64,000 nt of DNA from Bacilli bacterium (GTDB taxonomy: Bacteria; Bacillota_I; Bacilli_A; RFN20; CAG-826). The notes below the pieces were generated by a model, which did not search any database, was not told the origin of the DNA, and saw only the letters and a program-made list of their open reading frames with translations. Shown here one piece after another: positions 1 to 64,000 of the stretch. Made by a program: the position numbers and the translations under genes. The number at the start of each line of letters is the position of its first letter. Position 1 is the first letter of the stretch. The stretch covers positions 10,758-74,757 of the forward strand of contig JAGCDH010000021.1 of the NCBI GenBank assembly GCA_017651165.1. Reading direction: 5' to 3'.

Positions 1-1140
1 AGCAAAGGAATCAAAAGAGAACAATGCGGTTTTGCCATCACTGCTATATAAGATATCCTTTTCTGGAACCACTCTATTATGTTCATCATAAGCATTGTAT
101 GCTTGGGTACGATGATACTCGAGTGTTGTTTTTAACATGCCACGAGATCTAGTGGCTTCACCATAACGACGTCTTTGGAAATCGCTATCACCCCAGGCCT
201 TATTTGTGCTCACTAAAGCAGTATGACCATCATCAAGAATGGCTAAAGCATCAGCATAGGCCTGTGGTCGAGACGAACCATCTTTTGAAAATAGGCCGTT
301 ATAGAAGCCTTTTGCTTTATAGTAGCTGGAGAATGATTTGATATTTTTATAATCCTTTAGACCATAAAGGTTATCCATCGTGTATAAAAATAAACCAGCA
401 TTGTATTTAAGAAGATATGATGGAATAGGAGCGTTGTTTGCTATTGATTCCATTTGTGTATCAAAACTATAATTAGTGCCTTCGTCATAGAAATATTTCT
501 CAGCATAATTATCTGTATCTCTTGTAGAGATAATGTGTTTGTAATTATAAGTAAAGTAGATAGATGAACTATCAGTAAATGTTAAATCTAAAAGGCCTAA
601 TGGATAGTAACGATCCTCGTTATATTTAAAAGAAGAAATGCCATAGTTAGCGTAAGAATAATAAAGCATGCCATTACCACCGATTAAAAGAGCCTTACCA
701 TCGTTTTTTAAACCGTAATTGAGGGCTTTTAAATCTCGTGGATCATCGTCATCTTCATAGGCCGCTTCAAGATTACCACCAATCATAATCTCTTTAGAGA
801 CATTGCTGAATTGCGCGGCAAATACAGGTGCCTCACCTTTATAAACCATCCAGGATGTGACATAGCCATAATTGGTTATTTCGCTTTTCACATCGCTAGC
901 AAAATGGCTTTCATATAATGAAGCATATTGTTTGAGAGTGAGATATGGGATCAGTTCTTCACCTTCTTTGAAGGCTGCTTTTACTGTAGTTTGAAAAGCA
1001 TCTGCTAATTGGCCATCACTTTGAATGGTGTCAATGTCATAAACAGAGATATCTTTTTCGATAACTTTAAGTTGAGAAAATGAACAAGAAGTTAAAGAGA
1101 TAGCGGCAAGAATTAAAGATGAAACTAATCTTTTTTTCAT
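1..1140 (-). CDS. Lipoprotein, N-terminal 380 aa only (C-terminus lies outside the window); function unknown
   Basis: The minus-strand frame is open to position 1, with ATG at 1138-1140. The N-terminus MKKRLVSSLILAAISLTSCSF is a signal peptide plus lipobox Cys. It is absent from the ORF track because it is truncated. Confidence 0.6.
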   Translation of the reverse strand, partial: MKKRLVSSLILAAISLTSCSFSQLKVIEKDISVYDIDTIQSDGQLADAFQTTVKAAFKEGEELIPYLTLKQYASLYESHFASDVKSEITNYGYVTSWMVYKGEAPVFAAQFSNVSKEIMIGGNLEAAYEDDDDPRDLKALNYGLKNDGKALLIGGNGMLYYSYANYGISSFKYNEDRYYPLGLLDLTFTDSSSIYFTYNYKHIISTRDTDNYAEKYFYDEGTNYSFDTQMESIANNAPIPSYLLKYNAGLFLYTMDNLYGLKDYKNIKSFSSYYKAKGFYNGLFSKDGSSRPQAYADALAILDDGHTALVSTNKAWGDSDFQRRRYGEATRSRGMLKTTLEYHRTQAYNAYDEHNRVVPEKDILYSSDGKTALFSFDSFA

Positions 1141-1149
1141 AGCCTTCCC

Positions 1150-1854
1150 CTATTTCTCAGAATTATTCTCTTCTTTTTTAGCGAGATTATTTGGTACCCA
1201 GAATTTCTTATTAATGAAATAACAGAATACCGCTAAAGCGATACATACAGACTTACCAATCAGTGAGCCTAAGAACATCGAAAGTGTATACACGTTCCCG
1301 TTCATTTCCACTAAAGCGATACCACCATAATAGAAGATGGCGTGGATAATTGTAGAAACCGCAATTGATAAAGGAAGGATGATGTAATCACTAACTTTTA
1401 ATTTGCGGAGTTTGATAGTAATAAGGATTAAAATCCAAACACCAACGATTGTGCCAATTGAGGAGAATAGATAGTAAGAGAAATCTCTAAAGACCTCTTT
1501 GACAAAACCTTGCTTGGCTAATTCGGCGAATAATTCAATAATGGCACTGATGATAATTGCGGCCACGGTTGTTAAGGTCATCTTTTTAGCGTCTTGATAA
1601 CCATAATCAAGAACTCTCACTACAATCGTATACATAAATAATGTATACAACACTACTTCGATGCTAAAAACAAACTCCCCTACTACGATTCCGTATTGAA
1701 GAGGATTAAAGATATTAGCATTAACTGCACAGCCAATCGCCACACCTAAAAGAGTGGGAATATCAACCCATTTTCTGAATAAGGTGGTCAAGGCGAAGGC
1801 CACGAACATAAAGATAATAATTAATGCAAAATCCATAGGAAAATTAGTATACAC
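1150..1854 (-). CDS. Polytopic integral membrane protein (about 6 TM), function unknown
   Basis: 234-aa ORF that is hydrophobic throughout. The track start is GTG; an in-frame ATG (MDFALIII...) lies at 1836. No clear SD precedes either start. Confidence 0.5.
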   Translation of the reverse strand: MYTNFPMDFALIIIFMFVAFALTTLFRKWVDIPTLLGVAIGCAVNANIFNPLQYGIVVGEFVFSIEVVLYTLFMYTIVVRVLDYGYQDAKKMTLTTVAAIIISAIIELFAELAKQGFVKEVFRDFSYYLFSSIGTIVGVWILILITIKLRKLKVSDYIILPLSIAVSTIIHAIFYYGGIALVEMNGNVYTLSMFLGSLIGKSVCIALAVFCYFINKKFWVPNNLAKKEENNSEK

Positions 1855-1881
1855 ATATTATCAAAATTGAAAATAGTTTTT

Positions 1882-2820
1882 TTACGCTGCTTGAGGAATT
1901 GGTTCGGGTTCTTTTTTATCTTCTAATAAACCTTTTCTAATGCAGATTTCATTAGCAAAGTAGAAGACCACCATGACGATTAAAGCACCCATGCATGTAT
2001 CGGTTAAGTAGTGAGCACCCACCATTAATCTTGTGAACATCATGAGAGCGCCATAAGCGATACCACCATAGAAGAAGAACAATTCTTTGCCTTTGAGTTT
2101 TGGGAAGAATTTGGAAATAAATGGTAAGACCGCGGCGATAACAATACCGGCACCGGAGTGACCACTTGGGAATGATTTGAATTCTTCTTTGGTAAGTGTG
2201 ATTCCAGGAGCAATTGTTTTACCAATAAAGTCTTTATATTCTGGGAACATTTGCCACCAGTTATAGTAGAAGGCATCTTCACCACCATAGTAAACAGCCA
2301 TACGATAACGTGGTCTATGAATAATAAGTTTAATCGCATAGCCTGCTGGTAAGAGTGAGATAGCGTAAGCAATGCCTAAAACTAAACAAATTGCCCACAG
2401 TTGTTTGGCATCACCTTTACGGCAAACAAAATAACCACCGCAGAAGCAACCACTGAACACAATAGCGCAGATAGCATAGCTAAGAGGCGCTAATTTAGGA
2501 ACGTCATGCCCGTTTGTGGATGGCCATTCTCTTCCGCAGAGGAAGACGGATAAGCCAAGCGCAACTGCACTTAATACATAACAAACTATCTTAAGCCAAA
2601 GCTTTAATTCTTTTCTTCTTAATGTGGTGCTTAAAAGTCCACCACCAATGAATGATAAACAGATATAACAAGGATAGACACCAAAAGATGCCATAAATAA
2701 TCCAAAGCCATTCTTTTCATTAAATAAGGCTTTATCAATTTGTAGATCGAAGAATGATCCGATAATAAAGCCGACCAGTAATAAACCGATAATAATCAGT
2801 AGATGAAGTCTTTTTTTCAT
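1882..2820 (-). CDS. PAP2-family membrane phosphatase
   Basis: Carries the PAP2 motifs KSFPSGHS and FTRLMVGAHYLTD (SRxxxxxHxxxD-like), has multiple TM helices, and has a GGAGAGAG SD upstream of the ATG. Confidence 0.75.
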   Translation of the reverse strand: MKKRLHLLIIIGLLLVGFIIGSFFDLQIDKALFNEKNGFGLFMASFGVYPCYICLSFIGGGLLSTTLRRKELKLWLKIVCYVLSAVALGLSVFLCGREWPSTNGHDVPKLAPLSYAICAIVFSGCFCGGYFVCRKGDAKQLWAICLVLGIAYAISLLPAGYAIKLIIHRPRYRMAVYYGGEDAFYYNWWQMFPEYKDFIGKTIAPGITLTKEEFKSFPSGHSGAGIVIAAVLPFISKFFPKLKGKELFFFYGGIAYGALMMFTRLMVGAHYLTDTCMGALIVMVVFYFANEICIRKGLLEDKKEPEPIPQAA

Positions 2821-2914
2821 AATCTCTCTCCAAGGATTTACTGAGTAATTTTATCATTTTTTCTAATGTTTATCATTTGTAATTTAAGTTCATATATGCC
2901 AAAATGCTAAAAGT

Positions 2915-3601
2915 ATGGTGCTTAACAAGAAAAATCTCTGTAAATTTTTAGATGATGCATTAGCCTTCGTTAATGACGAAGAAAATGATTTAGCTAATTC
3001 ATATAAGACTGCGATTGAGAATAACGAATCAACTTATAATTCTTTTGTCGGCGCTTTAAACCTTGTTAAAAATGTTTTAAAAGAAGATTTAGAGTTCTTC
3101 TTAGATAGTGACCCTGCCGCCACTAGCACAGAAGAAATCAAATTAGCGTATCCTGGCTATAGAGCCATCGAAATATATCGTATTAGTCACGCTTTATATG
3201 AATTAGGATATAAAGTCCAAGCGAGATTCATTTCTGAAGTTGCACATTCTAATACCGGCATTGATATTCATCCAGCTGCGCATATCTCCTATCCATTCTT
3301 TATTGACCACGGTACAGGTATTGTCATCGGTGAAACTTCAACGATTGGTAAAAGAGCAAAAATCTATCAATGTGTGACATTAGGCGCTGTTTCTTTAAGC
3401 AACGCGAAAGAGTTAAGAGGTGCTAAAAGACATCCACAAGTTGGTGATGATGTCACCATCTATGCTGGTGCTTCTTTATTAGGCCCAATCAATATTGGCA
3501 ATAACGTCACTATTGGTTCTAACGTCTTTTTAACTAAAGATATCGCTAATAATGTTAAAGTCATTATCGGTGAACCTGAATTAATTTACAAAAACAAGTA
3601 G
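2915..3601 (+). CDS. cysE: Serine O-acetyltransferase
   Basis: Contains DPAA...YPGYRAIEIYRISHAL, GIDIHPAA and IDHGTGIVIGETS blocks, plus hexapeptide repeats (VGDDVTIYAGASLLGPINIGNNVTIGSNV). Confidence 0.85.
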   Translation: MVLNKKNLCKFLDDALAFVNDEENDLANSYKTAIENNESTYNSFVGALNLVKNVLKEDLEFFLDSDPAATSTEEIKLAYPGYRAIEIYRISHALYELGYKVQARFISEVAHSNTGIDIHPAAHISYPFFIDHGTGIVIGETSTIGKRAKIYQCVTLGAVSLSNAKELRGAKRHPQVGDDVTIYAGASLLGPINIGNNVTIGSNVFLTKDIANNVKVIIGEPELIYKNK

Positions 3602-3659
3602 TTTTTGAATATATTGTTTTTTAGTATTACTATCATTTTTTCTTATAGGAGGAATTATT

Positions 3660-4142
3660 ATGAGCAGTATTTATGATTTCAAAGCCAATGACTATAAAGG
3701 CAATGAAGTTGATCTCAGCATTTATAAAGGCCAAGTGGTCTTGATTGTGAACACCGCGACCAAATGTGGATTCACACCACAATATGATGGTCTTGAAACT
3801 TTATACGAAAAATATAAAGATGAAGGATTTACAATCTTAGATTTCCCATGCAACCAATTCTTTGCACAAGCACCAGGCACAAGTGAAGAAATACATACAG
3901 CCTGTACATTAAGATTCAATATCAAATTCCCACAATTTGAGAAGATCAATGTGAATGGTAAAGATGCCCATCCATTATTCGTTTATCTCTGTTCTCAAAA
4001 TGAAAAAGGGAAGGTTAAAAGAGTTAAATGGAATTTCACCAAATTCTTAATTGGTAGAAACGGTGAATTCTTGGGTAGATTTGGCCCAACTGAAAAGCCA
4101 GAAAGTTTTGAAGACGCGATTAAAGAAGCATTAAAGAAATAG
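3660..4142 (+). CDS. gpx: Glutathione peroxidase family protein (Cys type)
   Basis: Carries the GPx signatures NTATKCGFTPQY, LDFPCNQF and WNFTKFL. Confidence 0.85.
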   Translation: MSSIYDFKANDYKGNEVDLSIYKGQVVLIVNTATKCGFTPQYDGLETLYEKYKDEGFTILDFPCNQFFAQAPGTSEEIHTACTLRFNIKFPQFEKINVNGKDAHPLFVYLCSQNEKGKVKRVKWNFTKFLIGRNGEFLGRFGPTEKPESFEDAIKEALKK

Positions 4143-4144
4143 TT

Positions 4145-5257
4145 ATGCAAAATAGAAGCAAGATTATTGTTAGAACCAGTATCATTGGTATCCTAGCAAA
4201 CCTCGGACTTGTCGCTATCAAGCTCGTGGTTGGTTTAATCGCGCTTTCTGTTTCCATCATCATGGACGCAGTCAACAACTTAAGTGATGCCTTATCAAGC
4301 ACTATTACCGTTATTGGCACCAAATTATCACAAAAGAAGCCAGACGCGAAACATCCTTATGGCCATGGACGTATCGAATATGTCACCAGTTTAGTTATCG
4401 GAATTATCATTCTTGTCGCTGGTGGTTTAGCGATTTATGAGTCCATCATGAGTATTGTTAATAAAGTTCAACCGACATTTGAAGTTTATTCCGTGATTCT
4501 CATTGGTGTTGCGGTTATTGTGAAGATCGTTTTAGGCCTATATTTCCGTCACGTTGGTAAAAAAGTTAATAGCGAAGCACTTAAAGGAAGTGGCGTCGAC
4601 GCTTTATTTGATGCGTTACTTTCATTCGCCACTTTAGTATCTATTATCGTGTGGTTTGCTTCTGATAAAAAAGCAGTCATTGAAGGTTATATCGGTGCCA
4701 TCATTGGTTTATTCATGTTGAAGTCTGGTATTGATGTTTTAAGAAACTCCTTAAGCAGCATTATCGGTGAAAGAACAAGTAAAGAAACCGCTGAAGCAAT
4801 TAAGCATTTAGTGTGTGAAAATGAACAAGTTTTAGGCGCCTACGATTTGATTGTTAATAACTATGGTCCAGATAGAGGTATTGGTTCTATTCATATCGAA
4901 GTGGATGATAAGATGACCGCGAAAGAAATTCATCCATTAACTAGAAACATTGCGTATCAAGTCTATGAAAAGTTCGGCATTATTATGACTGTCGGTGTTT
5001 ATGCCTCCAATTCTAGCAATAAAGAAATTGCTAAGATTAGAGACGCGATTAAAAAAGAAGTTTTGGATCATCCAACAATCAAGCAAATGCATGGTTTCTA
5101 TTGTGACCAAGAAGCGAAAACAATTACATTCGATGTCATCGTAGACTTTAAAGACAAAAACTCTTCAGCGTTAATCGAAGAAATAAAAAAGAACCTTATT
5201 GAAAGGTTCCCTGATTATCACTTCTATATTGTCGAAGACAAAGACTTCTCAGATTGA
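4145..5257 (+). CDS. Cation diffusion facilitator (CDF) family metal efflux transporter
   Basis: Six N-terminal TM helices, an HPYGHGRIEY motif and a C-terminal cytoplasmic domain. It starts 2 nt after the gpx stop. Confidence 0.8.
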   Translation: MQNRSKIIVRTSIIGILANLGLVAIKLVVGLIALSVSIIMDAVNNLSDALSSTITVIGTKLSQKKPDAKHPYGHGRIEYVTSLVIGIIILVAGGLAIYESIMSIVNKVQPTFEVYSVILIGVAVIVKIVLGLYFRHVGKKVNSEALKGSGVDALFDALLSFATLVSIIVWFASDKKAVIEGYIGAIIGLFMLKSGIDVLRNSLSSIIGERTSKETAEAIKHLVCENEQVLGAYDLIVNNYGPDRGIGSIHIEVDDKMTAKEIHPLTRNIAYQVYEKFGIIMTVGVYASNSSNKEIAKIRDAIKKEVLDHPTIKQMHGFYCDQEAKTITFDVIVDFKDKNSSALIEEIKKNLIERFPDYHFYIVEDKDFSD

Positions 5258-5258
5258 T

Positions 5259-5846
5259 TTATAAGTATCGGTTCAATTCTTCTAAAGAGATTGGACCTTT
5301 TCTTACTAATTTAATCTCTTCCCCTGTTAAATCAATAATCGTGGAAGGTTCTCCACTACTGATTTTACCTGGAACGACAACAGCGATTTCATCTTTGAAG
5401 ATTTCTTTAACTTCACCTTCAGTAAGCGCTGGCTTTTGATCCGCTTTATTCGCAGATGGGACTAAAAGTGGTTTCTTAATATACGCTAATAAATCTAAGG
5501 CTTCTTTGTTGCTTGGAACTCTGATACCAATAATGCCTGTATTGTGCGTGACATAATTAGGAACATTTTCTTTGCTCTTCACTAAGATAGTTAATGAACC
5601 AGGCATAAACTTACTTATAAGTTTTTGATATTTCTTATCGACATAAGCATATGTAGATATCGCGTTTACATCCGCGAGCATCATTGTGTAGGGCTTGTCT
5701 TCTCTTCTTTGCTTAACTTTATTTAAAAGTTCATAGGCTTCTTGATCATCATAAAAAACACCTAAACCAAAAACAGTTTCTGTAGGAAACGCAATGACTT
5801 GATGATTATTTAAGGCCTCTACTACTTTTTGATAAACACTATTCAT
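5259..5846 (-). CDS. tsaC: L-threonylcarbamoyladenylate synthase (YrdC/TsaC type)
   Basis: Contains the YrdC/Sua5 core VIAFPTETVFGLG. I trimmed the track ORF to the ATG at 5846 (MNSVYQK...) because the longer form overlaps the upstream lipoprotein gene by more than 100 nt. Confidence 0.75.
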   Translation of the reverse strand: MNSVYQKVVEALNNHQVIAFPTETVFGLGVFYDDQEAYELLNKVKQRREDKPYTMMLADVNAISTYAYVDKKYQKLISKFMPGSLTILVKSKENVPNYVTHNTGIIGIRVPSNKEALDLLAYIKKPLLVPSANKADQKPALTEGEVKEIFKDEIAVVVPGKISSGEPSTIIDLTGEEIKLVRKGPISLEELNRYL

Positions 5847-6342
5847 TTGGGATGTCCGCTGGTTTTGTTGCCAATCCTTGTTCGTTACCAATAGAAACAT
5901 AGCCAAATATGTAATACACGCCTTTTGCACGTTTACTAACCGCGGTAAAGGCATCACTTCTCACTTTGACATAACCATAGGTCGCAGTTGGATCTTCGCA
6001 AGTTCCTTTGATATTGACCTTCATGATACGGCTGTTATAACGTGAAACTGTTGTAACAGTTTTACCTTTCAAACTCGCAGATAAAGTAAAGTATGCTGGT
6101 TTGAGTTTGGTATTCCATGTAATATCATATGTCTCCATATCACTACCTTCTTCTGTAAAGGAGAGATTGATGAGATAGAGAGAATCAATACTATCACCTC
6201 TAGAGATTTGATAACACATGCCTTCGTTATATTGATTAGAATCACTTGTTTCTAAACAAAGTAAAGACGGTCCTTCAGAACACGCGGTCAATGAGAGGGC
6301 GGCAGTACCTAATAATAACGCTAATTTGTTTGGTTTTTTCAT
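5839..6342 (-). CDS. Small lipoprotein, function unknown
   Basis: MKKPNKLALLLGTAALSLTACSEG is a signal peptide plus lipobox. ATG lies at 6340-6342 (the track start is a GTG 6 nt upstream). Confidence 0.65.
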   Translation of the reverse strand: MKKPNKLALLLGTAALSLTACSEGPSLLCLETSDSNQYNEGMCYQISRGDSIDSLYLINLSFTEEGSDMETYDITWNTKLKPAYFTLSASLKGKTVTTVSRYNSRIMKVNIKGTCEDPTATYGYVKVRSDAFTAVSKRAKGVYYIFGYVSIGNEQGLATKPADIPNE

Positions 6343-6478
6343 AGCCACTTAATTATAAGAATATTTATCAAATATTGATAGCATTTTTATCTATTTGTCA
6401 CACCCTGAAAAATAAGTAGATACTATTTTTATTTAGGTTGTGCTATATTTTCAATATTAGTAAGGGGACATTTTAATA

Positions 6479-7426
6479 ATGAAACATTTAATCGTTTTTA
6501 ATCCAGGCGCCGGTAAAAATGAAGGCACTGAACCTTTTAGAAAGATCATCGACGAAAAATTCGCTGGCTTAGACTATGAAGTTTATGAAACAGAAGGTCC
6601 AAGAAGCGTTATTCCATTTTTAAAGAAATATTTAGCAAAACAAAAAGATACAGTGAGAGTCTATGCTTGTGGCGGTGACGGCACAGTCCACGAAGTCGCT
6701 AATGGCTTAGTGGGTGCTAAGAACGCTGAACTTGCCATCTTACCAATTGGTACAGGCAATGACTTTGTTAAAACATATGGTGTAACCAATGAAGAGATTG
6801 AAAAGTATCGTGACTTTACTCCATTAATCAAAGGTGAAGCCAAACCAATCGACTTAAGCAAAATCTCTGGTGGCAACTTAGAAGAACCATGGTATTCCAT
6901 TAACGTCATTAACTTTGGTTTCGACGCCATTGTCGGTGCACGTGGTAGCTATTATAAAGAACACGGTTTCCCAAAGAAAGTTAAAGAAGGCACCAATCCT
7001 TATGACTATGCCTTAAAGCATGATGCGATGAAACATGGTCGTTTCAACAACATTGAAGTTTTCGCTGATGGTGAAAAACTCAATGAAAAACAATTACTTT
7101 TAACCACCTTAGCCCAAGGTCAATGGGTTGGCGGCCAATTCAAATGCGCACCAAAGAGCGATAACACCGATGGTTTAATCGATGTCTGCGTCATGAAGAC
7201 CATGACCTTAATCGGTTTAGGTATGATTATTGGTACCTATACCAAAGGTAAACACTTAGATAAACCAAGAAAGAAATTCGTTTATCGTCAAGCCAAAGAA
7301 ATCAAAATGGTTTCCGCGGAAGAATTCGACGTTTGTGTTGATGGCGAAATGATCAGAGGTAAAGAATTCACAGTTGAAGTTTGCCCAGCCGCTATCAAAT
7401 TAGTCCCACCAAGCAGAGCTGAATAA
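6479..7426 (+). CDS. Diacylglycerol/lipid kinase family protein (DagK/YegS/BmrU type)
   Basis: Carries the DAGK catalytic motifs ACGGDGTVHEVANGL and PIGTGNDF, with an AAGGGGA SD. Confidence 0.8.
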   Translation: MKHLIVFNPGAGKNEGTEPFRKIIDEKFAGLDYEVYETEGPRSVIPFLKKYLAKQKDTVRVYACGGDGTVHEVANGLVGAKNAELAILPIGTGNDFVKTYGVTNEEIEKYRDFTPLIKGEAKPIDLSKISGGNLEEPWYSINVINFGFDAIVGARGSYYKEHGFPKKVKEGTNPYDYALKHDAMKHGRFNNIEVFADGEKLNEKQLLLTTLAQGQWVGGQFKCAPKSDNTDGLIDVCVMKTMTLIGLGMIIGTYTKGKHLDKPRKKFVYRQAKEIKMVSAEEFDVCVDGEMIRGKEFTVEVCPAAIKLVPPSRAE

Positions 7427-7428
7427 CA

Positions 7429-8244
7429 ATGTTTGCTTCGATTATTGCGGTTATTGCCGCATTAGCACTATCGATTTCTAGTGCTTTCACTTTCTGGCCT
7501 GTCCATCAATGGTACGATTTCTATCGTCCTTTAGTGATGCTTCTTGCAGGCTATGTCGCTGGTATTGGTATCTGTTGGATCTTCTATGATATCAACGGCA
7601 GAATCATATCTTCCTATAAAAAGAAATATGATAAGCCATCTAAATGGGCGAGATTCTTATTGAATAATGGCATGGAATATGTTGATTTCCACGCTAGAGT
7701 CAGAGTCAAAAAAGTCGGTTTAGAAAAGATTCCTAATGAACCATTCTTATTAGTCAGCAATCATAAATCCAAATTCGATCCAATGATTGTGGCGGCAGTT
7801 TTAAAGAAAAGAGATCTCGCTTTCATTACTAAAGACAGCAATATGAAGATTCCATTAGCAGCGCGCTTAATGTGGCGTAACTGCTATATGCCTGTCGATC
7901 GTAGCGATAAGTTACAATCTCTTGAACAATTCAAAAGAGCGGCAGAATTAATTGGTTCAGGCGCTTCCTCTGTTGGTGTTTATCCGGAAGGAAGTAGGCA
8001 AGACGGACATATCGTTCTCTCTGAATTCCATAATGGCGTCTTCAATATCGCCACTAAAACGGGATGTCCAGTTGTCATTGTGACCATGAGAAATACACTC
8101 AAGATTCATAAGAACTTCCCATTCAAGAAAACACGAGTGGAAATGAGAGTAGTCCAAGTCTTATATAAAGAAGACTACGCTAATATGAATTCTGCTGAGT
8201 TATCCGATCATGTTCATAAGATCATGTTGGATGACTTAGAGTAA
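7429..8244 (+). CDS. plsC: 1-acyl-sn-glycerol-3-phosphate acyltransferase
   Basis: N-terminal TM, HxxxxD box (SNHKSKFDP) and YPEGSR box. It starts 2 nt after the lipid kinase stop. Confidence 0.8.
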   Translation: MFASIIAVIAALALSISSAFTFWPVHQWYDFYRPLVMLLAGYVAGIGICWIFYDINGRIISSYKKKYDKPSKWARFLLNNGMEYVDFHARVRVKKVGLEKIPNEPFLLVSNHKSKFDPMIVAAVLKKRDLAFITKDSNMKIPLAARLMWRNCYMPVDRSDKLQSLEQFKRAAELIGSGASSVGVYPEGSRQDGHIVLSEFHNGVFNIATKTGCPVVIVTMRNTLKIHKNFPFKKTRVEMRVVQVLYKEDYANMNSAELSDHVHKIMLDDLE

Positions 8245-8257
8245 TAGTTTATAACTT

Positions 8258-8295
8258 AAAATAGAAGGCATTTTAATTGTTTTCTATTTTTAATA
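8258..8295 (+). terminator. Intrinsic terminator after plsC
   Basis: Stem AAAAUAGAA/UUCUAUUUU followed by a U-rich tail. Confidence 0.5.
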
Positions 8296-8314
8296 GTGCT
8301 ATTCTTTTGGCAAT

Positions 8315-9169
8315 ATGGAAAAAGAAAATATTATTAAAAAATATTTGGGCGAAAGCGCTCAAATTGAAAAACAAATTCTTGGGGGCATGATGAATGGTTC
8401 CTTTTTAGTGGACTATCAAGACAAGAAATATATTTTATATATGCCCACTCCTCAGGCTAACGAAATGGTCAACCGCAAGGAAGAAAAAAGACACCTTGAT
8501 ATCGTTTACCCATTAGGGGTTACTAGTAAAAATGTTTATTTTGATATCCCTTCTGGTATTAAGATTAACGAATTCATTGAAGGCGAATCACTTAATAACC
8601 TCGATAACTATAACGAAGAAAAAGTCGCTGGTATTTTAAGAAAATTACATCAATCAGGACTTAAAAGTAATTTAGATTATCAACCATTTGAAAGATTCTT
8701 AGGTTTTGAAAAAGAAGCTTTAGAATTCTGTGATTTAAGCGATGATTATCGCGCTTTTAAAGAATTGCTTTTCTCTAATAGAGAGTATTTAGAAAGTGAT
8801 CCAAAAGTCCTTTCTCATAACGACTTTCAAAAGAGCAATATCGTCTTTAATCCAAAAGATGGTCACTATTACATGATTGACTTTGAATTCATGGCCAACA
8901 ATACTGAGATTTATGATATTGCTTGCTTCGCAAATAACGATGTTAACGATGGCTTAAGACTTTTAAGAGCCTACTTTGGTAATCCAAGCATTGAGCAAAC
9001 AAGAAAGTTCTATTTGTGGAGAATATTCGTTTCAATGCAATGGTATTTAGTGGCCATCATCAAACACTACCGTAAAGAAGGTGAAAAGCATCACTTCAAT
9101 TTCTTAGCGGTCGCTGATCATTTTATGAATATCGCGAAAACGGCTTATGAAGGATTAAATAATTTATGA
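8315..9169 (+). CDS. Choline/ethanolamine kinase-like phosphotransferase (APH/LicA fold)
   Basis: Brenner-type motif SHNDFQKSNIVF and IDFEF. ATGA overlap with the next gene. Confidence 0.65.
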   Translation: MEKENIIKKYLGESAQIEKQILGGMMNGSFLVDYQDKKYILYMPTPQANEMVNRKEEKRHLDIVYPLGVTSKNVYFDIPSGIKINEFIEGESLNNLDNYNEEKVAGILRKLHQSGLKSNLDYQPFERFLGFEKEALEFCDLSDDYRAFKELLFSNREYLESDPKVLSHNDFQKSNIVFNPKDGHYYMIDFEFMANNTEIYDIACFANNDVNDGLRLLRAYFGNPSIEQTRKFYLWRIFVSMQWYLVAIIKHYRKEGEKHHFNFLAVADHFMNIAKTAYEGLNNL

Positions 9170-11004
9170 ACCAAGAATACGATTTAACCGAACCGATAAA
9201 GGCTTATGATTATTTCTTAAAAGATGCCTACCATGATGCGGTATGCAACTTTTTTGATGGTTTAACCACAAAAAACAATATCGATATCGCTGCTAACGAA
9301 TTAACAGTTGCCGAACTAAATAAGTATCGTAATAAAATCGATCAAACTAAGAATAAGATTAGTGGCCAAAAAGGTTTAAGAGGTTTTGTCATTTTCATGA
9401 TTGTGGCCTTCTTCTTAGCCGCATTAATCACTTTATTTGTGACAATCGCTAATTTCAAATGGTGGCTCATTTTAATTATCGTCGCTTGTCTTGGTGCGGG
9501 TGTCGGTTTTATCTTCTTATCCAAAAACTTAAAGAAGAAGATTCAAAAAGTCGAAGAAGCTTTAGCTAAACTCCAAAAAAGAGCGGACGAATTACTCTCT
9601 GAAGCCAGAAGCCAAATGCAACCACTTAATGATGACTATGACTGGAATATTCCTGCGAAGATTTTAACGGACACCATTCCCCTCATTAAGATGGACCAAT
9701 ATTTTGACCAAAATAAATTCTATTATTTAAAGAAAAAATATGGCTTCTCAGAAAACGAAGATAATATCTCATCTTTATTCGTGCAATCAGGTTCCATTTT
9801 AGGTAACCCATTCTTAGTGGAAAGAAACTTTGTAAGAGAAATAAGAAACCATGTCTATACTGGTTCCATTACCATTCACTGGACCACTTGGGTTGGAAGT
9901 GGTAAAAACCGTCATATGATTACCCACACCCAAACCTTAACAGCGTCCGTAACAAAGCCACGTCCTGAGTATTTTAATGAAACTTGGCTTGTCTATGGTA
10001 ACGAAGCCGCTCCTCGTTTATCGTTCTCTCGTAGCCCAGTTGAAGCGAGCAAATATGACGATAAGCAACTTAAAAAATATGTTGAGGGTTATGAAAAGAG
10101 CTTAGATAAAAAGATCAAGAATAGATCACTTAGCGCTAAACCATTAACGATGATGGGTAACACTGAGTTTGAAGCGTTATTTAACGCCACCAACAGAGAT
10201 AACGATGTTGAATTCCGCTTACTCTTCACCCCATTAGCGCAAAAGAACATGCTTAATTTATTAAGAAATAAGCAATCAGGTTTTGGTGATGATTTCCAAT
10301 TCATCAAGAATAAAGAGCTTAATTATATTAAGAGTGCACATATGCAAAACGCTGATATTGATGGTGATCCAGAGAGATTCAATAACTACGATTATCAAGC
10401 CGCGAGAAAGTTCTTTATCAACTATTGCGATAGATACTTTGCTAACTTCTATTTTGATTTAGCGCCGCTGCTTTCCATTCCTTTATATCAACAACATATG
10501 GCGTTTGAAGAAATCTTCAAAGGCACTGTTGATCCAAACTTAACTTCTTTTGAAACAGAAGTGATGGCTAATAGATTTGATCAAAGTAACTTCAAACACG
10601 CTGATAGTAGCACTCCTGCTATTTTAAAAAGAGAATTCATTAGAAGAAATGGCGATAAAGGTGATATGGTTAATATCCACGCTCACTCCTATAAATCCAT
10701 CCCACATACAGAACTCATTTCTAAAATGGGTGGTGATGGTCATATGCACCAAATCCCTGTTGTTTGGTATGAATATATTCCTCTTGAAAAGGTCACTCCA
10801 ATGGCGGTTCAAGAATGTCATACCACACAAAAGAAGTTCTCTTATAATATTCAAAATCAAGCCTTGCGCGATTTCCTTTCACGTTTAAGTGAAAAAGGTA
10901 TTATAATATATCAGAAAGGTTTAGTCTCATTCCTACCAAGAAACAATGTTTCTTCTTATGATAGTAATGAGTTAAATAACTACTTAGAAAAGGAAAATAA
11001 TTAA
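9166..11004 (+). CDS. Membrane protein of unknown function (coiled-coil N-terminus, TM hairpin, about 450-aa C-terminal domain)
   Basis: 612-aa ORF with two adjacent TM helices (GFVIFMIVAFFLAALITLFV / WWLILIIVACLGAGVGFIFL). It is translationally coupled to the upstream kinase and is followed by LemA. Confidence 0.5.
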   Translation: MNQEYDLTEPIKAYDYFLKDAYHDAVCNFFDGLTTKNNIDIAANELTVAELNKYRNKIDQTKNKISGQKGLRGFVIFMIVAFFLAALITLFVTIANFKWWLILIIVACLGAGVGFIFLSKNLKKKIQKVEEALAKLQKRADELLSEARSQMQPLNDDYDWNIPAKILTDTIPLIKMDQYFDQNKFYYLKKKYGFSENEDNISSLFVQSGSILGNPFLVERNFVREIRNHVYTGSITIHWTTWVGSGKNRHMITHTQTLTASVTKPRPEYFNETWLVYGNEAAPRLSFSRSPVEASKYDDKQLKKYVEGYEKSLDKKIKNRSLSAKPLTMMGNTEFEALFNATNRDNDVEFRLLFTPLAQKNMLNLLRNKQSGFGDDFQFIKNKELNYIKSAHMQNADIDGDPERFNNYDYQAARKFFINYCDRYFANFYFDLAPLLSIPLYQQHMAFEEIFKGTVDPNLTSFETEVMANRFDQSNFKHADSSTPAILKREFIRRNGDKGDMVNIHAHSYKSIPHTELISKMGGDGHMHQIPVVWYEYIPLEKVTPMAVQECHTTQKKFSYNIQNQALRDFLSRLSEKGIIIYQKGLVSFLPRNNVSSYDSNELNNYLEKENN

Positions 11005-11016
11005 GGAGGAATTTTT

Positions 11017-11670
11017 ATGGCAAACGAATTAGACGAATTAACTGGTCCAGTTAGTGAAAAAGGTAATGACGTTAACGTTATTCACAAACAAATCGCTGTT
11101 AAAGTTGGCCCTGGTTCATTAGTATTCGAAATCATCTTATGGGTCTTAGGTATTATCCCAGGATTAATCTTCTTAGCCATGAAGGTCAAAGCGAGAAACT
11201 ATTTAGCCCGCTTACAACAAAAGATTCAACACGATGCTTCTCAAATTGATAACTACTTAGAACAAAGAGTCGTTATCTTAGAAAATATGGCGGCTTTAGT
11301 GAACAAAGCAACCAAATTAGACGAAGAAACATTCAAAGCAATCGCTCAAGCGCGTTCCAGTGGTCAATCACTCAACGATAAAGCCGCTGCTCTTGAAAAC
11401 GTTAATAGCAAAATTAACGTAGCTATGGAAGCCTATCCAGAACTCAAGGCTCACCAAGAAATCGCCATGGCGATGCAACAAAACAGCTACTTACAAAAAG
11501 AAATCACTGCTGCTCGTGAAGTTTATAACGACACAGTTCTTGAATGGAACGGCTTAATCTTCCGTTGGCCAACATATATGATTGTTGCGGCTAAAAAAGG
11601 TTACACCACACGTATCCCATTCTCTGTTAGTTCCGAAACAAAACAAAGAGCAAGAGAAGTTTTCTTCTAA
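11017..11670 (+). CDS. lemA: LemA family protein
   Basis: N-terminal TM plus LemA-like blocks (AYPELKA..., YNDTVLEWNGLIFRWPTYMIVAAKKGY), with a strong AAGGAGG SD. Confidence 0.7.
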   Translation: MANELDELTGPVSEKGNDVNVIHKQIAVKVGPGSLVFEIILWVLGIIPGLIFLAMKVKARNYLARLQQKIQHDASQIDNYLEQRVVILENMAALVNKATKLDEETFKAIAQARSSGQSLNDKAAALENVNSKINVAMEAYPELKAHQEIAMAMQQNSYLQKEITAAREVYNDTVLEWNGLIFRWPTYMIVAAKKGYTTRIPFSVSSETKQRAREVFF

Positions 11671-11692
11671 TCTAACTGAATCAAAAATAAAA

Positions 11693-11723
11693 ATGTTGAT
11701 GTTTATGCATCAGCATTTTTTTA
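11693..11723 (+). terminator. Intrinsic terminator after lemA
   Basis: 9-bp stem AUGUUGAUG/CAUCAGCAU followed by U7. Confidence 0.75.
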
Positions 11724-11745
11724 TAATTTAGTTGAGGTATTTATT

Positions 11746-12987
11746 ATGGACACGAAGAAATCCCCAAGCAAAAAGAAAACCACCACCATTACTAGTAAGC
11801 AAATAGTTAAAGGTGCAAAGAAAATGGCAAAGAACAATCCTAAAGGATTTATGATTGCTCTTCTTGTTGTCTTTTTGTTAGTGGGTCTTGGTGTTGGGGC
11901 ATATTTTGGTTATAAGTACTTTATCGAACCACGTTTAGCTGGAAATGGCGGAAATAATCAAAGTACAAGCCAAAAAACAAGTAGATCCCATTATGAAGGT
12001 GCTGCTGGCGCTATCGATATCAATTTCCTAGAATTAGGAAATCAATATACTGGTGACTGCACATTCATTAAAGCCGGTGATAAAGATATCTTGATTGACG
12101 CTGGTAGCAGACAAAATAGCGCTACAACTATTGCGGACTTCGTTGATAATTATTGCGCTGATGGTGTTTTAGAATATGTCATTGCCACTCACGCTCACCA
12201 AGACCATATCGCGGGATTTGTGGGTTCTAATAAAGACGAAGGTATTTTAAAGCACTATAGAATCGATACTTTAATTGATTTTGCTTTAACTAACGCCACA
12301 AGCTCTATTTATAACAATTACGTTTCACTTAGAGATGAAAAAATCGCTTCAGGTGATATTGCACACCACTACACCGCTAACGATTGCATTCAAGGAACAA
12401 ACGGTGCACAAAAAGTCTATCAATTAGGCGAAGGAATCACTATGGAAATCCTTGATCAGAAGTTCTATCGTGAGACTTCTTCAGATGAAAATAACTACTC
12501 CGTGTGTGCTTTATTCACTCAAGGAAACAACAATTATCTCTTTACTGGAGACTTAGAAGCAAAAGGCGAGGAATCACTTGCTGAATTGAATGATTTGCCA
12601 GAAGTCGAACTATTCAAAGGTGGCCATCATGGTAGTTATACTGCGAATACAGACAAGTTATTGAGTGAAATAAAACCAAAGAATGTCTGTGTGTGCTGCT
12701 GTGCTGGTAGCGATGAATACGTTAAATCATCAGGCGGATTACCAAACTCTGAACACACCTTCCCAGCGCAAGAGGCTGTCGATAGGATTGCAAAATACAC
12801 ATCAAGCGTTTATGTGACAACAGTTTATAGTGATGACGATAAAGGATACAAATCCATGAATGGAAATATTAATTTCCACTGCGAAGACGGAAGTGTATAT
12901 ACGATAACCGGAAGCAACAATTCCGTTATCTTAAAAGATACTGATTGGTTTAAAACAAATCGAATAATTCCTAACGAATGGAAATAA
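11746..12987 (+). CDS. Membrane-anchored MBL-fold metallo-hydrolase (ComEC C-terminal-domain-like)
   Basis: Basic N-terminus plus TM. Metallo-beta-lactamase motif ATHAHQDHIAGF, with later GGHHGS. Confidence 0.7.
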   Translation: MDTKKSPSKKKTTTITSKQIVKGAKKMAKNNPKGFMIALLVVFLLVGLGVGAYFGYKYFIEPRLAGNGGNNQSTSQKTSRSHYEGAAGAIDINFLELGNQYTGDCTFIKAGDKDILIDAGSRQNSATTIADFVDNYCADGVLEYVIATHAHQDHIAGFVGSNKDEGILKHYRIDTLIDFALTNATSSIYNNYVSLRDEKIASGDIAHHYTANDCIQGTNGAQKVYQLGEGITMEILDQKFYRETSSDENNYSVCALFTQGNNNYLFTGDLEAKGEESLAELNDLPEVELFKGGHHGSYTANTDKLLSEIKPKNVCVCCCAGSDEYVKSSGGLPNSEHTFPAQEAVDRIAKYTSSVYVTTVYSDDDKGYKSMNGNINFHCEDGSVYTITGSNNSVILKDTDWFKTNRIIPNEWK

Positions 12988-12988
12988 T

Positions 12989-13020
12989 AGCAAGCATTAA
13001 AAACTTGCTATTTTTTCTTT
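12989..13020 (+). terminator. Intrinsic terminator after the MBL-fold gene
   Basis: Stem AGCAAG/CUUGCU followed by a U-tract. Confidence 0.65.
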
Positions 13021-13039
13021 TTAGGCGTATATACTATCG

Positions 13040-14440
13040 GTGATGAACAAACAAAAGAAAGCATTAAACCCATATCTACTAGTTATTTTGTCTTTCGTTG
13101 CCATTATCTTTATTGGCGCTGTTTTATTAATGATGCCATTTTCTCGTACAGCGCATAACTTTGGTGATTTTGTCGATTCATTGTTCTTAGCCACTAGCGC
13201 CACTTGCGTGACTGGTTTAAATAGCTTTAAGCAAGGTATTGGTGGCACCACTGCCGAATTAACTTTTGCGGGCCAAGTGATTTTAATAGCCCTCATTCAA
13301 ATCGGTGGTTTAGGATTCGTTACCTTATTAACATTCTTTATCACCTTGTTCTACAGAAAACTTCAGTTTAAAGACCGTTTATTACTATCGGTCATGGTTA
13401 ACAGCGAAGAAGCTGCGGAAGTTGTTTCTTTCGTGAGAAAGATTATTTTAATTTCTTTCAGCTTTGAAGTCTTTGGTTTCTTACTTGGTTTACCTGTCTT
13501 CTTGTCGTCTTGTAACAACGTTCCAGAAGCTTTATGGTATTCTTTATTCCACTCTGTGAGCGCTTATAATAACGCTGGGTTTGACTTATTTGGTAGTTCT
13601 TCCTTAGTAAGAGGTGCTGGAGCATCTGAATTTATCAATAATATGCCAACATGGGCTTATTACTATATGTGCTCCTATATCATGTTCTTAATCGTCGCGG
13701 GTGGTATTTCCTTTGTCGTCGTCATTGATATCTTTACTAAACGTAAATTCAAACAATTTAGAGTGTTTACTAAGATCTCATTAATGATGACTGGCATCTT
13801 ATTAGCCCTTGGCTTTGTGGTCTTCTTCGCTAGTGAAGGATTTAAGTCACCATTTAATGCTTTATTCCAATCTGTGACATGTAGAACCGCAGGATTTGCG
13901 ACAACTGATCAAGATGGTTTAAGTGTTTTAGGAAAATCATTCTCCTGCTTCTTAATGTTCTTTGGTGGTAACCCATTAGGTACTGCAGGTGGTGTCAAAA
14001 CAACGACCTTATACATTATTGTTTTAGCGATGATTTGCTACTTAGCAAGACGTAACAAAGTGTCTTCCTTCCACCGCCGCTACTCCAATGAAGTGATTGT
14101 TAAGGCAATGTCCCTCGTCTTGTTAGCGGTCGCCACTATTTTCATTAGTTTCATCGCTATCTATTTATTTGAAAACAAAAACAGCGATATAACCGCGTTA
14201 GGTTTAAAGAGCACTGTTCCAGCAGCGCTCATATATGAAGTCTTCTCTGCCTTTGGTACCGTTGGTGTTTCAACCGGTGTCACACCTTACTTAACTGTGG
14301 GCAGTAAACTTGTGATTTGTATTTTGATGTTTATCGGTCGTCTTGGACCAATTACCTTCTTCCAATTATTGGGCAGCAAAATGCGCTTCGATGATAAGAG
14401 CAAATATCACTACGTCGAAGAAGATTTCTTAATTGGTTAA
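13040..14440 (+). CDS. TrkH/KtrB family potassium uptake transporter subunit
   Basis: Four selectivity-filter-like repeats (TCVTGL, YNNAGF, CRTAGF, GTVGVSTG) and GGVKTTT. The track start is GTG; ATG follows at 13043. Confidence 0.8.
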   Translation: MMNKQKKALNPYLLVILSFVAIIFIGAVLLMMPFSRTAHNFGDFVDSLFLATSATCVTGLNSFKQGIGGTTAELTFAGQVILIALIQIGGLGFVTLLTFFITLFYRKLQFKDRLLLSVMVNSEEAAEVVSFVRKIILISFSFEVFGFLLGLPVFLSSCNNVPEALWYSLFHSVSAYNNAGFDLFGSSSLVRGAGASEFINNMPTWAYYYMCSYIMFLIVAGGISFVVVIDIFTKRKFKQFRVFTKISLMMTGILLALGFVVFFASEGFKSPFNALFQSVTCRTAGFATTDQDGLSVLGKSFSCFLMFFGGNPLGTAGGVKTTTLYIIVLAMICYLARRNKVSSFHRRYSNEVIVKAMSLVLLAVATIFISFIAIYLFENKNSDITALGLKSTVPAALIYEVFSAFGTVGVSTGVTPYLTVGSKLVICILMFIGRLGPITFFQLLGSKMRFDDKSKYHYVEEDFLIG

Positions 14441-14445
14441 GACTT

Positions 14446-17400
14446 TTACTTATTACTACTACGAATCGCTTCAATAAGAGCTTGTTTTTCAAGTGGTCTA
14501 TGTAAATAGTAACCTTGCATCAAAGCGGTTGGATCGATTTCTTTTAATAAGATGTATTGGTCGATGTTTTCGACACCAACGACAGAGGCTTTTAAGCCAA
14601 CGTTTCTAATGTTGTATAAAAGCGTCTTAATATCGTTATATCTTTGACGGTCACTATCGATGTGGTTGACGATATTACGGGAGATCTTGACTTCGTCAAA
14701 GCCGATGTCTTTTAAGGCTTGTAAGGAAACGAATCTACCAGTGTATTGGTCACACACCAAGACGATATGTAAAGCGTTTAATTGACGGGCAATACTTGGG
14801 AATTCCTTAATGTGGTTAGAAACATCGCTTTCTGGAATTTCAAATGATAAGAAGTTCTTTGGTAGGTTCACATTATCAATGTAGTCTTTAATATCTTTAA
14901 AGAAGTTCTCATCGGTAAAGAATGAGTAATCGGTATTTAAACTCAAACGTTTAAAGCCTAAGTTATTAAAGATAACGGAACCATATTGTTGCCACATACC
15001 AGCGATGATATCAAGTAAGGCATTAGAAATAACACCAATCTTATCGTGTTCCGCAGCGACGTTAACTAATTCATCTGGACGGATAGCGATATTAGTGAAA
15101 CCATCGGTAATACGTAAGAGAAGTTCAGCGCCATAAATACGTTTACTTCTCGCATCACACATTGGTTGAAGCATGACGTTGAATGTTTTCTTAGCGAATG
15201 AGCTTTCAATAACGGCGAGTAAGAATTCTTCTCTGTTCGCACTTCTGGAATAGTTACTATCATCAAAGTAGATGAAGTCTTTATTGATTTCGTATTTACC
15301 ACGGTTTGCAAATTGATCCGCTTGTTTCAAAACGCTTTGAGCGTTTGGATAGGAACGTGGATAACCAATTGGTAAGTATGTGAGTCTGACTTGGATGTGG
15401 TTATCATCTGCACCACTTAAGACCTTTTGGCCAATGCTAAAGATCTTTTCACATTCACTGATGATGTCGACTTGACCATATTCAGTGAAGAGTAAGGCTA
15501 AAGTCTGGCTGTTGAAGAAATAGATATTTTCTAAGTTGTTGTGTTTCTTTTTGATGCTAGTCACAAAGTGACGGATAACATTTAAATAGCCTTCTGAACC
15601 ATAGACCGTCACTAAGTCACTTAAATTATCAATACGGAGTAATAATAAGTAACCTTTGCCATTGATTTCGTAGCAGTTATTTAAAGCTTCGACAAGGGAT
15701 GGATAAGAATTGACGAGTAAGTCAGGATTATATCTTTGATCGCTGTCTTCTTCATGGATATTCTTTAAGGTCATAACGTGATATGGACTATCACGATTTT
15801 CTAAGACCAAAGATGTCTCATAGTTGAAGTTTTTAATCTTACTAACTTTCTTATTTCCTGTTAAAAGAGGGCAGTCGTGACATGGTTTATCTAGACCATA
15901 TAAGACTTTATAGCACTTCTCGCCTAACTCAATCTTGTTAGAGAAGAAGTCTTTCATTGTGTTAGAAGTTCTTAATAAGCGATAGTCACCATTAGAGATA
16001 CGATATGTCGCAAATTCGGAAAGCTTTAACAACGATTCGATTTCTTGCATGGAGTTACGCACTTGTTCGTCACGACGTTCGCCTAATAAGATCGCGGCGA
16101 TCTTGTCACATAAGACCACAAGGGCTTCTTGGATATAAGAGTCGATATGGAATTCTTTATCGCGGTTGAAGAAATAGATTGCGCCTAAAACGACATCACC
16201 ATCGTTAAGTATGTAGAACATACCACTTTCTAGGCCCACTCTGTCGAGGTGACGGCCTAAAGAGTTATTCGCATTATTTCTAAATGAGAAGTAATAGGAA
16301 TCATCTTCATCTTTCGCCGCATTCATCGCTTGGACGAATTCTTTTTCAATGTAATTGGTGTTACTTAAAGGTGGTAATTTCTTATCTTGTAATTGATAAG
16401 AGAAGAAATAGTTTTCTTTGACTTCGTCATAAGAAATGATACCAGCGTAGTCTAAGTTAAAGTATAGACGAACCGAACGGATAACCTTTTCCACTTCTTC
16501 TAAGTTTTTAGAACTGTTCTCTAAAGAGAGATTCAACTTAAGAAGAGGTGCTAACATTTTGGACATGGTATTTAAGTTCATGGAGTTCTTAAGAATCATG
16601 TTGTCCGTTAAGGATGTTAAACGGTTTGGTAAGTAGAAGTTAATATTTTCGCCTTGGCGTTTGGCATACTCTAAGTCTGGGAACATTTCATGGACATCAG
16701 AGAATGGATAACAAACGACTGAGAAGTGTGCGGCCAAATTAGCGATACCTTCTGGGGTACGTTTACTAATAGTCGCACTCTTTAAGACCATTTCTAATTG
16801 CTCACGCACTTTACTGACAGAGTCAATACGTGGGAAATAGAAGAATAATGACTTTCTATTATCATTAACGATATAGACGACATTTTGGTAATTACCAAAG
16901 TACTTACGCATTAATGTTAATAAGTAATCGATTTCTTGGTTATTTAAGGTGTCATCATTGAGCTCGTAATATAGTTCCATCAATAAGTTACGATAGTTTT
17001 GTGACGCGAAGATAATACGCTCAATGTTCTTCTTGAAACTTCTTAAATAAACAACGTTATGTTCAAAGTCGAAATAATCTAAAGCGATATGAGAAAAATC
17101 AACCGAATTAGCGATTAATGTGGAAGTATCTAATTCTTTCTTTAAAGTTTCCACCTCTCTATTCAAGGAAGCGAATTCTTCATAGGAGTTAGTTGGATAA
17201 TTTTCAAGAACGCTTTCGTTATCGGTCATGTTTCTTAAATTGGAAAGAGTAACATCATATAAACCCTTCACAAATAAGGCATTGAATTTACGAGATGTGA
17301 AAACGGAGAAAAAGATATAGGCGCCTGAGAATAAAACACCAAAAGCGATGAGTAAGTAGAAATAAAGCATCATCCCTGTTTTGATAAACAGGATAGAAAA

Positions 17401-17505
17401 CGCTGCAACACCGCCTAGAAGGACGATAAAGAAAACGATAGGGAAGATAGTGATACGGCTTAAAAAGACGTTTATAGAGCGTTTTTGAGGTTGTTTACTA
17501 TCCAT
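14446..17505 (-). CDS. Membrane-anchored sensor protein with a C-terminal EAL domain (partly degenerate; possible cyclic-di-GMP receptor or phosphodiesterase)
   Basis: Two N-terminal TM helices and an approximately 700-aa middle region. EAL-domain blocks are QPM...GAELLLRI, SLNTD, FEIPES, CDQYTG (in place of DDFG), VKISR (KID), VGVEN and QGYYLHRP. Start reassigned to the ATG at 17505, which is preceded by GGAGGAGG; the track ORF extends into the upstream gene. Confidence 0.7.
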   Translation of the reverse strand: MDSKQPQKRSINVFLSRITIFPIVFFIVLLGGVAAFSILFIKTGMMLYFYLLIAFGVLFSGAYIFFSVFTSRKFNALFVKGLYDVTLSNLRNMTDNESVLENYPTNSYEEFASLNREVETLKKELDTSTLIANSVDFSHIALDYFDFEHNVVYLRSFKKNIERIIFASQNYRNLLMELYYELNDDTLNNQEIDYLLTLMRKYFGNYQNVVYIVNDNRKSLFFYFPRIDSVSKVREQLEMVLKSATISKRTPEGIANLAAHFSVVCYPFSDVHEMFPDLEYAKRQGENINFYLPNRLTSLTDNMILKNSMNLNTMSKMLAPLLKLNLSLENSSKNLEEVEKVIRSVRLYFNLDYAGIISYDEVKENYFFSYQLQDKKLPPLSNTNYIEKEFVQAMNAAKDEDDSYYFSFRNNANNSLGRHLDRVGLESGMFYILNDGDVVLGAIYFFNRDKEFHIDSYIQEALVVLCDKIAAILLGERRDEQVRNSMQEIESLLKLSEFATYRISNGDYRLLRTSNTMKDFFSNKIELGEKCYKVLYGLDKPCHDCPLLTGNKKVSKIKNFNYETSLVLENRDSPYHVMTLKNIHEEDSDQRYNPDLLVNSYPSLVEALNNCYEINGKGYLLLLRIDNLSDLVTVYGSEGYLNVIRHFVTSIKKKHNNLENIYFFNSQTLALLFTEYGQVDIISECEKIFSIGQKVLSGADDNHIQVRLTYLPIGYPRSYPNAQSVLKQADQFANRGKYEINKDFIYFDDSNYSRSANREEFLLAVIESSFAKKTFNVMLQPMCDARSKRIYGAELLLRITDGFTNIAIRPDELVNVAAEHDKIGVISNALLDIIAGMWQQYGSVIFNNLGFKRLSLNTDYSFFTDENFFKDIKDYIDNVNLPKNFLSFEIPESDVSNHIKEFPSIARQLNALHIVLVCDQYTGRFVSLQALKDIGFDEVKISRNIVNHIDSDRQRYNDIKTLLYNIRNVGLKASVVGVENIDQYILLKEIDPTALMQGYYLHRPLEKQALIEAIRSSNK

Positions 17506-17506
17506 C

Positions 17507-18253
17507 TTATTTACCTCCTCCTTCGGTAATGACTTCGTTATGGCCAATATCACCAATACAAGTAACAACGGCCTTACCGATATTTGTGTATTCTTTGAGC
17601 GCTTTTAAGTAGGTGTTAATGTTCTTATCACCATCGATATAGCGTTCAATAACTTTCACTGATACAAATGGGACTTTCTTTAAGTCCGCGGCTAATGCTA
17701 ATCCCGCACTATTGTTATCAAAGACCACGTTATTAGCGAAACCAAGTAAGTGTTCACATTCTTTTAAGTGATCAACTTGATTAACACGGTGATAGTCCAC
17801 AGATGTAGAAATATAATTACAAACATTGAGTTTGCTAAATGTTCTCTTTTCAAAGGCATCAGTTAAATAACCGATGACGTCATCTTGACAGACGAACACT
17901 TGTTCATAGCCAGGAATTTGACCGAATTTAACATTGTCTTCGTTAATTTGGTCAACGTCTCCCGCCACTACTCTCTTAGAGATAGCGATTTCTGATGGTT
18001 TAACATCATGGGTGAAGGCGATGCAACGACCGACATTAAAGATTAAGAAGATGAAATACTTCTCAATGAGATGGAGGATTAAAGCGCTACTAACATAGTT
18101 AGTTTTGACTTGGTCCACTAAAACGACACCTTGGTTGAAGATCGTACCCACAGTAACTGGGTATTTACCAAGAATGAGTTCTTCTTTCTTGTTAGACATG
18201 ACGCTTTCAAAATAAAGGATGTCGTCATGTTGATTACCGACGATTAAAATCAT
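17507..18253 (-). CDS. MTA/SAH-nucleosidase (PNP_UDP_1) fold protein, divergent, with catalytic residues apparently substituted
   Basis: By eye it is collinear with Pfs/MtnN: MILIVGNQHDD vs MKIGIIGAMEEE; FGQIPGY vs YGQLPG; VPFVSVKVIERYID vs VPFVVVRAISDVAD. ATGA overlap with the upstream EAL gene; its stop lies 1 nt before the downstream EAL start. Confidence 0.45.
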   Translation of the reverse strand: MILIVGNQHDDILYFESVMSNKKEELILGKYPVTVGTIFNQGVVLVDQVKTNYVSSALILHLIEKYFIFLIFNVGRCIAFTHDVKPSEIAISKRVVAGDVDQINEDNVKFGQIPGYEQVFVCQDDVIGYLTDAFEKRTFSKLNVCNYISTSVDYHRVNQVDHLKECEHLLGFANNVVFDNNSAGLALAADLKKVPFVSVKVIERYIDGDKNINTYLKALKEYTNIGKAVVTCIGDIGHNEVITEGGGK

Positions 18254-25861: not shown

Positions 25862-27079
25862 TTAAGCGTTCACCCTATTAATTTCAAAAGTTAAACCAAT
25901 ATCGAAATACTTGCCGATTTCTTGATCGATAATGGAGAAATCCCAACCCTCTAACCAAATGGTCATGTTAACACGGCCAAAGAAGTGATCTTCTTCTGTA
26001 CCGGTCTTACATAATGAGGTTGGGTGATTGGCGTCTTTATTACTTAAGACACCAGAAGATCTACTTGGCGCGATACTCTTTAATGATTCATAGGCTGCGG
26101 TTTTAATACCACAGTGCTCTAAAGTATCGTAGTAGTACACGCCTTGCATGTGCTTACCTGTAAAGGTATCCATGGTATCTTCGGCCACAGATGTACGACC
26201 CGTGCCATTAATATCCACGTACTCGTCCGTACCTGCATAACCAGTGGTACTTCTATCTGAAGTATTTTCGTATTCACCAAAAATAATTTCATTATTATCA
26301 TCGTCATAGTCGTAGTAACCATTACCAGCGACATCTAGTAAACCACCCACTTTTGTGGAACCACCAGTAAGACTTGTGGATGATGGATTAAAAATGAAAT
26401 CATCTTCATATTGCCCCACTTCATTAATGCGGTCAACATAAATCCTCAAAGATTTATTGACATACTCATTATCTGAATAGGCGTGAGCGACCGCGTCAGT
26501 TAACCAAAGTTCTTGTCCAGAGACATAATCAGTGGATGATGCGAAAGCCTTTTTCGCCACTCTAAAGAGGAATTGGAAAGAGGCAAAGTGGTCTCTTGTA
26601 GCAATTAAGCTATCGTCATAACTATAAATATCACGGTCTGGATTTGGAGATTGTTTGAGTTTACCAGAAGTGTTCCAGTTGGTACTGTCCCATGGATTAA
26701 CCCAAGCATCACCTCTAGCGTATGATCCAGAAGTAATTGGAATCAAATAGTTGGTAGCAAAGCCATTAGCGGATAAATACTTATTAAGTATAGAAGAAGA
26801 AAGGCTTGCACCAATAGGAGCGAAATAATAGAAATTATTATCTCCTTGGTATGTTTCTAAAGACATTCTATCGCTATCTTCAAAGTCGATTGCGACAGGA
26901 GAAGCAAACCCAATTTGTAATTGGGCAGTCTCTTTAACGGAAGTGCCAGAATATGAAACAGCCGCACGTGTGCTATATGCGTACCACGCTAAAGAAGCGC
27001 TGACTGAGCCTATTAATGAGGCACCAGTAGCTAATCCGAAAAAACCGAACAATAGTTTAGCGGGATTAAACTTTTTCAT
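25862..27079 (-). CDS. Secreted TasA/SipW-signal-type protein, paralog 4
   Basis: Start moved to the ATG at 27079 (GGAAGGAG SD): MKKFNPAKLLFGFFGLATGASLIGSVSASLA|WYAYS. It carries LRIYVD, LLDVAGNGYYDYDDD and VNMTIWLEGWDFS. Confidence 0.6.
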   Translation of the reverse strand: MKKFNPAKLLFGFFGLATGASLIGSVSASLAWYAYSTRAAVSYSGTSVKETAQLQIGFASPVAIDFEDSDRMSLETYQGDNNFYYFAPIGASLSSSILNKYLSANGFATNYLIPITSGSYARGDAWVNPWDSTNWNTSGKLKQSPNPDRDIYSYDDSLIATRDHFASFQFLFRVAKKAFASSTDYVSGQELWLTDAVAHAYSDNEYVNKSLRIYVDRINEVGQYEDDFIFNPSSTSLTGGSTKVGGLLDVAGNGYYDYDDDNNEIIFGEYENTSDRSTTGYAGTDEYVDINGTGRTSVAEDTMDTFTGKHMQGVYYYDTLEHCGIKTAAYESLKSIAPSRSSGVLSNKDANHPTSLCKTGTEEDHFFGRVNMTIWLEGWDFSIIDQEIGKYFDIGLTFEINRVNA

Positions 27080-27165
27080 ATTCTCCTTCCTTTTTGTATA
27101 GTACAAAGTCACATATGAATGTGTATGCGAGAGTATTTAATGATGTGAGAATTAAGTTGGGTTAA

Positions 27166-28221
27166 TTAATCAACGTCAACAGCAAAGCGGAAAGCAACTT
27201 CAAATTCAGAAGCGATAAATGCACCGGCATCCCAAACAGAGGAATAGCTTGTGGAATTTGGTTGTTCTAACTTTTGCCAACCTTCCACCCAAATGGTGAC
27301 ATCAATGTTAAGGAACTTATCACCAGCTTCAGTTGTGGAACCTAAGCATTTTGATTTGCCTGTATCGTATTCTTTCTTTGCTAATTTTGCAGTGTTATTA
27401 GCGTCTAAACCTGCGACAAGTGGATACACGACTGCTTCATCTTGTAAAGCACCTTCACCGTCATAGTATGTTCCGGCTCTTTGGTCAACTTCCGCTGAGA
27501 AGGATACTTGTTCACCTGCACCATAGTCTATAAAGGTTTTGGAATCGTCATAGCCATAGCCATCATCGAATTCATAATCGTTACCTGGATCAGCATCAAG
27601 ATCTAAATAACCATGAGTGACGGTTGTACCACCTTTTTTAGAAGCTAAGAAGTTTCTAACTACAGTTGAGCCATCTTGTTTAGCAGAGAAGTGGACACGG
27701 ATAGCATCAGAAATATCGCTATGTGTGGTATCTGCGGCATGTTTAGAAATGTGTAAGTCAGTGAGATAAATCTCTTTGGCTTTAAATGATTGAACGCTGT
27801 TATTTAATTCTTTATAAGAGAGTTGTAATGGTAAAACGACATAGTTTTTAGTTTCCACTTTCTTCCAAGCACTGACTTCTGGGTGTCCTGCAAGAGGATT
27901 ACCATAGAATTTAGCAGGAAGAGCATCATCTTTATCCATTTCGCCTGATGTAATAGGCATCATTTTAGAACCATATTGTGTGGTGGCTAAATAACTGTTG
28001 ATTTGTTGATAAGTAAACTTTTCAGACCAACCTTGGTTATCAGCTTGACCGTCTTTTCTAATGCGCATTAATAAATTGGCGCTTTCGCCTAAATTAATGC
28101 CCATATAAGCGGCTTGTGTTCTAACAGAATATTGATACCATGCAATGGTACTAGTAACAGAACCTGCTACACCCGCACCAATTAGCATTGCCATCGCGGA
28201 AACAACAATTCTCTTTTTCAT
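27166..28221 (-). CDS. Secreted TasA/SipW-signal-type protein, paralog 3
   Basis: N-terminus MKKRIVVSAMAMLIGAGVAGSVTSTIA|WYQYS. It carries PITSGEMDKDDALPAKFY, DAIRVHF, YLDLDADPGNDYEFDD and IDVTIWVEGWQKL. AGGGAGA SD. Confidence 0.6.
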   Translation of the reverse strand: MKKRIVVSAMAMLIGAGVAGSVTSTIAWYQYSVRTQAAYMGINLGESANLLMRIRKDGQADNQGWSEKFTYQQINSYLATTQYGSKMMPITSGEMDKDDALPAKFYGNPLAGHPEVSAWKKVETKNYVVLPLQLSYKELNNSVQSFKAKEIYLTDLHISKHAADTTHSDISDAIRVHFSAKQDGSTVVRNFLASKKGGTTVTHGYLDLDADPGNDYEFDDGYGYDDSKTFIDYGAGEQVSFSAEVDQRAGTYYDGEGALQDEAVVYPLVAGLDANNTAKLAKKEYDTGKSKCLGSTTEAGDKFLNIDVTIWVEGWQKLEQPNSTSYSSVWDAGAFIASEFEVAFRFAVDVD

Positions 28222-28253
28222 AACTTATTCTCCCTTAAAGGATACTTTGCTGA

Positions 28254-29261
28254 TTAAGCATGATCAGCATCCGAATGGAGATCAACACCAAATGTTAAAC
28301 CAACATTAAATTTCTTATTTGTGTATTTAGCACTATCCCAAACTTGGGTATCTTCACTATCGATGTTATTGGCGACACCATGTTTTAACATAGCCCAGCC
28401 TTCTAACCAGATAGTCACTTTGACTTCTAAGTATTCACCTGTAGTCGCACTTGTGTTACCAATCGCGGTACCACCAGAGATGGAACCATCATTAGCTTCA
28501 GTAGCAATGATATTACCGATGTTGGCATCATTAAGAGCATAGGCTTCTTGAGTAGCAGGTGTTAAAACACCACCACTTTCAGTCGCACTACCATAAATGA
28601 CTTTTTGTGAATCCCATTCATAACCACTTGTGTCATATTCACCATCACTATCTAAATCGAGATAGCCACCCACATCCGTGGAAGCATCTTGTTTAGAGAA
28701 TAAGAAGTACTTATGAGCAGTATTGCTATTGCTATCTTTATAAGTTGTAGCAATGTGCACTCTAATGGCGTTAGATAAATCTAATGTGCCGTTAGAAGAG
28801 GCATCTTGAATGGTCACATCTGTCAAATAGACATCGTTTTTGAGTTGTGCTGTCGTTTCGTTGACATCGTCAACTTTCACTAAAATAGTAAATTGTGCAT
28901 AGTTTTCAGCATCAGCGGTCAACCAATTGGTATAAGCGCCTTGCTTTGGATTTGGTTGTGCATAAAAGTTCGCTGGTAAATCAGCATCTTTATCTTGTTC
29001 ACCTGTTGTAATAGGTGCGAATTCAATATCGCTTGGTAAATCACTCATGCCGAGATGATTGCCCCAGGCTGGTGCACTACTATTTTTGACCGCTACCTTA
29101 AGTAACTTAGAACAATGAGTAGTTGTACCGGTATAAGCTAATTGTGCTTTAGTGGCATATTGAAACCATGCAACGGTACTAGTAATAGAACCGATCACGG
29201 AAGCACCCGCTAAAAGTGACAAGGATGAAATAATAACTTTTCTACTAAACTTTAAACGCAT
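28254..29261 (-). CDS. Secreted TasA/SipW-signal-type protein, paralog 2
   Basis: Start moved to the ATG at 29261 (GGAG 10 nt upstream): MRLKFSRKVIISSLSLLAGASVIGSITSTVA|WFQYA. It carries PITTGEQDKDADLPANFY, NAIRVHI, YLDLDSDGEYD and VKVTIWLEGWAML. 17-nt overlap with the upstream gene. Confidence 0.6.
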   Translation of the reverse strand: MRLKFSRKVIISSLSLLAGASVIGSITSTVAWFQYATKAQLAYTGTTTHCSKLLKVAVKNSSAPAWGNHLGMSDLPSDIEFAPITTGEQDKDADLPANFYAQPNPKQGAYTNWLTADAENYAQFTILVKVDDVNETTAQLKNDVYLTDVTIQDASSNGTLDLSNAIRVHIATTYKDSNSNTAHKYFLFSKQDASTDVGGYLDLDSDGEYDTSGYEWDSQKVIYGSATESGGVLTPATQEAYALNDANIGNIIATEANDGSISGGTAIGNTSATTGEYLEVKVTIWLEGWAMLKHGVANNIDSEDTQVWDSAKYTNKKFNVGLTFGVDLHSDADHA

Positions 29262-30123
29262 CAATGTTAACTCCGATTCTGAGTGATGCTTCTCTTGGAA
29301 TACCTTCGTCTGGCAAAGATTCTTTATCAGCGCCTTCAAGCCAAATCACGATTGTATAACGTCTTATAGAACCTGAATCAAAGATATATGAACTACCTTT
29401 GCCAGGAACAGAATAAGATAGGATTTTTTGACCGCTTTTGAATGATTGCGCTAACGGATGATCTTCGTCTTCAGTTTCTTCGTCATATGGACGGAAAGAA
29501 ATAAACTCACGATTTGTAGGAATCTTTTTCCCGTCTTCATTTACATAGTAATGAGTGTATGCGGATTCTTTAGCGTAAACGACAGGCTCAGCGTGCTCCT
29601 CACCGCCAGTGACATCAGTGTCATAAATCATGACGCGAATTGTGTCATCTAAAGTTCTTTCTGAACCGTCAGTGGCTTTAGTGCGATCTGTAAAATTAAC
29701 AGAAAAATCGTACTGAGCAGCCGAATTACCAGAATTCTTTACATAGAATGTGTACTTCATGTAATACAACGCTGCTACATTACCTTCTTCGTCATAACCA
29801 GCAATAGCGTCCTCGTTTTTATCAACATCGTTGGTAATTTCGTTATCAATGAGTTCTGTTTGACTAACGATTTGCTTATAACTATGTTCACGAAGTGGGT
29901 AAACCCTATCAAGGTGAATGTAAGTTGTGGAATTCTTAAATTCGAGATTGTCGCTTAAAGAAAGCTTTACATCAGTCTCCACCACTTTAATGGTAAAGGT
30001 ACCAGTATTACGACCAAGGAAAGAGGTCACGATTAAAGAAGCGACACCAATGGAAGCAATTAAGCTCACTAAGGCGGCGATCCTTCTTCTTCTGCGTTTC
30101 TTGACATAATACAAATCGTACAT
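29245..30123 (-). CDS. Membrane-anchored family member lacking the T-x-A|W cleavage motif (paralog 1; possible anchor/nucleator)
   Basis: Start placed at the ATG at 30123 (MYDLYYVKKRRRRRIAALVSLIASIGVASLIVTSFLGRNTG...). It shares the family blocks YTFYVKNSGNSAAQYDFSV, DTIRVMIYD and RYTIVIWLEGADKES. The track's TTG-start extension (to 30213) runs through the conserved RNA leader and was rejected. Confidence 0.55.
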   Translation of the reverse strand: MYDLYYVKKRRRRRIAALVSLIASIGVASLIVTSFLGRNTGTFTIKVVETDVKLSLSDNLEFKNSTTYIHLDRVYPLREHSYKQIVSQTELIDNEITNDVDKNEDAIAGYDEEGNVAALYYMKYTFYVKNSGNSAAQYDFSVNFTDRTKATDGSERTLDDTIRVMIYDTDVTGGEEHAEPVVYAKESAYTHYYVNEDGKKIPTNREFISFRPYDEETEDEDHPLAQSFKSGQKILSYSVPGKGSSYIFDSGSIRRYTIVIWLEGADKESLPDEGIPREASLRIGVNIDAFKV

Positions 30124-30183
30124 AAAAATGAAGTTTTTTTCCTTAAAAAAGCATCTAAATGTTAATTTGTCCCAATGGGTTTT

Positions 30184-30253
30184 GAAATAAAAATGCCAGT
30201 GCCTATCATCCAATTCATGGCGGGTTTATTTCTCACCCTAAGGCAACTGGCAA
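30184..30253 (-). terminator. Second conserved leader hairpin, copy 1, with a terminator-like U-tract
   Basis: RNA is UGCCAGUUGCCU...(inner hairpin GGGU/ACCC)...AGGCACUGGCA followed by UUUUUAUUU. Its homolog lies at 42750-42817. Confidence 0.5.
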
Positions 30254-30257
30254 TCTT

Positions 30258-30367
30258 TTATAAGAATATAAAACCTCAACTGCGATAAACAATTGAGGTT
30301 GCTGGCTATCTTATTAAGACCCTATAGTTTTGCGTCGCCGGATTGCTCCGGTTTTGCTTTTTTCTCG
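30258..30367 (-). promoter_or_regulatory. GEMM-I-type cyclic-dinucleotide riboswitch-like aptamer plus intrinsic terminator (copy 1)
   Basis: Minus-strand RNA is CGAGAAAAAAGCAAAA-CCGGA-GCAA-UCCGG-CGACGCAAAAC-UAUAGGGUCUUAAUAAGAUAGCCAGCAACC. It has the GCAAA block, a GNRA-capped hairpin, the GACGCAAA core and a 3' AUAGCC block, as in the Vc2-type c-di-GMP-I aptamer. An 11-bp terminator follows (AACCUCAAUUG/CAGUUGAGGUU) with a U-rich tail. Confidence 0.65.
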
Positions 30368-30372
30368 AATAC

Positions 30373-30401
30373 AACTTATCACAGTAAAATAAATACTGCA
30401 A
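30373..30401 (-). promoter_or_regulatory. Sigma-A-type promoter for riboswitch copy 1 / paralog operon
   Basis: On the minus strand: TTGCAG, a 17-nt spacer ending in TGA (extended -10), then TAAGTT. The predicted TSS is a few nt before the CGAGAAAAAAGC aptamer start. Confidence 0.45.
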
Positions 30402-30444
30402 TAGTTTTTTTCAATTTATTAATAAATTATTAGTATTAAAGTTA

Positions 30445-30466
30445 AAGAAAAAAGTGCTCGCGCACT
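30445..30466 (-). terminator. Intrinsic terminator after the 123-aa membrane protein gene
   Basis: RNA AGUGC-GCGA-GCACU followed by U6, directly after the stop codon. Confidence 0.6.
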
Positions 30467-30838
30467 CTATTCTTCTTTCTTATTTTCTCCTTGTAGATCC
30501 TTGAGAAGTTCTTGTCTGAGAGCTTCTTTTTGTTCATCGCTAAGATCTTCAAGTTTAGCAGGTTCTTTCTTGGTGGTCTTTCTAACGTAGATGACTAAAC
30601 CAACTATGTTGACTGCTAATAAAACGAAAAGTGGGATTACAAAGAGGACACCATAAATTGTTCTATGTTGCAATAAATACTTAATTAAACCACTGGATTT
30701 ACCAATAGCAGCTTCTAAAGAATTTGAGCTCGCCATTGTTGTTAAGACGATAATGCTTATCACAAAGAAAAACACTGTGAGAGCAACATCTAATGCAATT
30801 AATGTAATAAATAATGGTTTTTTATACTTTTGATTCAT
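30467..30838 (-). CDS. Small membrane protein (2-3 TM, charged C-terminal tail), function unknown
   Basis: 123-aa ORF with TM segments LFITLIALDVALTVFFFVISIIVL and GVLFVIPLFVLLAVNIVGLVIYV and a K/E-rich tail. It sits between the two fibre operons. Confidence 0.55.
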   Translation of the reverse strand: MNQKYKKPLFITLIALDVALTVFFFVISIIVLTTMASSNSLEAAIGKSSGLIKYLLQHRTIYGVLFVIPLFVLLAVNIVGLVIYVRKTTKKEPAKLEDLSDEQKEALRQELLKDLQGENKKEE

Positions 30839-30947
30839 AGATACACCAAATGTCTATAAGCGTGTTTATTCTATAATACTTTTAAGATAATTGCTATTTA
30901 TTTTTATCTTGTTTTACAAGGTATTAAAGTTTTTACACTACCAAAGC

Positions 30948-30977
30948 ATAAAAAAGGCCGATCAGAGACCGGCCTTA
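30948..30977 (-). terminator. Strong intrinsic terminator after the 250-aa fibre-subunit candidate
   Basis: RNA AAGGCCGGUCUCUGAUCGGCCUU followed by UUUUUAUG; the stem is GC-rich. Confidence 0.8.
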
Positions 30978-30995
30978 ATCTAGAGGCTAAAACTA

Positions 30996-31748
30996 TTAGT
31001 TAGCTGTAAATGTAATTTCGGCAGAAGCGCCAGAAAGATTCGCAAAGTTATTTGTGTTAACATCTGCATTATTGCCATCATAGTAAACGTAAATATCTAC
31101 AGTTTTAACGCCATTAGCGGCCACTCCTGTTGTAAGAACGCCTGCGTTGGTCCAGTTATTCGCTTCATTGAATTCAAGAACTGTACTTTCAGAAGCAAAA
31201 ACGAAAGAGACAGGATCATAATCGTGTTGAGCACCAGCGGCTGCAATTTCTGTCAAGCTTAAAGACACAGTAATGTCGCCAGAAGAGACAGCGCCAACAG
31301 CAACAGTTAAATAAACTGTTCTCTTAATAACATAGTTAGCAAATGTTCCTTCAGCTAATAATGTTTTGGAATCGTTGACCAAAGTACCATCAGAAGGGCT
31401 TGTGCCTCTACCTGTATACCAATTGCTATATGTTGCTGCAGCAGCAGCTGTTGCAATGGTTTCATGAGCAGATGGAAGAACGCTTGCTTGTTCTGCTGTG
31501 ACAGAGAGAGCTGTGCTTAAACCATTATCTCCAGAAGCAGCACCAACTAGACCTTGAATTTCACTAGCGGTATCATTAACTCCAGAGCCAATTAAAAGAT
31601 AAGTTGCTGTTGTTTTAGCGGTAATTTGCATACCTGTTGCTGTAACATGGTCATTCATGGAGAACCATGCGACGGTGCCTGTAACTGAGGCGGCTGTACC
31701 TAAGAGTAATAATCCTGCGGCAGGAACTAGAATTTTTGTCTTTTTCAT
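30996..31748 (-). CDS. Secreted A/T/G-rich TasA/SipW-signal-type protein, monocistronic (candidate major fibre subunit)
   Basis: Start placed at the ATG at 31748 (AAGGAG SD): MKKTKILVPAAGLLLLGTAASVTGTVA|WFSMNDHVTATGMQITA. The N-terminal block ATGMQI(S/T) is shared with the 282-aa protein at 41900-42748. It has its own promoter, leader and terminator. Confidence 0.6.
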   Translation of the reverse strand: MKKTKILVPAAGLLLLGTAASVTGTVAWFSMNDHVTATGMQITAKTTATYLLIGSGVNDTASEIQGLVGAASGDNGLSTALSVTAEQASVLPSAHETIATAAAAATYSNWYTGRGTSPSDGTLVNDSKTLLAEGTFANYVIKRTVYLTVAVGAVSSGDITVSLSLTEIAAAGAQHDYDPVSFVFASESTVLEFNEANNWTNAGVLTTGVAANGVKTVDIYVYYDGNNADVNTNNFANLSGASAEITFTAN

Positions 31749-31766
31749 ATTATATAAACTCCTTAT

Positions 31767-31870
31767 AAACGACAAAATCACTCAACTTATTTCCTAAACT
31801 GAGTGGATGATAGGTTTTGCATCACTTGTCGCCAATAAGGATTGGGACTTCCTTATCGCTTTTGTTTTGC
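31767..31870 (-). promoter_or_regulatory. Structured 5' leader of the 250-aa gene, with a terminator-like hairpin (attenuator candidate)
   Basis: The RNA contains GCAAAAC twice, the hairpin GAUAAGGA-AGUCCCAA-UCCUUAUU and GGCGAC. It ends with CACUCA...UGAGUG followed by AUUUUGUCGUUU, about 12 nt before the SD. Confidence 0.4.
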
Positions 31871-31876
31871 ATAATT

Positions 31877-31905
31877 AGTCTAGAAAATTATCATAAATAA
31901 GTCAA
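31877..31905 (-). promoter_or_regulatory. Sigma-A-type promoter for the 250-aa gene
   Basis: On the minus strand: TTGACT, a 17-nt spacer, then TAGACT. Confidence 0.4.
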
Positions 31906-31954
31906 ATTATTTTTTATATATTTACTTTTAGTAAATATGTTTTGACAAAAATTA

Positions 31955-31984
31955 ATAAAAAAAGCAAGATCAATGTCTTGCTCT
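31955..31984 (-). terminator. Intrinsic terminator after the LRR lipoprotein gene (end of operon A)
   Basis: RNA AGCAAGA-CAUUGA-UCUUGCU followed by U7. Confidence 0.75.
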
Positions 31985-32020
31985 TTTATATATTATATTT
32001 ATTAATTAAGGATATAAGGC

Positions 32021-35000
32021 CTAGTGGAAACCACCACTATCGAGGGTTATACCAGAAGAGAAGGTTACGACTCCTCCAGAGTAAGAAGAAACAGTGCCTA
32101 ATTCGATTACTTCATAGTCATTACTAGCGTCAACTGTCCAGAATTTAAGAGTGGCATTAACAACGCTTGGTGCATCGGTAATGATGCCACCATCAAGTAA
32201 GTCTTGAACTGATGAAACATAGAAATAAATATCATCGATTTGGTTCTGTTGATCTTTATATCTCCAGCCAGATGAAGTGCCGGTACTACCAATGACATAA
32301 TTCGTGTAAGTATAGAACTTCACACTTTCATCTCCCAAAATGAAGTATTTGGTATTGTTTGGATTATACTCACTATTATTGAGATTGAATCCTGTTGGTA
32401 ATTGTAATTCAGTAAGAGAAGTACAATTGTTGAATATACCACTATTATATGAATTCCATGTACAAGTTCCATTAGTGAATCTCACCGCTCTTAGAGATGT
32501 ACAACTCGCAAAGCATTCAGCGCCTAAAGATATAGAACTAGATTGAATAATGATTATCTCAATACTAGAGCCTTTAAACGCAGACGCGCCCATAGAAGTG
32601 ATACCACTTGGAAGAGTAACTTTAGCTGTTGCGGTCAAAGTACCGGTATTTTGGAACGCAGAGTCACCAATTGATGTCAAAGCGGTAAATTTATCAATCT
32701 CAATATTATTGAGGGCTGTACAGCCAGAGAAAGTGCTATTACCAATCGTGGTAACACCGATTGAACTACCATCAACTGTCACATTCGCTAATCTATTGTC
32801 CCCAGAGAATGCGGATGTACCTAATTGTGATCCAGTCAAATTAGATGGCAAGGTCACACTAGTAAGGTAATTACATCCAGCAAAAGACGAAGAGCCTAAG
32901 TTACCGGATAAATTAGATGGAATAGTCAATGTTGTTAACGAATCACAATTATTGAAAGCACTACCACCAATTGATGTGTGTGAGCCATTAGCGGATGGCC
33001 AAGTGATGCTTGTCACACCAGTACTATTAAATGCACTGCTGCCAATTGATAAAGTTCCAGTCACGCCTGAGAAGTTTAAGGTAAACCCACTACTACAAGA
33101 TTGGAAAGCACTTGTGTTAATGGTGATACTTCCAGTCACACTACTGAATTGGATAGAAGTAAGGCTGGAGCAAGATTTAAATGCCTCAGAATTGATAGTG
33201 ATTGTTCCAGAAGTTGTACCAAATTTAAGTGTTGTTAAGCTTGTGCAACCTTCAAAAGCATTAGCGTTGATAGTCAAATTTGTGCTCACTTTAGTGAAGT
33301 CTGCCTCTTGTAGTCTTGTGCATTGGTTAAATGCAGAAGAACCAACGGTAAAGGCACTCACTTGTGGAGCGATGAATTTTACAATAGAAGAGTTTTTCAT
33401 GAATGATTCTTCACCAAGACCAGCATATTGAGAATTGGTTAAATCTAATGTGCCATCAACAGGTGAATCACCTACAACGTAATAATCTGTATTTGTTGAT
33501 TCATTGTTAGCAAAAACACCAGCAGGAATAGTGGCACCACTATCGATTGGAAGTTCAACATAACGTAGTTTTTCACAACCATTCATACCGTACTCAGGCA
33601 AATTCATAACGTTACCAGAAATCGTATCTAAATCACATGCTAAGCCTTCATATGTGTATGCGGCTTTGCCCAAATAAATGATGGAAGTTTTCATCGTTGA
33701 GTTATTAGATGATCTAATACCAACACCGGAAATAAGTGGCTGTGCAGGTGTTGCATTGCCATTCTTAGTCGGATTGCCACAAGTCAAGTTCAAAATCCAA
33801 TAGCCCATCTTGAACGCACCAAATAAATATGGATTGGCTTTATATAGACCATTAAATCTAATACCTTTAGCTTGGCCGTCTCTAGTAACTACTGTAGCGT
33901 CTAAATTATTAGCGGACGATTGTTTTGCGTCAGCGTTATCTCTATTTAAAACAAGAAGTAATCTATCCTTGTTATAAGTTAAATCATTGCTGTTTGTAGA
34001 ATACAAAGCACAGGTATATTTTGGAGTACCCGCAGTTGTTGAGGTATAAGTCGTTGTCTCATAATAATCTGAAGAATCAACTTCTTGGCCATTCTTCCAG
34101 AATGATATTCTTCTTAAATCGTTAGCAGCGGAGAATAATGATGTTGTCTTATAGATTGGATTACCAGGAGTTTCAGCATCATCAATCACGCCAGTTGGAT
34201 ATGTTGGATAAGTTTCATAGAAGCGACATTCATTTGGTATCTTTAATACATTTTTAACGCTGGAGAACAAGAAAGCGTGTTTACCAATATGTGTTAACGA
34301 GGACGGCATACCTTCGGTAGCAGAACCAGCACCCGTATATGAGGAAATGGTTGTCACGCCATAAGCGCGTGTAAAAGCATAATCACCAATTGATACGATA
34401 GTATTTGGAAGTTCAATTGCGCGTAAGTCATCAAAATTGCCAACAGTTTTATTTGGGCTTGTATCCTTGCCATCACAATAACATGCTGAGAAAGCAGAAT
34501 CGCCAATCTTATTAACTGTACATGTTCTATTTGTATCACCAATCTTAGCGGTCACTGTTTCTGGAACATGAGCAGTAATCTTTTGAGCGCTAAGCTTATC
34601 GTCATAAAGACTATACAAATAATTAGTCATTGTAGCGACATAATTAACGCCTACTTGACCACAGACAAATGAACAATAGTTGTTTTCGACATACTCTCTT
34701 GTGTTGCCACTACCAACTTCAACAGAAACATCGTCAGTACTATCTTCAGGAGTGTTTTTAATATCGATAGTCTCTTTATAGTGGACATTTTCGTAAACAG
34801 GCATTTCCTGATTAATGTCATATGTGCCAATTGATTTGTCGTTCGTATAGTCAGTTTTTATAACATTTGGAACGAAAGCATAACCCCAGTATTTTTGGTC
34901 GCCTGAACTATCAAAACGGCTTTCGTCACCGATGGTCTTCCATTGAGTGGCCAAAGTGTAATTAGCGTTTTGGAAAGATGCGACAGTACCACTATCACTA

Positions 35001-37255
35001 GATGTACCATTTGAGGTAATCCAAGCCCAATTGCCACCACTGGCGTCGGAAACCATGTTGTCACCTAACTCACCTGATAAATAAATTGCCCCTCTAGAAT
35101 TAGCATGGAAGCAGAATTTCTGGAACCTCAATTTCGTATTCTTATTTGGCAAAACTAATGTTTGCAAAAATGGTTCACCACGGAAATCATTTTCACCACG
35201 GCCAGAGTTTCCACCTATCGCTTCTTGAGCGTAGTTCTGCCCACTTTGCTGGGTATGAAATGTTATTTCATGGCCTTCTCTTTCTTCGAAAACAATTGTT
35301 TTCAAGGATTCGTTAAAGACGAACGTTTGAAGTGGAATAACTAAATTGGTTGTATCGCCTTCCGCTCCACCTTTAAAGATAACTTTCCCTAAAAGAGAGC
35401 AACCAGCAAAGGCGTGGGATGGTCTTTGATACTTCTCTGGCAAATAGCTTTCAAAGTCAAACGGGTGAACGGCTTTCGTTCTGTAAGTTTTTTTATCACT
35501 ACCAAGAATGGAAAAATATTTAAATGTTTTTGGGAAAATAATCGTCGATGCTGTATGGCTTTTCCAAGTGCTATTATTGGCAATCTGTCCACTACCACCT
35601 AGTCCAAGTCCATAGAAACAGTCGGTACCAATAGTTTCTAAAATAGAATCATCTTCATCATAGTCCCAAGTAAATTCATCTACGGACGGAAGCATTCTTT
35701 GCGAGAAAATGCCAAACGCTTCATCACCAACAGCACGGAGTTTGGCTGGTAAACGAAGTTTTTGAATATCGCTTTTTACAGTTTTCCCTCCGATGCCAGA
35801 GAAAGCACGGAATCCAATGAATTCGAGTTCTGTTAAACCAGATAAATCAATTCTCTTTTCGATGTTGGCTTCTTGTCCACTATCATATAATCCTTTATCA
35901 ATAACACACTTTGTGTTGTCATCAACAACCGCAAGATTCTTGTAACCATGTGCATCGTTATAATTAAACTGGCCATCACCTGGTTTTTGAACATGCGTGC
36001 CATCAGCGTTCCATATGTTAAACATATTATTTTCAATAGCCACCATTGTTTTTGGCAAATATAAACGCTTTAGAGCTTTTTTAACATCTTCAGTAAACGT
36101 TGTACGAGAAACACGAATAACTCTATTGTTAGCAGGAGATGGCATATGATCTGGAACGGAAATAAACCATCCTGTTGCTGCGGTTGGTGTTGGGCCGTTA
36201 TATTTAGTAATTGTTACATCGCCATTTGGATCGCATGTATAGTCCCAGTCTGCAGAAAAATAAGTGTCACCGGTTTCAATTCTAGCGGTGTATTTATTGG
36301 TAGATGGATTCCCTCTATCGTCATACCAACCCCAATTTGGGTGATTTGAAATCCATGTGTTAACAGTGGCGGTTTCCCCACAGAAGACAATATCCAAATT
36401 GTCTGGAGATGACAATGTACTGCAGTAATTAAAAGCATGTGGTTCAATACCAATAGAATCGGTAAATAACGTCTTAGAGATATAAACTTTTCTTAAAGCA
36501 GCACAGCCTTGGAATGCTCTTGCACGAATCTTTTTGATATTTTGGAAATAAATAGGAGAGTTCAAAGAATAGCAACCATTAAACGCTTCTTCGCAGATTT
36601 CTTGAATGCTAGAAGGAAGCGACAATGTCGTCATAGCGCTACATTTAAAGAAGCAATATGATGGGATTTTTGTTAATGCACTATATGTGATTTGCTGACT
36701 AGATTGACCACCACCAATAGGGTCGCCATTTTCATCACAATAACATTCAGTAGCGGAACCACTACTTTCTTGGTCACTATTAACAAAAGTCACAGTGGTT
36801 AAGCTCTTGCAGTGATAGAAGGCTGCATCACCAATCTCACTGACGGAATATGGAATGGTAATTGTGGTAATACCACTATATAAGAAAGCTTCGAAGTCAA
36901 TTGTATTAATCTTGTTTGTTAAACGTACAGTTTGCGCTGGATTGCAGTGGAAAGCATTATGCCAAATACCAGTGACATTTTTGCCATCGTATGTTTCAGG
37001 AATTTGAATGGCGGTACTATAAGTGGTTCTATTGGTTTCATTTAAACCGATAGCGAGTTCGTTATTGCCAATATCATAATAACTGAAGATACCATCATCT
37101 TCAACATATGAGCCAGTTAAAATGTAATGAGGTTCAATGGCAGGCGCTTTGCGTTGAGTGGATCCACAACCTGTAGCAGTAATAGCCAAAGCGAAAGTTA
37201 ACCCTGCAAACGAGAGGCCAAGTATTTTATGTTTTTTAACAAATGCTTTTTTCAT
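32021..37255 (-). CDS. Giant surface lipoprotein (1744 aa) with BspA-type leucine-rich repeats
   Basis: Signal peptide plus lipobox (LAITATG|C). It has dozens of approximately 23-aa repeats of the form I(P/G)xxAFxxCxxLTx(I/V), densest in the C-terminal third. No LPXTG motif. Confidence 0.75.
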   Translation of the reverse strand: MKKAFVKKHKILGLSFAGLTFALAITATGCGSTQRKAPAIEPHYILTGSYVEDDGIFSYYDIGNNELAIGLNETNRTTYSTAIQIPETYDGKNVTGIWHNAFHCNPAQTVRLTNKINTIDFEAFLYSGITTITIPYSVSEIGDAAFYHCKSLTTVTFVNSDQESSGSATECYCDENGDPIGGGQSSQQITYSALTKIPSYCFFKCSAMTTLSLPSSIQEICEEAFNGCYSLNSPIYFQNIKKIRARAFQGCAALRKVYISKTLFTDSIGIEPHAFNYCSTLSSPDNLDIVFCGETATVNTWISNHPNWGWYDDRGNPSTNKYTARIETGDTYFSADWDYTCDPNGDVTITKYNGPTPTAATGWFISVPDHMPSPANNRVIRVSRTTFTEDVKKALKRLYLPKTMVAIENNMFNIWNADGTHVQKPGDGQFNYNDAHGYKNLAVVDDNTKCVIDKGLYDSGQEANIEKRIDLSGLTELEFIGFRAFSGIGGKTVKSDIQKLRLPAKLRAVGDEAFGIFSQRMLPSVDEFTWDYDEDDSILETIGTDCFYGLGLGGSGQIANNSTWKSHTASTIIFPKTFKYFSILGSDKKTYRTKAVHPFDFESYLPEKYQRPSHAFAGCSLLGKVIFKGGAEGDTTNLVIPLQTFVFNESLKTIVFEEREGHEITFHTQQSGQNYAQEAIGGNSGRGENDFRGEPFLQTLVLPNKNTKLRFQKFCFHANSRGAIYLSGELGDNMVSDASGGNWAWITSNGTSSDSGTVASFQNANYTLATQWKTIGDESRFDSSGDQKYWGYAFVPNVIKTDYTNDKSIGTYDINQEMPVYENVHYKETIDIKNTPEDSTDDVSVEVGSGNTREYVENNYCSFVCGQVGVNYVATMTNYLYSLYDDKLSAQKITAHVPETVTAKIGDTNRTCTVNKIGDSAFSACYCDGKDTSPNKTVGNFDDLRAIELPNTIVSIGDYAFTRAYGVTTISSYTGAGSATEGMPSSLTHIGKHAFLFSSVKNVLKIPNECRFYETYPTYPTGVIDDAETPGNPIYKTTSLFSAANDLRRISFWKNGQEVDSSDYYETTTYTSTTAGTPKYTCALYSTNSNDLTYNKDRLLLVLNRDNADAKQSSANNLDATVVTRDGQAKGIRFNGLYKANPYLFGAFKMGYWILNLTCGNPTKNGNATPAQPLISGVGIRSSNNSTMKTSIIYLGKAAYTYEGLACDLDTISGNVMNLPEYGMNGCEKLRYVELPIDSGATIPAGVFANNESTNTDYYVVGDSPVDGTLDLTNSQYAGLGEESFMKNSSIVKFIAPQVSAFTVGSSAFNQCTRLQEADFTKVSTNLTINANAFEGCTSLTTLKFGTTSGTITINSEAFKSCSSLTSIQFSSVTGSITINTSAFQSCSSGFTLNFSGVTGTLSIGSSAFNSTGVTSITWPSANGSHTSIGGSAFNNCDSLTTLTIPSNLSGNLGSSSFAGCNYLTSVTLPSNLTGSQLGTSAFSGDNRLANVTVDGSSIGVTTIGNSTFSGCTALNNIEIDKFTALTSIGDSAFQNTGTLTATAKVTLPSGITSMGASAFKGSSIEIIIIQSSSISLGAECFASCTSLRAVRFTNGTCTWNSYNSGIFNNCTSLTELQLPTGFNLNNSEYNPNNTKYFILGDESVKFYTYTNYVIGSTGTSSGWRYKDQQNQIDDIYFYVSSVQDLLDGGIITDAPSVVNATLKFWTVDASNDYEVIELGTVSSYSGGVVTFSSGITLDSGGFH

Positions 37256-37328
37256 AATGTTTTAGCGATTCAATTACAATTGAACTTTCTCCTTTCTTTA
37301 AAATCGAATATATAAATGCCTTTTGTTT

Positions 37329-40300
37329 CTATTCAGGCGGATAAACAATTCTTGTAGCGGTAGAATCATCCTCATTAAAGAGCTTAACGGTTGTATTTGT
37401 TAAACCTGTCACTTGTTGGTGATTTTGAGCATAGTTAGATACAGCAACAAAGAGCATCGCTGATAATGTTGTAGTCTTAATCTTAAACTTGCCGTCTTCA
37501 TAAACGAATTCAATGTTAGAAACAGCAGCGTCAAATAAAGAACGTTCAGAAGTTAAGAACGAGACATATAATCTTTGGTTTTCGATATGTCCATCGTTAG
37601 CGTTATATGTCACGATTTCATCTAAAGATGTGATGTTGGTTGTAACCACACCATTTTCATAGGTAAATCTTGGAACCTTCACAAAGTCGACGTTTTCAAC
37701 GGTATCTTCACTAGCAAAGGTGTTTTCAGAGAATTCAATATTACCATCGGTTTGACCTTGAGCACAGAGATAGAAAATCTTAGCGGTACCTTCAGAACCT
37801 CCCACTCTATTTTCACCGGTTGCAGAACCGATACAATATTGTCCTGGATCTAATTTGAAAGTATGGGCAAATAGTCTAGTTTTACCACTGCTATAACCAA
37901 ATTCTGTGGTGTTATATAAACTTGGAATTGTGGCTTCAGTATTAGTGGTTGCTTCAGTAAATACGGTACCCGTGGAGTTATAAACACCAATTTTACCGAC
38001 ATCATGTTCATCTACTTTGTAGTCAAAATAGGCTAGATGGTCATCGGCTGGCATAAAGAATGCGTAGTCTGGATCATCATATGATAAGCCATTAAGATAT
38101 GGCGGGTTATTACCGACTGTCGTTCTTGTGACACCATCGATCTTATAAACACCTAAAGCAGCAGGTTTGGTAATATCAGTTAAGCCCGCAATAACGGTAA
38201 CGTTAGCGGTATTGGTCTTAATACTAAAGTTAACCATGTTAGCGGCAGGATAAGAGAATTCGGAATTGTTAACACAGTAAATCTTCTTACCTTCCAAAGA
38301 TAAGTCAGGTGTCGCAAAGCTAGCGGAGAAGGAACGTAGTTCTTGACCTAAGCTATTTCTAAGCATGATACCGCTTAATTTACTATCGGAAGAAGCAAGG
38401 ATTGGGTGTCCTTCTTTATCAACGAGTTTGTTTTCAAAGTGATGAGATAAGAAGGAACCACCAGGAGATGTCTTATCAACATCAGAGAAATAGAATCCTT
38501 TACCTGTACGATAAGAACCATCGACTTTGAAACGGAAAATGTAGTTTTGATGGGCGTCGCGTTGTTCAAAGCTCTTCGTGGAGATTTGATCATAATTTGG
38601 GAAGTGTAAGCCAGGGAAGAACTCTTCTGGGGTATCAGCTTTCATACCATCTCTGTACTTAGAGAATGGTAAAGAGGCCTTGTTGGCTTTGGTATATTCA
38701 CCAGTTGTGTAATAGATATAGTAAGAAGAATTAACGGAAGGATCTTCCGAACGAATGATAGAGTTTTCTAATTCGTTACCGACATCGCTATCCATACCTG
38801 AACCAGTTTGGTCAGTAGCCACTGTGAAAATACCTAAGTCTGAGTTAGTAATAACTTTCTGACGATTAAATGAAACGGTATTAGCGCTGTGAGTAACATA
38901 TGTTGAGTTATTAGATCTTAAGAATTCAGCATAGAGTTTTGAAGATGATGGAACGTAGGTCACACCACCAAGAGGATAATCTGAACTGCCATTAAATGAA
39001 GTTGGGGTAATGATATCGTTATAGACGGTTGTAAAGTCAAGAACACCGATATCTTTACCAACAGAAGTGCCAGCATCACTTTCTTCAGCGGCGAAATTGT
39101 GGACGGTACCACCAACTAAACCGATAAGACCATAGTTAGAACCATTAGCCATCTTGTTATATGAGGCATCACCATTATTCATATCGAAAGCGCCGTGATT
39201 AACATAACAATGGTTAACAGAACCATCGCAGTGGCCAATCAATAAACCGATATTGTTGTTGTGTTCTTCGCCTAAGTGCGCGTTCATAATGAGGTAATCT
39301 GTGGTACTTGAGTTCAATGAGAAGTTGAAATCAAGAGTGATGATAACCTTAGAGTGATCTAAGCCGTAATTATCGGTCATACTAGCGACGAGAGAAACAG
39401 ATGATGTCGCTGTTAATGGATAGGAAATGTTAATTAAATCGAGTTTTTCTTTTCTAAAGAACTTATAAACCGCTGGTAAATCAACTTTCACTTGACCATT
39501 ACCAATATCGGTTAAGAAGTCACCAGAAATGAGGAATTTATATCTATAAGCGGAGTTTGTGGTATTAAAGCCAATGATTGGAGAAGGATCTGTGATTTCT
39601 GGTTCGTCACTAACACCATCCCAAGCAAAAATATCACTAGCGTCAAAAGTACCCGCTTTAAATTTATCAGTATCAGCAAGAGTAAATGTGTCGTTATCTT
39701 CTTCAAATGAGTATGTGAGGTATGTATTAGCGGCAGCGGCACATGGAGTACCATATAAGCCAGAATAACCAGATGTATAGCCTCTCGCGTGAATGGTCAC
39801 GTTATCTAAGAATAATTCCTTAACAAGGGACCCGTGTGCGGTATAACCAAATAAACCAGCGTCTTCTGGGTCGGCATAAACGTTGAGGTTTTTGATTTCT
39901 AAACCTTGGCCGTCGAACACGCCGAAGAATGGCACCGCTTCAGTTCCAATCGCTGTAATTGGTTCGTAATTAAAGTTAGATTCATGCATATCAAGGAATG
40001 GCACTTTAGTGGATGAAGAGTCATCTAAATAGCATAGTTTTTCAAGAGGTCTAGCGGGATCTAATCCTAATAAACCTAATTGGAAATACTTCTTTTCGCC
40101 AAAGACACCTAAACCTTGTAAACGGGAAAGGTTATATAAGTGACGAGGTCTAGTAATGACATATGGGTCATTTTCTTCACCAGTACCACGTTCAAAGTAA
40201 GAACGAAGTGAAACTTCACCATAGGAACCATTACTCTCGGCTTCTTTAGTGAATAAAGACATGGTGAAAGGCACCATGAGACCAACAGAAGCCACTAAGA

Positions 40301-40355
40301 AAATAGCGGCATATAAATATAAGAATTTACGAGAGGCGAACTTTTTAACTTTCAT
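37329..40355 (-). CDS. 1008-aa secreted or membrane-anchored protein, probable parallel beta-helix adhesin-like
   Basis: N-terminal TM with FTMS|LFTKE (a possible SipW-type site). It then has GTGEENDPYVITRPRHLYNLS, which is typical of the start of beta-helix surface proteins. GGAGG lies within the end of the upstream gene. Confidence 0.5.
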   Translation of the reverse strand: MKVKKFASRKFLYLYAAIFLVASVGLMVPFTMSLFTKEAESNGSYGEVSLRSYFERGTGEENDPYVITRPRHLYNLSRLQGLGVFGEKKYFQLGLLGLDPARPLEKLCYLDDSSSTKVPFLDMHESNFNYEPITAIGTEAVPFFGVFDGQGLEIKNLNVYADPEDAGLFGYTAHGSLVKELFLDNVTIHARGYTSGYSGLYGTPCAAAANTYLTYSFEEDNDTFTLADTDKFKAGTFDASDIFAWDGVSDEPEITDPSPIIGFNTTNSAYRYKFLISGDFLTDIGNGQVKVDLPAVYKFFRKEKLDLINISYPLTATSSVSLVASMTDNYGLDHSKVIITLDFNFSLNSSTTDYLIMNAHLGEEHNNNIGLLIGHCDGSVNHCYVNHGAFDMNNGDASYNKMANGSNYGLIGLVGGTVHNFAAEESDAGTSVGKDIGVLDFTTVYNDIITPTSFNGSSDYPLGGVTYVPSSSKLYAEFLRSNNSTYVTHSANTVSFNRQKVITNSDLGIFTVATDQTGSGMDSDVGNELENSIIRSEDPSVNSSYYIYYTTGEYTKANKASLPFSKYRDGMKADTPEEFFPGLHFPNYDQISTKSFEQRDAHQNYIFRFKVDGSYRTGKGFYFSDVDKTSPGGSFLSHHFENKLVDKEGHPILASSDSKLSGIMLRNSLGQELRSFSASFATPDLSLEGKKIYCVNNSEFSYPAANMVNFSIKTNTANVTVIAGLTDITKPAALGVYKIDGVTRTTVGNNPPYLNGLSYDDPDYAFFMPADDHLAYFDYKVDEHDVGKIGVYNSTGTVFTEATTNTEATIPSLYNTTEFGYSSGKTRLFAHTFKLDPGQYCIGSATGENRVGGSEGTAKIFYLCAQGQTDGNIEFSENTFASEDTVENVDFVKVPRFTYENGVVTTNITSLDEIVTYNANDGHIENQRLYVSFLTSERSLFDAAVSNIEFVYEDGKFKIKTTTLSAMLFVAVSNYAQNHQQVTGLTNTTVKLFNEDDSTATRIVYPPE

Positions 40356-40360
40356 AATCC

Positions 40361-41884
40361 TTATTCGCCTCCTGAACTAGAACTTGAAGATGGACTCACT
40401 TCTGAATGTTGTGTGGCAGTGAAATAGAATCCAAAATCACGATCTAGATAATATGTCTTACCAAGACGATTTTCATTGGTGAAGAAACGCATATATTCAT
40501 AGTCATATTCGATACCGATATAACAGTGATAAACATTATTAGTTGCAGAAGCTGGAATTAAAGCAGTGTCTGCATTGGTCTTTGGATGTAAGACACATTC
40601 TTCGTTTGGAATGGCTTCATCAAATGATGTATCGTTTTTAAATTTCACATATTGATATTCACTACTCACTTGATAGTCAGTTTTCAAATTATGGATAGCG
40701 TTCCAAGCATCCGCAGCACTAGCATATGCATTAGCGTCTTTGGCAAAGACAAAATAGAACGCATAGAAGTCACTAGCCTTAAGTGGGTTTCTATGTGAAG
40801 CATCAACATAACCTTGATAGGTATAGCTATCTGTTGTGTTATATTTACCACTGAATCCATAAATGGATTGAGCGCTTTGAGCATCTCTCACCACTCTTAA
40901 ACCAGCATCAATTGGGTTTTTGTTTTGATAGGTAAGTTGGACATCAAGCACTACCATGGTCATTTGTTCTTGAATGGCGGTTGATAAATAAGAATCCATA
41001 GTTGGATATTGTTGTGTATCAACAGAACCACGATAGTCAATGGAGATCTTGGTTGGGTCAACTAAGTTAGTGCCAATGATAGCGTTATCATTACGACTTG
41101 CTAACTCGATATCTAAGTAATAATGGTCTTCATCATTAACGCTTTCAACACGGTAGATGAAATTATAAAGACCACTCTTAAGGCATTTGACTCTATTAGA
41201 ATCGACTAGGCTAAATCTTGAAACTTTGTTAGTTTCAGGAGTGATTGATGTATAAGTATAGTAATTGCAATTAGCACCATTAATTGTGTAAGCATCAAAT
41301 AAAACAAATTCCGCACCAGTGGAAACTAAAACATTTGAAACGACGATAGGATCATCACTAGTGAGGGCATCTCTTCTCGAGAAGCATGTCGCTGTTAAAG
41401 TGGACCATGGGTTATCACTAATACCGGTAAAAACACCATTGCCTAAAAGATAGTATTTGAAATCCTGTGATGTTTCATAATGGATCTTGGTTGGACCAAT
41501 ATTCGCATCACTTGGAGATGTGGCATAGGTAGAAGAGGAACCAAGGCTTAAAGCGATGGTCACTGTATCAGATAAATTACCAGTGACATCTGTTGTGGTG
41601 TCTTGGACGACATAGCTCTTAACCGCACCAACACCATCGTAATCGATGAACTCATTAGAGTTTCTATGGTATGGATAAACGTATTTATAAGCAGTGACTT
41701 TGTCAATGGAGATATCTAAGTCACCAGAGAATGTTTGAATTGTGGAAGCGGTTTGAGTTGATAAAGCAAACCAAGCGAAAGTCGCGGCGGATAAGGCGAA
41801 AAGATTACCAATAGTAAAGGCCACCATGGCAATCATGGTCTTTTTCTTAGTAAAGAATCTCTTTCTTGTTTTTGCCTCTTTCAT
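40361..41884 (-). CDS. 507-aa secreted TasA/SipW-signal-type protein
   Basis: N-terminus MKEAKTRKRFFTKKKTMIAMVAFTIGNLFALSAATFA|WFALS, with a Ser-rich C-terminus. Confidence 0.55.
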   Translation of the reverse strand: MKEAKTRKRFFTKKKTMIAMVAFTIGNLFALSAATFAWFALSTQTASTIQTFSGDLDISIDKVTAYKYVYPYHRNSNEFIDYDGVGAVKSYVVQDTTTDVTGNLSDTVTIALSLGSSSTYATSPSDANIGPTKIHYETSQDFKYYLLGNGVFTGISDNPWSTLTATCFSRRDALTSDDPIVVSNVLVSTGAEFVLFDAYTINGANCNYYTYTSITPETNKVSRFSLVDSNRVKCLKSGLYNFIYRVESVNDEDHYYLDIELASRNDNAIIGTNLVDPTKISIDYRGSVDTQQYPTMDSYLSTAIQEQMTMVVLDVQLTYQNKNPIDAGLRVVRDAQSAQSIYGFSGKYNTTDSYTYQGYVDASHRNPLKASDFYAFYFVFAKDANAYASAADAWNAIHNLKTDYQVSSEYQYVKFKNDTSFDEAIPNEECVLHPKTNADTALIPASATNNVYHCYIGIEYDYEYMRFFTNENRLGKTYYLDRDFGFYFTATQHSEVSPSSSSSSGGE

Positions 41885-41899
41885 GTTTGTTTACCAATA

Positions 41900-42748
41900 T
41901 TATTTTAGCGCAAAGTTAAGTCCATAAAGACTTAAACTTTCATAACAGTTACTATTGCCATTCACGCTGTCTTGGACATAATAATCTGTCGCGCTGTTGT
42001 AACGATAGAATGTAGAGCTGGCATTAGAGAACTCAATGGTGAAGAACACAACGATTCTATTACCAGCGGATACATTTGGAATGGAACTAACCACTTCAAG
42101 TTCAGGTTTATCAGAAGTTGGAGCTAAATTACTTTGTGAATAAGTGAAAACATCGTTTTTAGTAGCTCCAAAATAGGATGCTCTATAAGCAGTGGCAATA
42201 TCAGCGGCTTTATTATTGGTGGCGGTCACACTATAAGCGGCACCATAAATATCAATCGCCCAAGATAAACGGACATATTGTTCAGCGCTGATCTTTGGTG
42301 TGCCTTCAGTACCCGCTGTTTCTGTCCAATCCACTAAAGATAATTTGCTAGCCTCACCACTATCGACAGTGACGGCAAATGTTAACTTATGAGCAGGCCA
42401 TAAGTGACGAATATCTGTAGGATTTGGAGTTGGTAAGTTTTCCATATCAATTTCGGTGAATGTCGCATTCTCATAATCGACTTCGTAACCAGAATTGATG
42501 TTAGTTGTGGTGTTTAAATTGCCATCTTGTGTATCACTATTACCATCAGTGAATGATGAGAGATAGAAAAGTTCAAAATTGACATCTGGTGGAGTAGCAA
42601 CACTGATTTGCATACCAGTCGCTGTTGCAGTGGAATTAGAAGCAAACCAAGCATATGTCGCTGTGAAAGCGGAGAACAAAGTGAAAACTGCGGTACCAGT
42701 CGCACCGATGATTTTGAGTCTAGTTCTAAGTTTTCTGTTCGCTTTCAT
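41900..42748 (-). CDS. 282-aa secreted TasA/SipW-signal-type protein, first gene of operon A
   Basis: N-terminus MKANRKLRTRLKIIGATGTAVFTLFSAFTATYA|WFASNSTATATGMQISV. No SD; the ATG follows the leader U-tract by 2 nt. Confidence 0.55.
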   Translation of the reverse strand: MKANRKLRTRLKIIGATGTAVFTLFSAFTATYAWFASNSTATATGMQISVATPPDVNFELFYLSSFTDGNSDTQDGNLNTTTNINSGYEVDYENATFTEIDMENLPTPNPTDIRHLWPAHKLTFAVTVDSGEASKLSLVDWTETAGTEGTPKISAEQYVRLSWAIDIYGAAYSVTATNNKAADIATAYRASYFGATKNDVFTYSQSNLAPTSDKPELEVVSSIPNVSAGNRIVVFFTIEFSNASSTFYRYNSATDYYVQDSVNGNSNCYESLSLYGLNFALK

Positions 42749-42749
42749 T

Positions 42750-42817
42750 GAAATAAAAATGCCAATTGCCTATTTCTAATTCAGTGGTTAATATTTACCA
42801 CCCAAGGCAACTGGCAA
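42750..42817 (-). terminator. Second conserved leader hairpin, copy 2, with a terminator-like U-tract
   Basis: RNA UGCCAGUUGCCU...(inner hairpin GUGGU/ACCAC)...AGGCAAUUGGCA followed by UUUUUAUUU. Relative to copy 1 it shows compensatory differences. Confidence 0.5.
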
Positions 42818-42821
42818 TCTT

Positions 42822-42932
42822 TCTAAGAATATAAAACCTCAACTGCGATAAACAAGTTGAGGTTGCTGGCTATCTTATTAAGACCCTATAGTTTTGCGTC
42901 GCCGGATTTCTCCGGTTTTGCTTTTTTCTCGT
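42822..42932 (-). promoter_or_regulatory. GEMM-I-type cyclic-dinucleotide riboswitch-like aptamer plus intrinsic terminator (copy 2)
   Basis: The aptamer core is identical to copy 1 except for the tetraloop (CCGGA-GAAA-UCCGG vs GCAA); both are GNRA. The terminator is AACCUCAACUUG/CAGUUGAGGUU with a U-rich tail. Confidence 0.65.
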
Positions 42933-42937
42933 TTATA

Positions 42938-42966
42938 TTTTTACCATCATCTTTAAAAGATGTCAA
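42938..42966 (-). promoter_or_regulatory. Sigma-A-type promoter for riboswitch copy 2 / operon A
   Basis: On the minus strand: TTGACA, a 17-nt spacer ending in TGG (extended -10), then TAAAAA. Confidence 0.5.
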
Positions 42967-43032
42967 ATATTTTTTGTTTTAACAAAATAAAGATGATTAT
43001 TTTAGAAATTAATTTCTAGGGCTCTTTCGCTA

Positions 43033-43056
43033 GAAAAGCATATAAAATATGCTTAT
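43033..43056 (-). terminator. Intrinsic terminator after dfx
   Basis: RNA AAGCAUAU-UUU-AUAUGCUU followed by UUCU. The stem is AU-rich, so this is weak to moderate. Confidence 0.45.
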
Positions 43057-43058
43057 TT

Positions 43059-43430
43059 TTAGGCTTTGTATAATCCGTGGAGATTACAGTATTCGTAAAC
43101 CGCTTTGACGTTTTCGCCTGGTAAAAGAGCGAATTCTGCTTCTGGGGCTTGACCTGGTTTAAGCACTTTTCTTTGATTTCCCCTATCGGTTTCAACGGCG
43201 ATCCACTGAATATAATGAGCATCTAACATTGGGTGATCAACTTCACCAATTCTCACTTTCAGAATGTTACCTTCTTGTTTATAGACTGGTAAGTGCTTTT
43301 CGTGAGCGCCATCTTCAGTATTAACTGGAATCTCTTCCATCGCTTCACCACAGCACTTGGTTGGGCATGTTGAACAATCATTAACCATAGCGACGATTTT
43401 GCCACATATTTTGCATCTTAAAAATTTCAT
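43059..43430 (-). CDS. dfx: Desulfoferrodoxin (2Fe superoxide reductase)
   Basis: N-terminal desulforedoxin-like Cys cluster (CKIC...C..CC) plus a neelaredoxin-type domain (EKHLPV, HPM, YCNLHGL). GGAG SD. Confidence 0.85.
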   Translation of the reverse strand: MKFLRCKICGKIVAMVNDCSTCPTKCCGEAMEEIPVNTEDGAHEKHLPVYKQEGNILKVRIGEVDHPMLDAHYIQWIAVETDRGNQRKVLKPGQAPEAEFALLPGENVKAVYEYCNLHGLYKA

Positions 43431-43506
43431 GATGTATGTCTCCTTTGAGTTAGATATCTACTATCATTCTACAAATAAATATTTATTTCACAAATAATAT
43501 TTTTCT

Positions 43507-43851
43507 TTAGTTATTCTCGCTTAATATCTCTTTGCAATATTTGTTTAGAGGCCCGATATCTCTAACGATGGTATCCCATATCTTATCTAAATCAATTGTG
43601 CCATAGCCATGACCAATTTTGTCTCTCATTCCTTTGATGTGCTTCCAAGGAACACCTCCGTATTTTTTAACGAATTCTGAATCAAAGTTTTTGGCCAATT
43701 CTCCTATTTGGAAAATGTTAAAACAAATAATTTCTCTAAGATCCTCATCGGAATCAAATCTAGCCCTATCAAGCGAAATCGTTTTCGATTCAATTTTGTC
43801 ACAATGTTTAATAATGTTTAGGAGCAAGCCTTTTTCTTTAACAGTTAACAT
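43507..43851 (-). CDS. hepT: HepT-like (DUF86) RNase toxin of a type VII toxin-antitoxin pair
   Basis: Carries the Rx4HxY motif (MRDKIGHGY), is 114 aa long, and overlaps the upstream NTase gene by 7 nt. Confidence 0.75.
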   Translation of the reverse strand: MLTVKEKGLLLNIIKHCDKIESKTISLDRARFDSDEDLREIICFNIFQIGELAKNFDSEFVKKYGGVPWKHIKGMRDKIGHGYGTIDLDKIWDTIVRDIGPLNKYCKEILSENN

Positions 43852-44300
43852 AGTTTTATCAAATCTCCTTCTAGTTGTTGCCTAAAATAATCGTCCATTA
43901 ATGATCCGATAAAAACTATATCAACTTCTTTGCCCAAGGCTTCTTCTAATTCGTCTTCGAAAAAGCCTTGATCAATAAGGGTTTTAATGTCGCCGCTTTC
44001 GCAATAGATATCAATATCACTCTTGTTTGTGGCCTCGCCTCTAGCATAACTACCAAAAAGGTATACTTCATGAATATTGTGCTTAGCCATGATTGGCAAC
44101 ATTCTCGTTTTTATCTGTTTAATCGTTAAAACAGATGGATCAATATTATTTTCAATCAAACTAACAATGTATTTATTCTTATTTGAAACACTATTTAGTT
44201 TATTGATTACTTTAATATTATCTTTTCTAACGCGAAAAGGAAACATTTTATATGTTTCTTTATTAAAACTATCGATGTACTTCTGCTGATTAAAGGCCAT
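43845..44300 (-). CDS. mntA: MntA-like nucleotidyltransferase antitoxin with an approximately 60-aa N-terminal extension
   Basis: Minimal NTase motif YLFGSYARGEATNKSDIDIY. The N-terminal extension FPFRVRKDNIKVINKL...KYIVSLIENNI looks ribbon-helix-helix-like. Confidence 0.7.
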   Translation of the reverse strand: MAFNQQKYIDSFNKETYKMFPFRVRKDNIKVINKLNSVSNKNKYIVSLIENNIDPSVLTIKQIKTRMLPIMAKHNIHEVYLFGSYARGEATNKSDIDIYCESGDIKTLIDQGFFEDELEEALGKEVDIVFIGSLMDDYFRQQLEGDLIKLC

Positions 44301-44411
44301 TCTCTAATTCCTTCATACATATGCTATCATATGCAAAGTAAGTAGTCAATCAATTAAAAGCAAAGAATAAGAAATTAAGACAAAATAATACTCTGTATTA
44401 CTCACTAAATT

Positions 44412-44438
44412 TTAGCACTCTACTTGACTAAGTGCTAA
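44412..44438 (+). promoter_or_regulatory. CIRCE (HrcA operator) upstream of htpG
   Basis: TTAGCACTC-N9-AAGTGCTAA compared with the consensus TTAGCACTC-N9-GAGTGCTAA (one mismatch). Confidence 0.8.
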
Positions 44439-44451
44439 ATACGACTACAAT
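44424..44451 (+). promoter_or_regulatory. Sigma-A-type promoter of htpG, overlapping CIRCE
   Basis: TTGACT (inside the CIRCE spacer), 16 nt, then TACAAT. Confidence 0.5.
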
Positions 44452-44499
44452 TATAGTGGACCAACAATCCTGGGCTTAAATAGCAAAAGGAGAAATATC

Positions 44500-46419
44500 A
44501 TGAAAGAAATTAAGAAATTTGAAACCGAAAGTAAAGAGTTATTAAACTTGATGATTAACTCGATTTACTCCAATAACGAGATCTTTTTAAGAGAACTCAT
44601 TTCCAATGCCTCTGATGCGATTGATAAATATAAATATTTATCTTTGACTAGTAAAGGCCAAGTGCCATTACTCGATCACGATATCCATATCGCATTAGAT
44701 AAAAAGAATAGAACTATCACCATTTCCGATAATGGTATCGGTATGTCTAAAGAAGATTTAATGAATAATTTAGGCACGATTGCTAGAAGTGGTTCTAAAG
44801 ACTTTATGAGCAAAGTCAAAGAAGCCAAAGAAAAAGGCAATATCGATATCATTGGTCAATTTGGTGTGGGCTTCTATAGTGCTTTTATGGTGGCCTCTAA
44901 AATCGATGTCTTAACTAAGACTTATGATGGAGAAGCATACTTATTCTCTTCTGAAGGTGAAGATAGTTATTCGATTGAAGAAGCCAAGAAAGATGAAGTG
45001 GGCACCACGATTACTTTGTATTTAAAGAAATCATCTAAAGAAGTTGATTACGATAAATACTTAGAAGAATACCAAATCAAAGATTTAGTGAAACGCTACA
45101 GCGATTATATCCGTTACCCAATCAAGATGATGTGCACTACCCACAAACCAAAACTTGATAAAGATGGTAATGAGATTAAAGGTGAAACCGAAGAAGTTAA
45201 AGAAGAACAAACTCTTAACTCCATGGTGCCACTTTGGAAAAAGAACAAAAAAGATGTCACCGACGAAGAATTAAATAAGTTCTATAAAGATAAGTTTATG
45301 GATTATGAAGATCCCGCGATTTCTTTATTCGTATCCGTAGACGGTAAGATTACATATAATTCCTTATTATTTATTCCTTCACACGTGCCATATAACTTAT
45401 ATAGTGAGAACTATGAAAAAGGTTTACAACTTTATTCTAAAGGTGTCTTTATCAAAGATAAGGCTCCAGAATTAATCCCAGATTATTTGAAGTTTGTGAA
45501 AGGTCTCGTTGATTCTCCAGACCTTAACTTAAATATCTCTAGAGAAATTCTCCAACACTCTCCAATCATGGAAAAGATCGCGGAGAACGTGGAAAAGAAA
45601 GTTGTTGATAAATTAAAAGAAGTTCTCAAAGAAAATAAAGAAAAATACATTAAATTCTGGAAGAACTTTGGGGAACATATCAAATATGGTATCTATTCCA
45701 CTTATGGTGGTAAGAAAGAATTGCTTGAAGATGTCTTATTGTTCCATTCGTTAAACAATAATGATGACTACATTACTCTTAAAGAATACAAAGAGAAGAT
45801 GTCTAAAGATCAAAAGGCTATCTACTTTGTTTCTGGCGAATCCTTAGATGCGATTAAGCTATTACCTCAAATTGAAAGATATAAGAAACTCGGTTATGAC
45901 GTCTTGTTGCTTGACCAAAAAATTGATGAGTTCTGCATTATGATGATGCATGAATACGACAAAGTCGAATTCAAGTCCATCACTGATGATGCGACGAACG
46001 AAATCAGCAAAGAAGAACAAGAAAAGATTGATACCACTACTGCGGAGTCAAAGAGACTACTTGATAACCTCAAAGAAGGTTTGAAAGATGAAATCGATGA
46101 TGTCGTTATCTCTTCTAAACTCGTTGATTCACCACTTTGCTTAAGCACAAAAGATGGCTTGTCATTAGAAATGGAAAAGACACTTAATGAACAACCTGGT
46201 AATGAAGAAAAAGTCAAAGCCAAGAAAGTGCTTGAAATCAATCCAGAGCATGACCTCTTCAAAGCGTTTGCCGCTATTCAAGATCAAGATGACTTAGTCA
46301 AAGAATATGCTTCAGTGCTATATGATGAGGCAATGCTTCTTGAAGGCAGAGAAATCACCAATAAGAAAGAGTTCGTGAGAAAACTCAATGAACTAATGAT
46401 AAAAGCTTTCTCCAAATAA
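44500..46419 (+). CDS. htpG: Molecular chaperone HtpG (Hsp90)
   Basis: Contains FLRELISNASDAIDK and GQFGVGFYSAF, is of full Hsp90 length, and has an AAAGGAG SD. Confidence 0.9.
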   Translation: MKEIKKFETESKELLNLMINSIYSNNEIFLRELISNASDAIDKYKYLSLTSKGQVPLLDHDIHIALDKKNRTITISDNGIGMSKEDLMNNLGTIARSGSKDFMSKVKEAKEKGNIDIIGQFGVGFYSAFMVASKIDVLTKTYDGEAYLFSSEGEDSYSIEEAKKDEVGTTITLYLKKSSKEVDYDKYLEEYQIKDLVKRYSDYIRYPIKMMCTTHKPKLDKDGNEIKGETEEVKEEQTLNSMVPLWKKNKKDVTDEELNKFYKDKFMDYEDPAISLFVSVDGKITYNSLLFIPSHVPYNLYSENYEKGLQLYSKGVFIKDKAPELIPDYLKFVKGLVDSPDLNLNISREILQHSPIMEKIAENVEKKVVDKLKEVLKENKEKYIKFWKNFGEHIKYGIYSTYGGKKELLEDVLLFHSLNNNDDYITLKEYKEKMSKDQKAIYFVSGESLDAIKLLPQIERYKKLGYDVLLLDQKIDEFCIMMMHEYDKVEFKSITDDATNEISKEEQEKIDTTTAESKRLLDNLKEGLKDEIDDVVISSKLVDSPLCLSTKDGLSLEMEKTLNEQPGNEEKVKAKKVLEINPEHDLFKAFAAIQDQDDLVKEYASVLYDEAMLLEGREITNKKEFVRKLNELMIKAFSK

Positions 46420-46426
46420 ACAAAAG

Positions 46427-46449
46427 ACCTGGCAGAGCCAGGTTTTTTA
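46427..46449 (+). terminator. Intrinsic terminator after htpG
   Basis: ACCUGGC-AGA-GCCAGGU followed by U6. Confidence 0.8.
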
Positions 46450-46457
46450 ATTCCTAC

Positions 46458-46485
46458 TTGTTTTAGACAAATGAGATGTTATAAT
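46458..46485 (+). promoter_or_regulatory. Strong extended -10 promoter
   Basis: TTGTTT, 16 nt, then TGTTATAAT. It lies immediately upstream of the structured region. Confidence 0.55.
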
Positions 46486-46489
46486 ATAC

Positions 46490-46745
46490 CCGAAGAACGG
46501 AGCCTCCTAGACTACAATGGGTATTGGTTAGAATAGGACCCTTCTTTTTATTTTAGTAACCATATTACCAAAACCAAGAAAAGGCAGATTAAGCTGAGCC
46601 TTAGAAGCCAAAAAACTCCTTTTGTTTCATCTTTCATGGGCTTTGCCTCCTTTCTGAGAAAACTAACAATAGGGTCTATTGATAGTCGTTCAGTCCAGGA
46701 GGTTTCCGTTCCGAGGTATTTTAACGTCGTGCCTGGGACGGTGGA
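46490..46745 (+). ncRNA. Candidate structured RNA: an approximately 220-nt rod-like fold (6S-like?) or a long glyA leader
   Basis: No ORF, and locally GC-enriched. Closing helix is GAACGGAGCCUCCUAGACU (46495-46513) with AGUCCAGGAGGUUUCCGUUC (46692-46711). Nested helices are GACUAC/G(A)UAGUC, AAUAGGACCCU/AGGGUCUAUU and AGAAAAGGCA/UGCCUCCUUUCU. Confidence 0.4.
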
Positions 46746-46916
46746 ACCATAATATAAGATTTGTATATAATAATCAAAGATTATTTTTCGAGCGGTTTGC
46801 TCATAAGTATATTTATATTAGCTAGTATGAAATATTAGTCTAATAGAAATATATAATATAAATATTCTTATGGCCTTTTTAAACTTTTTCGTTTATGATA
46901 ACGACAAGTGAATTTT

Positions 46917-48125
46917 ATGGATCAAGAAATTAATAAATATCTATTATTAGAACAAGATAGGCAAAACAATGGCATCGAACTCATTGCTAGTGAAAACTAC
47001 ACTAGTAAAGAGATTAGAGAAATGTGTGGATCTATCCTCACCAATAAATACGCTGAAGGATATCCGGGCAAGAGATACTATGGCGGTTGTGAGTTTGTCG
47101 ATCGTATAGAATGCATTGCTATTGAAAGAGCATGTCAATTATTTGGTAGTAAGTTTGCTAATGTTCAACCTCATAGCGGTTCACAAGCTAATGCTGCTGC
47201 TTATAGGGCATTACTTCCAGAAGGTGGTAAGATCTTATCTTTAGTTCTTAATGATGGCGGACATTTAACACACGGGTCGCCTGTTTCTTTCTCCTCGCAT
47301 TTATATACATTTGTGCATTATCCACTAAATAATGGCCATTTGGATTATGATGAAATCAAAAGAATCGCTTTAGAAGAAAAGCCAGACTTAATCCTTTCTG
47401 GATATAGCGCTTATCCATATGCAATCGATTTTAAAAGATTTAAAGAAATTGCTGATAAAGTCGGTGCTTACTTTATGGTTGATATGGCGCATATCGCTGG
47501 TTTAATTGCTTCTGGCGCTCACATGAATCCTGTGCCATACGCTGATGTGGTCACTTCCACCACTCATAAGACATTAAGAGGCCCGAGAGGGGGCTTAATC
47601 CTTTGTAACGATGAAGAAATCGCTAAGAAGATTAACTCTGCGATTTTCCCATATTATCAAGGTGGACCATTAGAGCACATCATTGCCGCGAAAGCCATTT
47701 GTTTCAAAGAAGCAATGAGTAACGAATTTAAAGAATACATCAATAACGTTGTGATTAACACAAAAGCTTGTGCGGATAAATTACAAGAATTAGGGGCTAA
47801 TGTTTCTGGAACAGATAATCATTTATTTAATATGAATGTTTTAGAAACTTATGGTATGACCGGTAAAGACGCTCAAATTGCTTTAGAAGAGATTGGTATT
47901 GCCACAAACAAGAACATGATTCCTAATGATACGCTTCCACCAAGCAAGGCTAGTGGTTTACGTATCGGCTTTGCCGCGGTGACCACAAGAGGTTGCACTA
48001 AAGCACAAGCGGAAGAAATCGCTGTTATTATTCACCAATACTTAAACAAATCTTTAGATAAAGAAAAAGCCCAAGCTTTAGTGAAGAAACTCACTACTTC
48101 TTGGAAGCAAATTCAAAATATCTAA
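46917..48125 (+). CDS. glyA: Serine hydroxymethyltransferase
   Basis: Contains ELIASENY, the PLP-Lys motif [12 protein letters not shown] and VDMAHIAGL. The track start is a GTG at 46908; I prefer the ATG at 46917. Confidence 0.9.
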
Positions 48126-48129
48126 TTTA

Positions 48130-48537
48130 TTAGATTGATAAATCCACTTTACGGGTTTGGACAGCTAAGCCATAGTGTTTTAATCCCGCGATAAAGTTTT
48201 TAGAATTGTCTTTATCTTGATTGAAATAGTAGAAATATGTCACAGTTTTAGAATTCTTCATCACTATTGCTAATCTATTTAAACCTTCTAAGTCTTTGTT
48301 TTTAATAATAACTTCGTTAACAATCATTTTGATTTCATTTAGGAAGAAGCGTCTTTTAACGGAGTATGTCCAATCATCGCCAAGAACACTGTCGGGAGCG
48401 TGGTCGTTATAAATAAAAAGGGTGTTTTCTTCGACCGCCATTAAGGCTTGGTTAAATAGCTCACCTTCATTAAACTTAAAAAGACCTGGTAAAAAAGCAC
48501 GTCCTTTTTCGATATCTTCTGCGAATATATTTTCCAT
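48130..48537 (-). CDS. Hypothetical cytoplasmic protein (135 aa)
   Basis: Clean ORF, convergent with glyA; no motif I recognise. Confidence 0.45.
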   Translation of the reverse strand: MENIFAEDIEKGRAFLPGLFKFNEGELFNQALMAVEENTLFIYNDHAPDSVLGDDWTYSVKRRFFLNEIKMIVNEVIIKNKDLEGLNRLAIVMKNSKTVTYFYYFNQDKDNSKNFIAGLKHYGLAVQTRKVDLSI

Positions 48538-48608
48538 AGCAATATTATATATTTTTTATCATTTAAGTGAACTTTTCTTTTTCGTTGTGCTAATATCTTA
48601 CGTGGACT

Positions 48609-48854
48609 ATGAAAGACGACTCCGAAAAACTCATTATCGCAACACTAGATAAAATCAGACATTTCTTACAAAGAGATGGCGGCGATGTCGAATTCGTCTC
48701 CTTTGAAGATGGTGTGGTTTTTGTCAAATTACATGGTGCTTGTGCGGACTGCGCTTACGCTGATAACGACATCAAAGATCTAGTGGAAGTGATTTTGCAA
48801 GAAGAAGTTCCTGGGGTCACTGAAGTACGTTTATATAATCCAGAAAATAAATAG
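48609..48854 (+). CDS. NifU/Nfu C-terminal-domain Fe-S cluster protein
   Basis: IRHFLQRDGGDVEFV...LHGACADCAY (CxxC) is typical of an Nfu-type domain. Confidence 0.75.
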   Translation: MKDDSEKLIIATLDKIRHFLQRDGGDVEFVSFEDGVVFVKLHGACADCAYADNDIKDLVEVILQEEVPGVTEVRLYNPENK

Positions 48855-48856
48855 AT

Positions 48857-48931
48857 TGGGGTGTAGCCAAGCGGTAAGGCAGTGGACTCTGAATTCACCA
48901 TTCACTGGTTCGATCCCAGTCACCCCAGCCA
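48857..48931 (+). tRNA. tRNA-Gln (anticodon CUG)
   Basis: Manual cloverleaf: acceptor UGGGGUG/CACCCCA (U1-A72, G73, encoded CCA), D arm GCCAAGCGGUAAGGC, anticodon stem GUGGA/UUCAC with loop CU-CUG-AA, and T arm ACUGG-UUCGAUC-CCAGU. Confidence 0.9.
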
Positions 48932-48934
48932 AAA

Positions 48935-48961
48935 GAAAAAGACTAGTTAATCTAGTCTTTT
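48935..48961 (+). terminator. Hairpin terminator after tRNA-Gln (potentially bidirectional)
   Basis: AAAGACUAG-UUAA-UCUAGUCUUU followed by U. Confidence 0.65.
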
Positions 48962-49364
48962 AATTTGATAAAACTCTTATTAGTTTTTCTTTATCGTGTT
49001 GGCTGATACCCATTTCTTTCATTTTCGTATTCCATGCTCTTTTGCAGGGTGTCTTATGAAGAAAAGACACTTTGCTAGGGTAAGATAGCCTATAATCTTC
49101 GGTTCCATCTTTCCTGTGATATTTAGTTATTCTCGCATTAAACTGAAGCCATTGTCGAACTTGTGGCAGAAGCGAGCAAAACCTTCTACCACAATTCATC
49201 CAAACATGATCCGCAACAGGTTCTCCATTGCACATTACTTTTGTAAGAAGAATGGTCTTAAGAGGGAGATTGTTAATAAAGCCTCTTTTGAAAGAATACT
49301 TAGTAACTCTTGCTATGAACGTATAGCGTTTCTCGGCTCCGAGCCGTTTCAATCTTTTTCTCAT
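48960..49364 (-). CDS. Basic 134-aa hypothetical protein
   Basis: ORF rich in K/R and Cys; ATGA overlap with the upstream RhuM-Doc gene. Confidence 0.45.
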   Translation of the reverse strand: MRKRLKRLGAEKRYTFIARVTKYSFKRGFINNLPLKTILLTKVMCNGEPVADHVWMNCGRRFCSLLPQVRQWLQFNARITKYHRKDGTEDYRLSYPSKVSFLHKTPCKRAWNTKMKEMGISQHDKEKLIRVLSN

Positions 49365-50314
49365 ATGAGTAAGTTCATAATTAACTTAACAATGATTTCC
49401 ATTTCCAGAGGGTTGCTTTCAGCGGTCAAAATAGTAATAGCCACAAGAGCCTCGTTAGAAATAATCTGTTTGTTGTTTTTATACAAGTGATTGTTCTTAT
49501 ATAAAAAATTGATAAATAATGTAGCTGCGATTCTTTTACAACCATCGGCAAAAGGATGATCCTTAACAAGAAAATAAAGTAAGTGGGCAGCCTTCTCCTC
49601 TATCGAAGGGTACAGCTCTTGACCGAAGACATTTTGATAAACCTGCTCGATGATGCCGTTCAATTTGCCTTGTTCTTTTTCAACACCAAAGACATCTGAC
49701 CTATCATTGAACTTCATAGAATCAATAATGTCTCTTGCTTCTTGATAAGACATCACATAAGCGGATTTCTCGCCTTTTGGCTTTATGAGTGTTTGATGAT
49801 CATAATTATCGAGAAGATCTAACGCTCTAGTGTATTCATTGATGACTTTGCTTAGCTCTTCTTTGTCGATATTCAAAGAATATGAGAGCATCCTAATTTG
49901 AATATCGATTGTTTTTCCAAGGGCTTCTAATCTTTTTTGATTGGCGGCGAAACCTCTGATTAAATAATCTTTCAAGGTCTTGTTTGCCCACCTTCTAAAT
50001 TTGATGCCACGCGAAGATTTCACACGATAGCCAACAGAAATAATCATGTCTAAGTTATAAAGATAAACAGTTCGATTGACCAATCTGTTACCTTCTTTTT
50101 GAACTACCGAGGATTTCTCGGTTGTTGAATCATCAAGCTCCCTCTCCTTTAATATGTTTTTGATGTGGAGGCTGATTGTATCGGAATCTACTCCGAACAA
50201 AAAAGCCATTTCTTTTTGTGTCAACCACACAGTCTCATTTTCTGAATCAGCGCGAACGTCTAATTCAAAATCATTGTCAATAAACCTGACTAAATCAAAT
50301 TTGTCCTTTTTCAT
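49361..50314 (-). CDS. RhuM-family N-terminal domain fused to a Doc/Fic-type (death-on-curing-like) domain
   Basis: The N-terminus VWLTQKEMAFLFGVDSDTISLHIKNI...ISVGYRVKSSRGIKFRRWA is RhuM-like. The C-terminus HPFADGCKRIAATLF follows the Doc motif HxFxDGNKR, with N replaced by C. Confidence 0.6.
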   Translation of the reverse strand: MKKDKFDLVRFIDNDFELDVRADSENETVWLTQKEMAFLFGVDSDTISLHIKNILKERELDDSTTEKSSVVQKEGNRLVNRTVYLYNLDMIISVGYRVKSSRGIKFRRWANKTLKDYLIRGFAANQKRLEALGKTIDIQIRMLSYSLNIDKEELSKVINEYTRALDLLDNYDHQTLIKPKGEKSAYVMSYQEARDIIDSMKFNDRSDVFGVEKEQGKLNGIIEQVYQNVFGQELYPSIEEKAAHLLYFLVKDHPFADGCKRIAATLFINFLYKNNHLYKNNKQIISNEALVAITILTAESNPLEMEIIVKLIMNLLI

Positions 50315-50674
50315 AAAAACCTCCTATATCGGACATACGGTGTCCTCAAAAGGAGGTAAATAAAAGCCATCCACAGAGAAAACACCATAGATGTAGCTAA
50401 CATTTGCTATATCCCAAGCAACTTAACTACTGGTGTTACATCCTCTTTCGGATGGCCACATGCTCAGATTTAATCTGTGTGGAGCGCGAGCGAGTTTTCG
50501 TTATAAGACCGTGTCCTAAAGGTCGCCCATTATCTTATAATTACTAATCGCCTACTGGGCGATACTTTCCACATTGGTAGAAGCTAACACACCTTCTACC
50601 AGTCAATATACCCATTGGCCTCAGTTTACCTGCACATTGTTATAAGAGTGTGCCCGTGGTCTACTTATATTGAC
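50315..50674 (-). ncRNA. Approximately 360-nt ORF-free structured leader or ncRNA upstream of the RhuM-Doc gene
   Basis: GC-enriched, with many nested helices. The anti-SD ACCUCCU (50351-57) pairs perfectly with the SD AGGAGGU (50319-25). There is a duplicated UAUAAG...CUUAUAAC hairpin module and an 8-bp hairpin GGUAGAAG/CUUCUACC. Confidence 0.45.
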
Positions 50675-50680
50675 ATTATT

Positions 50681-50712
50681 ATTATAGCATATGCATATGC
50701 TAAGCAAAAGAA
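50681..50712 (-). promoter_or_regulatory. Extended -10 promoter for the structured leader
   Basis: On the minus strand, TGCTATAAT is preceded by a TTGCTT/TTTTGC -35-like sequence. Confidence 0.45.
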
Positions 50713-50730
50713 AAAGCAGCAGTGCTGCTT
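50704..50730 (-). terminator. Intrinsic terminator after the cysQ-like gene
   Basis: RNA AAGCAGC-ACU-GCUGCUU followed by UUUCUUUU. Confidence 0.7.
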
Positions 50731-50739
50731 AATCATTTA

Positions 50740-51516
50740 CTATAGTAAGAAATTCTCTATACGATTACAGATGACATATCCAATACGGTTATGAACATCC
50801 TCTCTGTTATACATGATTCTTTGACCTTTGGTATCTAAGAAGATGCCACCCGCTTGTTCCACGATAACTTGGCTTGCCGCGGTATCCCATTCTTTGGTGC
50901 CGTCACTTAATCGATATGATAATTCACCAAGACCTTGAGCAATACGGCATGGCTTTAATGCACTGCCCCACTTCTCAATCTTAGCAATTCTATCTTTATA
51001 TTTTTCATACATTTCTTCTTCGTTTGGTTTGGAATGGAAAACGCTCTTATAAACGATTAAATTGTCTAATTTATCGTTGACGTGTATGCGTTTTGTCTCG
51101 CCATTATGGCGATAGAAAGCACCCATTCCTTTAGCGGCATAATAGATTTCACCGGTAAGCGGTACGACAACAACACCAACGACCGCTTCGTGTTTATACG
51201 CTAATGCGATGTTCGTGGTGAAGCCACCATCTTTAGCCACAAAATCTTTCGTGCCATCGACTGGATCAACGATCCAAACATAATCATTATTTAGACGGGA
51301 TAAATCATCTGTACTTTCTTCAGTTAAGAAGGCATAATCTGGGAAGCATTTATGCAAGTGTTCTCTAATCGCCTTATCAGCGTTTTTATCCGCGAGAGTA
51401 ACAGGTGAATTATCATCTTTGATTTCGACATCAAAATCAGTGTTGTATATTTTTAATATACCTTCAATGGCTGCGATACCCGCTTCAATGGCGGCATTTA
51501 ATTGTTCTTCCCACAT
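50740..51516 (-). CDS. Inositol monophosphatase / CysQ-family 3'(2'),5'-bisphosphate nucleotidase-like protein
   Basis: Contains FLTEES and WIVDPVDGTKDF motifs. Start placed at the ATG at 51516 (MWEEQLN...), 1 nt after the nrnA stop. Confidence 0.7.
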   Translation of the reverse strand: MWEEQLNAAIEAGIAAIEGILKIYNTDFDVEIKDDNSPVTLADKNADKAIREHLHKCFPDYAFLTEESTDDLSRLNNDYVWIVDPVDGTKDFVAKDGGFTTNIALAYKHEAVVGVVVVPLTGEIYYAAKGMGAFYRHNGETKRIHVNDKLDNLIVYKSVFHSKPNEEEMYEKYKDRIAKIEKWGSALKPCRIAQGLGELSYRLSDGTKEWDTAASQVIVEQAGGIFLDTKGQRIMYNREDVHNRIGYVICNRIENFLL

Positions 51517-51517
51517 A

Positions 51518-52465
51518 TTAAGCACCTCTTTTAATTGTATTAGCACATAACGAGATTAATTCATTAATTATTTCTTCACTAAATGTCTTGATAGTAAATC
51601 CAGCGGCAAAGGTATGACCACCACCACCGAAGTGTACGGCGATTTCTTGGACGTTATACATGCTGCTACGCATTTCCACTTGCATACCACCATTATCTGT
51701 TTCTGAAGCAATAAACCAAATTGGATGATTAGCTACATAACTAATCAAAGAGGTATTGCTACAAATCTGGGCGGATGTGACGCCTAAGATTTCTCTATCT
51801 CTTTTGCTGGCGACGACATAGATAATGCCATCATCTCTTTTAACCACTCTTGAGTAGATAAAGGCTTTAATATCTAAAGATATTTCTGGAACCAAATTAT
51901 TTACTTTATTTAATAAGACTGGATCCACACCTAGGTCACATAAGTCTCTCACAATGGAGAACATTTTGACGAAGTTATTGGCAAATTGGAATCTACCAGT
52001 ATCTGTCATCATTCCTAGATATAATGCGCTAGCGGAAACTAAATCAATTTCAAAACTATTTTCCTTGGCAAATAAGTAAATTAATTCACAAGTAGAAGAG
52101 GCCTTATCATCAATGACTTCCGGACCTTCTTTAAATGTGAATGTATCAATATGATGATCGATCTTAGCAAAATCTAAAGCTCGATAGATTCTTTGATCTT
52201 CGCTTCTTTCTAAATCGTTGCTATCTAATAAGACGGCTAACGACTCAGTGATGGTCTCGTCTGAAACGACATCCATTGTTCCAATGATATTGAAAAACTT
52301 TGGTAATCCACTGCCAACGCAATACACGTTTTTAGATGGATATTTTGCTTTTAAGATATTTCTTAAAGCAATTTGACTTCCATAACAATCACCATCAGGA
52401 TTGCGATGACCGAATATTACTATCGAATCATATTGCTCAATCTTGGAGATGATTTTTTCAAACAT
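51518..52465 (-). CDS. nrnA: DHH/DHHA1 phosphoesterase (NrnA-type nanoRNase/pAp phosphatase)
   Basis: Contains GHRNPDGDCYGS, DHH (KIDHHI) and GGGH. Its start overlaps the rpoE stop (TAATG). Confidence 0.75.
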   Translation of the reverse strand: MFEKIISKIEQYDSIVIFGHRNPDGDCYGSQIALRNILKAKYPSKNVYCVGSGLPKFFNIIGTMDVVSDETITESLAVLLDSNDLERSEDQRIYRALDFAKIDHHIDTFTFKEGPEVIDDKASSTCELIYLFAKENSFEIDLVSASALYLGMMTDTGRFQFANNFVKMFSIVRDLCDLGVDPVLLNKVNNLVPEISLDIKAFIYSRVVKRDDGIIYVVASKRDREILGVTSAQICSNTSLISYVANHPIWFIASETDNGGMQVEMRSSMYNVQEIAVHFGGGGHTFAAGFTIKTFSEEIINELISLCANTIKRGA

Positions 52466-52866
52466 TAGAACTCGTTGTCCTCTTTTTCGTCTTCAGATTC
52501 TTCGGATTCAGAACCCAAATCATCATCTTTGTTCTTTTCCTCTTCGAAGTCGGAATTGTATTCAGCTTCTTCCTCTTCTTCTTCGCTGTCTTCGTCATAA
52601 GTTTCGACATCAGCGTAAACTTCGCTCATATCGATGTGAACTTTTTCGAATTTGTGGCGAACCCTTAAGTCCCATTCATTTTCGCCTAATGTGACGAAAC
52701 GGCCATCAAGCATTAAGTTGGTGTAGAAACGAGAAACTTTGTTGTTCGCTTCTTCTTTGCTTAAGCCGGCTTGTTCCACACAATAAGCCCAAATGTCTTC
52801 GAACTTACTTTGTTGACTTTGTCCACTGACATAGTCATAAGCATAATCTAATAATGATTTTGCCAT
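52465..52866 (-). CDS. rpoE: DNA-directed RNA polymerase delta subunit
   Basis: N-terminal HARE-HTH-like domain (FEDIWAYC...FYTNLMLDGRFV) followed by a long acidic tail. Confidence 0.8.
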   Translation of the reverse strand: MAKSLLDYAYDYVSGQSQQSKFEDIWAYCVEQAGLSKEEANNKVSRFYTNLMLDGRFVTLGENEWDLRVRHKFEKVHIDMSEVYADVETYDEDSEEEEEEAEYNSDFEEEKNKDDDLGSESEESEDEKEDNEF

Positions 52867-52878
52867 TGTTGTATCCTC

Positions 52879-54498
52879 CTACATATGTATTGGAGCGCTC
52901 ACACCAATCAGTGCGAGAGCATTTTTTAACACAATTTTACTAGCCTTTACTAACGCTAAACGTGAAGCACTTACTTCTAAGTTTTCACGATCGATTACAC
53001 GGCAATCGTTATAGAAGACGTGAACCAATTCAGCGAGGGCGTGTATATAATTTGCTACCCTATAAGGCGCTTTTTCTTTAGCGGCATCATTGACCATATT
53101 TGCGAAATCCGCAAGGTGCTTTAATAACGCCAATTCAGAAACTTCTTTTAAGTTTTTACCAGTTTCATCAATCGCAATATCCTTGCCTTGTTCTAAAACT
53201 GAGCAAAGTCTGGCATGTGCATATTGAGCATAATAGACTGGGTTATTTGAACTTTGTTCAATCGCTAAGTCCATATCGAAGTCCAAGTGTGTAGATGCTG
53301 CACGCATTGCAAAGAAATAGCGCATCGCATCAACGCCGACTTCTTCACAGACATCACGCAAGGTGATCGCGTCGCCTCTTCTCTTACTGGCTTTGAATTC
53401 TTGACCATTCTTTAAGAATCGCACCATTTGAATTAATTCAACATGTAATGCATCTTCTTTATAGCCATGCATCATCAAAGCGGATTTCATACGGTTAATA
53501 TAACCGTGATGATCAGCGCCCAAGACGTCGATTAATTGATCAAAGCCACGAGACATCTTGTTAACGTGGTAGCAAATATCAGGCATGAAATAGGTATAGT
53601 CACCATTGCCTTTTCTAATGACACGATCTTTATCATCGATAAAGGCTGTTGTTTTTAAATATAGAGCACCATCAGCTTCATAGACATAATCTTTTAAGAA
53701 ATCGATTTCTTTTTCGATGGCGTTATCTGCACGAATGGCTTTTTCTGAACTGAAGACATCGTGTCTAACACGGAATGTTGCTAAGTCAGCAATAATTCTA
53801 TCTAATTCAATCTTCATGCCTCTTTCTTTAAAGAATGACACAGGATCATCCATCTTAAGAGCAGAATCGCCAATTTCATCTTTAAGTGTCTTAGCGATAT
53901 CTATGATATCTTGACCGGCATAACCATCTTCTGGGATCTCCGCTTCTAAGCCAAAAAGTTCTTTATATCTAGCTTGAATTGATAAAGCAAGATTAGTAAT
54001 TTGACTACCAGCATCATTGATGTAGTATTCTCTAGTCACATCATAGCCAGCGAAATCTAAAATACGGCAGATGCTATCTCCGATAGCGGCGCCTCTTGCA
54101 GTACCAACGTGTAATAAACCAGTTGGGTTAGCGGAAACGAATTCCACATTAACCTTTTGATTTTTCTTTGGTGAACGGCCATAGTCATCGCCTTCATTAA
54201 TAATCTTCTTTACAAAAATTTGTAAAGAGTCATTCTTCATGAAGAAATTGATAAAGCCTGGACCAGCAATCTCCACTTTGTCGATGCCTTCCATATCAAT
54301 GTTCTCAATTATTAATGAGGCAACATCTCTTGGAGATTTAGCAAAAAGACGGCAGAACTTCATAGCGGCATTACTTGCGTAATCGCCATGCGCTGTATCT
54401 TTGCTCTTTTCGATGATGATGTCATTTAAAGAGACTTCTTGTCCTAGCTTTGCTAGAGCAGCTTGGATCTTTGTCTTAAGATTTAAACCAATATCCAT
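52879..54498 (-). CDS. argS: Arginine--tRNA ligase
   Basis: Class I HIGH-region variant (ANPTGLLHVGTARGAAIGD) and an ArgS anticodon-binding C-terminus; 539 aa. Confidence 0.85.
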   Translation of the reverse strand: MDIGLNLKTKIQAALAKLGQEVSLNDIIIEKSKDTAHGDYASNAAMKFCRLFAKSPRDVASLIIENIDMEGIDKVEIAGPGFINFFMKNDSLQIFVKKIINEGDDYGRSPKKNQKVNVEFVSANPTGLLHVGTARGAAIGDSICRILDFAGYDVTREYYINDAGSQITNLALSIQARYKELFGLEAEIPEDGYAGQDIIDIAKTLKDEIGDSALKMDDPVSFFKERGMKIELDRIIADLATFRVRHDVFSSEKAIRADNAIEKEIDFLKDYVYEADGALYLKTTAFIDDKDRVIRKGNGDYTYFMPDICYHVNKMSRGFDQLIDVLGADHHGYINRMKSALMMHGYKEDALHVELIQMVRFLKNGQEFKASKRRGDAITLRDVCEEVGVDAMRYFFAMRAASTHLDFDMDLAIEQSSNNPVYYAQYAHARLCSVLEQGKDIAIDETGKNLKEVSELALLKHLADFANMVNDAAKEKAPYRVANYIHALAELVHVFYNDCRVIDRENLEVSASRLALVKASKIVLKNALALIGVSAPIHM

Positions 54499-54974
54499 TA
54501 TTGAGCCTCCTTTAATAACACAATTGATTCCGCTTTAACGGCTTCATTTCTTCCGAGTGGACCACAGCCTTCATTAGTGCCCGCTTTAACAGAAACATTT
54601 TCAATATCTGTTTCCAATAATTTGGCAATATTGGCGCGCATCAACTCGATATAATCTTTGAGTTTTGGTTTCTCTAAAGTGATGGAAATATCGATGTTGT
54701 TAATGAAACAACCTCTGTCTTTCATCATTGTTACAACTCGTTGTACAATGATAGATGAGTCAATATCCTTATATTGATTATCGGAATCTGGGAAGTGTTT
54801 ACCTAAATCTCCTAATGCGAGAGCGCCTAAAATTGACTCCGCAACAGCGTGGTAAACAACATCACCATCACTATGAGCTTTTTCACCAAGTTCATATGGG
54901 ATGACGACACCCGCTAAGATTAAGCGACGGCCTTCAACCAGTCTATGTATATCACTAGCAAATCCAATTTTCAT
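54498..54974 (-). CDS. ispF: 2-C-methyl-D-erythritol 2,4-cyclodiphosphate synthase
   Basis: Contains DIHRL and HSDGDVVYHA motifs; 158 aa. Confidence 0.85.
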   Translation of the reverse strand: MKIGFASDIHRLVEGRRLILAGVVIPYELGEKAHSDGDVVYHAVAESILGALALGDLGKHFPDSDNQYKDIDSSIIVQRVVTMMKDRGCFINNIDISITLEKPKLKDYIELMRANIAKLLETDIENVSVKAGTNEGCGPLGRNEAVKAESIVLLKEAQ

Positions 54975-54975
54975 C

Positions 54976-56088
54976 TTACTTTTTCACATTAAAACGGAAG
55001 AACATGATGTCACCATCTTTTGGATAGTAACCTTTACCTTCAGTTCTAATCTTTCCCGCATCTTTAACTGCGTGTTCACTGCCTAATTCTTTAATAGCAT
55101 CATATGGATAAACTTCCGCACAGATAAAACCTTTTTGGAAGTCGGTATGAATCACACCCGCACATTCAGGGGCGCTCATGCCGTTTTTAAACGTCCAGGC
55201 ACGACATTCATCCGCGCCAACAGTGAAGAACGTGGATAAATTTAATAATTTATATGTAGCTTTAATGACTTTTTCTAAGCCAGATTCAGAAACATTTAGC
55301 TCAGCTAAATATTCTTTTCTTTCCTCTGGAGATAATTCTGATAGATCGCTTTCAATTTGAGCGGATACTGGAATGACTTGATTACCCTCTTTAGAAGCAT
55401 AATCTAAAACGTCTTGATAGAATTTACATCCGTTCAAATCTAATAAGTCATTCTCACCAACATTAGCCACATAGATAATTGGTTTATCAGTTAAGAGATG
55501 ATAATTGATTTTACAATAAGCGATTTGATCTTCGGTAAGCTTTGCTTTTCTTGCAGGAAGGCCTTGTTCAAGTGTTTCTTTTAATGGTTTTAATAAACCC
55601 ATTTCGTAAATAGCGTCTTTATCTTTAGCGATTCTCGCTTTGGATTCGCTCTTTTCGATGCGTTTTTCAACGGTATCTAAGTCCGCCATGACGAGTTCGA
55701 GATTTATAATCTCGATATCTCTTATAGGGTCAACAGATTCTTCAACGTGGACGATATCGGCATTTTCAAAACAGCGCACTACTTCTACGATTGCGTCACA
55801 CTCACGTATGTTAGCAAGGAACTTGTTTCCTAAGCCTTCACCATTAGAGGCGCCTTTCACTAAACCAGCGATATCTGTGAATTCAACAGTAGCTGGGATC
55901 TTTCTTTCAGGTTTAAAGATATCAGTTAAAAAATCCAATCTATCATCTGGGACGTTTACGACACCAGTGTTTGGATTAATTGTGGCGAATGGATAGTTCG
56001 CTGCTTCGACATGTGAATTTGTAATAGCGTTAAACAAAGTGGACTTTCCTACATTTGGTAAACCAACGATGCCTGCTTTTAAACCCAT
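54976..56088 (-). CDS. ychF: Ribosome-binding ATPase YchF
   Basis: P-loop GIVGLPNVGKSTLFNA plus a TGS-like C-terminus; 370 aa. Confidence 0.9.
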   Translation of the reverse strand: MGLKAGIVGLPNVGKSTLFNAITNSHVEAANYPFATINPNTGVVNVPDDRLDFLTDIFKPERKIPATVEFTDIAGLVKGASNGEGLGNKFLANIRECDAIVEVVRCFENADIVHVEESVDPIRDIEIINLELVMADLDTVEKRIEKSESKARIAKDKDAIYEMGLLKPLKETLEQGLPARKAKLTEDQIAYCKINYHLLTDKPIIYVANVGENDLLDLNGCKFYQDVLDYASKEGNQVIPVSAQIESDLSELSPEERKEYLAELNVSESGLEKVIKATYKLLNLSTFFTVGADECRAWTFKNGMSAPECAGVIHTDFQKGFICAEVYPYDAIKELGSEHAVKDAGKIRTEGKGYYPKDGDIMFFRFNVKK

Positions 56089-56165
56089 AATACTAATTTC
56101 TTCCTTAAGTGCGCTACTTATTATATAAGAAATGTTGAGGAATACAAAACAAAATAAAATTTGTT

Positions 56166-58967
56166 TTATGCTTTAAGGGCTTCAATTGGATTAATTTTAT
56201 TAATTCTTCTACTCATCAAAGCGCTAGAAAATATGGCGATGAGAACCGCTAAAACAAACATTGGTAATAACGCTAAAGGATCAAAAGAGAAAGCAAATCC
56301 AATTGATAAAGCTTGGCCTACTTCAAAATTAGCCACAACCGATATGACTATAAGTTCAAAAGAGGCTATTACAAACGAAAGAAAACACTGCATTGAAGAA
56401 TGCCAGAACAAGAACTTTCTACTCTCTTTTTTATTGACTCCTAAACACCTAGCCAAAGCGATTTCTTTTTTGCCTTCAATAACATAGAGGTAGTTACAAA
56501 TTGTGAGTAACAATATTGAAATAGTCGTTGCCACCAAAGAGAAAATTATCAAAACAACAGTGATATAAAAGCAGACAGTATCAACACTACTATTGATATC
56601 AGAAAGAGGGTTAATTATTTCAAATTGTGGAAAAGCTTTCTTGGCTAGTTCAATACTCTCTTCAATCTTATTTGGTTTATTTAAGGGAAAAGAAAGAGAA
56701 TCACATTGAAGATTAAAAGCTGAGATTCCAACTAATGATTGGTAGAAAAGAATGGTCCAATTCTTCTGGTGATATATTGCTAACTTATTTGATTTGACTA
56801 GACCCACTACTTTCAAAGGAACAAGAACATAATCTTTGATGATTTTATTACCGTTTGTTACCATCTCTTTTTTGGATGTCGCAATGTAGATTTCCTCATC
56901 AAGACTTGTGTAACCAAGCTCGCTGAATAAGGCCGTCGAAAGGACTATCTCATTAATTGAAGAAACAGGCCTTCCAGCATACAAATCTTCAGCAAAAACA
57001 GAAAACTTAACCCCGTTTTGCAGACTTTTAGCATAATCTCCACTCTTTACAGTGGATGGAAGATCTTCCTGAAAAAAGCCATTTGTGTTGTTTGTGGTTT
57101 GGTGATCGATGATATTATTTAGTTCATCTTCATTTTTAGAAAAATACATCGTTTTAGCAAAGCCCACCATTAGCGATTCTGGGTAAATAGCATACCCACC
57201 ACCATTAGCAATAATTGGCTCCTTTAAATTCGGGTCATTTTTAAGGAAATATGGTATCTGCCACAAAGGGAAATGCTTGGTCTTATTGATGAACACCAAT
57301 AGGCGATCTCTTGCACTCATTTCCTTCTCATAATATAGCCAAGGGTAATATGTCTCGTTAGCGATTTCAAACAAGTATTCATCAGATTCTTTATCGTTAT
57401 ATAATAGGTTAAGTAATTCATCTCTTTTTTCATTCGTTTTAAGATAGTATATTTTTTTCATCGTCCATGGATTATTGTCCGCAATTGATAAGGCGTCACT
57501 AGCAGGAAAACGCATTCTTTCCTCAAACATATATTCATTCCATAAGTGATTACTATGGTAGATTTTGAGGTCGCTTTCTAGAGTAAATCCAACAAGCCTT
57601 AATAGCTGTTGATCGGTATATGTCCAATCGTGATTTGCTAGATCAAAATACACATATAATTCATTCTGTTTTATGTAATTACTTAGTGTTTTAACATTTC
57701 TTTCAATTTGCAGTTCAAAGCACACATCTCTTAGTGTTTGATAATCTAACCCAAGGATTATTTCGTCCTCACTTAAAACGTCTATTTGTTCGGGATAAAT
57801 AGTAGTTTCAACATCTTCTAACCAGATGAATTCGTTTATATGACGAGCACTGAAGCCAGGAATAATGCTTTGACGGTATTCTCTTGATATAACTAATTCG
57901 TTTTTATCAGGGAAGAATTTCTCAAAATTTGCATAATATGTTACACCAACATCTTCGACGTGAAGTGGATACTTTTCTTTAATGGTTTCTACCTCATAAT
58001 AATTGGCGGCATAAGTGCCTTGATTATTATTGTTTTCTTTACTTAAAGAAACCATCATAGAGTTATCATCCACCACTTCACGATATGCATCTTTAATATT
58101 CGTAGATATCGAAGAAGAAAGGGCGAACGCTAAACCCACACCAATCAAGCCAAGAGAAGTCATAGAATAACACATTAAAGTTCTAAACTTCTTTTGTTTC
58201 ATATTGTGATAAGTATGAGAAAGAAGGAAGTTTGACGGAATTCTGATCTTTTTATTAGATAATTTGTTCTTTAAAACAGGTAAATGCTCTTCATATAGTG
58301 TTTTCTTATTAATAGTCTCTTTTACTATTTGCCCGTCTTCCATTTCCAAGACATAGTCAGCGTACTTTTTAGTTAATTCTTGGTCATGCGACACTACGAT
58401 AACTAAAGATTTCTTAGAAACGGCTTTTAAGATATTCATGATTTCTTCACCATTAGCCTCATCTAATGAGCCGGTTGGTTCATCCGCTAATACGACTTTT
58501 GGATCATTAATTAATGCTCTAGCGATAGCGACACGTTGTTTTTCCCCACCACTTAACTTATTGACGATTTGTTTTTCTTTATTTTCTAGTCCCACCAGAC
58601 GTAGAAGATCTTCACATTTTCTCGCCTTGATAGTGTTGGATAAAGAATTGAGTGTTTCCAAAGGAAAAAGGAGATTTGAAATCACCGTTTCATTCTCAAA
58701 CAGCTTAAAATCTTGGAATACAAAACCATAGTTTGTCAGCCTTAGATTACTTAATTCATCATCATTAAGTGTTTCGATGGTTTGATGATCTATTTCAATA
58801 CTACCTTCAAAAGGAATTAATCCCGCAATACAGTTCAACAATGTGGTTTTGCCTGAACCAGACGCTCCATAGATAATACACATCCCATTTCTAGGGAATT
58901 CATAATCGATATTTAAAAGCGCTACTCTGTTTTGATAGGTTTTTCTAACATTTATTAACTTAATCAT
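56166..58967 (-). CDS. Fused ABC ATPase + FtsX/MacB-type permease with a very large extracytoplasmic domain
   Basis: Walker A GASGSGKTTLLN, signature LSGGEKQRVAIARAL and Walker B LADEPTGSLD, followed by a TM, an approximately 550-aa loop and a C-terminal FtsX-like 3-TM bundle. Confidence 0.75.
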   Translation of the reverse strand: MIKLINVRKTYQNRVALLNIDYEFPRNGMCIIYGASGSGKTTLLNCIAGLIPFEGSIEIDHQTIETLNDDELSNLRLTNYGFVFQDFKLFENETVISNLLFPLETLNSLSNTIKARKCEDLLRLVGLENKEKQIVNKLSGGEKQRVAIARALINDPKVVLADEPTGSLDEANGEEIMNILKAVSKKSLVIVVSHDQELTKKYADYVLEMEDGQIVKETINKKTLYEEHLPVLKNKLSNKKIRIPSNFLLSHTYHNMKQKKFRTLMCYSMTSLGLIGVGLAFALSSSISTNIKDAYREVVDDNSMMVSLSKENNNNQGTYAANYYEVETIKEKYPLHVEDVGVTYYANFEKFFPDKNELVISREYRQSIIPGFSARHINEFIWLEDVETTIYPEQIDVLSEDEIILGLDYQTLRDVCFELQIERNVKTLSNYIKQNELYVYFDLANHDWTYTDQQLLRLVGFTLESDLKIYHSNHLWNEYMFEERMRFPASDALSIADNNPWTMKKIYYLKTNEKRDELLNLLYNDKESDEYLFEIANETYYPWLYYEKEMSARDRLLVFINKTKHFPLWQIPYFLKNDPNLKEPIIANGGGYAIYPESLMVGFAKTMYFSKNEDELNNIIDHQTTNNTNGFFQEDLPSTVKSGDYAKSLQNGVKFSVFAEDLYAGRPVSSINEIVLSTALFSELGYTSLDEEIYIATSKKEMVTNGNKIIKDYVLVPLKVVGLVKSNKLAIYHQKNWTILFYQSLVGISAFNLQCDSLSFPLNKPNKIEESIELAKKAFPQFEIINPLSDINSSVDTVCFYITVVLIIFSLVATTISILLLTICNYLYVIEGKKEIALARCLGVNKKESRKFLFWHSSMQCFLSFVIASFELIVISVVANFEVGQALSIGFAFSFDPLALLPMFVLAVLIAIFSSALMSRRINKINPIEALKA

Positions 58968-61068
58968 TTTCTTTTAATTCCTCCTTTAATGAAATCTTCT
59001 TACTGAAACCAATTGGTAAATATGTCGCAATAAAGCACACAAACATCGTTGCCCCTATGATCAGAAGCGGAAATAAAAGCCGATGATTATGAAAAGTCAT
59101 AAATGGAATATCTATGATATTAATTAGTGATGTGAAGCGTTCTATTAGTAGATTAACTGGCTTAGTCAGTATTAGACCTAAAACAAAGGAAACCACAACA
59201 CTGATCAAGCCAATAATGAGACTTTCAAATGTATAAATAAGAGCAATATCATCTCTTCTTGCCCCATAGCAAAGCAATATTGCGGAGTCTTTAATATCTT
59301 CGTTATACGAGGCAAATGAAATAATACCTAGAATTAAAACAATACCCACTAAAGCGATGGCTAAGAACACTTCCATTCCAATACTTGCAGCGTTCACCAA
59401 AGAGACTAATGTTTCTTCCACGGTTAAACCATTACAAGTAACACTATATTTTTCATCTAAAATATCTTTGATGTTTCTTAAGGAGGAGAGGTTTTCAAAA
59501 TCCTTTAAAAATAAGCGGCATGAATAACTAGATAATTGTTCATTATCATTACTATCCAAAACAACATCTTTCCACGTAGTTAAGTCCTTATACGAAGAAA
59601 GATTATTTAATACTGTTTTATTAACTAAATTATCGAACGCTAAATATGAATAAAAGATTTTAGGGGAGTTTAAAAAGTTATTCTCTCTTACGACACCAAC
59701 GATTTGGACCAATCTATCGTAAACAAAATAATCAGCAACATAAGGATTATCCTCATCACCAGTTGGAAAAGAATAGGATTGTTGTTCTTTGATTCTTAAA
59801 TATGAATTCAAGCAATCATATTTCAGTTTCTTATTTAATGCTTGATAAGCTTGTTTATTAATTACAACTTGATTAAGTGTATCAAAGGTTGGAATCTTGC
59901 CTTTTATTAATAAATTCCTATTCGTTGAATTGTCTTCGAAAGAGTAAATAGGCGTATAAGCAAAGTTATCTATTTCTTTATCATTTATGGCCACTGATGG
60001 ATAAGGAGATAACAAAGCGTCATAAGAATAACAGACATGAAAATCACTACACGTGCCCTTTATTTCGTTTATTTCTTCATAACTAGGACGCATCGTTTGA
60101 ATAAGCGCAATTGGCGAATCGGCACTGACTAAACGGTTCTCTTTACTAATTGAAGCGGTCCCATAATCAAACTGGTTTTCCATTGATCTAACAATTGACG
60201 CTGTCTTACCATTTGAGAAACCAAAGATTAACATACTAGAGACTAAGCCCACCACTAAAGCACTTATCGAAAAGATGTTTCTTTTAAAGCGTTTGGTGAA
60301 GTTAGAAACAACTATTCTATTTAGCCAATTGTGGTTGGCTTTGGTTTTTATCAAGCGATTATCTACTTTATCGAACATATTGTTGATACGTTCGTCTTTG
60401 ATAATTTTTCCATCACTCATTTGAATAATGCGGTCAGCGTATTGATTAGCTAACGTAGCATTATGAGTCACCATAATCACTAGTGATGTTTCGCTAATCT
60501 TTTTTAAAGCTTTCATTGTTAATAAAGCGTTTTCTTTATCCAGAGCGCCAGTTGGTTCATCCGCTAAAATGACTTTCGGTTTATTGATAAAAGCTCTTAA
60601 GATTGCGATTCTTTCTTTTTCTCCGCCCGATAAATCAGCACATCTTTTATCAAATAGTTCTTTATTAATGGAAAAGCTGTTTAATAAATCTTCGGCTTTC
60701 TTTCTTGCTTCTTTATAGCCATCACCACTGATTAACGCTGGTAGCATAACGTTATAAATTGCGGTTTGATTCTCCAACAGATGATAATGTTGAAAAATAT
60801 AGCTCACTATCTGACTGCGAAAAGTAATCATGCGCTTTTCTTTGTATTTAGCGATATTTTCGCCATCGTAAAATATTTTTCCTTCACTTGGCTTATCAAT
60901 CTTACCAATGAGGTTTAATAAAGTAGATTTACCACTACCAGATTTACCTAATATACAGACTAGTCCTTGCGATGGAAAAGAAAGAGATATATGTCTTAAG
61001 ACATATTTCTTCTCATTTTTGCCCACTTTGTAGAAGCGGGATACTTTAGTTAATTCAATTAGACTCAT
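58960..61068 (-). CDS. Fused ABC ATPase + FtsX/MacB-type permease (second copy)
   Basis: Contains GKSGSGKSTLLN, LSGGEKERIAILRAF and LADEPTGALD, with a C-terminal FtsX-like TM bundle. 8-nt overlap with the downstream paralog. Confidence 0.75.
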   Translation of the reverse strand: MSLIELTKVSRFYKVGKNEKKYVLRHISLSFPSQGLVCILGKSGSGKSTLLNLIGKIDKPSEGKIFYDGENIAKYKEKRMITFRSQIVSYIFQHYHLLENQTAIYNVMLPALISGDGYKEARKKAEDLLNSFSINKELFDKRCADLSGGEKERIAILRAFINKPKVILADEPTGALDKENALLTMKALKKISETSLVIMVTHNATLANQYADRIIQMSDGKIIKDERINNMFDKVDNRLIKTKANHNWLNRIVVSNFTKRFKRNIFSISALVVGLVSSMLIFGFSNGKTASIVRSMENQFDYGTASISKENRLVSADSPIALIQTMRPSYEEINEIKGTCSDFHVCYSYDALLSPYPSVAINDKEIDNFAYTPIYSFEDNSTNRNLLIKGKIPTFDTLNQVVINKQAYQALNKKLKYDCLNSYLRIKEQQSYSFPTGDEDNPYVADYFVYDRLVQIVGVVRENNFLNSPKIFYSYLAFDNLVNKTVLNNLSSYKDLTTWKDVVLDSNDNEQLSSYSCRLFLKDFENLSSLRNIKDILDEKYSVTCNGLTVEETLVSLVNAASIGMEVFLAIALVGIVLILGIISFASYNEDIKDSAILLCYGARRDDIALIYTFESLIIGLISVVVSFVLGLILTKPVNLLIERFTSLINIIDIPFMTFHNHRLLFPLLIIGATMFVCFIATYLPIGFSKKISLKEELKEND

Positions 61069-61071
61069 AAG

Positions 61072-61104
61072 AAAATCCCTCTATTAAACCAATAGACGGG
61101 ATTT
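61072..61104 (-). terminator. Hairpin terminator after fhs, abutting the ABC gene start
   Basis: RNA AAUCCCGUCUAUU-GGUUU-AAUAGAGGGAUU followed by UUCUU. It ends 3 nt before the ATG at 61068. Confidence 0.5.
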
Positions 61105-61126
61105 TTCAAATTTGTCCAAAAAACTT

Positions 61127-62755
61127 TTAGTGATCTAATTTTTGGTCGTATGGAACATCTTCCATTTTGACCGCTGCTGGGACCTTTGGAAGGCCTGGCA
61201 TTGTCATAATAGCGCCGGTTAATGGAACGATGAAGTTAGCGCCCGCAGAAAGTCTAACTTCCTTAACGGTGACGGTAAATCCTCTTGGAGCACCTAACAC
61301 TTTCGCATCATCAGTTAACGATTGAGGTGTTTTAGCGATGCAGATTGGGGTCTTATCAAAGCCTAACTTTGTGAAGTCTTCAATTTGTTTATTAGCATCA
61401 TCGGTATAAACGACTTGTCCTGCACCATAGATTTCTTTAGCGATGATTTCGATCTTTTCCTTGATAGGAAGATTAACGTCATATAAAGGATGGTAATGGG
61501 ACTCTTTGGTTTCAAGAATCTTCATCACACCTCTTGCTAATGCTTCAGCGCCTTTACCACCATCAGCGAATGCGGAGCAGTAAGCATAATCATAACCATT
61601 ATCTTCACACCATCTGCTTAACCAAGCAGTTTCCGCTTCGGTATCGCTTGCAAAGTGGTTGATACACACAATCGCTGGAACATCATACTTTTGCACGTTT
61701 TCAATGTGTTTTTGTAAGTTACAAACGCCTTTAGCTAATGCTTCAACGTTTTCATTACCTAATTCTTCAAATGGTTGACCACCATGCATCTTAAGAGCAC
61801 GGATTGTGGCCACTACGACGACTGCATCTGGTTTTAAGCCAGCAACACGGCATTTAATATCTAAGAACTTCTCTGCACCAAGGTCAGCACCGAAGCCTGC
61901 CTCTGTTACCACGACTGGAGCGAGTTTTAGGCCCATCTTTGTGGCGATAATGGAGTTACAACCATGGGCGATATTAGCGAATGGCCCACCGTGGATAATG
62001 GCAGGATTGCCTTCTAATGTTTGAACGAGGTTTGGATTTAACGCTGTAATCATGAGTTTCATGATAGCGTGACTAATTCTTAATTGTCTTAAGAAGACTG
62101 GTTTATCGTTATAGTCATAAGCAACAATAATATTGTTTACTCTATCCATAAAGTCTTGTTCATCTTTTGCTAAGCAAAGGATGGCCATCATTTCAGAGGC
62201 AACGGTAATAACGAATTCTTCTTGTCTAGGAGCGCATTTTGTTTCGCCTTCAGAAATAGTAATTTTTCTTAAGGCTCTATCGTTCATATCAAGGGCTCTT
62301 TTCCAAAGAACTCTTTCTGGATTGATGTTTAATTCATTGCCTTGCCAGATGTGATTATCGATACACGCGGCGATTAAATTGATGGAACTTGTTAAGGCGT
62401 GCATATCACCAGTGAAGTGTAAGTTGATATCTTCTTGAGGAACAACAAGGGCTTTACCACCACCGGTAGCGCCACCTTTAATACCAAAAACAGGGCCTAA
62501 TGAAGGTTCTCTTAAACAAACTAATGAAGGCACACCAATATATCTTAAGCCATCATGTAAACCGATGGAGGTAGTTGTTTTACCTTCGCCAGCTTTGGTT
62601 GGTGTAATCGCGGTAACTAAAACTAATTTACCATTAGGACGATCTTTTAATTCGTCCATAATCTTTAATGAGATTTTGGCCTTATCATAACCAAAAGGTA
62701 TGAGGTATTTCTCATCAACATTAATCATTTTTGCGACATCGAAAATGTTTCCCAT
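61127..62755 (-). CDS. fhs: Formate--tetrahydrofolate ligase
   Basis: Contains the PTKAGEGKTTTSIGL P-loop; the full-length FTHFS blocks are recognisable. Confidence 0.9.
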   Translation of the reverse strand: MGNIFDVAKMINVDEKYLIPFGYDKAKISLKIMDELKDRPNGKLVLVTAITPTKAGEGKTTTSIGLHDGLRYIGVPSLVCLREPSLGPVFGIKGGATGGGKALVVPQEDINLHFTGDMHALTSSINLIAACIDNHIWQGNELNINPERVLWKRALDMNDRALRKITISEGETKCAPRQEEFVITVASEMMAILCLAKDEQDFMDRVNNIIVAYDYNDKPVFLRQLRISHAIMKLMITALNPNLVQTLEGNPAIIHGGPFANIAHGCNSIIATKMGLKLAPVVVTEAGFGADLGAEKFLDIKCRVAGLKPDAVVVVATIRALKMHGGQPFEELGNENVEALAKGVCNLQKHIENVQKYDVPAIVCINHFASDTEAETAWLSRWCEDNGYDYAYCSAFADGGKGAEALARGVMKILETKESHYHPLYDVNLPIKEKIEIIAKEIYGAGQVVYTDDANKQIEDFTKLGFDKTPICIAKTPQSLTDDAKVLGAPRGFTVTVKEVRLSAGANFIVPLTGAIMTMPGLPKVPAAVKMEDVPYDQKLDH

Positions 62756-62774
62756 AATAAGTTCCTCTCTTATT

Positions 62775-63452
62775 TCACTTGTTATCTATTATGCTATGCA
62801 AAATGAATTTTGCAATAGTTAATCCTGCAGCGGAAGGCACCATCATCGTAGAATAGAGTTTTTCTGCGTTCTTTCGTGGTACTTCTTCAGAAATAACTAC
62901 GTTAATTTTGCTCAAATCTAATTCGGCTTTTTTAGCCATATATCTAATCTTCTTTGCTAACGGATCGTTACGCGTCTGATTGAGCTTAGCGATTCGCACT
63001 TGTTCTGGATTAAAGCGATTGGCCATACCTAAAGACATGATGGCAGGTATGTTGTTTTCTTGGGCTTTTTTAGCAAGGAATAATTTACCATCAACATCAT
63101 CAATAGCATCAGCGATGAAATCTATCTTTTGGTCGAAATCAAATTCTTGGGCTTTAAGATTAAACGTTGTAATTTTTACATCTGGATTGATTGATAAGAT
63201 TCTTTCTTTGGCCACTTCAACTTTATTTCTACCGACGTCTTTGACGGTATATAAGATTTGTCTATTTAAGTTTGTAGCATCGACTTTGTCGAAATCAATA
63301 ATAATAAAATGTTTAAATCCTGTTCTCGCTAAAGCTTCTAAAGCGGTTCCACCCACTCCACCTAAGCCAAAAACGGCAATCGCTTTATCTTGAATAAGAT
63401 TAAAGTTTTCTTCACCTAATAAGCCGATTGAACGTTCAAACATATTATTCAT
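62775..63452 (-). CDS. tcdA: ThiF/HesA-family protein, probably tRNA threonylcarbamoyladenosine dehydratase
   Basis: Rossmann motif GLGGVGG, DFDKVDATNLNRQ and an approximately 225-aa length fit TcdA/CsdL. Confidence 0.6.
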   Translation of the reverse strand: MNNMFERSIGLLGEENFNLIQDKAIAVFGLGGVGGTALEALARTGFKHFIIIDFDKVDATNLNRQILYTVKDVGRNKVEVAKERILSINPDVKITTFNLKAQEFDFDQKIDFIADAIDDVDGKLFLAKKAQENNIPAIMSLGMANRFNPEQVRIAKLNQTRNDPLAKKIRYMAKKAELDLSKINVVISEEVPRKNAEKLYSTMMVPSAAGLTIAKFILHSIIDNK

Positions 63453-64000
63453 TTTTCATTGCTTCCTGAAGCAAAGCTTCTTTGTTATCAAATTCTAAAC
63501 AAGGTAATTGGTGTTTAAAGAATGTGACTTGTCGTTTAGCATAGTTCCTTGTTCTCTTTTTGATGAGTTCAACGCATTCTTCTAAAGAATACTTATCGTC
63601 TAAATAATCAATTACTTCTTTATAGCCAATAGCCGCTTTCGCGGTTAATGATAACTCGTATTTATTTAATAATTCTTTTACTTCGTCCACTAAGCCGTTA
63701 TCCATCATTTGGTCAACACGTGCATTGATATTAGCGTATAATTCGTCTCTATTTGGGTTTAAGAACAAGAACTTGATGGTTTCGTCTTTATAAAAGAGAC
63801 TGTGCTCTTGTTTATCAATGCTATCGCTTTTATTTAAATCGTGAGTTCTAGCAATTTGAATCGCTCTCATCACTCTTTTACGGTTATTCATATGGATGGT
63901 TTCTGTGGCCTTGCTATCGAGTGTTTTAAGGAGTTCATATAATTCCTCATTACTCATGCTTTCTAAGTCAGAGATATCCGCTTCTTCTTCGTCTTCAAAT
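63445..64000 (-). CDS. miaA: tRNA dimethylallyltransferase, C-terminal part (N-terminus outside the window)
   Basis: The frame stays open upstream of the track's internal Met to position 64000. IHMNNRKRVMRAIQIA and the following helical domain match the MiaA C-terminal half. Confidence 0.65.
   Translation of the reverse strand, partial: FEDEEEADISDLESMSNEELYELLKTLDSKATETIHMNNRKRVMRAIQIARTHDLNKSDSIDKQEHSLFYKDETIKFLFLNPNRDELYANINARVDQMMDNGLVDEVKELLNKYELSLTAKAAIGYKEVIDYLDDKYSLEECVELIKKRTRNYAKRQVTFFKHQLPCLEFDNKEALLQEAMKNE

Follow-up and report, generated by a model that had tools for sequence, protein, structure and literature searches.

Two c-di-GMP-I riboswitch leaders of a rumen Bacilli bacterium with one half-aptamer and two candidate switching strands

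Introduction

Vc2 of Vibrio cholerae, a c-di-GMP-I (GEMM-I) riboswitch of the RF01051 type, has a GCAAA block, a P1a hairpin capped by a GNRA tetraloop, an GACGCAAA junction, a 3' strand of the form AGCC ... (A/G)CC and a terminator overlapping that strand. Some GEMM-I members lack the tetraloop receptor. Geobacter cGAMP riboswitches have A in place of G20, and a G20A mutant of Vc2 was reported to be bispecific (PMC6140456). An A at this position permits binding of c-di-GMP via a protonated adenine, and bispecificity has been described as widespread (PMC6140456).

Bc1 of the Bacillus cereus group (B. thuringiensis) has one aptamer, which is followed by two intrinsic terminators. The second of these is ligand-independent, stays folded when the ligand is present and masks the switch (PMC11218506). 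Tandem 'pseudo-cooperative' c-di-GMP-I riboswitches, Bc3-5 of B. thuringiensis, have also been reported (PMC4759541). A catalogue of tandem riboswitches holds 347 doublets and 12 triplets, with overlapping hits discarded as a single riboswitch, and it includes the bi-mechanism tandem SAM-II/SAM-V, in which two separate aptamers provide transcriptional and then translational control (PMC9481103). In B. thuringiensis a further c-di-GMP-I riboswitch, Bc2, lies in the 5' UTR of cap, a gene for a collagen adhesion protein; it has a single aptamer with apparently a single platform (PMC4933901).

Here we describe two related leaders, A and B, from a window of 64,000 nt, the whole stretch of DNA analysed, of a Bacilli bacterium (RFN20; CAG-826; assembly GCA_017651165.1, contig JAGCDH010000021.1, positions 10,758 to 74,757, forward strand). 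We think it somewhat probable that each leader is an ON-type c-di-GMP-I riboswitch in which one sensor gates two successive checkpoints. All coordinates below are those of the window, and all features lie on its minus strand.

Results

Rfam cmscan was run over the whole window at gathering thresholds, the gathering score of RF01051 being 35 bits. RF01051 (c-di-GMP-I) was matched at 42858-42932 (leader B, 49.1 bits, E 1.5e-6) and at 30294-30368 (leader A, 47.4 bits, E 3.7e-6), and both matches span the full model, positions 1-87. An earlier sequence-only reading of this DNA had assigned both leaders to the GEMM-I family and had proposed this very scan, and the two scores bear the assignment out. 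The sequence that it quoted was found at both sites. Pairwise alignment confirmed that the sole difference within the aptamer is GCAA versus GAAA, an exchange of one GNRA tetraloop for another. By the family model, both leaders are genuine c-di-GMP-I riboswitches. Both have a P1a hairpin of fixed length with a GNRA tetraloop cap, and both have expression platforms, T1 and T2, that overlap the aptamer 3' strand or P1. The long P1b arm with a tetraloop receptor is lacking, as in the RF01051 alignment both window copies are without 12 consensus positions of distal P1b.

The leader had been taken to be about 110 nt long and to end at T1. The conserved, duplicated leader is in fact about 185 nt long (30185-30369 and 42751-42933). 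The aptamer and the first terminator were read correctly, but some 75 further conserved nt past T1 had been overlooked, and these hold another aptamer 3' strand together with a further terminator. With both inside the conserved leader, the mechanism should differ from the version proposed before.

Leader A lies just downstream of a promoter-like element, TTGCAG-17-TAAGTT with TGn before the -10 (30373..30401), which we take from its sequence to be a promoter; its position and motif (TTGCAC/TTGCGC ... GTGATAAG/T) recur in related A-type leaders. The Rfam alignment places the P1 5' strand GAG and a 6-nt A-rich junction at 30358..30369, the last A being the G20 equivalent. The aptamer 5' half (30318..30357), part of the 47.4-bit match, consists of GCAAA, the P1a hairpin with its GCAA cap, GACGCAAA with the base equivalent to A47, and AACUAUAGGGUC as the P1b 5' strand. 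In the same alignment the first aptamer 3' strand (#1), GAUAGCCAGCAACC (30297..30310), closes the aptamer as 'form 1'. The T1 hairpin (30272..30300), recognised by a terminator scan and its U-rich tail, has 12 pairs followed by UUAUAUUCUU. Its 5' arm AACCUC takes in the ACC of the aptamer and the P1 3' strand, and so overlaps #1. Duplex energies indicate that the U-rich tail of T1 and the linker behind it (30256..30271) are complementary to the P1b loop and the GAU of #1; we call this pairing helix H. A second aptamer 3' strand (#2), GAUUGCCAGUUGCC (30242..30255), was located by alignment to RF03167. It is able to close the aptamer too, and in this 'form 2' T1 becomes an insert in the P1b loop. 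In MFE folds #2 doubles as the 5' arm of the second terminator T2 (30185..30253), which has the closing stem UUGCCAGUUGCCU : AGGCACUGGCA, a branched interior and then UUUUUAUUU.

Leader B has the same order of parts. A promoter scan placed the promoter-like element TTGACA-17-TAAAAA, again with TGn before the -10, at 42937..42966, a position conserved in B-type leaders; the scan itself gives an 18-nt spacer with AAAAAT. Promoters with 17-nt spacers just upstream of both leaders had been claimed before, and such elements were found, with their position kept in 50 related leaders and a promoter function that is probable from motif and place. The P1 5' strand CGAG and its A-rich junction, with A at the G20 position, lie at 42922..42933 in the Rfam alignment. 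They are followed by the aptamer 5' half with a GAAA-capped P1a (42882..42921, within the 49.1-bit RF01051 match) and by strand #1, GAUAGCCAGCAACC, aligned at 42861..42874. Sequence and fold give a T1 hairpin at 42835..42864 with one bulged C and then UUUUAUAUUCUU. As had been noted, the terminator overlaps the aptamer 3' flank in both leaders, its 5' arm AACCUC spanning ACC and the P1 3' strand. By fold and duplex energies, the 3' strand of helix H is made up of the U-rich tail of T1 and the linker (42820..42834), and parsing of the leader puts strand #2, GAUUGCCAGUUGCC, at 42806..42819. In form 2 of leader B, CGAG:CUUG makes a 4-bp P1. T2 with its UUUUUAUUU occupies 42751..42817 (MFE fold, T2 probability 1.00), and the start codon of a 282-aa gene (42748) comes 7 nt past the T2 U-run.

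Fifty distinct leaders of this dual-strand layout were parsed; they come from rumen Bacilli MAGs and metagenomes. Seventeen homologous operons were retrieved by protein homology alone and form an unbiased set: 9 of them have a dual leader, 7 a single one and 1 has none. The metagenome leaders were retrieved with strand #1 as the search pattern; from 123 pattern matches we discarded 71 without an aptamer 5' half and 4 filter false positives. Invariance of #1 in the metagenome set is thus by construction, and only the 9 dual leaders retrieved by protein homology, in which #1 is also invariant, are unbiased on this point. Strand #2 is present in 50/50 dual leaders with its full aptamer consensus, and no signature-positive leader is without it. 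Its GAY is conserved though it lies outside the T2 stem, and the T2 3' arm varies while #2 does not. All 50 leaders have a GNRA loop (GCAA 22, GUAA 14, GUGA 7, GAAA 4, GCGA 3). In 11-14 of these leaders the first platform is a terminator and the second hairpin, which lacks a U-run, ends at the start codon; leaders A and B have a U-run after T1 as well as after T2.

Sister operons have one 3' strand only. Their single leaders pair a #2-type strand with a T2-type terminator, which indicates that #2 is the orthologue of an aptamer strand that works. With RF03167, the 5' half of leader A was aligned to #2 across a 65-nt insert (46.5 bits, E 5e-10), and the score for the 5' half plus #2 reaches 58.8 bits in relatives. 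An origin from a degenerate tandem riboswitch is unsupported, as the single relatives have the #2/T2 module alone, the extra module of the dual leaders lying within the P1b loop. We also considered whether helix H restores a canonical tetraloop receptor in form 2, and dropped this argument because the single-strand relatives likewise have a short P1b.

Pairing was scored across the aligned leaders. The GAG:CUC pairs of P1 are present in 42/42, the P1a stem is 100% paired across relatives with three pairs changed on both sides, and 97.6% of cells are paired in the T1 stem of the 42 leaders. The two junction-proximal P1b pairs are formed in 0/42 and 5/42 leaders with #1 and in 42/42 and 37/42 with #2. 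Native helix H duplexes have a mean of -3.66 kcal/mol, compared with -3.01 for swapped partners and -1.68 for shuffled linkers. In permutation tests, uncorrected for the shared ancestry of these closely related leaders, the native helix H value was reached by 0/2000 swapped-partner permutations, and the complementarity of the 5' end to the segment behind #2 was reached by 1/5000 permutations for energy and by 22/5000 for contiguous pairs. Most paired columns are invariant; the only places with true covariation are outer P1, P1a, helix H and the inner stem of T1. At about -3.7 kcal/mol, the AU-rich helix H is weak. The P1 of form 2 is also weak, with 2-3 contiguous pairs in most leaders and just 1-2 in the AGAG class.

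For the energies of the two forms, soft-constraint bonuses were applied and the true energy was then re-evaluated. By these nearest-neighbour energies, which hold no term for the ligand or for tertiary contacts, the median gain in stability from form 1 to form 2 is 11.4 kcal/mol, and to retain the aptamer takes 13.9 kcal/mol when the competitor is T1 and 12.9 kcal/mol when it is T2. The similar costs suggest that the two modules are matched. When transcripts end 8 nt past #2, the unconstrained MFE is the full GEMM-I fold built with #2. In the ensembles the GUC of the sensor pairs with #2 at a probability of 0.66 and with #1 at 0.05, and the sensor prefers #2 over #1 in 42/49 leaders. In the folding model the sensor half is predicted to change its partner from #1 to #2 as soon as #2 has been transcribed. 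T2 has a mean probability of 0.88 in full-length ensembles. Searched against Rfam with E up to 10, the T2 region of leader A gave only spurious weak matches, so that T2 appears not to be a known RNA family.

The operon behind leader B (32021..42748) encodes proteins of 282, 507 and 1008 aa without a known family in Pfam or NCBIfam and a 1744-aa BspA-type LRR protein (Pfam LRR_5, E 5.9e-84); NCBIfam gave no match in this operon. The operon behind leader A (14446..30123) encodes an AAA-like protein, a set of paralogues that have an N-terminal hydrophobic helix and no known family, and, at its end, two EAL-domain proteins (Pfam EAL; 18250-19782, E 8.3e-68, and 14446-17568, E 8.6e-30). The EAL proteins had been placed at the end of an operon by the earlier reading, and there are indeed two behind the 30-kb leader. 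Its description of the operons as full of secreted fibre and adhesin proteins has support from the one BspA-type LRR protein; the other proteins, the EAL proteins aside, have no such family, and for them the description was conjecture. Most regulated proteins have no Pfam or NCBIfam family, and no GGDEF gene was found among the window ORFs scanned. Both leaders stand upstream of operons encoding surface-type proteins, and a fibre and adhesin content is only partly supported.

The 282-aa protein belongs to a family with 197 homologues, and 16/17 genomic homologues of its gene have a GEMM-I leader. Its AlphaFold2 model is confident (pLDDT 86.7) and had no match at E <= 0.001 when compared with the PDB by Foldseek. 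The best matches were a pilin (E 0.011) and the TasA fibre (E 0.064) with TM of 0.22-0.25, and on these values we do not call it a fibre protein.

Discussion

The leaders resemble Vc2 in all the sequence blocks named above. Unlike Vc2, they have A at the G20 equivalent, they lack the 12 distal P1b consensus positions, and they carry two alternative 3' strands, each of them in its own shut-off hairpin. With Bc1 they share one aptamer and two intrinsic terminators per leader, T1 and T2 each having a U-run here. T2 of the window leaders is not structurally independent, however; its 5' arm is a complete copy of an aptamer 3' strand that can close the aptamer, and no second aptamer strand is described for Bc1. 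As in tandem riboswitches, two serial ligand-gated terminators would stand upstream of one operon, and a steeper, more digital response would be expected. Tandems have at least two complete aptamers, whereas here one 5' half serves two platforms and the Rfam alignments overlap on the shared half. With one 5' half and two 3' strands, the two states must be mutually exclusive and would be formed one after the other. The 11-14 relatives with a start-codon hairpin recall the SAM-II/SAM-V arrangement in combining transcriptional with translational control, but they do so without separate aptamers, and the window leaders have a U-run on both platforms. Bc2 is a likeness in gene context, being a c-di-GMP-I riboswitch before a Firmicute surface adhesion gene; the regulated proteins are unrelated (PMC4933901). 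In the literature searched we found no description of a two-switching-strand architecture, and only Bc1 and general reviews came up.

The analysis shows the family membership, the anatomy with its conservation in 50 leaders, the pairing statistics and the predicted energies. From these we infer ligand binding, termination at T1 and T2, the ON direction, and a strand exchange with suitable kinetics, in the following order. The aptamer 5' half (P1 5' strand, GNRA-capped P1a, GACGCAAA junction and P1b 5' strand) would be transcribed first and initially closed by strand #1 (GAUAGCCAGCAACC plus CUC). Ligand would hold ACC-CUC in the aptamer, the lower stem of T1 with its 5' arm AACCUC would come too late, and the polymerase would pass T1; without ligand T1 would form and transcription would stop. 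An ON-type logic with GAG:CUC competing against the terminator had already been proposed and is supported, the ON direction itself being presumed. After read-through, the T1 hairpin and helix H, between the P1b loop and the post-T1 linker, would be completed, would strip #1 off the sensor and would bring #2 (GAYAGCCAGUUGCC) beside the 5' half. The aptamer would then re-form on #2, T1 now being an insert in the loop of P1b. With #2 the two junction-proximal P1b pairs that #1 lacks are regained, which should make #2 the better partner of the sensor. The same strand would serve as the 5' arm of the second hairpin, T2 with its U-run in the window or a hairpin occluding the start codon in some relatives, so only ligand-bound form 2 would prevent the second shut-off. 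Expression would thus need the ligand twice, and a tighter OFF state and a steeper response would be expected. c-di-GMP-I complexes are reported to be very long-lived, and a ligand-locked form 1 might therefore fail to exchange in time. That this is a previously undescribed architecture with duplicated switching strands, in which one half-aptamer is completed in turn by a weakened #1, part of T1, and then by a full-strength #2, part of T2 or of the start-codon hairpin, so that the ligand is checked twice and tandem-like behaviour is obtained from 1.5 aptamers via programmed co-transcriptional strand exchange, is a proposal that we hold to be about as probable as its negation.

Two simpler readings use only one of the strands. 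Each leader might be an ordinary single ON riboswitch, made of form 1 and T1, followed by a ligand-independent terminator or attenuator; #2 would then be a mere T2 5' arm left over from an ancestral single riboswitch, and T2 would be leaky or relieved by another factor. Bc1 sets a precedent, with two terminators in one platform and a T2 that stays intact regardless of the ligand (PMC11218506), form 1 alone exceeds the Rfam threshold, and the P1 of form 2 is weak in many leaders. We nevertheless consider this reading unlikely, since #2 keeps the full aptamer consensus in every dual leader, including the GAY outside the T2 stem, while the other T2 arm varies, and since helix H and the pairing of the 5' end with the segment behind #2 both exceed their permuted controls. 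The MFE fold is moreover the canonical aptamer once #2 emerges, and the operons would be silenced if so strong a T2 (probability 0.88, U5) acted constitutively. The opposite reading, that only form 2 works, would make 'T1' a long distal extension of P1b, #1 a decoy or relic in that arm and T2 the sole regulated terminator. It would fit the sister operons, which use one #2-type strand with a T2-type terminator, the thermodynamic preference for form 2 once it is made, and the variable P1b arm of canonical GEMM-I. It is hard to reconcile with #1 itself, which is a perfect 14-nt aptamer 3' strand, pairs its CUC with GAG in 42/42 leaders and is invariant in the protein-retrieved set. RF01051 also scores form 1 above threshold, and T1, which has a U-rich tract and scores as a terminator, would abort most transcripts if it stood unregulated inside the aptamer; we give this reading little credence.

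The proposed two-checkpoint architecture could also hold with another ligand. In Vc2 the nucleotides in contact with the ligand are G20, A47 and C92. RF01051 model position 11, the equivalent of Vc2 G20, is A in both window leaders, as in the GEMM-Ib riboswitch Gs1761 of Geobacter, which responds to 3',3'-cGAMP; the A47 equivalent in GACGCAAA and the CC of ACC/GCC are present in the Rfam alignment. Among the 50 dual leaders this position is A in 36 and G in 14, the latter including leaders upstream of homologues of the 282-aa gene. The earlier reading had passed over this A, which bears on the identity of the ligand. We take c-di-GMP to be the most likely ligand, and with A in place of G20 3',3'-cGAMP may be admitted too. 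That the physiological ligand of the window leaders is 3',3'-cGAMP and not c-di-GMP seems improbable to us. The A in both copies and in most dual leaders points that way, as do the Geobacter riboswitches with their G20 to A replacement and the bispecific Vc2 G20A mutant (PMC6140456). Against it, the 14 family members with G20 argue for c-di-GMP, A20 is described as admitting c-di-GMP by way of a protonated adenine, with bispecificity widespread (PMC6140456), and the regulated operon encodes two EAL domains, of the c-di-GMP phosphodiesterase family. Gs1761 differs further in lineage and gene context, and selectivity in the present case is a prediction from the aligned bases.

As first stated, the finding was a routine one: a well-known riboswitch class gained two further members, which stand before operons for surface proteins in an uncultured lineage of rumen Bacilli. 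Surveys that merge overlapping aptamer hits will miss elements of the extended kind. Ready comparison sets for experiments are at hand in the 50 natural variants, in the sister leaders with one strand and in the variants whose second platform is either a terminator or a hairpin on the start codon. If the extended anatomy works as proposed, it would be a natural case of one sensor reused by programmed strand exchange for two serial checkpoints. It would suggest why a second terminator need not mask the switch, unlike in the puzzling Bc1, and it would offer synthetic biology a design rule, a weakened first strand and then a full-strength second one. It would also be a compact route to the digital response that bacteria otherwise gain by duplicating whole riboswitches.

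Two c-di-GMP-I leaders and their extent

A scan of the whole window with Rfam at curated thresholds gave four matches, two of which were c-di-GMP-I riboswitches (RF01051, gathering score 35 bits). Leader B was matched at 42858-42932 (minus strand; 49.1 bits, E 1.5e-6) and leader A at 30294-30368 (minus strand; 47.4 bits, E 3.7e-6), both over the full model and above the gathering score. The sequence-only reading had proposed this class from the minus strand at 30258-30367 and 42822-42932, whose sequences are as it quoted them, and the RF01051 scan that it called for agreed. Both leaders have the score, the P1a hairpin with its GNRA loop, the junction motifs and the platform overlap of c-di-GMP-I riboswitches, and pairwise alignment showed GCAA versus GAAA to be the sole difference between the two aptamers, as claimed. 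In the Rfam alignment, model position 11, equivalent to the ligand-contacting G20 of Vc2, is A. The distal P1b arm lacks twelve consensus positions, and the canonical receptor arm is absent. To this extent the earlier finding is correct but ordinary, adding new members to a known riboswitch class.

The first terminator-like hairpin (T1) of leader A is located at 30272-30300 (minus strand) and has 12 pairs followed by UUAUAUUCUU; that of leader B carries a single bulged C. The predicted overlap of terminator and aptamer was borne out, the T1 5' arm AACCUC covering both the aptamer ACC and the partner of the 5' GAG, CUC. Promoter-like hexamers extended by TGn were likewise found directly upstream of both leaders, in a register unchanged across 50 related leaders, and because of this fixed position we infer that transcription starts a few nt upstream of GAG. 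The conserved block was real, but pairwise alignment and folds gave it about 185 nt rather than the 110 nt first described. At both loci it goes on to include another long, U-tailed hairpin (T2).

In leaders of A-type operons, the T2 interior (30195-30240, minus strand) is branched and conserved (GGG..CCC, GCCAU..AUGG, AUGAUAGGCA), and a conserved CCCAUUGGGACAAA motif lies just past T2 (30166-30179, minus strand). Neither matched an Rfam family; they may add another level of regulation.

A second closing strand

The aptamer 5' half (the sensor half) also aligned with AAGAUUGCC-AGUUGCCUUAG downstream of T1 in a permissive scan (RF03167, 46.5 bits, E 5e-10), which placed T1 in the P1b loop as a 65-nt insert. 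Identity as a "GGC" variant was rejected, because the A47 position is canonical. The match only shows that a second 3' closing strand (#2) exists besides the one overlapping T1 (#1). Strand #2 doubles as the 5' arm of T2.

The first gene of the operon behind leader B encodes a 282-aa protein from a large family that has 197 homologues, no name and no Pfam or NCBIfam match. A protein-alignment search with one genome per species gave 17 loci with a homologue. Their MAGs all come from rumen or gut and carry the labels uncultured Bacillales, Erysipelotrichaceae or Bacilli. A GEMM-I-clan match lay directly 5' of the gene in 16 of them and was lacking in one. Nine leaders were dual, consisting of the 5' half, strand #1 (GAUAGCCAG[CU]AACC), T1, strand #2 (GA[CU]AGCCAGUU[GA]CC) and a second hairpin, and seven were single, with one #2-type strand, in which CCAGUUGCC serves as 5' arm of the only terminator. 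Given this distribution, we read the #2/T2 module as the ancestral expression platform and #1/T1 as a module added within the P1b loop.

A metagenome scan with the #1/T1 signature returned many chance matches and, among the matches listed, at least about 48 true leaders; no signature-positive leader among them with enough sequence lacked strand #2. In total, at least 50 distinct dual leaders were parsed. They precede two types of operon, the same two as in the window, and some contigs hold two of them at a distance of about 5 kb (L055, L056). Of the 50 leaders, 36 have a U-run behind the second hairpin; in most of the remaining 14 this hairpin had no U-run and its 3' arm ended on the start codon (e.g. 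UAGGCAAUG, AGGUAAUG), for which reason it probably acts as a translational platform.

Pairing and predicted folding

Pairing was counted in one alignment of 42 leaders. The junction-nearest P1b pair can form with strand #1 in 0/42 and with strand #2 in 42/42, and the next pair in 5/42 and 37/42, respectively, so that strand #1 is a systematically weakened copy. In P1, strand #1 keeps GAG:CUC in 42/42, while strand #2 gives G-C in 42/42, A-U in 41/42 and G-U or G-C in 33/42. The GAY of #2 is kept despite lying outside the T2 stem, and #2 is invariable whereas the T2 3' arm varies (AGGCACUGGCA, AGGCGACUGGCU, AGGUGACUGGGA and others).

The P1b loop together with the GAU of #1 can pair with the linker that follows T1 (helix H). 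Mean energies were -3.66 kcal/mol for native combinations against -3.01 when swapped and -1.68 with shuffled linkers; 0 of 2000 swap permutations reached the native value, a statistic that ignores kinship. The 5' end of the transcript can pair with the nucleotides that follow #2 (CGAG:CUUG, GUGAG:CUUAC, CUCGAG:CUUGAG), native values being reached by 1/5000 permutations for duplex energy and 22/5000 for contiguous pairs, again ignoring kinship. True covariation was otherwise confined to P1a and the inner T1 stem.

Folding was computed without ligand or tertiary terms. Before the T1 3' arm is made, the sensor half is predicted to pair with #1 (form 1; probability 0.51, P1 0.63); once T1 is complete its lower stem reaches 0.97 and P1 is lost. 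Eight nt past #2, the unconstrained MFE is a complete GEMM-I fold with #2 (form 2), helix H, and T1 as an insert; the sensor GUC pairs with #2 at 0.66 versus 0.05 with #1, and 42 of 49 leaders favour #2. At full length T2 is predicted to form (0.88). In forced conformers, the median cost of keeping form 1 against T1 was 13.9 kcal/mol and of keeping form 2 against T2 12.9 kcal/mol; after #2 is made, form 2 had a median advantage of 11.4 kcal/mol over form 1 and was in no case the less stable of the two. From these values the two switching modules are predicted to be energetically matched, and the exchange from #1 to #2 downhill.

Ligand

An A at the G20 position is a hallmark of Geobacter cGAMP riboswitches, and the Vc2 G20A mutant binds both ligands, a bispecificity described as widespread (PMC6140456). 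Among the 50 parsed dual leaders (L004-L140), this base is G in 14, of which 11 have the start-codon hairpin lacking a U-run, while A goes with a U-tailed, terminator-type second platform in 33/36; the association is probably a clade effect. Since G20A is bispecific, G occurs in 14/50 leaders and the operon behind leader A (operon A) encodes two EAL proteins, we favour c-di-GMP as the predicted ligand, with possible cross-reaction to cGAMP.

Regulated genes and their neighbours

Operon A contains several paralogues, then an AAA-like protein and, as anticipated, two EAL-domain proteins at its end (510 and 1040 aa; 14446-19782, minus strand). Should c-di-GMP turn the switch ON, these two proteins would probably feed back negatively on its level. 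Operon B, behind leader B, encodes proteins of 282, 507 and 1008 aa of no known family and a 1744-aa BspA-type LRR protein. Paralogues at 25862-29339 and 41900-42748 (minus strand) share an N-terminal hydrophobic helix ending in AW[FY] and a C-terminal (V/M)TIW(L/V)EGW motif, which reads IWLEGW in operon A. They matched no Pfam or NCBIfam family and constitute a large uncharacterised family of rumen Bacilli. The AlphaFold2 model of the 282-aa protein was confident (pLDDT 86.7), with an N-terminal helix and a beta-sandwich, and had no significant match in the PDB (pilin, E 0.011; TasA fibre, E 0.064). Of the proposed "secreted fibre and adhesin" products, a surface or secreted location is plausible, and a fibre or adhesin function remains a proposal.

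The 282-aa gene (42748-42760 region, minus strand) begins 7 nt past the T2 U-run without a Shine-Dalgarno site (uuuuuauuucaAUG), as in relatives L004 and L013; a clear AGGAGG-type site precedes most of the window's other genes. Just upstream of leader B and a desulfoferrodoxin gene, a HepT-like RNase gene overlaps an MNT-type nucleotidyltransferase gene (43507-44300, minus strand), and the pair looks like a toxin-antitoxin system. A COG3943 RNA (RF02941, 102.2 bits; 50382-50488, minus strand), also present at related locus L010, lies directly upstream of a RhuM/Fic-domain gene (49361-50314, minus strand), and a tRNA gene (61.6 bits; 48857-48928, plus strand) lies between the latter and an SHMT gene. 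A DHH/DHHA1 protein of the NrnA-like phosphoesterase family (51518-52465, minus strand) adjoins an inositol monophosphatase-family gene. Members of this enzyme family are able to break down short oligoribonucleotides; any connection with pGpG turnover is purely speculative.

Comparison with known systems and proposed mechanism

Like these leaders, Bc1 of B. thuringiensis has two terminators behind one aptamer, a dual arrangement in one platform that its authors call rarely seen; its T2 folds despite ligand and masks the response (PMC11218506). Bc1 is the closest architectural precedent, but no second aptamer strand was described for it. Tandem arrays of c-di-GMP-I riboswitches, of which 347 doublets and 12 triplets are catalogued (PMC9481103), are common and carry complete aptamers, whereas each leader in the window has one 5' half. 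That survey counted overlapping hits as single riboswitches and discarded the overlap (PMC9481103), so the present layout would be hidden in it. In the literature searched, whose coverage was incomplete, we found no description of one half-aptamer with two closing strands.

With ligand present, form 1 would slow formation of the T1 lower stem, so that polymerase reads through. T1 and helix H would then finish, so that the sensor half passes to strand #2, with which it pairs better, and ligand-bound form 2 would keep #2 away from T2 or the start-codon hairpin, allowing expression of the operon. With ligand absent, expression would be shut off by T1 and then by T2. The least certain part of this proposal is its kinetics: ligand-bound form 1 would have to exchange fast enough, and ligand would be either handed over or bound anew. 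Support for the extended element of a half-aptamer with two closing strands comes from its conserved anatomy, from pairing statistics and from predicted energetics. Two serial ligand-dependent checkpoints should keep the OFF state tight and make the response steep.
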